A stretch of 64,000 nucleotides of DNA, taken from Gnetum montanum. Taxonomy: Eukaryota; Plantae; Gnetophyta. A program made the translations under genes and the position numbers. The notes under the pieces are model-generated. The model saw only the letters and a list, made by a program, of their open reading frames with translations, did not search any database and had not been told where the DNA came from. Positions 1-64,000 of this stretch are shown piece by piece. The DNA is taken from contig MNCI01003297.1 of NCBI GenBank assembly GCA_015680685.1, positions 104,065 to 168,064 on the forward strand. Direction: 5' to 3'. The first letter of the stretch is position 1, and each line of letters starts with the position of its first letter.

Positions 1-956
1 GTGCATTGAATGAAAAAGTAGGATACGCTGGCTGCTATGCTGTGCTATGCTACATAGAATAGCATAGTGTAGCAATAATACAAAAGTAGCGAAAGTGTTC
101 CAAACGTAAGTCCAACAAGTTCAAAGGCTTCCTGTCACAAAGAACAAAAGTTGTAGTTGTTAGCATGACCAAGCCTCAGACGAATGCTTTCAATTTCAAA
201 AAAAATTTTAGTTAAAACCAGTGGCTACGCTATGCTACGCTACATAGCATAGCACAGCGTAGCAAGAAGCCACTTACACTATGCCAATATATTGGAACAG
301 TGTGAGTAACACAACACTAGTAAAAAAATTTCAAGAACTTGGGTAGTTCTAGAACTTGTTAACAACAATCTTCCTCACTCTGGCATCTCCTTGGTGGAAT
401 CAAAAATTTCACTCCATTTTTTTCGACAAGAACAATTAGCTTGTTGGCTTTTTGCATTGGCTGGTTGGCTTCTTGATTGGCCTCTTAGAAAACGGAGTTG
501 GATTTTTTTTTTGCTGCAATTGGCTTTTAAGCTAGCTTTTAGAAGGCATAGTTGGCATTTTCTTTAAGCATTCTAGTTACCCTTGAGTTCTCTGTGTGTC
601 TCTAGTATTGTATAACTTTTTGTACACTCAAATAAGGCAAAGATTGAATCTGCGACCTTAGGTTGGTGCATTTTCTCACCTGAGTTTGTTTTGTTATTTC
701 TTTGCTATTATCATTTTTTCCACTATTTTCTCCTTTCTGCATTTATTGCTCATCGATTTACCTCACATATCTCACTCTCGAAACAACATTTATGTAAGGT
801 TAAGATACACTGACTAAGTTCTTTTCCGATTAACCAAACTGTTTAGGGCACCCCACTTCCATTTTTCTCTAGTATGGCCCTCACATGGATTCGGGGTTAA
901 ATTGTTTGCCCAACAACCTCTTAGTGTTCCAGCCACTAATTTTTTCAGTTGCTACA
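1..956 (+). repeat. Element A 5' LTR (partial, with an internal ~342-bp deletion)
   Basis: Aligns to ~16071-17370 except 16490-16831; ends GCTACA just before the PBS. Confidence 0.92.
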
Positions 957-961
957 GTTTT

Positions 962-976
962 TGGCGCTAGAAGGAG
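962..976 (+). promoter_or_regulatory. Primer-binding site complementary to the tRNA-Asn(GTT) 3' end
   Basis: TGGCGCTAGAAGGAG, 5 nt after the LTR; plant tRNA-Asn ends CCTCCTTCTAGCG-CCA. Confidence 0.85.
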
Positions 977-1349
977 AGCCTTTTGGTGCCTTTTCCATGT
1001 CCTACGGGTAGTCCTGCACACTCTCTGTATCCTGTCACGCAATAGCATAAATGTGACACCCTTTTGTAGTTGTTTAAGCATCGTGTGATGTAGATTTGTC
1101 GCAACAACATTTCCTTTGGAACTTGGCAGGAAGAAAAGCCTCTGATCTCCCATTGATTTTTGTGTTTCTTGTTTGTGATCTCCCCTTTTTACCATGCAAG
1201 ATGATTTCGACAATGACCACTGCTTCCACCTCGAGCCTTGAGGCTCCTTTCTTGGCCTAAAGCACCATGCGTGCTAAGTAGCCACCTAGCTTAGTGCTGG
1301 TGCCATTCCAATCCGTTAGGATTTGACACATGTCAGCCAAGTTCTTGGC

Positions 1350-3600
1350 ACAAGATGCAGAGCATTATGACTTTATCTATGCAAAGATCTAAGAAGATCT
1401 ACCCCTGGATCGCCAAGAACTCGAGCACAAATGTAGTTTCAAGTTCCTTTATAGGAATGGGAAGGAGTTTTTCCCTAACCCCAATGTTGCCATCCCCCTA
1501 ATGGAGACATATCAGTGGATCTTTGATCAACTACTACGAGTTAGTGGGCCTAGGGAGTAGGACACGCTATCCCATTGTGATGAAGCATTCCAGAACCTGC
1601 AGGAAGACCTGGACTCCCAGTCTGAGAGGGGTGGTCAAACTTACCCTATGACCATCCCTTCTGCCACAACATTTAGATTAAACCCCCTTTTTGCGGTGGC
1701 TCCTTTTGTGATCACCACAAATCTACCTCAATCTATGTTCTCATCAGCCATGGGCAGCCATCCTACACCCTCAACATATCAGCAAGCACCTCCCTCAATT
1801 TCATACACAAGCATTCTCCCCCCATTCCATCTCGTCCTCATATCAAGTGTTGGTTACACCCACGCTGCCCTACATACACATCACTTCTACTTCATAGTTG
1901 CCCAGAGCCTCCACTCCTATCTCATCCTCTGCATCTATTCCATCATCAACGGCAAGTTCAGCCCCAATTGCGTGGTGGACCCCATCCACTTCACTCCCCA
2001 CCTCATAAACCCACCAGATCTCATATCACTCATATCACCAAGTATATCAAGCCCTGTAGGTGTCGTAACCAAGCGCGGGGCTATGGCCCATTCCATCAGT
2101 CATGCAAATGACCAACCCTGTAGCACCACTAGCGGTCGCTGCTCCACCAACACCACCCACTGGGTGGTGGACCTCACAAATTACACCCTTTACAAGGGTA
2201 GCCCTAACAACCCCCCCTATGAGCCAGGCTGCTACCCTTGCTACGCCACAAATGATAGTTGCCCCCGCAACCCTGCAACTATCTGCATTATCTCCGTGTT
2301 TGGATCAAGCATTTCAACTTATCCAGACCCTCACTGAAGAGGTTAAATGCCTCAAGGCCATCAATTTTGACATGGTGCAAGTCATGGATTTTTACCATGA
2401 TGACCCCATCAGCCCAACGGTTCCCATGCTTACATTACCCCCTAGGATGCCGCTCCCTCAATTTACAAAATATAATGAGGAGGTTGTCCCTAATGCGTAT
2501 TTGGTTACATTCAAGTCTGAGTCCTTATTGGTACAACAATGGTCGCATGTCATTATTCGCATCTTTGTTATGTCCCTGACAGGTAAATCTTTAGACTGGT
2601 ATCACGCGCTCCCATGCTCCTCCATCTCAACATTGGAGGAATTGCTGACCCTATTCATGACCCGCTTTAAGTATAACTTGAAGCCCGAGGTCACGCTAGA
2701 TCAGTTGATAGGAGTTAAGCAAGACCTGCTAGAGTCGATGTAGAGGTTTATATAGCGGTGGTGCATCACCTTGAGTGAGATCCATGAGCCTATCGCGGAG
2801 GTCCATTCGCTAGCCATCTTCAAGGGAGCAGTGAATGATTTCATCAAATCCAAGTTATATTACCTGGCCCCACGATCTCTTAGCCAAGCTTTTGCATAGA
2901 CAAAAAGTGTTCAAGACACGGTTGAAGCCAGTAAGGACCCAACCGATGTTGCATATAAAAATGCATATACTAAAAAGGACAAAGAGAAGGGCAAGGCTGC
3001 AAAGGCCATGGTGGTTGCAGTGGAAAACGAGGCCAAGTCCAAAAACAATAATAACAAGAAAGAGACCACAGAGTCAACTAACCCTGCGCCTAGTCCAAGC
3101 AATGCTACACAACCCTCCACATCAGCACCAGAAGCACCCACCCTACCTAAACCTAATTTTGAGGGTAAAGATCACTCCAAGTACACCCTGCTACCGATCA
3201 AGCCTTCAGAACTTCTAAAGAAATTATTAAGGGTGGGGCACATTCAACATAAGCAGATGTCAGAGGAGGCAACCAAAAGGCATTAATGGTATTGTGAACT
3301 TCTTAGGAACCCCTCCTTGGCTATGCCCAATGAGCCCCCAGTTCCTAAAAACTTCAGGCTGGAGTAGTTCTGTGACTATCATCAAGTTTTTGGTCATGAC
3401 ACAGATTACTGTTTGGCCTTAAAAGATGACATTCAATGGATGATTGATCAAGGGCAGTTGGTGCTAGATGAGATCAATCCCATCCACCTTGAAAATCAAT
3501 CCTTGCATGTTTACAAGGACCCCCTCAATTCTAATGATGCAGGGTACATCATTAACATGATTAGTGTAGACGGTAATCCAGAACTACCACAATAGGCATT
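1350..3600 (+). pseudogene. gag: Element A gag (N-terminal domain, Pro/Thr-rich linker, capsid-like domain, CCHC knuckle)
   Basis: FVMSLTGKSLDWYHALPCSSISTLEELLTLFMTRF (2102-2743 ORF); CDYHQVFGHDTDYC at ~3370-3412; stops and frameshifts. Confidence 0.88.
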
Positions 3601-4369
3601 TATGGTTCGTGTACCTCAACGTAGTGTAGCAACACCAACAATGACAAAAAAGAAAATGTAGCAATTGTTTGTCCTTAAGGTCCCTCCTTGAACATCCAGC
3701 CCTGCACCTTTTGTAGTCTAAACCACACCACCCCCCACACTAACACCACAAATACCATTCATCATTAGGGGGCCAAAGCACTCAATTTCCCCCATCCCAT
3801 AAAACTAGCATAAAATGGCATCATAGCCTTCTCGTTCAAGGAAATGGAAGAGCATCTGATAGGTGAAATGGCTACAGAACGTACCACCCCAAGTCCTTCC
3901 AAGCCTACTCCTTCATCCTCTGCATCTATGCCAGCCTTGTCACCAAAAGTTAATGCTGCTACAGGCAGATGATCATCGCTACCTTACTCGAAAGGGTTTA
4001 GCCCCAAACCCAAAATTGCTCCTCCTCAGGAAATCTGTCTTCTAGGATGAATGGAGGAAGAGAAGGGTTGTAAGCAACAGGAAGATGGATAGGACCTCTT
4101 AAGCGCTCTTACTTAGGTAAAATAGGGTCTAAAATAAAAGAACACAACGTTAAGCCTGTACAACCTAGTAATGACTTCCACCGCACATCACGAGGCTTTG
4201 GTTCACATGTTAACATCCATATCAGTTAATGAGAATATGCCGGCAGAAGAGAAAGAAATCCATTCGGTCATGCTTCCTTCTACGCCTAAATAACTGCAGC
4301 CATCCTAATTAACATTCCATGATGAGTCCATTAAGGAAGACCCTGAAAAGGGTTAGGCAATGACAGCAC

Positions 4370-4990
4370 CCCTATTCATCACAATTTGGGTTAGTAAACA
4401 CAGGATCTGAAGAGTACACGTTGATGATGGGGTTGCTGGAAACATCATCCCATTTCCCAAAAGGTGGACAAACTGGGTTTGGTAGACCAAATCAAACCCA
4501 CGAGAACGTCGTTTCTGAAGTCATTCAACAGGGTGCGAGTAGTGAAAGGTACTATTCACATTGACTTTGTGGAAGGGGACCAGTTCCCCACAAGTGCAAC
4601 ATTTATCGTGGTAGAAGAGATGCCCAGGTTTAACCTGATCTTGAGGGGATCGTGGTTAGCCCAACTCAAGGCTGTCTCTTCATCCATACACTAGGAAATC
4701 CATCTACCTTATGTAGGTAGGGATGTGGTGATTCATGGTGACGAAGTGATAAGTCAAGCAATAAATAAAGTAGATATGGAGCAAGGTTCAAAGGTCATAA
4801 CCTTTGAGAATGAGGCACCTATTTTTGTCGATACCAATTGTTTGACAAAAGAGCTGGCCCAAAATGTCGGTTTAGAAAATGAAACTGCATAGGCTGAGTT
4901 GCATTTTCAAGCAGTAGACGATGATGTAGAAGAATACTGCAACAAAGCCTCTCGGCCTTACATGTTGCCAAGTCCACGATGGGTTAGAAA
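4370..4990 (+). pseudogene. Element A aspartic protease
   Basis: RVHVDDGVAGNII (degenerate D-x-G) followed by FNLILRGSWLAQLKAVSSSIH; homologous to 58020-58367 in C. Confidence 0.85.
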
Positions 4991-5154
4991 GTAGTTGCGA
5001 AGATGATCGTTACTCATGTAGCATAACAACTCCATTGCTCCTTACCCAATTAACGCCCATTATACATTTATTCCCTGTTTTCTTCACATTTACTTATTTA
5101 CGCTAAGTGTCTAACTTATTCTTTAAATCGTTCACATGTCCTTCGTTTGTATTA

Positions 5155-5262
5155 TGCCGTGGCCCGCTAAGGCCTAAAACTAGCAAAATTTTTCTTTACC
5201 ATCATCGCCACGACCCGAAATGGCCTAAAACTAGCGATGGCCCAAAATGGCCTTAAACTAAA
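5155..5262 (+). repeat. Short array of GGCC(T/C)TAAA(A)CTAG motifs
   Basis: GGCCTAAAACTAGC twice and GGCCTTAAACTA; expanded counterpart at 57245-57690. Confidence 0.7.
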
Positions 5263-5436
5263 ATGAGATGTTCCAAAAGAATTCAATTCACAAATGAAAA
5301 GAGAATAAAATACAATAAAAAATAAATACATAAAACACGAGCAAAATAGATCCCTTCGTATTTCAATTTTTTTCTTTCATAAATTAATAATGTTTGTCAT
5401 ATTCATCAAATTCAAATAACTTGGTCAGCTGCTACA

Positions 5437-8400
5437 CTATGACACTTTGCCTATTCCATCATTTCCTACTTCAGTAGGCCCTATGTTTTCACCTAGATCC
5501 TACACCATAAAAAGATGAACTAGTCAGCTAAAGTCACCATAAAGACTCCAACAAAATAAATTGATGTTATGCCAAAGGGTAGCTAACCCGAGACGGCCCT
5601 ACATTTGTTTTAGGCGATATCTGATCTAGGCTTTCCACCAGGCGTCATAAGATCTCCTCTTCCATGATTTCAACCCAATTCCTGTCACCCAAATCAGCGC
5701 TTGCAGCAAATTTCTCCTTCTCCATGGATTTCCATCTTGGGGGTCCAAGAGAAAAGGCGGTAGTGGTGGTCTCACCCATAGGAAAGGTCACTTCCCTTTC
5801 TAGGGCTCACTCATTGTCACATGTTGCATGAACCTATTGTAAGCCCTAGAAGCACCAACAATATTAAGGAACACCTCATGAGTATGTAATTTGACAGAGG
5901 CATCCCTATATTGGTTACAATAGGTGGCATGTTCTAGCTTATACATATGCTTATGATTTTTCTGTGCCTGCCCCCATTCGTAAACCTTGGCCCAGTAATC
6001 TTTCCAGTCTTGATTCTTTTAGGCTAACGGGTCCATTTTCATGCTCTGCTCTATTATCTCACAGGTGGCCTCATTGTTGCATCGCACAGCCGTCTAGTAC
6101 CTCGCATAGTCAATGACAGCTATGCGCCAACTACCATCATTGGTGTCCTGAGCCAACAGGAATTTGTTCCTAGAATGGAGATCTCCTACCTCAATGGCCA
6201 GGTTGGCCTTCTCTTTCTCAAACCTCTGGACTCGTTTCCAGAGGTTTTTGTTTATGCACCTACATTCCCACAAGGAGCGTGCTGAGTACAAAGCACATTG
6301 GTTTGCCTCATTGTATATGTGACGAGGTACTTCAGTTACCTTTGGTGGAAATGCAGGCATGATGTTGACCTTAACTACCCACTTAGGGTCCCACTTGAGA
6401 TGAGAAGATGCCAAACCAAAAAAAAAAGAAATGCATTATTCATAGAGGTGTAGTGAATACAACGACAATGTAGAGTCTAGCATAGCATTTTAGCTTACCC
6501 ACTTTAGGGTTGACCTGCCTTACACAATCAATCATGTCATTGACTATCCCTTCCATAAAAGTAAATTTGTCATGGGTTTCAGTCCATGGTCGCAAGCGAA
6601 TTGAGGACGGGCCAATGGTGTCAATAGTGGTATCATCTACACGGTAAAACGTGTTAGTTAGAATGGAGAAAACCATAATAGAGTTGATGAATAGCATAAA
6701 TGATAGTGTAAAGCTCCTAGCTAGCAAACCCTCAAGGGTGATAGCACGCGGGGGGGGGGGGGGGGGGGGGNNNNNCAGGGGGGTCGCCCATTGGCACATT
6801 GTCAAATATGTGGTCAAACTCACCAGCACCCAAATGGAGCCCCTCTCCTTCCAACTGACCCAATAATGTAGCAGCATCCTCGATGCTCATGTGCCCCTCT
6901 AGCACTGAGCTTCTCTCTGCGAAAAGGTCGTCAACAAGGGCCTCCTCCTGGTTGCTAGGAGCCTCCTCCTCTTCTTCATCGGTAGAGACCTCCTCCTCAC
7001 CAGCTGAGGCCCTTTCTTTTATAGCAAGGGCCTCTTCTTCTTCGGCAGGGGCCTTCTCCTCTATAGCTAAAGCCTTATCGTTTTCGTCAGTTGCCCCTAT
7101 TTTAGGGGCCACCACCTCTTCTCCATCTTCTTCTTCTTCTTCCTCCTCCATTGATAAAGCATAGTCACAGTAAGTAAACTAGACTAACTTGAAGTAGATG
7201 CTACGCTGTTCTACGTTGTGCTACGCTATCTAGCATAACACAGCATAGCAAGCGCTAGCCAAAAAACAAATAAAATTAAAATAAAAAAAAGAAGAGAATA
7301 CTTACCAATTGGAGGCTGCACTCTACAAAGCTTGAATTGCAGCTTCTTCCCCCTCTCTTCGTTAGTATGTGGGGTCTTGTCAGCAGGGCGGGACATCTTG
7401 CATTGTAGCTTTGTTGTCACCATCTTTACAATGCGGCGTTCTCCCCTTGTCACATTGTCGATGGCCCAAAAATTGCATGCCACCCAATCCATAGTCATCA
7501 TTGAGAATGACTCCTCGATAGCTTTTGGGGGATCCTGAGATCGAGTGGTATGGAAGACTTGGCAGAACCATGGTTTAGAGATTTGGCTACGATCTTGCAA
7601 TACCTAGACCCCATTTTTGTGGACTACCAAGAATTATGCAAAACGCCATAGGCATGCTATGAAAAAGGCATGGTACACATTAAAAAAGGATTCAAGCTTC
7701 CTACAAAGCTTCACCATCTTAGCCTACATGCCTTTGCAAAGATGCTTGGCCCAATTGTAACGGGTCCCTTTTTCCATGATTTCCTTCATTATCCGAGCCT
7801 GCTCAATCCCAATTATTTTTCCTTGGGAAAACATCTTGGGGAAGGCATGGGCACAGAAGATAGGGTAAACCGTTTTGGCCACCCATAGCCTAGCTTTTTC
7901 CATATAAATCCCCTTTCGGTCCTTTGCAGCCCCTAGCCACTCCATCTTTCTTGGATTTTTCTCCCATGGGGAGACAATCAACGGGGACACCAAAATTATT
8001 CATGAACAATTGATCATTGACATCAAGTACCACGTGCACATCATAAACACGTGTGCAAAAGCGATCTACCTTTTTAGAGAAGAAGTTGGATAGGGAAAGC
8101 ATCTTAGTAGGCGGGACACTTAGATTAACCACCAAAACAAATCCATAAGCCCAGCCTCCTAAAGGTTATAAACTAGTGTGGTTAGGACCCTGTTGTAGAG
8201 TTAGCACTAGGTCTCCTCCACCTCCTCATACTTAAAGGAGAGGTTGGTCTCGTTGCGCCTGGAGGCAATCACAGTCACCTCCTGGGCTTTCTTTGTTACT
8301 AAAATGATTCACCAAAAAAATGAAAAAAAAAAGAGAAAGAGGGTTAGCAAAACGTAAACATTACTCAAACATTTAGTAGTGGATGCACACTTTAGCATAC

Positions 8401-10147
8401 CAGGTTTGAACGACATGGGAAATGGTGGGAGATCCACCAAAACATCTTCGATGGTGAGCGGCCTAAGGGATGTCCATTCCCTATCCAACCAACTGGCTTC
8501 TTTACATTTCCCATAAAACTGGGAATACCGAGTTGGATAGGTTTTGAACTCACCCCCGAATTGGCCTATCATGCTGGCATGCACATTCCCAGTGGAGGAA
8601 AACTCCCGCAGGGCCATCTATGCCAATGCCAAGGCGTTTGTGTCACCGTGAAGACCACTCCTATCAATAAAAAACCTGGTAACACAAAAAATAAACACAT
8701 ACACTGTTAACACCTGTGTCTAGTGTAGAATGGATTACATGAAAAAATACCTTCGTAGAACTCACTCATCGGCATAGTAAATGGTTCCAAGTGGATTATG
8801 GAAGTAGGTGCCCATGTGATAGGTGATGAACAACGTGTTGTATAAGTGGTAGCACTTATACTCAGGCATTTCCTAGATCCAACTTAGGTATCTTAGGCTT
8901 TTTGGATGCTGGTTGGAACCTTCTATCCAATCGGCCTTGATTGACCCATCAATCAAAAATTTTAAAATACCTTGGTTTGCCCCATGCAAAAGGGTTTCTG
9001 TGATTGCGGCTGCTATCTCTGCTGATAAGTGTGACCAAAGGATCACACTAAAGTGCTAGAGGAGGAACTATAGGAAGTCTCGTACGCCTTCCTGGAACCA
9101 AACCGCCTACCACTCCACACGTGCATGGGGAGGAAGGACATTGGCCACTGGTTCGCTTAGGCAGCATAAGAATCCTACGATTTCCAGAACAATCAAAATG
9201 GGTTTCAACATAACCCTGCACCAACGAAGAACCAAACATTAGCACTATGTACAAGAAAAGTTTATATGTAGCATAGCACAACCCTTTTTATTATGTATAG
9301 CGTAGCATGGAATTTTCAATAGTATATCAGGATTTCGCAGTCACAAAAAAAAAAACAACAAATGCAAACAAACAACAACAAAGCAAGCTTCACAGCGTAG
9401 CATGGTCATCAAACTGCACACAATACGATAGTGCTTAGATGACATGTAATGTAGCAAATAAACTAAAATAAGCAAGCATGCAACAACAATGTAATCAGAG
9501 CATCACTACAACAAGCATAGCAATACAGCAAGCTTAACAAATTCGGCAATGCAGTGGTATTATAGACTTAACAGCGTAACGATATGACAAACCTACTAAG
9601 CCTTGCAACATATTAGCATACTACAATAAAAACATTACAAAGTGTAAATAAGTAAGAGTTTACTGTGCTACAACCATCCCAACCATAATTCAGATGTACA
9701 AAATAACTCACATTGTACTACATTAAACATGTGTCTCGGTTGTCAAATCGTGCAAAAAGCCAAACCCTCTTGAAGGCGGCACACTACGCTAGCCACGTGC
9801 TAAGTCACCCAGGCTCGCTCAAACCCCCGCAACAAGGAAATCATTACAATGGTGACCAAGGTGATACTGCATGTGGCTGTATTCTAGTATCCGTACGATT
9901 GTTGTGATCGACCAGCGACAGTGATAGCGTAGCGGCCAAAAATGGTGATCAAAATGGTGGCAAAAGACGCAGATTTCAACAATAGCGATTGCAAAAATTT
10001 GAACAACAAAGGCAACGTAATAACTTACCGAGTGGATGGAGTCTCCTCTCGCACTACAACGCACACCTAAGTTAGGCATCCCAAAGTGTCCTTGACTTTT
10101 TCCACTTTAGCAAGCCCTCAGTGCTTATGTTCGCCTTTGGGTGCCAT
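5437..10147 (-). pseudogene. Antisense 8-exon cargo gene of element A (~1,100 codons): FCP1/NIF HAD-like domain, plant-transposon-protein-like domain, acidic tract, helical C-terminus
   Basis: Exons 10147-10029, 9215-8751, 8675-8401, 8298-7306, 7147-6730, 6636-6499, 6407-5588, 5499-5437. Introns are GT..AG (two acceptors point-mutated in A but intact in C), phases are compatible, and most stops are TAG/TGA. Exons 4 (part) to 8 are conserved in C at 54762-57073. Confidence 0.85.
8500..9215 (-). pseudogene. FCP1/NIF-type HAD phosphatase-like domain (exons 2-3 of the antisense gene), catalytic Asp motifs absent
   Basis: Spliced translation KPILIVLEIVGFL..VWFQEGVRDFL*FLL*HFSVILWS..KSLRYLSWI*..YHLYNTLFITY..NPLGTIYY..ALREFSSTGNVHASMIGQFG..SQFYGKC follows the motif order of plant NIF-domain HAD proteins; recognised by eye. 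Confidence 0.7.
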
Positions 10148-10279
10148 CGCTTCACTTGTAGATACTGTCGACTACTGCGCTACACTATTTCACCTTCTCT
10201 CGGCACGATTACACTACGCTCTAGATGTGGACTCTGCACTCTGACAATGAAAATGACAAGTTTACTAGGGGTAAACCCC

Positions 10280-10287
10280 TATTTATA
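10280..10287 (-). promoter_or_regulatory. TATA box for the antisense gene
   Basis: Minus strand reads GCTATAAATAGGGG about 135 nt upstream of the ATG at 10147. Confidence 0.65.
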
Positions 10288-10474
10288 GCTGACGCAGTGA
10301 AAAGAACTTGTCATTTTTGCACCCCGAGTAATGTGAAATGCCTCATGCAACGTAGCGCAGGTGTGTCATAAATCTGTGATAGCATCGCATTCCTATTATG
10401 CAAATAGGTGGACCCAGCCAAAAATTTCCCCACACCTTGAATTAGAAACCTACCTACATGAAGCCTACACATCA

Positions 10475-10702
10475 CGGTCTGCAAAGACCTTAAATTAGCA
10501 GCTTTACCTAAGAACCACATCACAGTCCGCAAAGACCTTAAACTAGTAACTTCACCTAAAAACCTGTTAACAGTCCACAAAGACCTTAAACTAGTAACTT
10601 TGTCTTATAAGCTATTAACGGTCCACCATGACCGTAAATTGGTAAAGTTAATTACATGTTTGAACCCGCTCATGGTCCACCAAGACCTTAAACTGGTAAC
10701 CT
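10475..10702 (+). repeat. Tandem array (~50-nt units) with core GTCC(G/A)CAAAGACCTTAAACT(A/G)GTAAC
   Basis: About 5 copies, at ~10477, 10525, 10573, 10621 and 10674. Confidence 0.85.
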
Positions 10703-10779
10703 ACCAACTTGGCCAAATGTTTAACAATCATTGCATGTTTCATTATTTCTTTGCTAATGTTTATTGTTATACGCTATAG

Positions 10780-12510
10780 CTACAAACTGGTATCACTTGA
10801 TCAGGCTTCTTCTTATTGTGAAAGGTTGGATAAGATGGCCATGCAGCATGATCTACACTCACCTTTAACCTTGACAGGTCCTCATGGCAAACATGCAAGA
10901 TATCTAAACCTCGAGTTGGTAGACTAGAATTCATCTGCTGATAACATTGTAGCATCCCTGGAAATGTCCCTAGATTGGCCTAAACATTTGGTCTAAGCCT
11001 TAGACCTAGAGGCTGGGGATGTGACTGAGGACCCTCTCATCAAATCGTTAATAACGACATCCAGGGGGAAATAAAGACACTAAAACTAAGTTCCCTCCTG
11101 GAACAACAAATGCAAAAAGATATATCCAGAGTTCTTCAAGACAACACCAAAGTATTCGCATGGTCCTACAATGACATGCCAGGTTTAGACCCACGGCTGA
11201 TACAACATAACATTGTATTGGACCCACGTGTCAAACCTATTAAACAAAAGGCTCGCAAGATTAAGCTAGAAATTGCACTAGCCATACGTGATGAAATCAC
11301 GAAGCTATACCAAGCAGGTTTCATTCGCGCAGTTGACTACTTAGAATGGGTGTCAAACATCGTTGTAGTCTCTAAGAAAATGGGAGAGATACGAATCTAT
11401 ATAGAGTTTTGGGATCTGAATAAAGCAACGATTAAAGACGACTTCCCACTACCAAGTATCGACCAGCTTATCGACACTATGGTTGGTCATGCTCTACTAT
11501 CCTTCATGGATATGTTCTTTGATTATAATCAAATCTGCATAAATCCAGAGCATCAGCTGACAACCACTTTCATGACCCCTTGGGGTACTTTTGTTACACA
11601 ATGATGTCCTTTGGTTTAAAGAATGCCGAAGCAACTTATCAACGAGCCATGACCTACATCTTTAGCGACTACCTTCTAGAGAGGCTAAATGATTATGTGG
11701 ATGACACAGCAATCAAATCTAAGACAACTATTGATCATCCCACTGATTTAGATGTAGTCCTGAAACATTGTCACATGCATCACTTGCGACTTAATCCAAA
11801 GAAGTGTGTTTTCGGCATAAAAACCAGACGCATGTTAAGGCCATCGTTAACCTAACACCTCCTACTAACCTTAAAGAATTATGTGGGTTGCAAGGTAGAG
11901 TGCAGTTCATCAGAAGATTTATAGCAAGGTTGACTGACAAGTTACATCCCATGCAAAACTTACTAAAGAAGGGGGTTAACTTCGAATGAACAACACAGTG
12001 CCAGCAAGCCTTTGATGACCTAAAGAAAGAGCTTTTACACCTCCCGACTGTGTACCCACCACAGAGGGATAAGCCTTTCTACATCTACCTTGCAACCTTG
12101 GATACATCTATCACAACACTGTTATGTGAAAAAAGAGAATACGGCTCTGAGATCCCAGTCTATTACTTGAGCCATGCATTAATAGCATATAAAGCGAAAT
12201 ACAACGAAGTGGAAAAGAATTACCTCACTTTAGTGTTTGTACTAAAAAAGTGCAGACACTACGTGTTCCGTAGCCAAGTGAACATCATATGCAAAAGCAA
12301 CCTACTTCAGGCTATCATAAACAACTTGTATGAAAGTAGCAAGATAGCTCGATGGAAAGCAATAACAGCGGAATTTGATTTACACTATGTAGCCCAATCA
12401 TCAACTAAAGGACAAGCGATAGCTACTTAGCTTGCAACCTCGCTTGTTGATGATCAGGTGATCATAGAACCCGAATTTCCTAATGAACATGTTAGCAGCA
12501 TCAACCTTGT
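10780..12510 (+). pseudogene. pol: Element A reverse transcriptase and RNase H
   Basis: VFAWSYNDMPGLDP, KDDFPLPSIDQLID, LSFMDMFFDYNQI, MSFGLKNAEATYQR, YVDD; PVYYLSHAL...KIARW. Confidence 0.95.
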
Positions 12511-12519
12511 ACCATCGCA

Positions 12520-12900
12520 TTTTAAGGCCACCTTGCATTTAGACGGCACCTTTATTGCATGAGGTGGTGGTGCTGCCATCATCATTACATTCCCCTCAGG
12601 GGACATGCAACTGTTTGCTTACCACTTCACATTCCTTTTTACGAACAATGTAGCTGAGTACGAAGGACTCCTTAGGGGCCTCTTAGCAACCCAGCAATTG
12701 AAAATTCTACATTTAGTAGTTTGAGGCGACTCACAGCTTGTTGTCAATCAAATCACTAAGGTCTACGCCTATAAAGCTTTGCATTTATAGCCTTACTGTG
12801 ATTTGGCCAAAAATGTATTGCAACAATTCACCACAATAGACATCCAGCATGTTCCACGTAATGAGAACACCATAGTCGATGCCTTAAGCTACGTTAGCAT
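12520..12900 (+). pseudogene. Additional archaeal-type RNase H (aRH), diagnostic of the Tat clade
   Basis: LHLDGT..GAAIII..FTNNVAEYEGLLRGL..GDSQLVVNQI..HVPRNENTIVDALS. Confidence 0.9.
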
Positions 12901-12999
12901 TAAATGTGCCACCACACCTATTTGTGACCCTACATTCTTCGATAACAGAGTGCACAGATGCTATCACCCAAGCAATACACGTGGCTTCCGTAAGTGCTA

Positions 13000-14255
13000 C
13001 CAACACCCAAGAGTGGTATGCTAACATGAAAGCCTACCTGCAACATGGTGAACCCCCACATAGCCTGACATCCACCTAAAGGGATGTAATCCGAAAGCTA
13101 GCATAGCAGTATATCCTCGTAGGAAATGATACCTTGTGTAAAATCTCCTTTGATGGGATACTGTTAACTTGCGTTGGTGGGGAGGAGGCACAAAAAATTG
13201 TTAGCGAAGTCCATGAAGGACTATGTGGAGGACACATAGCTTCTAAGGCCATGGTAGCTAATATTAGACACCTAGGGTATTACTGGCCTTGCATGGAATG
13301 CGATTGTTTTGCTAAAGTAAAAATGTGTGACACGTGCCAACATCACGCAAATCGTATATGTGTGTCACCTACTGAGTTGCACCCTACGCAAATCACATGG
13401 CCATTCCAATGATGGGGACTAGATATCATAGGAGCCATCACACCTAAGTCTTCCCTAGGACATAGCTTCATCATTATTGCCACCGAGTACTTTACGAAGT
13501 GGGTAGAGGCTATACCCCTAAGGAAAACTACATCCCAACAAGTTTACCACTTCATCTTGGATAACATCGTAACAAGGTTTGGCCTTCCCATGACTATTGT
13601 GATCGACAATGGGCCACAATTTAGTAGTGCAGAAACTAGAACCTTTTGTAGCAACCTTGGCATTAAGTAATCTTTCTTGTCACCATATTACCCCTAGGCT
13701 AATAGTTAGGCAGAAGGAATGAACAAGGCCATCATCAACTTGCTTAAAAGAATGCTTAGCAATAGCAAGAGGCAATGGCATGAGCAAATCCTCCATGTGC
13801 TCTAGGGCTACCGTATAACATGTAGGACGACCACAGGTAAGACCCCCTACAGCCTAGTCTATGGATCTGAAGCAGTGTTACCCCTTGAATTACAGTTGCC
13901 ATCACTACAGATGATCCTTTTAAGCATCATAAATGAAGCCCAGAAGAACGAGTCAAGGATCATTGATCTTGACACCCTAGAGGAAGAGTGTACATAGACA
14001 TTGGGTCGCATCGAATGGTATCAGGACAAGTATCGAAAAAATCATCATACAGACCTACATCGATGGCTGATTAAAAAGGGGGACCTAGTCCTCAAAGCTA
14101 TGTGTGAACATGTGGACAAGTTTTTGGAAAACTGGGAAGGACCATTTATACTCACAAAAGTCTACGAGAATGGAGCTTTCAAGCTAGCAGACATGGATGG
14201 TAGAGAGTTTGCAAACCCTGTAAACCACCAGTACTTGAAGCCGTACTTCGTCTAA
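13000..14255 (+). pseudogene. Element A integrase
   Basis: VHEGLCGGH..GYYWP..CDTCQ (HHCC), WGLDIIG, EYFTKWVEA, DNGPQF, NWEGPF..PVNHQYLKPYFV. Confidence 0.95.
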
Positions 14256-14269
14256 TGTAGAAGCAAGGA

Positions 14270-14546
14270 AAGCGCCATAGTCTGCTACAACTATAAATTG
14301 GCATCAGCATTCCTCCATGATTATAAACTGACACAGTTAGTCCACCATGACAATAAACTAGCACAGAACATTTTCTATGATGTTAAACTGGCACAGATAG
14401 TCTGCTACGACCTTAAACTGGCCCATCCACCATCCGCTACGATGATAAACTAGCACAGCAGTCTACTAAGACCTTCAACTAGCACTATGGTCTGCTTGAA
14501 CCTTGAACCAGTGTATCAGACGGTCTACCAGGACCTTAAACTAGCT
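14270..14546 (+). repeat. Post-integrase tandem array (~28-31-nt units, core CTAC/GACC..TAAACT(A/G)GCAC)
   Basis: About 9 degenerate copies; counterpart at 51870-52245. Confidence 0.85.
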
Positions 14547-15175
14547 TCGCGGCACAACCTTCATAGCTCACAATCCACGATCATTCAAACAAGCGATCAT
14601 GCACAGTGCCGACGTGGGGTGGAGCATTGAAGTCCTAGAATGCAGTCCACGATGATAAGAAATTACCCTTTGGAACATATGCAACGCCACTGCCCTTGGC
14701 ATCTTGCTAATCCTTTGGAGATGTTGTATGACATCTTACTGACCTTCCAGAGCTACCGCTACCATAGCCTGTCACCCTAGTAGTAGCTTCTGTTATCAAC
14801 ACCTGCAGCTAGAGTCCCAGCACTATTGTGGCCCAGCCACAAGGCTGCTACCCTCCAGTCCTCACCATCATCCAAGCTCAAAAGACATTCATTTGTTAGG
14901 CCTCTCACCTTATGGCTAGACTACATGATGTTTTCCTTGGGCAGGGACCCCTAAGCACTCGCATTACCTCAACTCCTAACCCCCTCAGTGCTGGCCCCTT
15001 TAGCCTACTACTACCATAACCGCTGCTGGTCTTCCTGCTTTAGACATTGTGTGCCTTAGCAACAGTGCTTGTCACTTCAATGATGTCTAAAACAAGTAAG
15101 ACCTTTGTCTAACTACATCTCATGGTTACATTTCTCTAGTCTGCTTTCTGTTGTGTTTGCAGGATACATACCGAG

Positions 15176-15457
15176 ATGGCGTCGGTTAGAGGTGTGTTTC
15201 ACCAAGAGGACAAGACACCAAATTGTTCCAAGGTGATTGCTCTGACTAGCTTAGTTACTTGGGAGTGCACATCCTGCCCCTCCTCTTTAACCTCTTTCAT
15301 CTCATTTCTCAAACCCACAGTTTCCCTTTTCACATCCCTTTTACCAGCCTTCTCGACGCATGTAAATCCCTCCCATATGCTCAACTGCAAATTCCATGAC
15401 ACGTGTAATGCAATTCACTGCATGGGAAGCATCTGTAGACAGGTCAAATCCCTCTAG
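15176..15457 (+). other. Short 3' ORF preceded by a conserved splice acceptor; function unknown
   Basis: CTGTTGTGTTTGCAG|GATACATACCGAG-ATG; the same acceptor and ATG occur on - in C (~51240-51290). Confidence 0.4.
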
Positions 15458-15494
15458 ATGTATTCTTTGTTGGGTGGATCCTCTAAACATCGAC

Positions 15495-15503
15495 AAAGAC
15501 GGG
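15495..15503 (+). promoter_or_regulatory. Element A polypurine tract (degenerate)
   Basis: AAAGACGGG; the equivalent in C reads AAAGAGGGG next to its LTR. Confidence 0.7.
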
Positions 15504-15505
15504 CT

Positions 15506-17370
15506 AGTAAAACACCAAAAAATTTCAAGACCTTCATGCTTTAGCTAGATCTTGGAATGCAGGCAAGGACTTCCACAAGTGTAGCGTCATGACAATTCAG
15601 CAGGAAGATGTAGGCACTGAGTTTAGACTGTCCAGTCCAACAAGTTTTCTACATCCAGAGTTGATAGGCCCAACGAACTCTCTAGCCTGCCCACCTGGAC
15701 CATGAACCCAACTGGCAGTCTCCCCAGAAGCTATGCTATGAGTCATCGAAAGTGTTTGGGATAAGCAAAATAGTTCAAAAATTTTTCTAGTGATGAAGTC
15801 TGCTACGCTATGCAGCATAGCAAGCATGAAAGATAATTTCTCAAGTGGCCAAGTGTGAATTGGTAGAATGATTACAAATACAAGTTAGGATTTAGTTAAT
15901 GCAATGTGCTATGCTATGTAGCTTAGCACAACATAGCAAAGGCAGTGCAGAAAGGCCCATCTTTTCAAGTGATTCGAACAAGAAAGTCATACTTGGTAAC
16001 ACTTTGGCCCCCAAAACTAGTTTCCACACTTAGCCCCAAACTTCGAACAAAATTTCTTGCTAGAAAATGGCGCATTGAACAAAAAAGTAGGATATGTTGG
16101 CTGCTATGCTGTGCTATGCTACATAGTGTAGCATAGCGTAGCAACAATACAAAAGTAGCAAAAGTGTTCCAAACATAAGTCCAGCAAGTTCAAAGGCTTC
16201 TCATCACAAAGAACAAAAGTTGCAATTGTTAGCAATACCAAGCCTCAGACAAATGCTTTTAGTTCCAAAAAAAATTTCACTTAAAACCAGTGGTTATGCT
16301 ATGCTATGCTACATAGCGTAGCACAATGTAGCAAGCCACTTATGCTACGCCAATATACTCAAACAACGTGAGTAACACAACACTGGTACAAAAGCATCAA
16401 GAAATCTTCGAGTAGTTCTAGAACTTGTTGATAGCAATCTTCCTCACTCTAGCATCTCCTTGGCAAAATCAGCAATTTCACTCCATTTTGCAAACCCCTG
16501 GCTAGCTCCCAAAACATTGTTCCTACACTTGATGCTGCTTGTAAAAGCAAGAAAGATGTAGTCCTGGAGCGTAAGCTCCATTTTTGTTTGCAATGATAGC
16601 CCACTGACCTCAGCACATACAGTCTCAGAGGCATAGTCATAGCGTAGCCAAGTTCATGTCTAGCATTGCACACCTACCTAGTATGGGCACATTTGCATTT
16701 TGTGGGGTCCAAGACATGTGGCATCCAGGCCCCATTTCTCGTCTGCTCCTAGCCCTATAAATACCTCGGCAAATAATGCTCAAAGGGTTGGTTGTTTGGG
16801 GTTGCTATTTTGTTCAGAGAGTTGGCATTTTTTTTGACAAGAGTAGTTGGCTTGTTGGCTTTTTGCATTGGCTAGTTGGCTTCTTGATTGGCCTTTTAGC
16901 AAACAAAGTTGGCTTCTTTTTTTTTCTGCAGTTGGCTTTTAAGTTGGCTTCTAGAAGGCATAATTGGCATTTCCTTTGAGCATTCTAGTTACCCTTGAGT
17001 TCTCTGTGTGTCTTCACCGTTGTATAACCTGTTGTACACTCAAACAAAGCAAAGAATTGAATCCATGACCTTGGGGCAATGCATTTTCTCACTTGAGTTT
17101 GCTTTGTTATTTCTTTGCTGTTATCATTGTTTTGCATTGTTTTCTCTTTTCTGCACTTATTGCTCATCGATTTACCTTGCATATCTCGCTCTCGAAACAA
17201 TGTTTATGTAAGGTTAAGATACACTGACTAAGTCTTTGTCTGATCAACCAGACTGTTCAGGGTGCCCCACTTCCGTTTTTCTCCAACACAGCCCTCACAC
17301 AGATTCGAGGTTAAACTATTTGCTCGGCAACCTCTCGGTGTTCCAGCCGTTGACGTTTTCAGTTGCTACA
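15506..17370 (+). repeat. Element A 3' LTR (~1.86 kb), TATA at 16756-16763
   Basis: Matches 1-956; starts after the PPT; CCCTATAAATACC; ends GCTACA. Confidence 0.9.
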
Positions 17371-19440
17371 ATGCCATCATACCGACTTCTTACCATTAAT
17401 CAACACATGGACCACACAATCATAGATCAATTATAAGATATATCATTAGTGCTATGATTCATAAACTAATATCATCATATACATCTTACCCATGTGGTTG
17501 TTAGCATATCTATACTCAACGTAGCATGTGAAATTTTTCCATAAGTACTCATAATTAGCTATTTCTTGTAGGTATTTTATTAGTATTTTATTTACCCAAT
17601 TGGTGCTAAAGTTTATCAAATTGTGACATGCAACCATTAGCCTTCTAAAACACTAGCTATAGGGATGAACACACCTACGCCATGTACCAACCATAGAGAT
17701 GAACACACCTACACTCTCCCACTTTCAAGATGAGGCCTAAGACATGAGCCTTACGGATACATCAAAGTGGGGTTCAATTCATAACTACCTCCAAGGTGTC
17801 TCATCACTAACTAGTCCACACCCTTATGCTAGCAACACCTTCCAATGACCACTACAAGCATTGTTGCAAAGACATGTACAAATCTAGGCTATCTTAAGCC
17901 AACATATGTTGTAAGCACAACACATCCAAAAAAAACATAAAATGACCACATACATCCACAACTAACAGTCACATTGATTCCATGAAAATAATAGCACAAC
18001 ATAACATAATAAAATTTCACACCAAACCATAGCACTTGAACTACCTACAATTTCATGAAAATGACCATTGTTGTAACCTCCAAGATAATAAATGCCAAAA
18101 GAGAAAACAAATTCCACAAATAGAATGTACCTCAAAAATATGATCTCAATGATAACAATTTCATCTCAATCAGAGTCTCAGAAATAAAGTTATGTGTGCT
18201 TAAAGTTTAATTAATAAAATAATAAATAATAATATTTAATTATAGCCACTGATAATTGAAATTCGCAAAAAAATCCTACGTGAAAACATGCCTATAAAAT
18301 ATAATAGTCTCATCAACATCACATCTAATATTCTACAAGTCCAAATGATTTCATACATTGCATATTTATTCATAAAAAATTTGCAACCAAAGCCATAAAA
18401 TTTTTGGAAATCCGCAAAGCAATATATCCAAACTTAATATTTTAAGTATCTGTCCCACATGCCTACATCACATGAGCATATACACTAATCCAACATAAAA
18501 ATATAGGAAAAAGTTAAAGACAATCCACTAATTAAAATTGTTAAAGTAGAAAGTTTGAAATAAGCATCCTAAGAAATTTGACAAAACTTCTTTTCACTCT
18601 AAACAAGTTCTTTACCCATGTAGATATGATTGCAACAAACCAAAATCTAAGTTCAGAGAAACCAAAATGCTTCCACAGGTTAAAAATTTAGAAGAAGAGT
18701 GAAAAAATGGGAGAAAATCAAAGAAATGGCTCAAACTCAGTTTCTATTGATAGAAAATAGAAAACCCATGGGAATAGAAATAGGAGATGGAAAAAGAAGT
18801 ATAATGAAGTTATTTTTTCTTTTTATACATATGCATAATGCATACAAGTTAATTCATATACATTACCTTCTCTTCCCTTTTCACATGTCATGTGCATAAT
18901 CCGATTTCACTTTACTTTTTAATTTTTTTAAACTTTTTTTTTTCAAAATAAACATTTTTATAATTTCATTTTTTCTTCTTCTTAACTAATACTCCACACT
19001 ACAAATATACATAACAAACACACCAAGACTCCAAATTAAAATTTGTTTGAACCTATGAGATCCATATCAAACACTTCATACATTCGAATGCTAAAATCAT
19101 ATTCAAACATCACACATCATATCACTACAACTAAAATGCATAAATACCAAAATTACACATAAAGCATAAATATATATCAAATAGTTATCCTTGTACTCCA
19201 ATCCAATATCCTTGCTAGCTGCATCACCTATCTAACACATCACACAGGCCTAGTATACATAATCATGTTAGTTAAGCATGTAAAAACATCATAATTATGA
19301 CATACGGACTAAAGCATAATAATATATAAGGCATAATCATAACAACTTAACTTTTCCTTGATAACCCATCAATACCGCATACATAATATATAAATCATAA
19401 TCATATTGCCATACCCAATGTCTTTGGAAGGGATGTAACA
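17371..19440. mobile_element. Older LTR fragment (Tekay-like terminus) into which element A inserted
   Basis: Non-coding; internal direct repeat ATAG(G/A)GATGAACACACCTAC twice (~17659-17711); ends GGAAGGGATGTAACA. Confidence 0.45.
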
Positions 19441-20324
19441 TGTATGGCAAGAAAGAAGAAGCTCAATGGTCCTCACTATATCATGCAAATATTAGTGAAC
19501 CATGCTAGAGAGAAAAGACATTGAGCCTACCATTTGAATCTTTGGTGACCATCTTAATCATGAAGGCAAATATGCTCATTACAAATAATGAAGTTGAAGG
19601 ATGAAAATCTCAACCCTATGATTGTACTACACATCACCATATGAATCCTTAAGCTATAGAAGAATATGTTTTACCTTCACTAGCTAGGAAATTGAAGCCT
19701 AGGTGTGAGATGATGCATAAGATTGTCTATAATCTCGAAGAACATGGATGCCAGGCATCTTCAAAGGAAAAAGCATTTGATTGAAAAGCTTAAGAAAAAA
19801 TGATCCATATATGATTTTAATTGCAATGTCAACATTGAGATTCATCTAACATTTATCAAACTAAGAGTGAACATGAGGCTATAATTACTACTTCTAAGAG
19901 CTCTAATAAGGAGAAAAAAGATGATCTTATTGGTGTTTCCATCAACATAAACTCCTTGTATCTATTTTATGTCATGCTTAATATGCTATTCATTCTTGAT
20001 AAAGGAAATCCTTATTCCCATCTAATCTCATTTTTCCATTACATTCACCCCTCTCTAAGGATTCTCTTGTGCCTTGATAGGATTTATTATTATCTTTTTG
20101 TAGACGACAAGTAAGGAGAAGATAGCATAAGTGAGCCATAAGCTCAAGAAAATCCTAAGAATCCATAGGGCTATTGATTAATATTAGTTTTGGGTTTCCA
20201 TTATTTATGCTAGAAGCTATTGTTTATATTCCAAAGGGGAATTTTGTCAAGTCCAAATAAGGAAAGATTGTTAATTAAATTGATATCCTAATGATTTGCA
20301 ATAACAAAATTGATTATCACTATG
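19441..20324 (+). mobile_element. Decayed SIRE-like copia 3' region and LTR start (~20270), interrupted by element B and resuming at 33847
   Basis: Multiple PPT-like motifs (TTTTTGTAGACGACAAGTAAGGAGAAG, CCAAAGGGGAA, AAGGAAAGAT-TGTT), then ATGATTTGCAATAACAAAA. Confidence 0.45.
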
Positions 20325-21109
20325 TGATGAGCCATGATATCGCATCTGCCCCCACAATATCGTGGTCCGCTGCAATGTCTATAAATAAGAGGTGGCTTTC
20401 CTTGTTTTAGGCACTTAGACTTAGATCCTTAGCCAAACTATATCAGTTTTACCATTCTAGAGTTAGAATAATTTCCATGTGCCTACAATAGGAGTCTTAA
20501 AGTGAATGGATCTTTATTCGAGCAAATTGTACCTGAGCACACATTTGTGTACAACAATAAAGATGGACTTTATGATAAACCTTACAACATATGGACTAAG
20601 CTAAATAGTAATTAATTATTGTTGAATTTTTAATTGCTTTCTTAGTTAATTAATCTCTCTCAACCCTTGACTCTCCTAGTTAAGTGCACTCAGTACGACT
20701 ACTTCGAGCATGTGTGTAGCGCTTGGTAACCCAATAACGATTAGCATTTGGTAATCACAATAGCATTGCACTGATTTAGGATGTGTGCGGCAGGTGGGAA
20801 CGGATACTAGTGTTAGGAACAATTAGAACATAATTAGTGAATAGTTAATGAAAGTTAGTCACGTAGTTCTCTTCACCTTCCCCTATTAGCATAAGACATT
20901 AAAAAGATAAAAGATATAAAAATCATATACCTCAAGCTTACTTAACCATACAACCGTGATAATACAAGTAAGTTTGGGAAGACAATGATTAATTAACCTT
21001 AAGTGTTCCATTAGGGTGCGTAATCACTTAGTCCTTAGAGTTCGATCGGATCGCATGTGAAACGCTCGTATTGGTATGGTTGAGTGTAGGGGTACCTCAC
21101 CACTCATCA
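20325..21109 (+). repeat. Element B 5' LTR
   Basis: Closely matches 33043-33841; TATA CTATAAATAAGAGG at ~20378. Confidence 0.95.
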
Positions 21110-21110
21110 T

Positions 21111-21128
21111 TGGTGCCATTGTTGGGGA
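21111..21128 (+). promoter_or_regulatory. PBS (tRNA-Asp type, Athila)
   Basis: TGGTGCCATTGTTGGGGA, a transition-decayed form of TGGCGCCGTTGCCGGGGA. Confidence 0.85.
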
Positions 21129-21369
21129 CTTAGTTGTTTGTGTGTTATGTAGAACATAGGAGATCATTCATATAGTTGGGACGCTAAAACGAACCCTTAG
21201 GGTTAATCAAGAAAAGATAAGACAATGGTAAATAGCACACTGAACAAGACAAAAATGTCTTCTTCTTCGCAAAAAAGCACTTCACCACCTAGGACTAACA
21301 CAAGAGACAGTCGACGACACAACACATGTAACCAAGATCCACCAATTGCTTAAAAATTCCATGTCATAT

Positions 21370-23165
21370 ATATTCATCATGATGAATATGTACCCAAATT
21401 TATCTTTATTCTCCATAAAGATGAAAAACTGCATTGGAGAGACTTGGAGGGTAACATGGTGTTGCCTTCAGACCTAGCAGTCCCCAACATGCTCCTTTGT
21501 GCTCTCGCATGAATAGGCATGTCACAGTTGTACGCAGAGTACATTACATGTGACCATGACACAAGGGACTACCATCCCATAGAAGCAAAACATCAAAGGG
21601 ACTTGCAACAGGAGAGATATCATACGTCGTTGAAGGGTAAATGGCCCCATAATGCCCCGCATGTCTTGAGCGAAATCGAGGGTGGTGAACTTGCTTCAAC
21701 AGGTTCCCCACCAAATGATGTTCCCCCTCCTAACAATGGTTAGGAGGTGGTGTATCAGAACCTTTACTCCACGGTTCACAACCATGGTTCTGATCCCCAC
21801 AAACACCAAGTGTTCAACGAGGGAACACAAACACATGATAAGGGTGGGCAGTCTGATCATAATCACAATCGGGGCTGATACTACCGAAGAGAAGGTAGGA
21901 AACATTATCATGGCAATGGTTCTCCTTCTTCTTCACCTTCATCGTCACATTCATCCTCTCCTTCAGTGTCAGGACCCAGTCATAAGGAACCTAACCGTGA
22001 GGATAAAGGTAAACTGAGTGAGAAACCTCGATGAGAGAGTCAAGAATGAGGACGAGGGCACTCTAGGGAATCATAGCATAGAAGAAGGTAGAGTAGGGAA
22101 CCACGTAAACATCATAGATGATATGAATGAAATGATCATGAAGAATCCCTACTCGCAACCCAAAGCATGTTAAATATCATGAAGGTCTTAAGAATTCCTA
22201 CAAGGCACCAAAAAGATAGCAGGATCAAGAGGNTAATTCCTACAAGGCACCAAAAAGATAGCAGGATCAAGAGGTTAGACATGAATAACATCCCACGATT
22301 TGAGGGGGGATACAACGCTAATCCTCAGAACCACATACATGCATTTCATGATGCATGTGCCTTGCAGAACATCGAGAACGANGTACATGCATTTCATGAT
22401 GCATGTGCCTTGCAGAACATCGAGAACGAATGGAAAAAACTAAAGTTGTTCCCAAGGACACTAGTAAAAGAAGCAGAAAGCTGGTACCAGTCCTTAGAAC
22501 CAAAATCCATTCGAAGGTGGAGTACGATGCTAGAGCTATTTAATGATAAGTATCAAATCTACTCCTGGGTGTCCAACCTACAAAAGAAAATCCAAGGATG
22601 AAAGCAAGGAAATCATAAACCCTTGGATGCTACCATGGGCCGTTATTATGCACTATTACATCATTGCCTAGGCCATGGTTACACACAACGGGATCAACTA
22701 TGTCATCTTGTAGATGGACTTAGGCATGAAACTTGGAGAACCCTTGGAATGTATGCCCAAGGGAGATTATCAGAGCTTAGGTCCCATCAGGTCCATAGAT
22801 TATTGGAGCAAGTAGCCAAGGAAGAATGGGAGCTATGTAAGAGAGAAACTATGGAAGAGTACAACCGCAATCCTTCCCTCCGAAAAAAAGGAGTGAGATT
22901 TTGTGAGGAGGAGGAAGAGTCACCACTCAAAGATATGGTGAATAGGAAAACCTTGCTACTCCAAAAATTAACAATAGAAGTGTCAGCAAAGGTAGACCAA
23001 ATGTGGGACTCCCTAGATAGTATATTTGAAACCGTTCTCAAAATTGTAGAGGAGTCTAAGGAGCGAGGTAGGGACTATGAGAAAAAGAAAAATAGGGACA
23101 TGAACATGGAAAATGCATTGGTAATCTCATCTAAAAATAAAACACTCATGTGGATCATTGGTTGA
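21370..23165 (+). pseudogene. gag: Element B gag
   Basis: IPRFEGGYNANPQNHIHAF..KLKLFPRTLVKEAESWY..FNDKY; LLHHCLGHG..HLVDGL. Confidence 0.88.
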
Positions 23166-23897
23166 GGTGTGTTCTATGTTATCAAGTCTTAAGTTCAATT
23201 ATGTGGACAGTGAGCCCATTACACCCACTCATCCATTCTACAAATAAGAGGTTTTGTTCGAGGGTACAGTGATATTCTTAACATTCTTACAACTTAAAAT
23301 TAGTTTTGTGTTCATTGTACCCAGAATGAAGAAGGATAGACCAAGAGGGAATGATTATGATGTGACATCAAGGGGACTTGTGAATTCTCTTTGGTGATAT
23401 CTGTGGGAGTTATCATGCAACATGGTTGTACTAAGATCCTTGTAGATCTAACGAAAAATGGGAGTAAGAGTAATCAAAAGGCACTCAAAAATCCAATGTT
23501 GTTCTAGGGGGTCCCACTGGAAAGACATGCACCCATTCCTGCAGTTTGGTGACTTCTCTAGATTCAGCAAAGAGAAAAACAAAAGAGAGAAGAATGAAAA
23601 AGAAAAAAAAAACAAAAAAAAAGTGCCACAAAACAAAAATCACTCCTTCCTTGAATAAAATGCCAAGTGATCATATGCCTTGTTGTTATGGTACTCTCAT
23701 AGTTGCTCATCATGGGATGAAACAATGCGATGTCACTGATTAGAGGAATGGACTTGGTCATGATCTTGGAACGATGGGTTAATGACACGTTAATCATGCT
23801 TTACACGTAGGATTCACTATGCCCTAGGTCAGTTACCTCATGTCCCAATCTCTACAATCCCTTCTATAGTTCATCTCATCTCACTGTTCATGTAATT

Positions 23898-24382
23898 NNN
23901 NNNNNNNNNNNNNNNNNNNNNNNNNNNNNNNNNNNNNNNNNNNNNNNNNNNNNNNNNNNNNNNNNNNNNNNNNNNNNNNNNNNNNNNNNNNNNNNNNNNN
24001 NNNNNNNNNNNNNNNNNNNNNNNNNNNNNNNNNNNNNNNNNNNNNNNNNNNNNNNNNNNNNNNNNNNNNNNNNNNNNNNNNNNNNNNNNNNNNNNNNNNN
24101 NNNNNNNNNNNNNNNNNNNNNNNNNNNNNNNNNNNNNNNNNNNNNNNNNNNNNNNNNNNNNNNNNNNNNNNNNNNNNNNNNNNNNNNNNNNNNNNNNNNN
24201 NNNNNNNNNNNNNNNNNNNNNNNNNNNNNNNNNNNNNNNNNNNNNNNNNNNNNNNNNNNNNNNNNNNNNNNNNNNNNNNNNNNNNNNNNNNNNNNNNNNN
24301 NNNNNNNNNNNNNNNNNNNNNNNNNNNNNNNNNNNNNNNNNNNNNNNNNNNNNNNNNNNNNNNNNNNNNNNNNNNNNNNNNN
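23898..24382. other. Assembly gap (N run)
   Basis: 485 N. Confidence 1.
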
Positions 24383-24855
24383 NCCCCCCACAACACTTAG
24401 CATCATTTTTCACACATCACGTGGGGGTGTTTTTCGAATTTTTCTCTATGACTTGCGAGTGTGACACCCTTGCTTTTCTACCTATATCTCACTCATTGGT
24501 ACTCTGATTTTAATTTCGTCTGAACCTGCTTGAACCTGGAGTGTTCAGCTTAGTCGTGGGGGAGGGACACATGCCGAATAGCACATAACATTTTTGGAAT
24601 TTATCATCGCCCAAAGGACATTATCAAGGGTAATTAGCTATAACATTTAGAATAATTATGCTGAAAATAATTGAATCCCCTTAAGTACATCGGGAAACTA
24701 AAATTGAAAACCACCTAAGTAAAAAGGACCCACTATTATAATCTTTCGGGAAACATCACATGGAGATAAAATAAATTAATCAATTAAGGTAAGCAGTAAG
24801 GTATAATTTAACTTCAGAAGTAACCATACTAACACTTGACCCCGTGTGATTGTAG

Positions 24856-27573
24856 ATGGCCCTAAAACATTGACAATAGGAAGGTCTTTCTCAAGGTGGA
24901 AGTAAACGACCTAGGAAAGGCGAGGAATAAGTCCCTGCCAGACAACATGCAGAATAGGAGGAACAATCATTTAGCATTCATCAAGAGGATCCTCCTACTG
25001 TATAGTCCGGGCAAGTAGAAGAAGGAGCTATTGTAGCCCCTAAATAGGGATAACATCTCACGTTGCCCCAGGATTATGTTCAGGCAATCCACGAAAGGTA
25101 CACATTCACTACGGTGATTGTGGAATTAAATTTTGAATCTTTTTTAGAGTTCACCCCCGAGGCTATTAGGGATCATCTCAAAGGGTCTCCCTTATGGCCT
25201 ACCCTCTCTGAAAGCGGTACCTGGTACCTAGGGGAGACGAACCAATTCTAGCACAATAGAGAACAAGGCACCATTATTAATATTTATGGTATGACAGTCA
25301 ATTTCTCCATGCAGGCCATTTTGGAAGTATTAAACCTTCCAAATACATGGCCCAAGGTTGCTCAATTTTCTACCTATTTAGACCTTGATGTGCGAAGAGT
25401 TTGGTTGGAAAGGGCATATGGCAGGGATAAGACATTTGGAGAGTTGACGATGGAAGAGCGGATCTATTTAAAAATTGGAATGTATCACCTCTTCCCCATG
25501 AAGGTCTTAAAAAGAATCTCAACATATGTGACAAGAGGATGTGTAGTGCTAATGGGAAAGATTAATGCTAACTTGCCTCATCTATATTTGATAGAGATCC
25601 TGAGGTGGTTCGAGGAATAGAAGACAGGGAAGATGGCGTTGCACTTCCCTTGCCTTATCAGAAATTTATGCCAATGTGCTAGTATCATGGGATACACTAA
25701 TTATGTCCTCCAAAAAGCCAAAAATGCTTCATATGCTGAACTGTTAAAGCCACCAGCTACAAGGAAAATCATTGGTGAGAGGCTGGGACTAGAACAAGAA
25801 GAAGAACAGACAGCTAGACCAACTGCAACTCAACTTGTAGGACCTAGCCAACTTCTAAGTACAGGACCCAGCCAACAATAGGAAGTAGGGCCTAGCATGG
25901 ATCGGGACCAACCACCGCTGCTGCAAGATTACAAACCATCGATGAGCCATCTTAGGACCATCGCTGAGATGGTCAGTTAGGGAATTCATGATGATGCAAA
26001 TCTCTTCTGCGTCATTGATGATGCCATACAGCCCATAGTTTCTTGGATCGTGTAAGGGGTGAAGTGTCTACTCATATAGGAGGAGAGGAAAGTACTTGGT
26101 CACAAAAAATCTCAGGAAACAAAACATCTTTCCAAGTGCAATTAGAAACTCGTGAAGGGGCCACCGTGGTGGTCATGCAACACCAGGATGTCGTAGGAGC
26201 TGTAGAAGTGGTCGTAGACCACATTAAAGAATCATTCAATGTAGTTGTTATGCCACCGGTAGATCTCACAGGAGCATGGGATGCTCAAAATTTGGAAAGA
26301 ACCTCAATGACTCCTGCGGAACATGAGGATGTGCTTAATTGATTGCTACAAACAGGAAAAATAATGATGTCTCTGTTTGAGAACCCTCAAGCTGTTACAG
26401 TAATTTAATCAGACCTCATTTCTACTAAGGGGAAGCTGGTCTTAAGAGAAGTGAGGGCCGAGCATGCTGAAGAAAAGGTGCAAAAATTACAAGAAAATCT
26501 CATGGCCCTACAAGTAGCACAGCAGGACCCTTCATAATTTGTTCCTGCAGACCAACTGGACAATTTCAAAACTGAGCAGCTAACCAAACTACTAACAGAG
26601 AACAAGAAGGTGGCAAAGGAAAAAGAGAAGGCTGTTTGGGATGCCTCTATAGCACAGGCACAAACTCATGCATATATCAAGGCACTCAAGGCCTTATAGG
26701 AGGAAAACAAGAACCTTGTTACCGAAAACCTTCGGTTGACCGCTGTGGAGAAGCAAAAGAATGTTCTCGAAGAACATTTCCATCAATTACGAGAATAATT
26801 CATCTGGATCAACCAAGACATGAGCTATTTAGCCAGGGAGAATCAAACCCTCTTAATGTAGGAAGTACACGCAATCTGTCAAAAGACAGCTATCGAAATA
26901 AGCACNAGTACACGCAATCTGTCAAAAGACAGCTATCGAAATAAGCACATGGCAAAATGAGGCTAAACGACATGAAAAGCTAAAGGAGCACTTCCGGGAC
27001 TAGGTGGGGATGTAAAAATAGATCCTTGAGAAGGAGATCCATATGGCCAAGGCCCACATCAATGCTATCAATGCTCAACACATTGACTGGCAGGCCATAT
27101 TGGACACATATGCATTTGCCCACCAGGTGGAAGTTAAGAACTGGGACCTGTAGATCCAATATCTTACAGAATAAATGGAGTTGGAAAACTTGTAGTATGC
27201 CAACCTTTCCATGTTAACAGCAAGGCACCCAAGAATAGAGCTTGAGCAAAAGGTAGCTTCCACCCACATCAAATATAAAACAAAATTTGCAAAACGCAAG
27301 AAGACGTTGCAAAAACTAGAGATTATAAATTCTGAACTTGAGGTGGTGAAAGCAAGCTACCAAGAACAAAAAGGTGTCACAATAGATTTGGCTCGATGGC
27401 TTGCAGATTTTCAAGAATACAAAGACAAATCCAGAGCCTACGAGGAGGAACGACAGGTATTTGTGGCCTGGTATGTCAGGGCAAATCAAATGTTTCTGCA
27501 ACTACCCTGTCCATGGGAGGTGCCGACTCCATCAAACATCGAAACATTAGCATGGATGGCACAAGATCCCTAG
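24856..27573 (+). pseudogene. Athila env-like ORF (plant transposon protein domain plus coiled coil)
   Basis: CTAAC..TGTAG|ATG acceptor; IYGMTVNFSMQAILEVLNLP, ALHFPCLIRNLC (Athila LPFPxLITxLC-like), then an E/K/Q-rich helical region. Confidence 0.75.
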
Positions 27574-27865
27574 ACCAAAGAGGAGAAACTCCAGGCCATA
27601 CTTCAACATCATCAACCCCCAAGACCTGGAGCACAAGACAAGGGGAAAGCACCTATGGAGGAGCCACCACCAGGAACTACATGAGTTCCACCAATTTTGT
27701 AGCTATAGCACATTCTTTGTGTTGTGTCTTAATCTTGTCTTGATTCCGCACTACGACATAACCCCATTTTCACCATCTAATAATCTCGTACCTATCCACT
27801 ATGTAATCAATGGAGCTTGTTCTCACTTTGACTCGAGGATGATTTTTCACTCAGTCGTGGGGGTA

Positions 27866-28664
27866 TGATGAGTAACAATTTGGTTCACCGGGATATCGCA
27901 TACGCAATATCGCAGCCTATCTCCTCATCTATAAATAAGAGGTAGAAAGTTCTAATAGGCAATTAGTTCATCATTTTTAGAGTTAGTTTTTATTTTAGTT
28001 TTCATTTTTTCCTCTCAACCCTTTCCTCCCAGTGTATTCCCATAGTGTGGTGATTGTAATTATACGGCATCCTTTATTTGAGTGTGACGTACTTGGACAC
28101 ACACATGACTGGAAATGGAGATCAAGATTACTTCATCATTGCAGCATTCACTTAGTTTAATTATTTATTTAATTGTTATTTACTACTTTCTTAATTAATC
28201 TCTTCTCACCCTAAACTCTTGTTAAACGCGGAATGAGTACAACTTGATTACGAGCATTTAAGTGTGAATACTTGGTAATCCAGTAGCGTACCTAGGATCT
28301 ATGCTTGGTAATCCTAGTGGTAGTCATACATAAAGTCCAAGATGTGTACGGATGATTGAGGAATGGATGCTCATCACACTTAGGCTAGCTTAAATTCTCT
28401 CTCACCCTCTCTCTCTTAGCTTAGTTAATATTATCTTCCATTGTCTTCAGGAGTAGCATTAGCATGGAAACACATCATACACCTCACTCTGGACTAAACC
28501 ATAGGTGACAAAGTTAACACTAGTCTAGATGGGAAGACAACAAACTGTGACCTAAGGATAATGATTTAGATACCACAACTATTCCATCTGTGGAGTTTGA
28601 CTGGATCATGCTTAAAACACTCATATTTATATGGTTGAGTGTAGGGGTACCTTGCCACTCATCA
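27866..28664 (+). repeat. B2 3' LTR, diverged from the B LTRs but with the same termini
   Basis: TGATGAG start; CTATAAATAAGAGG; ends ATGGTTGAGTGTAGGGGTACC..CCACTCATCA. Confidence 0.88.
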
Positions 28665-31117
28665 ACATGGCAACATTTAAGGATCACTTTCTGTTGCCAT
28701 TCATTGATCAAGTTTTAGACACTATTGCAGGGCATCGCTATTATATTTTTCTGGATGGCTATAGTGGATATAATCAAATATGGATAGCCCCAGAAGGTCA
28801 AGCCAAGACAACGTTCACCAATCCTTGGGGAACTTCTGCATATAAACAAATGTCATTTGGGTTGTGCAATGCTCCTTCCACATTTCAACACTAGTTCTAA
28901 GAATATTCCAACAATGGATAGGAAATGGAGTGGAAGTCTTTATGGATGATTTCTCCATGTATGGAACAAGCTTTGATCAAGCCTTAGACCGATTAGAGCA
29001 TGTGCTAAAATGATGTGTAGAAACCAACTTAAGGCTCAACTGGCAGAAAAGCTATTTGATGGTCCAAGAGGGCGTAGTACTTGGGCATAAGATTTCCCAT
29101 TCAGGAATAGAGGTAGAGCCAGATAAAGTTAGGGTCATCCAAGGAATCACCTGTTAACTGGAAACTATCAAAGACATTCGATCATTCCTTGGACACACTG
29201 GCTATTATAGGATATTCATTGAGAACTTCTCCAAGATTGCCAAACCATTGGTAGAGCTCACAAAGAAGGACGCACCATTCGAATGGACCAGGGAATGTGA
29301 ACGAGCATTCCAAACTCTAAAACAAATGCTTGTAGAAACTCCTATTCTACAAGATCCTAACTAGTCCAGACCATTCCATATAATGATTGACGCATCCAAT
29401 TATGCCTTAGAAGCCATACTTACATAGTTAGATGGCCAAAAACGTCCTTACTACATCCACTGTGCAAGGAGTATTGTCGGTGCATAACTTAACTACACAA
29501 CTACAGAAAAAGAATTAATGGTTGTAGTGTTTGCACTGGATAAGTTTAGGCACTATGTGTTAGGTTACAAAGTGTTCATCCATACAGATCATAGTGCAAT
29601 CAGATTCCTCATGAACAAGCCAATGGTTAGCCCTCGTATTATACGATGGTTGGTAATCCTATAGGAGTTTGATCTAATGATGATCGATCGAAAGGGCACT
29701 AAGAACATAGTTGCAAATCATTTATCTCGGTTGCACTAAGATAGCAAAGAGCATGAATATGCCATATTCGATCATTTTCCTAACGAAGCCCTCTTTGCCA
29801 ATGTAGTGAATAACCAACCCATGGAAATGAATTGGTATAGTATCATTCTCACCTATCTCCTTACCCAACAAACACCACAGGAGCTAGACTTTAGGAAGAA
29901 ACAACAGTTTCTTCATAGAGCTAAGTACTTCATGGAGATCAATGGATAACTTTACAAAGTTTGTCCTGATGGCTTGGTTCGATGGTGCATGCCCGAGGTG
30001 GACCAACTAAGAGTTCTCCAAGATGCTCATGAGGGCCCTTGTGGGGGTCACTATGCAGGGAGATGAATGGCTATTAAGATCCTACTTGCAGGATATTACC
30101 GGCCAACATTATTTCGAGATGCCCATCGATTTATCCAATCTTACGAGTGCTATCAATGTGATGGGGGAATGACTGTTAGAATGGAGGATCTGCAAAAATG
30201 GATTTAACCTTTAGAACCCTTCGACATTTGGGGAATAGAATTTATAAGACCCATTACACCAATGTCTAATGGAAAAGCTTACATCATTGTTGTTGTTGAC
30301 TATCTAACGAAATGGGTTGAAGCAACTGCTATGACAGACTACACATTATCTACAGCTACATGATTTGTGCAACAACAAGTCATAAATAGGTTTCGTGTGC
30401 CACATGCACTTATCTCAGATAATGGAACATACTTCATAGGTGCAACCTTTCGGAAATTGATGCAACCCTTAGGGATTGAACATAAATTTAGTACACCTTA
30501 TCATCCCCAAGCTAATGGCCAAGCTGAGGTCACTAACTGGGAGATTACTAAAATATTAACAAGGACAATTAGCAAATATAGGTGAGATTAGAGCACTAAA
30601 CTGAATGATGCTCTCTGGGCATACCACTCCACTTGGAAACTCCCTATAGGCTACTCTCCCTATGAGTTAGTATATGGAAAGCTTCCAAAGCTTCCAATTC
30701 AAATCTAGCTCCATAATCTATCCATGGCTTGTGACCTCCACCTTGACCTTGATCTAGCACAAAAACAAAGGTTGGCAACTTTAAACATGCTAGATGAGAA
30801 TCGATTGGTTGCCCTCTCATCAAATGAGTTGCACAAGGCACATAACAAGCAACGTCATAACTTAAAAATTCAAAAGGTTAAGTACCAACCAGGAGATAAG
30901 GTCCTCTACTGGAACCCCACACATGTGCCACAATGCACAAAAATTTCAAACATTGTGGGAAGTTCCTTACATCATTCATACAACCTTTCCTTCAGGGGCC
31001 ATGACCATCTACAAACCTGAGAGCCCTGATAAGAGACTACTGGTTAATGTGCAACAAACCAAACCCTTCCATGAACTTAGAATAGCCAGTGCACATAACA
31101 CATCAGAGAAAGAATGA
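28665..31117 (+). pseudogene. pol: Element B pol (5'-truncated RT, RNase H, integrase)
   Basis: KDHFLLPFIDQVL, FLDGYSGYNQI, EVFMDDF, DASNYAL, NYTTTEKEL, TDHSAIR, HEGPCGGH, DYLTKWVEA, ISDNGT, STPYHPQANGQAE. Confidence 0.95.
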
Positions 31118-31152
31118 ACTCGCTCATTATTTCGGATCACCTCCTTTCAACT

Positions 31153-31166
31153 CAGTCATGGGGGAG
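31153..31166 (+). promoter_or_regulatory. Internal (post-pol) PPT copy of element B
   Basis: CAGTCATGGGGGAG matches the terminal AATCATGGGGG at ~33030-33040. Confidence 0.7.
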
Positions 31167-33042
31167 ATGGCCACCTCTGCTGATCAATTAAGGCGCTCAG
31201 TTCCTTTTTAAGTTTTTTTTTTTACAAATTTCTTTCACTTTTCTTGTTTTTGTTTTACAACATCGTTCATACTTTTTTGTTATTTGTATATTTATTTATT
31301 TTGTTAGGATCTTCACCTAATAAGTGCTCCTGATGATGGTATAAACTGTATTTTATTGGTTGCTAATGTTTGGTTTTTACCTTTGAGTTATAATGTTGAT
31401 ACTAAGGTATGGTTCTTTTGATATAACATGCAATAAGTCCACATCATCCATGCATCCATGAATTTCTATGGTCTCTCTTGGCTCAAAACTGTACAGTCCC
31501 TTTCTTTCAATAATAAGAACTATCAATGAATTGGTGACTGGGCATTTCTCAAACTAAGGAAGGACTCAAGGATTGAAAAGGGTGTGACCTCAAGGGGATT
31601 TGATGCATTTGTGCTTGCTATTCTCCTGGGTTCTTGGATGTTTTCTTCTTGATTTTTCCATACCATTCCGATGTTGCTCCATTATTGGGAAGCTAAGCTA
31701 ATAAATATAATAAGTCTTTGCATGGTGTGGTTCTCACGTAAAAGAGAGAGAGAGAGAGAAAAGTGAGAATTCAAAGAACACCCCTTAGATGAAATAATCA
31801 TCTGGGCTACAAGCACTGGTTATGGAACTAAAAAAACATGTTTCCTCTAACTAAGGCCCTTTCTCAGTTCCTACTTTCTCCTTTCTCGTTTCGTCATAAT
31901 GGTGGTGAATTTCTGGCGGAAGCATTCTCGTTACTTCAAGTGGATAAATTGGCCAAGTGTATTAATGCGAAGTCACTGGATGTGGATTGTTTGAGGTTGG
32001 ATTTGAAATGAGATCTATGAAGTCACATTTACCATTAATACACAAGGGGCTGTACACCACCTTGTTCTTGAGACTCCATTCCATTCTCTTCTTTCCATCG
32101 TTCTTTCTCCATTTTTCATCTCATTGCCGATTGTATCAATAGTCCATATTTTGGTTGATGCATTGTTTTCTTTTTGGTAAATTCTTGTGGTTAAGACTTT
32201 AACTCTTGCTTCCAAACAACATTTTCAAAGCCTATGGACTCTTTGAATGTGGGACTGCCAAGGCATTAAGGGCATGAGCCTGCTTTGGGGTGGACCCACT
32301 AGCATTCCTATTTGGTGCATCAGTTAATTTCTTTCCCTTAAACATTTCTACAATCAACATTTATTTTGTTCATTTCCATCTCTGACATCCATTTCACCGG
32401 CGTTGCCATTTTTTCTTTTTCTTCATCTTTCTTATTCCTTATCTTTTTCCATTCTATCGCTACCAGGGGTTTGCTCTTAGTCATGGAGGTCTTCATCCAA
32501 TTTTTTTGATTTACTCTTAACCCCTACACCTTGGGTAGTCACCAATGTTATATCTCCAAAATCCACATTAGCCATATCACAACTCAGCCAATGGACCTTA
32601 CACTAAGGCAAGGTATCAACTACATTGTGATTCATTTACCCTTGCTAATATAAGATTGTGTTGTGTGTGCAGATGGCAATCATACAACAATGGATTAGAT
32701 CTGGAGGAAACACTTAGAATGAATTGGTGCTGGAGTAGTTATGCAAGGAATAGGATTGATGGCACGCTTATGGATGACCAACGGAAGGTGCAATCTTGGC
32801 ATCGGCAGCAACAGACTTCTTCTTTTCTCTCTCTCACTCTCAGCTGCCAAATAAGGCTGGATGTCAAATGTGTATAGTATTCACTCTTATTATCATGAAC
32901 ACTAATTTTGTCATGTATTTTAATGATGATCCATTCACATGTCACCCCATTCACCATTAGTATCATTTAAGTCAATAATCCCATACCTTCCCAATAGTTT
33001 GTAAGGAACTCGAGGAAGAGTTTTTATTTAATCATGGGGGCA

Positions 33043-33841
33043 TGATGAGCCACGATATCGCATCTACCCCCACGATATCGCGTATGCGATATCGTGGTCT
33101 GCCGCAATATCTATGAATAAGAGGTAGCTTTCCTTATTTTAGGCACTTAGACTTAGACCCTTAGCCAAACTATAGAAGTTTTACCATTCCAGAGTTAGAA
33201 TAATTTCCATTTGCCCGCAGTAGGAGTCTTAAAGTGAATGGATCTTTATTTGAGCAAATTGTACCTGGGCACACATTTATGTACGACAATAAAGATGAAC
33301 TTTATGATAAACCTCGCAGCATATGGACTAAGCTAAATAGTAATTAATTATTGTTGAATGTTTAATTTTTTTCTTAGTTAATTAATCTTTCTCAACCCTT
33401 GACTCTCCTAGTTAAGTGCACTCAGTAAGACCGCTTCGAGCATGTGTGTAACGCTTGGTAGCCCAGTAACGATTAGCGTTTGGTAATCCCAGTAGCGTTG
33501 CACTAGTTTAGGATGTGTGCGGCAAGTGGGAATGGATACTGGTGTTAAAAACAATTAGAACATAGTTAGTGAATAGTTAATGAAAGTTATTCACTTAGTT
33601 CTCTTCACCTTCCCCTATTAGCATAAGAAATTAAAAAGATAAAAGATATAAAAATCATATACCTCAAACTTACTTAACCAAACAACCATGACAATACAAG
33701 TATGTTTGGGAAGACAACGATTGATTAACCTTAAGTGTTCCATTAGGGTGCATAAGCACTTAGTCCTTGGAGTTCGACTGGATTGTGTGTAAAATGCTCG
33801 TATTCATATGGTTGAGTGTAGGGGTACCTCGCCACTCATCA
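33043..33841 (+). repeat. Element B 3' LTR
   Basis: Follows the PPT; ends CTCATCA plus the TSD. Confidence 0.95.
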
Positions 33842-35999
33842 CTATGCATGAAGTTAAAAATATTAACTGATAGGTTGACCAATCTAAAGAAAGATGAACC
33901 TACCCAAGGGTAATTTTGGAGCAAAATGTTTTACTTGTTAGATTAACTAACTCAAATGCCAAAAATTCTCAACAAATAGAAAATATTACACATCTGAGGT
34001 TGACTAACTCAATTTGAGATAAAACTTAGTAGATAAGGAATTTTGCACTTTTGAGATTAACTACCTCCTTGATACATCAACCTACCTTAGATGAATCTAC
34101 AAAAAAATACATATTTCAAGATGAATAAGTTTAAGCAATGACAACTAAGCAGATAGTTATTCTTTACTAAAATGGCCCAATAGGTTAACTGGCCTAAGCA
34201 TTGGTCAATCTATCAAAGGAATAAGTACGACCTATTCCTAAATTTACCTATCAAGGATAAATTCATAAAAAATAAAAGCCAAAAAGTACAAAAAAGATGC
34301 TTTGAACATTATGAAATAAATAAAGCAGTAAAAAATATACATTTCCATTTTTCTACTAAGTTTGAAATATTCCACCATGGATTATCATAGCTTTTGGATG
34401 TTGGAATTGAGGTCAAGATGGATCTATGGGCTAAGATTAGTATTTCAGCAATAGACATAGGAAGATCAAGTAGTACATGAATATCAGAAAGTAAGATAAA
34501 AGCTCTTTAATTAAAACACTCTAATTTTTGGTGTAATTTACACTTGAAATCTCTGTATATTTTGCATTATATTATGCCCACTTTGGATAAAATCTGATCT
34601 ATCTTGAGATCATTATATGCATGACTGAAAATTTGTTTTAAGATCTGCTTTCTAGGTTTAAGGATTTCTTGCATAAAAATTTAATTTGTAAGAAATAAAT
34701 ACTAGAAGTCCTTAAAACTAGTACTATTCTTCAAGGAGTTAAAGAAGTTGGAAGGGAACCCAAGGAAAGAGGAGATTTGTATAAACTCTATGGAGTGGAA
34801 AAAGCTCAAGTTGAACCACTATAAAAATTTTGATATGCACTTTATATTTTTTATTTCTTACATTTCATTTTTACTCTTAGATTAGATTTATGTGACTCTA
34901 ATTTTGTTCAAATGAGTTTCAAGTTTAAGTTTTTTTATGGAATAAATGTTAGAATTTTTAAAAGAAGCATTCTTTTCCTAGCTAGACTAATAATGACTAT
35001 TATGCCTATGTGATTATCCTAGGTAAGGTATATGATAAATGATGTTATCATGGCCATGCTATAAACTAAATAAAAATATAAAAAATTATACTTAATAAAT
35101 AAATAACTAAAACATGAAATTAAAATCTAATCTAGCTTAAAGGGATGAGTGTTTGATTCTCTAATCTACTATCATGTACTAGACTCATGCATCTAATGCT
35201 TAGATTACTAAGTGTTTATACTATTATGCATACCAAGTAAATCACTGTTGAGATTACCAAGTAAATGCATGTTTGTGCTCAAGATTAGGTAGCACTTATT
35301 CCACCAACTATTTATAATGTAATAGAAACATAAATCATTATGCTATTAGATAACAAAAGTTAAATGCATAAAAAATAGTAAAATTAAACTAAGTCAAAGC
35401 CTTGCAATGGAATAAAATCAATCTCAATCTTATTATCCATAATTTGAATTATATCTAAGTACAATTCACTTGAATAAGACTTCAAATAGTTAATTCAAAT
35501 CCATGTTGCAAGCAATTAATAATTATTTCTAAGACTACAACATCAAACTATAAGAGTTTCACTACCTTTGGACCAAACAGTGTCATAAATGTAACTACTT
35601 GACTATAATTATAGGTGAGGAATGACTAGAAGATATTGCATCTACAATGTAGCATTAAGAGTTACACAATCATGATGTACTATCTATGACATAACAATAA
35701 TAAATAGTACATTTTTATTCTTTATTACCATATCTTGGTAATACCAAAAATGTAAAATTCATTAAATAAAAATATATTGTACAATACCTTCACTTTATCT
35801 AATACTAATCCATAAATGTTTAAAAATCCATACTAAAGATATGCTAAATTTTCTTTATGAAGGTTCTTGAATGTTTATTTTTGGTAAAAGCTATAGTTGC
35901 TTTTGCATCTAAAAATGCTATGAAACCTTTTACTCTCCCTTATTTCACTTTCATCCATTTTACAAATCTTTTTACAAGTTCTCTATTGATCCAAACTTT

Positions 36000-38900
36000 T
36001 TAACACATTAAGGAACTATGATGTTTCTATACTTTAGATATATTATTTGTATTATGAATTTTGACAACAATATACCTAGGTTTATCATTTTTATGCTCAA
36101 AACAAATTACATTTTTTCTTAAGGATCATCACCTAAAACGACAATGATCATCTTACTAAGTGGGATCCTAGGAGGATCAATAGATGAGCAAATTGCATCT
36201 TTTATTTTATACAATTGAATATGCATTATATTTTTTATCACTATTGTCACTTCGTGAACTAGATTTTCATCTTCTTTTTCCTCTATCCCAGAAAAATGAA
36301 AATTAAGGTATTTTCCTCTATTTTTTATTGAGAAGTTTACATATAACCAAGTCTATATGAATTTATTAATTAAATTTTTTCAAATTTCTTCTTTTTGGAT
36401 CTACTTCAATAATAGCTTATAATATAGCAAATTTAGCTTTTATATAATTTTTTTTCTTTAGCAATTTCTTTTAGCTAATCATCTTTTTTATTTTCTTAGG
36501 TCTTAGCTTCATTTAGTGGCAAATATTTAACCTTTTTAATAATTTTCTTATACATCAAAAGATTCATTACTTTTCATTCTCATTCAACTTACTTAACTCA
36601 AGTATTTTATCATCTAAATCCCATTTCACAATCTTAAAATCAATGTGGCTATTTATATTCTCATATAAAACTAATCATTCCTTCTTTCAAAATTGAAATC
36701 TATTCACTACATGTTGCTTTTAGGATTTTGCTACTTCTTGGATCTTCATCATTAAAGGATTAGTAATCTTTTTTTAGGGGTGATGGTTGTAGAAAAAAAT
36801 AATATTAATAAAAAAATGATATTTAAAGTACATCACATATTGAATAGTAAGTAAAAAAATTAAAAAATTATACAAAAATAAAGGAAAAATCTTTCTAACT
36901 TGGGGATGTGTGAGTATCCATCCATACCATCAATATTAAGAAATCAAGAGAAAAGAATTAGTTATTATTAGAAAGGATGATCCTAGGCCTAGCAACATTT
37001 ACATCACTTTTAACATACATGCTTACACTTAAAATAGAAAAAGAATTTGAGGTAGCAATAAAAAGTTATAAAAAAAGGTTTACATTTAAAGAAAAGCTAC
37101 ACAAGAAAATATATTCTACATTACCATTATTTTGCATTTTAATGTAAACTTTATGTTAAGAATCTTTATCATTAGTATTTCAATTATGTTTTAAGAATTT
37201 TCAAGTGATAAAATTTAGACATTTATGATGATTTGTCTTCATTTTAACTCATGCTTCACTCCAATGGTAATTGCACTTGATTTTCAAATCCAAATGAAAA
37301 AGTCATTGGATTTATCCCTTTTAACATGTTGATCCATAGAGAATGAAAGAATAACTAAGTTTTTAACCTAAGTTATTGTTGAGTACTCTCCATCATTCGA
37401 TCATCCCCATTGAATTAGAAGTCAAATATAGATGGATCATCCCATTTAATAAGTTGCTCCCATCAATATTAGGATAAATAAATAAACAAATCACTTGTTT
37501 GATGGGTTTTTCCTACTACTTGTAAAGAAAAATTACAAAATGGATTATTTCAACTTATAAACTCCTTTCCATCATTAAAGATCCTTTATTTCTACTCAAA
37601 ACTACTTCATGATTAGTTTCTTGCAACATGGTAGGATGATTTATTGAAGAAAAAAATATTTAAAAGGATCCTCACCTAATCTTTTAATCATTGATCTAAA
37701 TAAAGATAATTAATCGAAGGCTTTGGAATTATATTGGAAGGAAGTCTTAATGAATTTATGAAGATTTAACCCAAAAGATGCAAAGGATTTTTATGAAGTA
37801 CTTTGATAAAAAAAATCTTACAAGATATTTAAAGAGTGCATAAGCCTTCAAGGTGTACATTGCCTGATTCATATTCATAACTTGACTATTTTGTGCTAAG
37901 GCCTCAACATTATGAATAGCTAACTTGTGAATAACTTAAGATCTACCTTATTAGCATAATTAGAAGATGGGATAAGAGAGAATTCTTTACCAAGATGCTC
38001 CTGCATTTCATGAAGAATTATATTCTTCTTCTTTTCTTTTGTAGTCTTACAAATGAAAAGTAATGATTTAGGCTTCTTTAAAGGACTTGCACTTGATGAA
38101 GGAGTTGACATAGTATGCTTGGATTTTCTTCGTGTGCTCATTCTAGTACTTCTTGTCACTAAGACTATAGTTTCTTTTGTGGTTACAATTGATGTGTTAC
38201 AAACCATGATCTTTACCTTAGTATTTAAGTTCTTAACCTCTCTTTGGACTAGTAGAATAGGAATTAACAAATTTATTAACAACTAAGCAAGAAATTTCTT
38301 ACCATAAAATGTCTTTTCCAATAACATTAGGAGTTCTCCATAGCTTAATTTAGTTATCTAACCTTCATGAAGCTTGGGAAGCATACGATGGAAGTTGTAC
38401 ACTATGACTCTTGCCCATGTACACTTCAATTTCCAATATTTAACATAGAACAAAATATTAAGGATACCCCATTGGACATTTGTGTGATGATCCATATAAT
38501 TCATCCAATTTTTGTAAATCTTACACTTGGATCTCAGAGGTTCATCAATACCAATCTAGATATTTTCTTGATAGTCTTGCAAATATGGCTTTGACAGAAA
38601 GGCATACACTATGGCTTTATAATTAATAGCTTCTGTATCCACAAATGATAGATAGACATTCTTATCTTGGATAATATAATGAATAATTTTTTCATTGATA
38701 TGAAGACAAAAAAACATAGCCCAATAGAATATTTTCATTATGCTATTGCAATAAGTTTACAAGGATTAATTTAATTCTTCATCTATCATGGGTTCTGAAA
38801 AAGCAAGTTCATAATCCACATAACCTCTCATTCTTACTTCTTCTAATAGCTCATGCACTTCTAGATCCACCATTAATTGCTGATAGTTTTCATTGTATAT

Positions 38901-40500
38901 AATGATGCACTTAAGATTAAGCTCACATCATACTAGGATTACTGGCAACATCATGAACATACCATTTTTAGCTAGAATGGCATCCAAGTTGAACTTCTTT
39001 TCTAGATTCATCATGAACTATTTTGAAATAGGCCTAGATTGATCTTGCAAATAAAAATACTTGTTGTTTTACTAAAAAATCCTTACTTAAAATTTCTTAA
39101 AACCCTTCTTCAATCATGAATTTGGAATTTTGATATTCACGTAATGGTTATTTATGGTTGCTAGTGGCATTATAGTATAATTAATGTCTTATAGCAATAA
39201 CATTTCTTAACACAGTAAATCATTATGAAATTTATTTCTTTCTTTTATTCCTTTTATTTCTTATATGAAATTACAAAATTTTAAGTTAATTTTTGTAGCA
39301 ACTTAGCTTATTTCTTCTAGTTATTATGAGGAATAGGTCTTGCATTAGACAATCTAGGATAATAGGACTTAGGGCATTTGTTCCATTTTGGCTTAGGGAT
39401 ATGAGAATCATTTTTACACCTCTGGTGATGCTCATCTGGCCTCTAGATATATCCATAGTTCTTATTTCCTTGTGATCTTTTTCCTTTTTCACTTCTATCA
39501 AAAGCATCTTCTTCCTTCTTTAGGCATTACAAGATTTTATACAACTTGTCTTCCATTATATGAGTACATAGATAATATACTCAACACTATGTTGAAAAAA
39601 GTGCTTGATCCATGTTGGAATTATTCTTAATATTTTTATTTCATAGAAATTTTCAACATTTTCTCCCAAATCATTTTTAGAAGCTTCATCTACTCACACA
39701 TTGGCTTCATATCCTCCAAGTTCACCCTTTCTGTAATTATGACTCTTCTACCTTCTTATGGTTTTTAATGCATGAATTATATTTTGTTTTGTGCTTCTTT
39801 TTCTTATTACATATGTTTATTCTATGAGTTTCTATCTGTAACTATCTTCTATTTATGATTTTCTATACTTCATTAGCATACCATTTTATTCTAATATCTG
39901 TAACGATCTTAACTACTGAGTCTTATGGTAACTTGGCTCTGATACCAAGTTAGAGTTTGGTTTTACATATTTTGAACAACTCTAATTACCCATGAATCTT
40001 AATCCATGAGAAACTTAATACATACTCTATCATCTTAACAAGTTCAAAACTCTTGAAGATATATATCATTCTTCTTAATCATACTGTTTAAAATTTACTA
40101 AAATCATCTTAGGACTTGCATTGCACTTGACTAGTTCATTACACACTTGGCTTATCTCATGTTTAGGAGTCACTATCTTGATTCACTAGGCTTTGCAAAA
40201 TAATTCTTCATAACTCTTTTTCTTTCTTCACCATCATAACCCTCCAAATCATCTTTTCTTCTTATTAAGAAACTAGACCAGCCTACGAATGACATAACTT
40301 GGACCTTCTCTTCCTCATTAGGCAACTAGATCCTATGTCATAGGGATCACATGTGTATCCTACAACACTTACTTCTTAACATTGAGTCACTTCTCTAACC
40401 TTTTGGCTATGGTACTCGAGTGCTTCTCAACTTCAAGTCACTTCCTTAACCTTTTGGTTGTGATGCTCGGATGTTCATTACAAACTATGTGTTTCATAAC
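36000..40500 (-). mobile_element. Highly decayed, internally deleted Ty1/copia (SIRE-like) relic; boundaries approximate
   Basis: PBS at 39935-39947; GYVDYELAFSEP (RT GIDY..FSPV-like, ~38790-38826); HYIIQDKNVYLSFVDTE..FLSKP (RNase H end, ~38585-38690). Confidence 0.55.
39935..39947 (-). promoter_or_regulatory. PBS complementary to initiator tRNA-Met
   Basis: Minus strand reads TGGTATCAGAGCC. Confidence 0.85.
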
Positions 40501-41873
40501 ATCTACTTCATATTTCTAAGTTACTAATTACTTTCGTTTCTTTATTTATATACATCTTTGTCTATTTTTCTCTTTTGGTGCATTTCATTTATTAATCTAT
40601 TAATTCTTCTTCAGTTTTTGTTCTTCATTTCCACATTCATAAATTCGGTGTTGCTTGATAATATTTTGTACAAAGGTTGTCGTAGTTCTAGAGTTACAAG
40701 TCATACATTTTCACTACGAATTAATTAGGAGTGGTTACAAATATCCTTGAAGAATTAAAAAATTAATTATTGTACATTTTTAACTCATATAGTTTAACTT
40801 GAAGTTTAAGGATTAGCTAAAAATTACTTGGAATCAAAAACTAGAAACCTAAAGATGCTAGCAAATTTCTTCATCAAAATGAAGATTTGAGCTTAAGGAA
40901 ACTATCATAACTGGAAATTTCCCATACACTTAATTATTTAATTTGACATGAAATAAAATGAAACTGCAAGTTTATTACATCTAAAGACCCATAGCATCTA
41001 TTGGATAAATATTACATTTTCATGAAAAATAAAGACAAACTCTACAAATGTAGCAAGCACCAATGAAGGCATAAAAAAAGCATACAAAATTTTTGTTGTA
41101 ACATTATAATGAAATGAAAATTAATTTTTAGGATATTCTAAGAATTGAACTTAAAACCTCTTGCACCCAAAGCTAGAATTATACCACTAGACCAAATGTC
41201 CAAATTAAATAATAGGATTGAAGTTATCATATGCATTTTAATATAGTATTTTTAATTTCATTAGTTAAATAATAGGATTAAATTATTGTTATACTAAATG
41301 GATATAATTTTCTTATTATAGTATTTTTTAAAGTTTTATATCTTATTCTTCTTACTACTATTTATAATTAGTTATAGATCTTTTATATATTTAATAGTTG
41401 AATGTTCAAATTTAGTTACCCTTAAAAGATCCTTTTGTTACTTGTCATGCCTTTAGGAATATTTAATCATGCTTATTTTATTATATATTATGGACATATA
41501 TAAATGAGATATTAGCCTAGTAGTAAGACTATTGATGTGGAAGCTTGAAATTATAGGTTCAATTTTGGTAAGCATTGTTAAGTTACAAAGTTCCAATTTA
41601 ACTATATTTCTTAGGGGTAAGTATTGATAAAAAAATGTTGTGGGTTTCAACACCACGCTATATTATGAACATATGATTATATAGTACTCTATTTATGTAG
41701 AATTTAGGATTATATTAATTATAAGCAGAATGAAAAATTCAAGGGAAGGGAGAACCTCTAAAGAAGAGATGAAATGCTAAGTAGGTGAAGGAGGCACCAA
41801 CAACACTTAGAGTAGCATTAACTTTCAAAAAAATAGATAACCTTCATTGCTTTATTACTTACATTGCTACTTG

Positions 41874-42095
41874 AGATCTAATTTTTTTTCAATAGATCTC
41901 ATGTTTTTCAGTGAATCTAATGTTTTTTGGTAAATCTAATGTTTTTTGGAGGATCTAATTTTTTACAATGAATCTTATATTTTTTAATGAATCTAATTTT
42001 TCTTTAGTAAATCTAATTTGTTAATTATATTTGAAGTTTCTCCAACGAATTTGATTTCCATCTCTTTGATTTTTCTCTAGTAAATCTGATTTCTC
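41874..42095. repeat. Degenerate ~19-bp tandem repeat (RRATCTAAT-T-rich)
   Basis: At least 8 copies, e.g. GAATCTAATGTTTTTTGGT and AAATCTAATGTTTTTTGGA. Confidence 0.7.
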
Positions 42096-43529
42096 TAGAA
42101 TTCCCCTATGGGGGACTCTATATTACTAAAAACTTCTTCAAGTAATGTTAAAATTTATACTCCTTTTATCGATGCAAAAATTTCTATTAATTCTCAAAAT
42201 GCAAATCTATATATTGGTAAGAAAAAAAGTTGTGATGCCTTCTTCTAGTAATGTTGATACAACTAAGACACCTAAATTTTTTTCTTCATGATGATGTATA
42301 TGAGTCATGAGTTGCTAATCTTTCATCACAATATGTGGTCATTTAAAATTTTTGTTACCTACCTTGTAATCAAAGTTTCATTTTGTAGTTCAAAAATGTG
42401 AGGAAAAAACACCACATCCAAGTCCTTCATTGTAGGCTTTATTTTCTACTTACTAAGTTAGGCAATGCTTCAATGGTGCAACATGCCCTAGATATAGGAT
42501 CTTTATACATAAGCATGTGGTGTTAATCATTTGTAAGTGGGCTCCAATTTTGTATGTCCATTCTAAAGAATATTCTAAAGTTTCATGTTTTTTTGAGTTA
42601 TATAATATTCCATTGATTTTTCAGAAAGTTAAGTAGGAAATTGATTTTTCACTCCTATTAATTAAACCTTCAATTCCTTCTAAATCCAAATATTATGAAA
42701 GATAATTCAATATGCCAGAAAACAAGAAAATCATCTATCTTCAATTACTAAAAGAAGATTACAATCCATGATTCCACAATCCACAATACCCAGAACACTC
42801 ACAGATCCTCAAATGATATTGTAGAACATGAGGCTCTACAACTACATAATGATTGTTATCAATGCAATACATAACCAAATGAAATCTCTCCCATGAGCCT
42901 AAAACTAACATCAAACACATAGTGTACATAAGAGACACAAGGCCAAACACACATACAATTTGATCATAGAATTACATACACAAGCATGCACTCACAACTT
43001 ATGCTATCATATTACTCTTCTCAACTCTCATGACATCTCATGCTACAAAAACACAATATTTATTAGAAAATGAAGACAAGAAATCTAGAAATGCTTCCTT
43101 AAGTAAAACTTAAATATTCCTAGTTATTTCCATATTTTCTTAGATTTCTCAGTTGTTTTTACTTTAAAACTACCAATTTAGAAGTTTCCCTAGCTCTACA
43201 AGTCATCAATGGCTTTTCTGGGCCACCTTCACTATAAAAACCAACTTTCCAAAGAGACATCTTTAGTTGATGAGAGATGTCTCCACTATAGTTGAGACAT
43301 CTCACATGAGATGTATTTAATCTAGAAGAGACATCTTCACAAAATGCCAGACATCTCTTGTGAAGACTCAACTCTCAACCAAGACATCTCCTTAGAGACC
43401 AAAACCTAAAAAAAAACCATTTGTAGGAAGAAGTAAATGGAATCAGAAGAGATGTCCCTACACCAGGTCTTCCACCCTTCAAAAAGCTAACTCATGTGAA
43501 TAATGTAGTAGGGGTAGAAGTGATTCACC

Positions 43530-46500
43530 ACTCATCAAGCTTGGTCTCATAGATTCATATAATATCATCAGCAAATTTGTCCTTTTAATGAATCAAGTAC
43601 CCATGCCTCTTCATCCCACGAGTGCTAGAAGCTTCTCTCCTCTTGAGTACAATTGTCTTCCTCTCCATTGAAGGCTTCAACTTGTTAATAGCCCCATTCA
43701 ACTCATCCATGCTACCCTATATGGTTTCATCATCAACCAATCCATAGTAGTGCACAAGATATGAAACATTAAACACAAAAGACATACCACCATCATTAGG
43801 TAAATCAATCTTAAAAGCATTATCATTAATTTTAGCATTTATTTTGAAATAACCAATCTTATTGTCTTTCAACTTGGAGAACTTGACACCTCTCAATCTC
43901 TTCTTCTTCAAGTGCATCCAAACTATACCATCAACAATAAAGTTAGGCATCTACTTATTCTCATTCCTCTTAAGAACTTTCTTTTTGACCTTTTTTCTCA
44001 AAGGTTTTCCTTTACTTGTGCATAAAGATCACTCATCTACTTCATAAAATTAGTGCTAAGTTTAGCTTCTACCTCAAAACTCTTCAAATTATCCACCATC
44101 TTAGTACAAAAATCATAATTCACCTCAAATAGGCTCTTATCAATAGCAACATGAAAAGCATTGTTATACAAAAATTTAGTATGACACAATAACATTTTCC
44201 ATTGATTAGATTATCCATCACATAAATAACTCAAAATATTTAACAAGGATTTATTAATTGCCTCCATTTGGCTATTAGATTATGGATGATATGCACTAGA
44301 AAAATTTAACTTTATCCCTAAAATTTTCCAAATAGACCTCCAAAAATGATTACTGAACTTAAATTCTTTGTCACTAATAATATTTAAAGTAAATCCATGC
44401 AACTTCATAGCATATTGGAAAAAAATTTGCAACATGAGAAGCATCACTTACATTTTTGCATAGAATGAAGTGTGCCATCTTCGAGAACCTATCTACTACC
44501 ATACAAATAGCATTGTTCCTACTTTGATCTTTGGAATACCACTCACAAAATCCATTAACACACTTTCCCATGGACTATTGGAAATTGACAAAGACATGTA
44601 ATGTCCATCTACTCCTTCACCTCTTTTAAATTTCTAACAAGTCAAACACTCCATAAATTTCAAAACTTCAATTGTCATACCTAGCCAAGAATAGTACCTA
44701 CCCACAAGCTCCAATATTATTTTATCCTTGCACATATGACTTTCAATGCCACTACAATACTTTTCAAACTAAATTTTCTTCTAAAAATCATAATTCAAAA
44801 TATATACCTTTCCATTTTTAAATAACAATTCATCTTGAATATGATAGTCCCTCCATTGATCTATCCTACTCAATAATGATTCCTTGAATCTTTTTTACAC
44901 CTAGCCAAAATCATAATCATGTTCTTACAAAATAGTAGAATCATCCATACCTTCCATTTAAGGCATGAAAAAATTTACCATATGCATCCTAGGTAATGCA
45001 TCAAGTGCAACATTAGCTTTTTCACTTTTATGCTTGAGCAAAAAACTAAACTCATGTAATTGTGCAACCCACTTCATGTATTTAGCACTCAACTTCTTTT
45101 AATAATTTAGAAATTAAAGTGCTTTGTGGTCCATTATCAAGATGAATTCCTATAATTGTGCAACCCAATTCATGTATTTAGCACTCAACTTCTTTTAAGA
45201 ATTTACAAATTGAAGTGCTTTGTGGTCCATTATCAAGATGAACTCCTATAATTGTGCAACCCAATTCATGTGTTTAGCACTTAACTTCTTTTAAGAATTT
45301 AGAAATTGAAGTTCTTTGTGGTCCATTATCAAGATGAACTCCTTAGGTAATAAGTGATGCCTTCAATGCTATATTTCTTGAAGAATAGTGTACAACTCCT
45401 TTTCATATACATTATATTTTTTCCTTAACTCATTCACATTTTCAGAAAAGAAAGCAATGGGTCTATCTCCTTGGGCCCACCAATCATAAGTCCACTTGCA
45501 TCCACCTTTACCTAAAAACATTTTTAAAAATCTAGAATTAGCACTAGTTCACTAATTATTTTTACTTTCAACAAGTCAAAGCTTCTTTATGTTTCATCTT
45601 TCCACCTAAAATCTTTATTTTTCTTCAACAAAATAAACATAGGCCAAGTAATAGCACTAAAATTTTTTTTATGAACCTTTGATAAAATCCTACTAAACCA
45701 TGAATGATCTTACCTCCCCACCATTCTTAAGAGTCAGCCAATCTCTAATAGTTCTTACCTTGGTAGCATCCATCCAAATTTGATTTTTGGAAACCACATG
45801 TCCCAAGTATGTGATTTTCCTCTTGAAGAAATGCGTTTTCTTTACATTGATTACCAAATGTGCCTCCTCTTATTTTAGGCACACTCTCCTCAAGTGATCC
45901 AAGTTTTCCTTCTCATTAGAGCTATACACAAAAATATCATCAAAGAAGACAATTCAACACTTGCCAATCAAGTCTTTGAGTACATCGTGCATCAACCTCA
46001 TGAATGTTGCAAGTGCATTTATAAGCCCAAATGACTTCACCAACTACTCAAACAATCCATCTATTGTTTTGAAAGATATCTTTCATTCATCACTAGGCTT
46101 AATTCTAATTGGATGGTAATCACTCTTCAAGTGAATTTTACTAAAAACTTTTGCACTAGTAAGGACATCAAGGATATCATCCATCCTTGAAATAGGACCT
46201 GTAGCCCATTGTCATCCTATTCGCTATCCTAGAATTAGTGCACATCCTTCATTTTTGACTCTTCTTCTTTGGCATAAGCACTGTTGGAACTACACAAGTG
46301 AAATGGATTCCCTCATGAAACCATTTACAAGTAACTTCTCTACTTACCTTTGCAATTCTACCCATTGATTCAATGCCATCTGGTATGCTCTTTCATTTGG
46401 AATACTAGCACTTGGGATCAATTCAATTTAGTGTTGTACATTTTCCATTGGTGCCAATCCATCTAATTCCTCCTTGAACACCTTAGAAAATTATTCCTTA

Positions 46501-47830
46501 AAACATAGCACATCTGTTGGAAGTTCTACTTGTACATCATCATAATTAGAAGTACAGTTGATACAACAACAAAACCAAAACTAGTTTTATAATGTTTCTT
46601 AATGTATTCCCTCTCTCCTAGAAGAATTACAAAAGAATTTAGTAAGATTTTTTGCCTCACTTATTCAACTATCATAGGAATCAACTCATGGATTCCATCA
46701 AGTCTAGCTACATTCCATACATTTCTTGCTCCATCAAATTGAACACCATTGTCAAAATTCCAAGGTCTAATAAGAATCACATTATCACAATCAATTGAAA
46801 GTACATCACATTTCACAACACCATGAAAACTCCCAATTTTAAATTTCAAAACACATTTTTCTCTAGAAAACCAATGTATCTTATAGGGTCTAGGATGAGG
46901 ATAAGTTACCAAACCCAATCTAGTAGCTATCCTAGATAAAATAACAAATTTCTTAGTCTTGCCCATTAATCAAAATATGGATCCATTCCCCATTAAGAAA
47001 ACATCTAGCCCTAATCTAAAATAACAACTTTCTAGCAGGATGATCTTCTCTATTCACAATCACCATGAATGCACAAGAATTTAATTTAGAAACTTTCTTA
47101 ATCTTGGAATCATTAGGATTACATCTTCAAAGATCTTGGCTAGACAATTCATCTACATTTATGGTTTGCACATTCTTGGCCTTAGCTTTCTTGAGAAGTG
47201 GATATTCCCATTGCTTGTGTTCTCATTCTTCATACTTGAAGCACTAAATCTTGGATGAGTTTTTGTCTTGATACTTACCTCTCTTGCCTTAGTCCTTCTT
47301 AGCTTTTCCTTTCTCATCATCCTTCTTTGCATTCTTATCATGGCTACCATCTTTAACTTTAGATTTGGACTTAGATTCCTTTCTTGATTTGGATCCCTTA
47401 TCCTTTCCCTTGGAAGCTTGTTTGTTCTTGTTCCCAAAACCATTGAGTTTCTTCTCCATCTTGAGTACCAAATGATAAGTCTGATTAAGAGTTTGTGACT
47501 TATAAAATGACAACTCTTATGGATACGTCATTTTGAGACCTCCTAGAAATATTGAAGCTTGTTCATACTTCTCCCAATTTACCTTAGCTTTTTGGAATAG
47601 TTGACAAAAGTTAATGTAAAACTCCTTGGCATATTTTTTATCCTACCTTAGGAATTTCAAATTCATGATCGTCTCTTGCCCTTTCTAAAACTCTTCAAAT
47701 TTTCTCTTCAACTTCTATTTTATCATATTCTAGTCTCTAATAGGTTGATCATTTTGTCTTTCATAACCTTGGAACTCCTTTTCCTACCAAATAAAGGACA
47801 TATCTTCTAATCTATATTCAGCAATACGTA
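43530..47830 (-). pseudogene. CRM-type gag-pol with a C-terminal chromodomain-like segment
   Basis: HPRPYKIHW..CDVLSIDCDNVILIRPW (PR), VFFDDI (RT, ~45933-45950), VVDRFSKMAHFI (INT), VWMHLKKKR..KINDNAFKIDLP..FNVSYL, then TRGMKRHGYLIH*KDKFADDII*IYETKL. Confidence 0.85.
45055..45343. repeat. 3 x 96-bp in-frame tandem triplication inside the CRM RNase H
   Basis: TAATTGTGCAACCC at 45057, 45153 and 45249. Confidence 0.9.
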
Positions 47831-48404
47831 GCCTTAAGAATTAGAGAAAAAGTTATGTTTAAACTAATATTTTTCTTCTATGTGGCCCTTCTTTTTGCAA
47901 AAGATACAAGTAAAATTATCTTTGGATTTAGATTTACCTTTATTTACATATTCATTTTTGAATCTTCTTCTTTGATTTTTAGATATGTAACATTGCTCAT
48001 TGTTATGATTACCATTCTTTAGATTTTCAAGTGTTCCAATTTGAAAACCTAAATCATCAATTGTAAAATAATTAAAGTTCTTACTTTATACAAAGTTCAT
48101 CATCATGTGTTAATATATATATATATAGTCATTATCCTAGAAAGCAACAACATTTTGAACCTTTTTTCTTTAAATGAATCTACAACCATATTCATCAACT
48201 TGCCTTAAACATTTATGCATTTTGGTAAAAAAAAAATCTTTTGACCTCTTCTAATCTCAAGTTTATCAAATTGAATTATGTGTAGTTATTAAATTTGTTG
48301 ATTTTTATGGATTCCTTGATAATCAATATAGAGTCTACTTCAAACCTTTTTTGTTGTCTTCAAAGAATGTAACCTTATAATAATTTTTTTTAGATATTAA
48401 AGAC

Positions 48405-50455
48405 TTTTACTTTCGAAAACGTCGGTGGCTGGAACACTGAGAGGTTATTGGGTGTACAACCTAACCCTAGATCCATGCAAGGGCCATGCCGGAGAAAACA
48501 AAAATGGGGTGCCCTAAACGGTCTAGTTGATTAGACAGGGACTTACGTAATGTACAATAACTGTATGCAAATAATAGTTTTAAAATGTAACACACTAAGG
48601 AAGCCAATCTCTTTCTTCTCACCAATCTCTTTGCCAATCTCTACTGCCAGAAGTCAACTCCAGGAAGCCCACTTTTCTTTTTTAGAAGCCAACACTTTGA
48701 ACGTTTTTCACTAGGGTATTTATAGAGCTAAGAGCGGGAGAAAGACATGGTTTGGATGCCATGTGTCATGGGTTCAACATGACACAAATCGTGGATGTGC
48801 TACGCTGATGTGTGGTGCTATGCTGCAGTGTTATGCTGATGTGTTATGCTGATGTGTGGTGCTATGCTGCAGTGTTACGCTGATGTGTTATGTTGAGTGG
48901 AATGATGCTGGAAGTAAAACTTGCTAATTCGTGACCATAGCATTCAGATTACATGTGCCAGAATCTAGGGGAATACCATGTTTTTACAAAAAATTCCAAT
49001 GACAAGTGTACAATGAAGCTTACACTTCAGGACTACGTCTTCCCCTCCCTTGCGAGTAGGGTCAAGCGTAGAGACAATTTCGAGGCTCAAAAAGGGATGC
49101 AACAAGCAAAGAAAACTATTGATCTTAGCTATCAAGGAGATGTTGGGGTAGAAATGACCATTGACGATGAGTCCTAGAGCTTTTGGAGGTGTCTTGTGGC
49201 CTCCTTTCAAGAGTTATGCTACTTACATTACTCAACATAGCGGTGTAGCATGAATACCTACTTACTACATTCTGCTATGTTGTGTAGCATAGTATAGCAT
49301 AGCAGCCAATTTTGAGAAAAATCTTGCTTTAAAATCAAAAATACCCCTCTAGGGCCTAGCAAGGCAAGCTATCTTAGCAACCAGCCACTACAATTTTCAT
49401 GTTGAAGGAGCCTGAGACCCCCTAGTTTCATCCCCGGGACACTTTTAGCTGCAATGTCTCCGCTATGTTATGCAGCATAGCACAGCGTAGCAACCAGTGT
49501 GACATGAATTCTAGCTTAATTTACAATGCTTTGTCAAGAGACTTTGATTGGGACCTGAGGGCAAAGTGGAACAGGTAGTCTTAGAGGTTAGAGCATGGCC
49601 AAGTGCAACTCTTTTGCTAGAACAACTTGATGAAGTATCTTCGTGCATTTTAACCCTGTTACATTGTGCTACGTTGTGTAGCGTAGCATAGTGTAGCACA
49701 CATTTTGGCTTGAATTTGGACTTACTTTGCAAGTGCTCTGTCATGGGATCTCAGTCATATGTTGAGGTGGCAGTAGGACAAACATTTTTCATGGTTGAAG
49801 TATGGGAAATTTTGTTCCCCATGCCAAGACAATTTGAGAGGAGAATTTCATCATGCTAGGGCCCTGCTACGCTGTGTAGCATAGCACAACGGAGCACTCA
49901 TATTGAGGTGATATTTGATGGAATTTACCCTATTTTCTCTACGTCACACTGATCACACTTCAAGGATGAAGTAGGGCGGGCATCCTTGAGGGCTAAACAT
50001 CTACCAATTGCATCTTCTGTATTTGATCTATCACCACATGGCCTGCTACACTGTGCAACATAGCGTAGCATAGTGTAGTAGGTCCGACAATTAGAAAACT
50101 TACTAAACTATTCAGTCCATTCTAAACACCTTCGACAACTCCTAGCTTGGGGCTTGGGTGGACCATCGGCTAGGGCATTTGTCAAGATAGATAAGCTAGA
50201 GAGTGTAGCAAGCTTGACATCTTGGAAGATAGAAAATTTGTCAAACTACATGGTCCACTTTCAATGCTTCATTCGTGTAAACTGGCCTCATGACTAGGTG
50301 TTGCGTTGACTATGCTACAGAGGGTGGTAGGTAGGCTCAAAAGTCCTGTGTCCCTTGTTGTCTGTGTGGCCCAGCGTGACACCGCATTTGTAGATATTTT
50401 TGCCCAAATTTTGGGATTGTGCTAAATCATGAGTTCCAAAATTGATGGTGTTTCA
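48405..50455 (-). repeat. Element C 3' LTR (~2.05 kb; TATA on - at ~48717-48725; 2 x 44-bp repeat at ~48803-48890)
   Basis: GAAAACGTCGGTGGCTGGAACACTGAGAGG resembles the reverse complement of the A LTR end; PPT complement CCCCTCTTT at 50460-50468. Confidence 0.85.
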
Positions 50456-51869
50456 ATGGCCCCTCTTTGTTGATGTCTGGAGGATCTACCCAAGAGACGT
50501 CAACTAAGAAAATGAAACACCATGTTGAATGCGACACCCATACCGTTCATCAGTGCCTACTTAGATAATGCTTTGCTATGCTTGGGAGTGCTAGAAGAGC
50601 TAAGTATGACAAGGAGAGAGGATGGGATTGAGGAACTTGGCCTAGGGAAAAGGAAAGGTGCAGGATGCATTATTATGAGAGCCATTGCCATGGTGTGATC
50701 CCTCGTCGGGATACTTATGAGGGATTCGACATACATGAGTTTCTTTCTTCCTTTGGATTTTAACCTCTAATCAGGGTGCTTAGAGGTGGTCACTCCAAAG
50801 CTAAGATAATTGCAAAGCAACTGCACCATTTGTTTTGGGCACTTGGCTATATAGTCGTTTCTTTTTTTGTTTTTTTTTGTTTTTTGTTGCACACCCATGT
50901 TCATTGGAAGGTAACCTTGTCGTTGTTGTAGGGTAGGTGTTTCCTCCCTAAGATGAGTTGTGTTACATCCGTGCAAGGCTTTGACTAGTCTACAGAGGCT
51001 TCCCATAGGATTAGTTACATTCCATCCATCATGGGCTTGGCTGTTGAGCATGGAAGAGGGTTTCATGCACATTGGAAAAACTTGGGAAGAAGATGTCAAA
51101 AATTGTGAGTATAGCAAATGGAGATTAAGTTGGCTAAAGAGAGAATAGGATATGCACTCTCAAGTAGCTAGGCTAATCGAAGTGGATACTTCAGAATAAT
51201 GTAGTATCTTGTTCTTGTGGTGGAACATGTTCCTGAATGACACCATCTTGGCTTTTATCCTACAAACACAACAAAGAGAAAACTAGTGAAACAACCATAA
51301 AGGAAAGTGAGGGCAAAGTCCTAATTTCTTGAGACACTACAAGGGTGGCAAGTGTTGTGTCTAACATGTGCAATTTCCAAAGTAGGAAGGCTAGTGCAAG
51401 CTTCGGTAGTGGCAAGCCAGAAATAAGCACTAAAGAGGCTAGGAGCGATGATGATGCGGGTGCTCAGGAATCCCCATCAAAGGCAAGAGTCATGAAATCT
51501 AGTTGCAAGGTGAGAAGCCTAATAGCTAAATGTCCTTTTAGACTCTAGTGATGGTGAGGGCTGGAGGATGCCAACCTTATGGCTGGGCTCCAGTAGAAGG
51601 TGCTAATGGTGAGAGCTACGACCAAGATGATAGGTAGCGATGGAGGTAGCTCTGGAAGGTTAGCAAGATGTCAAATAACATCTCCAAAAGATTAGCAAGA
51701 TGCTAGGAATGATGACACTACATGTGTCCTAGAGAGTTTTTCCTTGGTGGCGTGAACTTCATTCTGGAACTACCACTTTTCACCCCTTTTGCTTAGGAAG
51801 ATCGAAGATATGCCCACTTGCTTGTTCATAAGGCCACATGTGTGAGCTAGGAGGTGTTGCACTATGAAC

Positions 51870-52245
51870 CAAGTTTTAGGTCTTGGTAGACCATCAGATA
51901 TGCTAGTTTAAAGTCCTAGCAGATCATGGTCCTAGTTGAAGGTCTAGGCAGACTGAGCTATGTTGGTTTAAGGTCCCAGTAGACTGTTGTGCTAGTTTAA
52001 GGTCCCAGTAGACTGTTGTGCTAGTTTAAGGTCCCAGTAGACTGTTGTGCTAGTTTAACGTCATAGCAGATAAAGGATGGCCAGTTTAAGGTCATAGCAG
52101 ACCATGCTGTGGGTGCTAGTTTCACGTCATGGACCAAGGACAATCTATGGGTGCTAGTTTTATGTCATGGCCCAAAGACATGTTGTGCCAGTTTAACGTC
52201 ATAGCAGACGTTCTATGCTAGTTTATAGTCATAGCAGACTATGGT
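51870..52245 (-). repeat. Element C post-integrase tandem array
   Basis: Near-perfect 29-nt copies of GTTTAAGGTCCCAGTAGACTGTTGTGCTA plus degenerate flanks. Confidence 0.9.
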
Positions 52246-52289
52246 GCTTACCTTGCTTTATGTTCAACATAATCTTATAGGTTAAGCAT

Positions 52290-54757
52290 AGTATGGCTTC
52301 AAGCACAAATGGTTGATAGGATGTGGAAATTCATTTCCATCTATGTTAGCCAACTTGAATGCCCCATTCTCATAGGCTTTTGTAACTACATAGGGGCCTT
52401 CCCAGTTGGATGAGAATTTGCTCATGGATTTACGAATGGCCTTAAGGACTAAGTCCCCTTTTTATTAGTCGTTGGTGCAAATTGCAATGATGTTTCTTCC
52501 ATTACTTGTCTTGGTGCCACTCAATGTGATTAAGTGTTTGGGTGTGCTCCTCTACAGAGTCAAGGTCAATGATCCTTGACTCATTGTTTTGAGGCTTGTC
52601 CATGATGTTTGAAAGGATCATTTGAACTGACGAGACCTACAATTCAAGAGGCAACACTACTTCAGATCCATATACACTACTATATGGGGTCTTACCTATA
52701 ACTATCTTGTAGGTCATGTTATAAGCCCAAAGCACATAGAGGATTTGCTCATGCCATCACCTCTTGCTACTACTAAGCATCCTTTTCAAAAGGTTGATGA
52801 TGACTTTATTAGTAGCCTCTGCTTGGCCATTTTCCTGGAAGTAATATGGTGATGAGAAAGAATGTTTGATACTGAGACTTTCGCAAAAGGCTTTGGTTTC
52901 TATGCTAAAAAATTATGGCCTGTTGTTGGTAACAATAGTCATGGGAAGAATAAACCATGTAACTATATTGTCTAGCATGAACTTGCAAACCTATTGGGAC
53001 ATGGTCTTTTTGAGAGGAATAGCTTCTACCCATTTTGTAAAGTACGTAGTTGCAGTAATAATGAAACTATGCCCTATAGAAGACTTAGGTGTAATGGGTC
53101 CTATGATATCTAGTCCCCAGCATTGGAAAGGCCATGTGATCTACATGGTATGTAATTTAGTAGGCGATATGTGTATAAGGTTCCCATGACATTGACATAC
53201 ATCGCATGTCCTTAATTTGACAAAGCAATCACATTCCATGTGAGACCAGTAGTAGCCCATATGCCTAATCTTTGCTATCATAGCCCTGGGAGCTATGTGC
53301 CCTCCACATAGTCCCTCATGGACCTCATCAACAATTTTTTGAGCTTTGTCCCCATTAACACAAACTAGCAATATCCCATCATAAGAACATTTGCATAGAA
53401 TGTTGTCTCCTACGAGGACATATTACCGTGCTCACTTTCGTACTGCATCCTTTTGCGCAGGTGTTAGGTCGCATGGGGGTTCACCATGTTGGAGGTATGT
53501 TTTAATATCATCATACCATTATCGAGTATTTACTATTCTTACATATGCTATATTTGTCATGTGAATGATGGGGTCAATGCATTTCACTATCGCAATAGGT
53601 AAGGTGACAAACATGTGTGGCGGCGCACACTCAGGGCCAACGTGGCCAATGCATTAGCGATAGTATTTTCATTGCAGGGCACATATTGGACTTCTATGAT
53701 TGCAAAATACTTTAGTAAGTATTTGGCCAGATCACAGTAAGGCTGTAAATGGTGTGTCTTGCAAGTGAATACCTCTAACTTGGTTCATGACTAGTTGTGA
53801 GTCACCTCGAATTGCTAAACTTTGGATCCTTGACTCTCAAGCTACTAGAATGCCCCTCAGGAGACCCTCGTATTCTACTACATTGTTCATGCAAAGAACC
53901 GTGAAATGATATGCAAAAGGTCAAATCTCCTTGGAGGGAAGTGTGAGAATAGTGGAAGCATTGCCACCTTGTGTAGTCAAGGCACCATCAAAATGTAGGA
54001 TGGCTTCGAAGTCTGCGAGCACTGTACTTATGCTACTAATGTGCTCATCTAGAAACTTAGGTTCTATCACTTCCTGGTCATTGGTAACCAAAGGTGTAAG
54101 TTGCGTAGCTGTTGCTTGACCCTTTATAGATTATTATGCTACATAGTGTAGATCTAATTCCACAGTTATGGCTTTCCATTGGGCTATCCTACTACTTTCA
54201 TATATATTGGTTGTAATAGCCCAAAGTATGTTATTCTTGCAAATAATGTTTACTTGGCTACAAAATAGGTAATGCCTCCACTTTTTAAGCATGAACACTA
54301 AAGCAACATAACTTTTCTCTACTTCATTATATTTTTCTATGGAGGCTACCAACGCATGACTTAGGTAGTAGACAGGGATTTCAGAACCATCATTCCTCTT
54401 TTGGCATAGCAAAGTAGCAATAGACATGTCTAAAGTGGCGAGATAAATGTAAAAAGGTTTGTCTCTCTATGGAGGGTAAACAGTGGGAAGATGGACAAGC
54501 TCTTTCTTTAAGTTATCAAAAGCTTCTTGACATTGATTTGTCCATTCAAAGTTAACTCCCTTTTTCAGCAAGTGTTGCATTGGATGCAACTTATCAGTTA
54601 ACCTTGCGATAAATCTTCTTATGAATTATACCCTACCTTGCAGCCCACACAACCCCTTAAGGTTTGTAGGTGGTGCCAAGTTAACAATGGCTTTAACTTT
54701 ATCGGGATCTACATGTATCCCCATTTTTTATACCAAAAATCCTAGCATGAGTCCTAT
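52290..54757 (-). pseudogene. pol: Element C pol remnant: RT C-terminus, RNase H, aRH, integrase
   Basis: IPVYYLSHAL, LHFDGA, VHEGLCGGH..GYYW..CDVCQ, NWEGPY. Confidence 0.92.
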
Positions 54758-54761
54758 CTAG

Positions 54762-57073
54762 ATCGAAAGGGGATTTACATGCAAAAGGTCAAGCTAGAGG
54801 TAGCCCATAAGGTTTACCCTATCTTCTAGGCTCGTGCTTTTCCCAAATTACTCTTCCAAGGGAAAACCCTTGGAGTAGAGAAATCTTGGGTTATGAGGGA
54901 TGTCATGGAAGAAGGGACTCACTATAATTGGGCCAAGTATCTCATTGCAAGTTTGTAGGCCGAAATGATTAAGCTTTATGAGAAGCTTGATGCACATTTT
55001 AATGTGCATTTCACCTTTTTTATCACTTGCCTATGACAATTTGCTAAATTTTTGGTGGTCTGAGAGAATGGCATCTAGGTGTTGTAGGATCACACCCAAA
55101 TATCCAAACCATGGATTTGCCAAGTATTCCACACCACTTGCTCACAAGACCCCCCGAAAGCCATTGGAGAATCTTTTTCAATAACAATGAAGGATCAGGT
55201 GGGCCAGCCCTTTTATGCACCAGACAGTGTTGGACTAGCATCTTCCACTAACATGGGCAATACGGTTAGTGGGGCATGCCTTATTATTGAAACAATGAAA
55301 TTGAAATTGCAATGCAATAAATCTCATCCCGTGGAAGAGCCTTCACATGCCAGTGAAGAAAGAGACAGAAGGTTGTGAATCAAGGTTCGCAAAGTGTAGC
55401 CCACAATTGCTAGTGAGTATGGTTTAATTGTCTTGTTAGCTAAAGCTACCTTCCCTCATTTTTACATTAGACTAGCATGCTCACTTTAGATCTTTTTAAT
55501 AGATGATGAAGAAGAAGCTTTGGCCCCTAAGGCAAGGGCCCCTACTATAGAAGAAGAAGAGGCCCCAGCTATAAAGGAGGAGGCCCTTGCAGCAGAGGAA
55601 GAGGCCCCTGTTGCAAATGAACCTTTAGCAAAGTGTGCCTTGTCACTTGAGGGGCATATGATGGTTGAGGACACTGCTACATTGTTAAGTCAGCTTGAGG
55701 TGGAAGAGCTAAAATTTGACGTTAGTGAGTTTGATAGTTTGCTTAACAATGTGTCAATGGGCGATCCCCCCACTCTCACCCTTGAGGGTTCGCTGGGTAG
55801 CAGCTTTGCACTATTGTTCATGTCATTTTTTAGTTTTATTTTCCTCTTCTTCACCATGCTAACATGCTTTTTTGTGCAGCAGACACTACTACTAATGCTC
55901 CCAATTCTTCCTTCTCATTTTTTCTCCAACCATGGACCAAGACCCTGGACAAGTTTGCCTTTATGGAGGGGGTAGCTGATGACATGATCGATTGCTTAAG
56001 GAAAATTGATCCCAAAATAGGTGTGTTTGCATTATGAAATTTGCACTCTGTGTTGTTATATTTTTACCATCGTCTCATGACTAATGCTTTCTCATGTTGG
56101 GTATAACAGCTTCTTAGGTGAAGTGGGATCCAAGATAGGTAGTCGAAGTTGACGTTGTTCCTAAACTTCCCCCAGAGGTAACCGAGGTGCCTCGTAATGT
56201 ATACAAGGAGGTGAGTAAATGCATTCTATACTCAACATGGTCCCTGTGGGAGTGCAAGCACGTCAACAAAGACCTCTGGAAGTAGGCCCAGAAGCTAGAA
56301 AAGGAGAAAGCTAGCCAAGTGGTTGAACTAGAGGATCTACGGTCAAGTAATGAGTTCTTGGTGGCCCATGACACTTTTGATGGTAGTTGGTGTACAACCA
56401 TGATTGTTTATGCAAGATATTGGTCAACCGTATGGGATAAAAATGAGGCTACCCATGAAATAATTGAGCAACGCTTGCAGATGGATCTACTGGCCCAAAA
56501 AAACTAGGATTGGAAAGATTATAGCACCGAGGTGTATGAATGGCGGCATGCACAAAAAAATCATAAGCACATGTACAAGGTAGAATGTGCTACCTACCAT
56601 CAAAAATATCAAGATGCTTCCATTGAGTTGCATACTCATAAGCTATTTCTTAATGTAATCGGTGCTACTAGGGCCTTTGATAAATCTACAAAATAGATAG
56701 TGGTCAATGAGTCTCCTAAGAGGGAGATGACCTTGCCTTTTGGGAAGACCACCACTGCCACCTTTTCTCCAAAGCTACCCACTTGGACGGCTATGGAGAA
56801 GGGGAAGATTGCGGCTAGCGTTGATTTAGGGAAAGAAGATTGGAAAAACTTGAGCAAAGATGATATACTCTGATTCTTAGTAGCTAGCATGGACAGAATG
56901 CCTCCAAAGATGGATGCAGGCCCATCTCAGTTTAGCCAAACTTTATTTTGTTGTAGTTTATTTTATGATATGTGATGTGATTTGACTCATTATTTTATTC
57001 TTTCTTTATGTAGGGCCCAAATGAGGATGTAGAACCTAGTAAGGTGAGGGATAAAGATATCGGCGGAGACTAA
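54762..57073 (+). pseudogene. Element C copy of the antisense cargo gene (part of exon 4 through exon 8)
   Basis: Introns 55413-55502, 55788-55879, 56021-56109 and ~56930-57013; DRKGIYMQK..THYNWAKYL, ISKPWICQVFHTT, acidic tract, KWDPR..PPEVTEVPRNVY. Confidence 0.85.
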
Positions 57074-57244
57074 TAGCCTATTGGCAAAAAAGAATTTTTT
57101 TTTTTGTTTTCAAAGATGAAATGAAATGGTTGTTGTTATGTATTCTGAGTATGGACTTTTATTTAATGAAAATTGAAACACTTATTTTTATTATTTTCTT
57201 GGTTCATGTGTTTGTTAATGTGCTTAGGCCCCTTGTGGACCCCT

Positions 57245-57690
57245 TGTTTTAGTTTTAGGCCATTTCAGGCCATCCCTAGTTTAAGGCCATTTTGGACCAA
57301 ACGTAATGTAATTTTCAAAAGTGGCATTGCCAATTTTAGGCCTTGGCAGTCCATAACGATAGATTAAGGCTATTTTGAGCCATATGTAAGGTTGTTTTTG
57401 AAATTGGTGTTGTTAATTTTAGGTGTTGGTGGGCCATGGTGGTAGGTTAAGGCCAATCCGGGCCATTGCTAGTTTAAGGCTGTTTCGGGCCATTGCTAGT
57501 TTAAGGCCATTTTGGGCCAAATGTAGTGTAATTCTCAAGAGTGGGATTGCTAGTTTTAGGCCTTGGCGGGCTGTATCGATAGTTTAAGGCCATTTTAGGC
57601 CATAATGGTAGTTTAAGATTTTTGAGAGTGAGGTTGTCATTTTTATGCCTTTGCGGGCCGTAGCAATAGTTTAAGGCCATTTTAAGCCGT
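57245..57690 (-). repeat. Element C array of GGCCTTAAACTAG-type motifs
   Basis: More than 10 copies of (C)TAGTTT(T)A(A)GGCC on +. Confidence 0.85.
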
Positions 57691-57849
57691 AATCGCTTTA
57701 ACTAATGCCAACGGTAGAGATAATGCAAATAGCAAACTTAATGCAAAAGGGAAATCATGTGAACAAAAGTATAAAAATTATTGAAGCAAAGTGGATGTAA
57801 ACCTTATTCATGCAATTGTTTCCTAATCTGACATGGGTTAGCTAGGGCA

Positions 57850-58450
57850 TAGGCTCAAGAAGCCTTACGGTGGTTTTCCTCTATGCTATCATTTGCTGTT
57901 TGGAAGGGCAATTTGGCCCACATGGTTTTTTCGTTTAAGTCCGTGATTTTAAATGGTTCATTTGTCAAACATGGAATTTCAACATGAGTTGATGATTCAC
58001 TTTCAAATATTTCTATCTCTTATCCTTGCTCTACGTCTATATTGTTGATGGCTCGAGAGGCTACTTCGTCACCAAAGATCACCACCTCTCCACCCACAGA
58101 GGGTAAGTGGATCTCTTGGTGTATGGGTGATGAGATAGCTCTTAGTTGGGCTAACCATGATCTCCCCAAGATCAAGTTGAATCCAGGCATCTCTTCCAGC
58201 ACAATAAAAACTATGCAAGTGGGAAATTGGTCCCCTGCTACAAAGTTGATGGTAACAATCCCTTTGACCACCACACATGCCCCATTGAATGACTTTAAGC
58301 ATGAGGTTGCTGTGGGCTTGATTTGTTCTACCAAACCCAGCTTATCCACTATATGGAATGGTATCACATTGGTGGTAGCCCCGTCATCAACATGTCTTTG
58401 TGAATTTTATACTGGCCTACCCAAATTGTGATAAACATGGGTGCGGTAGT
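57850..58450 (-). pseudogene. Element C aspartic protease
   Basis: HVDDGATTNVIP..FNLILGRSWLAQLRAISSPIHQ. Confidence 0.88.
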
Positions 58451-59249
58451 TACTTGACCCATTTTAGAATCATCTTTGATGGCTTTGTCGTGAAATGTTA
58501 ACTAGGTTTGCCATGGTTCTTCAGCCACAAAGCGAAGCATAACAATGTAGATAGCTTTCTCTTTGGCTGACATGTTTTCATTAACAGGAACAGATGCTAA
58601 CATGTGAACTAACGCCTCACGATGCTCTATAAAAGTCATTACTAAGTCGTATAGGATTAATGTTGTGTTCTTCTATTTCAAAGCCTGTTTAACTTGTGAA
58701 AGGGTGTTAAGGAAGTCCTGCCCACTATCTAATTATTTGCTAACTTTCTCTTCTTCTATGCATCCTAGAAGACAAATCTCCTGAGGGGGAGTGGCTTTGG
58801 GTTGAATACTAAGCTTTTTTGGATCAGAAGATGATGGTTGTGTCTGTGTGTTGCTACCAGTAGCTGATGATGAAGAGGCCATGGGAATTGCGAACAAGGG
58901 GATAGGCTTAGGAGGGCCTAGCGTAGTGTGTTTCCTAGCCAACTTATCTGCTAGATGTTCTTCACATTTCCTTGCACAAGGAGGTTAAGACGCAATGCTT
59001 GTCACTTGACTTTAGGTAGTGGGGGAACTTGCCTACTTTGGCACCCTGATAACAAACAATTCCTACATCATTATAGTGGGACGCAATGTAGTTTTAAGCA
59101 CAAATGATGTAGTATATTTTTATGGAGAGGCTCTAATGATAAAGGGGGTTTGCGATTTGGTTGTTTTCAAAACTGTAGCACTGAGGGGGTGGGGGGGAAT
59201 AGACGAACCACGAATGATTCATGTTGTGATTTTGTGTTGTCATCAATGC

Positions 59250-61490
59250 TAATGGCATTGATGGTGTAGCTTGCATTGTTAGCATTCAAAGGGTCTTTGT
59301 AAACATGCATCAATTGGTTTTTGGGTCAGATAGGACTACTCTCATCCAAAACCAACTTACCCTGATTGATCATTCATTGGATGTCATCTTTTAACACTAG
59401 GTAATAATCTATATCATGCCTGAACAACTAATGATAATCGCAAAAACACTCTAGTCTGAAGTTCCTAGGTACTGGTGGTTCATTAGGCATAGCCAAGGAA
59501 GGGTCTCAGAGGACTTCACGGTACCTTTGGTGGCATTTAATGGCCTCTTCTGACATCCTCTTGTGTTGGATATGTCTAGCTCCCAACAATTGATTTAGAA
59601 GCTCTAAAGTCTTGATTGGTAACGGGTATATTTTGAGTGGTCCTTACGCTCAAAATTTGACCTTGGCTATGTCTGCACCGTGGGTGTTGATGGTGAAGGC
59701 TGATTGGTGCTACTGGGTGTTGTGTTAGTGGGAGATTTAGGTGTTGTACTAGCTTTTTTGTTATTTTTTGGCTTAATTTCATTAGCCACTGTGGCCACTA
59801 TAGTTGTTTTGGCCTTCCCTTTCTCCTTGTCCTTCTTTGTATGTGTATTTTGGTAGGCTATGTAGGCTAGATCTCTACTAGCCTCTACTACATCTTGAAT
59901 GCTTTTAGTTTGGGTGAACGCTTGACTAAGGGAATGCGGAGCCAAGTAGTACAATTTAGATTTGATGAAATCATTCACTGCACCTTTAAATATGGCTAAA
60001 AAATGGGCCTTGAAAATTGGTTCATGTATTTTGTTTAAGGTTGCACTCCAACATTGTATAAATTTTTGCACGGATTCTAGCAGTTCTTGTTTAACATGCA
60101 TGAGCTAGTCTAAGGTAACTTCAGGCTTCAAGTTATACTTAAAGTAAGTCACGAACTAGCTTAGCAATTCTTCTAGCATAAAGATAGAAGCATGGGGAAG
60201 AGTGTGGTACCAATCTAAGGCTTTGCCTATTAGATACATGGTGAAAATGTGAATGATTGTGTGAGGCCACGGTTGCAACAACAAGGATTCAGACCTGAAG
60301 GTTACTAGATGGACATTCAGATTGCCTTCCCCATTGTATTTTGTAAATTGGGAAAGTTGTACCCCAAGAGGCAATGTAAGCACGAGAACAACCAGACTGA
60401 TCGAGTCATGTTGATAGAAGTCCATGACCTGAATGATTTCAGAACCAGTAGCTTTGAGCCATTTAATTTCTTCAGTTAGGGTCTGGATCAGTTGGAAGGC
60501 TTGGTCCAAACCAGGGAATGCTACAAGGGGTTGTGAAGCTACAAGAGTAGCCATCATTGGTGGTACTATTGGTGTGGCTGCCAGTCGCATTGGGGATGCT
60601 ATTTGAACAACCCCTGCTAGTGCTATCATTTGAGAGGCCCAAAACCTAGCAAGTGGTGCCACTAGAGCAGCTGCCATTGGTGGCGCTATGGATGTGATCA
60701 TCTGTCCCATGGTTGGGGCAGCCCATAACCCCATGTTCAGTTTCATTACATGTGGAACTTGGTATTTTTGGGGTTGTACGTATTGCTGCACATGAGACAG
60801 TTGAGTTGTGGGAAAAGAGGTTTTTGTTGCCCACCATGCAACCAAGGTTGGGCCTACTACTAATGGTAGAATGTGTATAGAGGGGGGTAGGAACAGAAGT
60901 TACATGTAGTTGTGAGGCAGGCATGGTGTGCACGTATAGCAGTGTGGGCATTATAGATGTTTGGTGCAGAATTAGAATAGACTAGGAAGGATGATTGATG
61001 GGAAATGAGGTTGAAGGGCCTACATGCTGATGTGTTGATGACATTTGGTGACTACCCACCACCAAAGAGGGTCTAGGTTGTAGCCGTGTTGTGGCAGTAG
61101 CAACAAAGGCAAGAAATTGCGACTGGTGTGAATGGGCAACAAAGATGGAAGGGACAACTATGGCATAGATTGGACCACCACCTTCAGAATGGGAGTCTAA
61201 CTCCTCCTGGCCATCTTGAAAAGGTTCATCATAGTGGGAGGTTGTGTCCTATTCTCCTAACCTACTTAATTGTATAAGTTGGTTTAGCACCCACTGATAC
61301 ATTTTGGTCAATGAGATAGTGGTGTTAGAAGTAGGAATGAGCTCCCTCCCGTTCTGGATGAACTCAAAGTTACATTTTTCTTCAAAGTCATGATAGTCGA
61401 ATGGTATATTCACTTGAATTTTTGCACACAAAAAATTATATCGTTGTTCGTCTTGAGGAAGACATTCAGGCGATTGATGCTGCAATCTAA
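59250..61490 (-). pseudogene. gag: Element C gag
   Basis: FTKYNGEGNLNVHL..LIGKALDWYHTLP; CDYH..HDIDY; N-terminal block homologous to A 1350-1650. Confidence 0.9.
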
Positions 61491-61946
61491 GAGACTATCG
61501 CGGTACCTACATTGGGCTAGACGATCGCTCGGGATCTTCCATGTGTGACACAAAGTGGGACACCTCCATACTCATGGTAGAAATGGAAGTGGTGACGGGA
61601 TTCATTTTTTTGGTATGAGAAAGGTATAAGAGGTGAGATGCTTATGCGAAACAATTAAAAAAATAGTACATTTTCATGCTAAACGATAGCGTAACATAGT
61701 TGTTGGTGACCGTTTGGGACGCAAACGCCAACGAGTGTCCTCGAATAGGATTTAGGTGCCTGCTGGTCTCTGGCTACATCAAGGCCCAGATACCTCCAAA
61801 TAGACTCAGTAGTTAATGTGAGTATGTGTGTGTGCTGTTGCGGCGTGCGGTTGTGAGAAATGTAACAATTGCATTGCGTGTAAACTACAAATGACTTACT
61901 TTAAAGAGATTCAGCCAACTTTGCCAAGTACTGTGAGTTGTTGAAA

Positions 61947-63436
61947 NNNNNNNNNNNNNNNNNNNNNNNNNNNNNNNNNNNNNNNNNNNNNNNNNNNNNN
62001 NNNNNNNNNNNNNNNNNNNNNNNNNNNNNNNNNNNNNNNNNNNNNNNNNNNNNNNNNNNNNNNNNNNNNNNNNNNNNNNNNNNNNNNNNNNNNNNNNNNN
62101 NNNNNNNNNNNNNNNNNNNNNNNNNNNNNNNNNNNNNNNNNNNNNNNNNNNNNNNNNNNNNNNNNNNNNNNNNNNNNNNNNNNNNNNNNNNNNNNNNNNN
62201 NNNNNNNNNNNNNNNNNNNNNNNNNNNNNNNNNNNNNNNNNNNNNNNNNNNNNNNNNNNNNNNNNNNNNNNNNNNNNNNNNNNNNNNNNNNNNNNNNNNN
62301 NNNNNNNNNNNNNNNNNNNNNNNNNNNNNNNNNNNNNNNNNNNNNNNNNNNNNNNNNNNNNNNNNNNNNNNNNNNNNNNNNNNNNNNNNNNNNNNNNNNN
62401 NNNNNNNNNNNNNNNNNNNNNNNNNNNNNNNNNNNNNNNNNNNNNNNNNNNNNNNNNNNNNNNNNNNNNNNNNNNNNNNNNNNNNNNNNNNNNNNNNNNN
62501 NNNNNNNNNNNNNNNNNNNNNNNNNNNNNNNNNNNNNNNNNNNNNNNNNNNNNNNNNNNNNNNNNNNNNNNNNNNNNNNNNNNNNNNNNNNNNNNNNNNN
62601 GTGAAGCCTTTTTATAGGGTTCCAAGGTAGGTAAGGAAGTTACNNNNNNNNNNNNNNNNNNNNNNNNNNNNNNNNNNNNNNNNNNNNNNNNNNNNNNNNN
62701 NNNNNNNNNNNNNNNNNNNNNNNNNNNNNNNNNNNNNNNNNNNNNNNNNNNNNNNNNNNNNNNNNNNNNNNNNNNNNNNNNNNNNNNNNNNNNNNNNNNN
62801 NNNNNNNNNNNNNNNNNNNNNNNNNNNNNNNNNNNNNNNNNNNNNNNNNNNNNNNNNNNNNNNNNNNNNNNNNNNNNNNNNNNNNNNNNNNNNNNNNNNN
62901 NNNNNNNNNNNNNNNNNNNNNNNNNNNNNNNNNNNNNNNNNNNNNNNNNNNNNNNNNNNNNNNNNNNNNNNNNNNNNNNNNNNNNNNNNNNNNNNNNNNN
63001 NNNNNNNNNNNNNNNNNNNNNNNNNNNNNNNNNNNNNNNNNNNNNNNNNNNNNNNNNNNNNNNNNNNNNNNNNNNNNNNNNNNNNNNNNNNNNNNNNNNN
63101 NNNNNNNNNNNNNNNNNNNNNNNNNNNNNNNNNNNNNNNNNNNNNNNNNNNNNNNNNNNNNNNNNNNNNNNNNNNNNNNNNNNNNNNNNNNNNNNNNNNN
63201 NNNNNNNNNNNNNNNNNNNNNNNNNNNNNNNNNNNNNNNNNNNNNNNNNNNNNNNNNNNNNNNNNNNNNNNNNNNNNNNNNNNNNNNNNNNNNNNNNNNN
63301 NNNNNNNNNNNNNNNNNNNNNNNNNNNNNNNNNNNNNNNNNNNNNNNNNNNNNNNNNNNNNNNNNNNNNNNNNNNNNNNNNNNNNNNNNNNNNNNNNNNN
63401 NNNNNNNNNNNNNNNNNNNNNNNNNNNNNNNNNNNN
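61947..63436. other. Two assembly gaps separated by a 43-nt island (62601-62643)
   Basis: N runs 61947-62600 and 62644-63436. Confidence 1.
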
Positions 63437-63714
63437 TTGTTTGCCCTTCGCTCTTTGCCTTTTGTCCTCTGTTTTATTATTTTGTTTCCTGCAGTGCATT
63501 TGTGGATGCGTGGGATTGAACCCAAAAAAACGTAGATTTCGGTTTGGATTTTTCTTTATGCATCCTGCGTTTGCGTTGGTGCTGCCGTTATTGTTCCAAG
63601 TTGCCTTCGTGCGTCCGCTGCTTGCGTGTTTTGTGGGAGTCATTTCCTAAATTAACCCTGTCGAAACAGACCCACGAATTCCCAAGAACGCCCAAATAGA
63701 ATCTGTGAACAAGA

Positions 63715-63860
63715 CCGCGGTTTTCTGCAAATTTCAGAGCAAATTAGGGCCGCGATTTTCTGCAAATTTCGGAGCAAATTAGGGCTGCGATTTCCTACAA
63801 ATTAGGGCCACGATTTTCTGCAAATTAGGGCCACGATTTTCAGCAAATTAGGGCCGCAAT
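63715..63860. repeat. Tandem repeat with GCAAATTAGGGCC(G/A)CGATTTTCT units
   Basis: About 5-6 copies, CpG retained. Confidence 0.75.
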
Positions 63861-64000
63861 TCATTTGCAAAATAATTCGTGTTGTTGGTATGCCACGCCC
63901 AGGAATTCCATTGTTCAGTTTCCTGTACCGCGTGAGTGAACCTCCAAACCGTAAACTGAAATATTTGCATCTTTCAAACATATTTTATTTCCTGATGTTG

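Follow-up and report, generated by a model that had tools for sequence, protein, structure and literature searches.

A NIF-type HAD domain with most catalytic residues replaced, in a predicted antisense gene of a Tat/Ogre-like retrotransposon of Gnetum montanum

Introduction

What use could an LTR retrotransposon have for a phosphatase fold from which nearly all of the active site has gone? The question is raised by a stretch of 64,000 nucleotides of Gnetum montanum DNA (hereafter the window), in which a sequence-only reading had picked out a captured NIF-type HAD pseudo-phosphatase domain. Extra ORFs of Tat and Athila retrotransposons are described as carrying PMD, Transposase_28, Athila ORF-1 and lysine-decarboxylase-like domains (PMC6317226, PMC4408406, PMC11963269; accessible sections), and the role of Tat-type extra ORFs is treated as an open question in the accessible text of two of these reports (PMC4408406, PMC11963269). 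Our preferred answer, offered tentatively, is that the NIF-type domain, with six of its seven catalytic residues gone and situated in a predicted antisense gene, serves as a non-catalytic adaptor that aids expression of the element; the more specific assignment of the adaptor to element expression, which draws on analogy, is held a little more tentatively still.

Results and Discussion

The host element

An old and decayed Tat/Ogre-like LTR retrotransposon (element 1) occupies window positions 3-17370 (Table 1). Its two LTRs are about 85% identical (K2P 0.159; 115 transitions and 17 transversions over 951 aligned nt), from which it follows that the copy is old and that decay has proceeded mostly by transitions. 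The difference in LTR length corresponds to ~340 nt at 16489-16826 of the 3' LTR that are absent from the 5' LTR at 415-420. The primer-binding-site-like sequence may be of the tRNA-Arg type. Pfam models matched pol with E-values of 1.2e-12 (RVT_1), 7.4e-19 (RT_RNaseH_2), 4.2e-19 (RVT_3) and 1.4e-14 (rve), and the second RNase H lies between the first and the integrase (RT_RNaseH, RVT_3, rve), the arrangement of Tat elements. Such a dual RNase H ahead of the integrase marks the Ogre/Retand type among them (PMC6317226, PMC4408406; accessible sections). The Pfam scan returned no match for the protease-like region.

About 6 kb separate the gag-protease block, whose protease lacks a profile match, from the reverse transcriptase (RT), and no splice joint across this distance was found in four RNA runs. 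The cargo gene sits in this spacer (window 4900-11028), where Ogre has its intron, and any gag-pol splice would remove ~6 kb containing the antisense gene. The extra gene is internal and has no match to the plant mobile domain (PMD), and thus differs from the PMD-encoding extra ORF that Ogre elements carry at the 5' or 3' end. Short tandem arrays at 10474-10700 (before RT) and 14277-14548 (after the integrase) seem related to each other and to arrays of a second family member, element 2. Elsewhere in the window, a third LTR-like element spans 20357-33846, with a 300-nt sequence directly repeated at 20357 and 33089 and a gag match (Pfam E 3.5e-7) over 22131-23165, and a tRNA-Pro(TGG) gene lies on the minus strand at 41130-41201 in an AT-rich stretch.

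Table 1. Features of element 1 and of the related part of element 2, in window coordinates
Feature	Position	Strand	Evidence or remark
5' LTR	3..956	+	~340 nt shorter than 3' LTR
Primer-binding-site-like sequence	about 962-976		after 5' LTR
gag	2069..3286	+	Pfam Retrotrans_gag E 0.0013, under cut-off
Decayed protease-like region	4200..4852	+	by-eye reading; ~70% alike in element 2
Cargo exon 5: Glu-rich acidic tail	6730..7183	-	acceptor and end uncertain; 5 N at 6771-6775; acidic stretch homologous in element 2
Cargo exon 4: conserved domain, 331 codons	7306..8298	-	element 2 comparison, dN/dS
Cargo exon 3: probable C-terminal extension of NIF domain, then linker	8401..8675	-	colinear with hosts; not significant alone
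Intron 2 (predicted, 90 nt)	8676..8765	-	GTGAGT...AG, in frame
Cargo exon 2: NIF/HAD core, motifs I-IV	8766..9215	-	profile and HHalign evidence
Residues of P0001 (starts 9220)	E13 9184; V15 9178; S63 9034; R110 8893; T133-Y134 8824-8819; T138 8809	-
Cargo exon 1 (predicted)	10029..10147	-	ATG at 10147, GTAAGT donor, phase 2
TATA-like box (putative promoter)	10275..10290	-	sequence; ~140 nt upstream of cargo ATG
pol: RT, RNase H, second archaeal-type RNase H, integrase	11029..14253	+	Pfam
3' LTR	16072..17370	+
Cargo exons 4-5 in element 2	54761..55780	+	NIF exons and 5' part of RT absent

A predicted antisense gene belonging to the element

Between gag and RT a five-exon gene is predicted on the minus strand (763 codons, no frameshift, 18 stops), its four introns all being GT-AG with matching phases. 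The peptide fragments on which the sequence-only reading had built all proved to share a single frame of the minus strand (9220 to 8399), and its interval of 8401-9215 coincides exactly with predicted exons 2 and 3: an AG acceptor directly precedes 9215, and a GT donor directly follows 8401. These two exons hold five stops, all TAG. Stops number 18 in 763 codons of the cargo frame, 14 in 947 of pol and 4 in 394 of gag; the cargo frame has decayed at a rate similar to or slightly above that of pol and gag.

Two features tie the NIF exons to the element. Exon 3 joins exon 4 in phase at the predicted splice, and exon 4 is common to element 2. The 9-mer AGCRTAGCA, which occurs 34 times in the window against 0.93 expected, with 34/34 occurrences inside the two elements, is also present in cargo introns 1 and 4 and so flanks the NIF exons on both sides. 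An unrelated insertion into this single copy is ruled out by the in-phase splice and these element repeats together, and the earlier placement of the domain within the element's own cargo gene stands.

Four RNA runs contained no splice joint at the predicted cargo introns, strand not being inferable from them; almost every read in them fell below 90% similarity, and poly-A artefacts at 7261-7296 and 9345-9382 made up the majority. Words of 7300-10300 occur in runs labelled as five organisms, with shares of 0.67 to 0.09, the small shares being no evidence; there were no RNA runs among the matches listed.

Homology to the NIF family

From sequence comparison, cargo exons 2 and 3 almost certainly encode a NIF-type HAD domain, exon 2 being firmly supported and exon 3 weakly. 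In Pfam, NIF (PF03031) was the sole family matched, at 13.7-15.5 bits (E 0.052 and 0.014) against a cut-off of 21.8; the profile check that the earlier reading had proposed therefore named the expected family and no other, with a best score (15.5 bits) below threshold. A second profile was built from outside NIF members retrieved with a short motif (at least 124 loci, out of an estimated 180 or so), 21 non-redundant complete domains being kept from 46 and the query excluded. Against the peptide read from 9220 (P0001) it scored 28.1 bits over residues 9-132, compared with 5.6 bits for the best of 5000 shuffles, which excludes a chance match, and with 1.4 bits for the next best place among 642 six-frame pieces of the window. 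A search seeded with the outside domains gave 369 proteins, of which the best 120 were used; all are marked PF03031 and are named C1271.03c-like, UBLCP1-like, HAD-like or hypothetical. The profile of these 120 land-plant-dominated homologs aligned nearly gap-free with residues 8-91 (27.7 bits), and HHalign against all 141 host domains gave 93.9% probability (E 1.6e-7; 209 columns, 22% identity). Identity of the cargo domain to hosts is 20-24%. The homology claimed by the earlier reading is borne out by all three comparisons.

Signal is unevenly spread along the domain. Shuffling residues 92-152 lowered the global HHalign score from 44.4 to 26.0 +/- 4.0, with 0/100 shuffles reaching the real score, so the segment of motifs III and IV contributes real NIF signal. 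When exon 3 was shuffled, 17/100 reached the real score, which gives this exon no significant signal of its own. The spliced peptide scored 44.4 against 36.0 for the unspliced one; with the donor at 8765 the FG and FY motifs of exon 3 fall in gap-free host register, and in a fixed register from the NP anchor the shuffles at or above the real score numbered 988 for this donor, 1564 for donor 8750 and 17959 for the unspliced reading, each out of 20000. Intron 2 is thus best placed at 8765-8676, the alternative in-frame donor 8750 being a poorer fit. The motif alignment quoted in the earlier reading holds for its exon 2 part; its exon 3 part is colinear and of the right length, and marginal in significance.

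Folded with the host alignment, the peptide gave a model with pLDDT of about 90 across the greater part of residues 11-80 and 111-150, a confidence driven by that alignment; the single-sequence model (pLDDT 40) is meaningless. Matches of the alignment-driven model were SCP1 (Z 12.6, rmsd 3.4, 160 aligned), CTDNEP1 (12.4), Fcp1 (11.4), UBLCP1 (11.1) and Tim50 (10.8), and are likewise not independent of the alignment. P0001 had no relative at E <= 0.001 among 621 word-sharing candidates from a 5.8-billion word search or among 1.84 billion protein representatives, one chance match among solved structures (E 0.16) and no match in NCBIfam. Of 61 pattern matches in metagenome contigs none was confirmed as a related locus, viral contigs yielded none, and no BRCT or dsRBD partner domain was matched in the cargo exons scanned.

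The donor family and the question of the Pol II CTD

Among the families tested, the closest appears to be the plant 'uncharacterized FCP1 homology domain-containing protein C1271.03c-like' group, whose profiles give 28-29 bits where the general Pfam NIF model gives 14-15. The sequence-only reading had set the domain beside the FCP1/CPL enzymes, which dephosphorylate the Pol II CTD, and for this link we found no specific support. A domain of this kind could act as a dominant-negative decoy of CTD phosphatases (FCP1/CPL), and the structural matches to SCP1, CTDNEP1, Fcp1, UBLCP1 and Tim50 speak for such a decoy; however, these matches (Z 12.6-10.8) are near ties and a consequence of the alignment supplied, the profile scores favour the C1271.03c-like group, and the literature searched held no tie of that group to the CTD. 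We consider a CTD decoy highly improbable. In the C1271.03c-like homologs the third position of motif I (P0003-P0122) is Asn, not Asp, in 117/120; because the second Asp of the DxD pattern is absent, any activity of the donor is itself putative.

The NIF domain is likely host-derived, as far as sequence comparison can tell, in agreement with the earlier reading; the two checks that reading had suggested, intron positions and phylogeny, did not single out a donor. In host loci a GT follows NP directly in 59/128 motif matches, and another break precedes the Asp after the FCW motif. Cargo exon 2 runs through both positions and has its own intron nine codons after NP, so that no intron position is common to the cargo NIF exons and the intron-bearing host loci. 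Some host loci are intron-free across the NIF domain, and the lack of host introns in exon 2 fits either of two sources of the captured copy, a spliced mRNA and a gene without introns. A quick tree in which the C1271.03c-like subfamily alone was included gave the cargo domain a branch length of about 10, where substitutions are saturated and long branches meet, and placed no donor. The flanks of 124 host loci had no match to element gag, RT, RNase H, integrase or exon 4. One host-type gene has two tandem intron-free NIF domains with intact motifs (L013 1242-3023; L073 850-2631) and groups with a moss-containing clade in the quick tree.

What was lost from the active site, and when

The first Asp of the motif I signature DxDx(T/V) is the nucleophile in the NIF family (accessible text of PMC8346121). 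In the cargo domain one of seven catalytic columns is kept (motif II Ser, S63). Motif I reads E-x-V-G against D-x-N-G in hosts. The columns holding R110 and T133-Y134/T138 we take to be motifs III and IV; with this assignment the motif III Lys has become R110, the motif IV Asp pair T133-Y134 and the following Lys T138. In HAD phosphatases the motif IV Asp pair holds Mg2+. Among the best 120 of 369 homologs, the motif I Asp and Asn are each conserved in 117, and the motif III Lys, both motif IV Asp and the following Lys each in 120/120. Both replacements that the sequence-only reading had named, Asp to Glu in motif I and DD to TY, were therefore upheld against the hosts.

The same reading had allowed that some substitutions might be decay after insertion. 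An extreme form of this idea is that the element carried an active phosphatase and that its missing residues reflect decay of this copy, which is old (LTR K2P 0.159) and has 18 stops in its cargo frame. Post-insertion decay falls short, however: 13 motif codons, picked as host-conserved positions and including one that is unchanged, require at least 21 changes in 39 nt from the host residues, with eight codons needing two or three, whereas decay since insertion amounts to ~8% per site (binomial P = 4e-14 at 7.5% and 2e-8 at 15% per site). Even the Asp-to-Glu change, a single transversion, is unlikely to stem from decay, the LTRs having just 17 transversions over 951 sites. The idea of an active enzyme that decayed after insertion is accordingly rejected; we regard it as extremely improbable. 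The excess of changes over the per-site rate implies that the loss of the active site predates insertion of this copy; as judged from sequence, the site was very probably dead by then, a firmer statement than the earlier reading had made.

Reads of diverged copies in the RNA runs cover the NIF exon. One exon-2 stop has a different first base in 16 of 17 such reads, from which this stop is taken to be private to this copy. Of 278 read-difference rows, the 39 displayed include five at 9169-9190 and none in the codons of E13 or V15, which fits an older loss of the active site and is suggestive only.

Replacement of the active site might instead accompany a change of function, to a non-canonical enzyme with a Glu nucleophile or to a binder of nucleic acid, lipid or metabolite in the particle or in reverse transcription. 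Motif I is still acidic, motif III still basic and the Ser of motif II retained, and the title of a report on orchid Gypsy elements calls their captured AlkB domain functional (PMC9289625); against this, Thr and Tyr stand in place of the two motif IV Asp, and Thr in place of the Lys that follows. We think such a change of function unlikely.

Exon 4, element 2 and selection on the NIF exon

Most of the internal region is 65-76% alike between element 1 and element 2, a family member in inverted orientation at about 48400-61300. Element 2 carries the counterpart of cargo exon 4 (54761-55408) in the same place and the same orientation, with 51% amino-acid identity over 216 columns. For 139 codons dN is 0.212 and dS 1.575, giving a dN/dS of about 0.13 with dS near saturation (integrase, 0.14). 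Exon 4 is under purifying selection. Its family was found neither in Pfam, NCBIfam and Atlas nor among 21 protein-database candidates; it may resemble Transposase_32 or PMD.

Element 2 lacks an equivalent of 7921-11834, the start of RT included, and because the absence also takes the RT start, the missing NIF exons are most simply explained by a deletion. At 54697-54761 the inside of RT nearly abuts cargo exon 4, in ~3.9 kb less than in element 1.

The NIF exons might instead be a passenger: an ancient capture that was joined to a useful exon 4-5 protein and stayed open merely as its upstream in-frame part, having no binding role of its own. The low identity to hosts (20-24%) on a saturated branch would be expected of such a passenger, as would the pattern of losses, catalytic columns being kept in 1/7 cases and other conserved columns in 16/31, an excess of catalytic loss that is not significant (Fisher p 0.10); the absence of the NIF exon from element 2 points the same way, though part of RT is absent too. 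The domain is nevertheless full length with near gap-free spacing and retains those 16 of 31 conserved non-catalytic columns, whereas long drift would be expected to bring indels. Eight displayed read differences at sense codons of exons 2-3 comprise four synonymous and four nonsynonymous changes. We consider a passenger rather unlikely, and the NIF exon itself is probably under selection.

An adaptor in element expression

In the adaptor reading that we prefer, an ancestor of the element would have taken up a C1271.03c-like host gene in intron-free form, and the active site would have been lost, with the fold kept, ahead of this copy's insertion. The cargo gene would have its own promoter, and its antisense orientation would allow its introns to survive in genomic RNA and through reverse transcription. 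The product of ~760 residues might act in trans in the nucleus, where the dead HAD domain could bind a host protein, exon 4 could tether the product to chromatin or to the DNA of the element, and activation could come from the acidic tail. Loss of the phosphate-contacting Lys and Asp argues against phospho-specific binding, and the phosphoprotein-binding module or decoy suggested in the sequence-only reading is conjectural. We infer a role in element expression because of the acidic tail, the conserved exon 4 and the analogy with Tat extra ORFs and PMD-phosphatase modules, as far as the accessible text of two reports describes them (PMC11963269, PMC7156037). Precedent for a dead NIF-family domain as a binding module is found in fungal Tim50 (PMC8346121, in part), which shares the NIF-family fold, an imperfect DxDx(T/V), the lack of phosphatase activity and the use in binding; Tim50 is a membrane-anchored receptor of host mitochondria, whereas the cargo would be a transposon accessory protein nearer another NIF subfamily.

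Extra ORFs and captured host domains are already known from Tat and Athila elements, and a dead NIF/HAD cargo is a new variety of them. As in the extra ORFs of Tat/Ogre/Retand and Athila, a large antisense accessory ORF accompanies a dual RNase H ahead of the integrase (PMC6317226, PMC4408406, PMC11963269; accessible sections), but the classification puts those ORFs on the 5' or the 3' side of the polyprotein, whereas the cargo gene here is internal (between gag and RT) and predicted to be spliced (PMC6317226, in part). The extra-ORF domain table of REXdb, limited to domains with E <= 1e-10 in at least five elements, has no NIF/HAD entry (PMC6317226 Additional file 4, as accessible), the word 'phosphatase' is absent from the main text of a 2026 gene-capture review and a 2026 transposon-product atlas, and the open-access literature searched yielded no retrotransposon described with a NIF/HAD domain. 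Orchid Ty3/Gypsy elements with AlkB/2-ODD likewise have a host enzyme domain fixed as an additional ORF of a Tat-type element, with the difference that the orchid domain is reported functional and the cargo NIF domain has another fold and no active site (PMC9289625, in part). MAIL3 and MAIN/MAIL1-PP7L (PMD-PP7) share the pairing of a transposon-type with a phosphatase domain in the control of gene and transposon expression, but are PPP-fold modules of host genes that silence transposons, whereas the cargo has a HAD fold and an exon 4 with no PMD match (PMC7156037, in part). The cargo shares with the C1271.03c-like family ~209 colinear columns at 22% identity, including W-S of motif II, N-T-L before motif IV and NP, and differs in its replaced catalytic residues and its place inside a retrotransposon.

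A host fold with its active site removed offers a handle, in that direct tests can be aimed at the donor family, at the residues lost and at the surface retained. Being antisense, internal, under the Pfam cut-off and, as predicted, spliced, this is a class of cargo that would escape ORF-based surveys, and it points to a highly conserved plant NIF family as something that a transposon found worth copying.

A more elaborate reading is that a family of plant LTR retrotransposons made a pseudo-enzyme of a captured HAD phosphatase, joined it to the conserved exon 4 domain and the acidic tail, and placed the spliced gene in antisense within the gag-pol spacer. The protein would bind the AGCRTAGCA pairs of the family's LTRs and introns and either recruit or block a phospho-regulated host factor, so forming a sequence-specific anti-silencing system based on a pseudophosphatase; we consider this quite unlikely. 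The 9-mer is itself a candidate binding site or RNA hairpin signal. Its sites lie at 33-264, 6479, 7199-7250, 9270-9522, 13100, 15801-16323 and 48798-50582, often as inverted pairs in the LTRs, the 3' region and the cargo introns.
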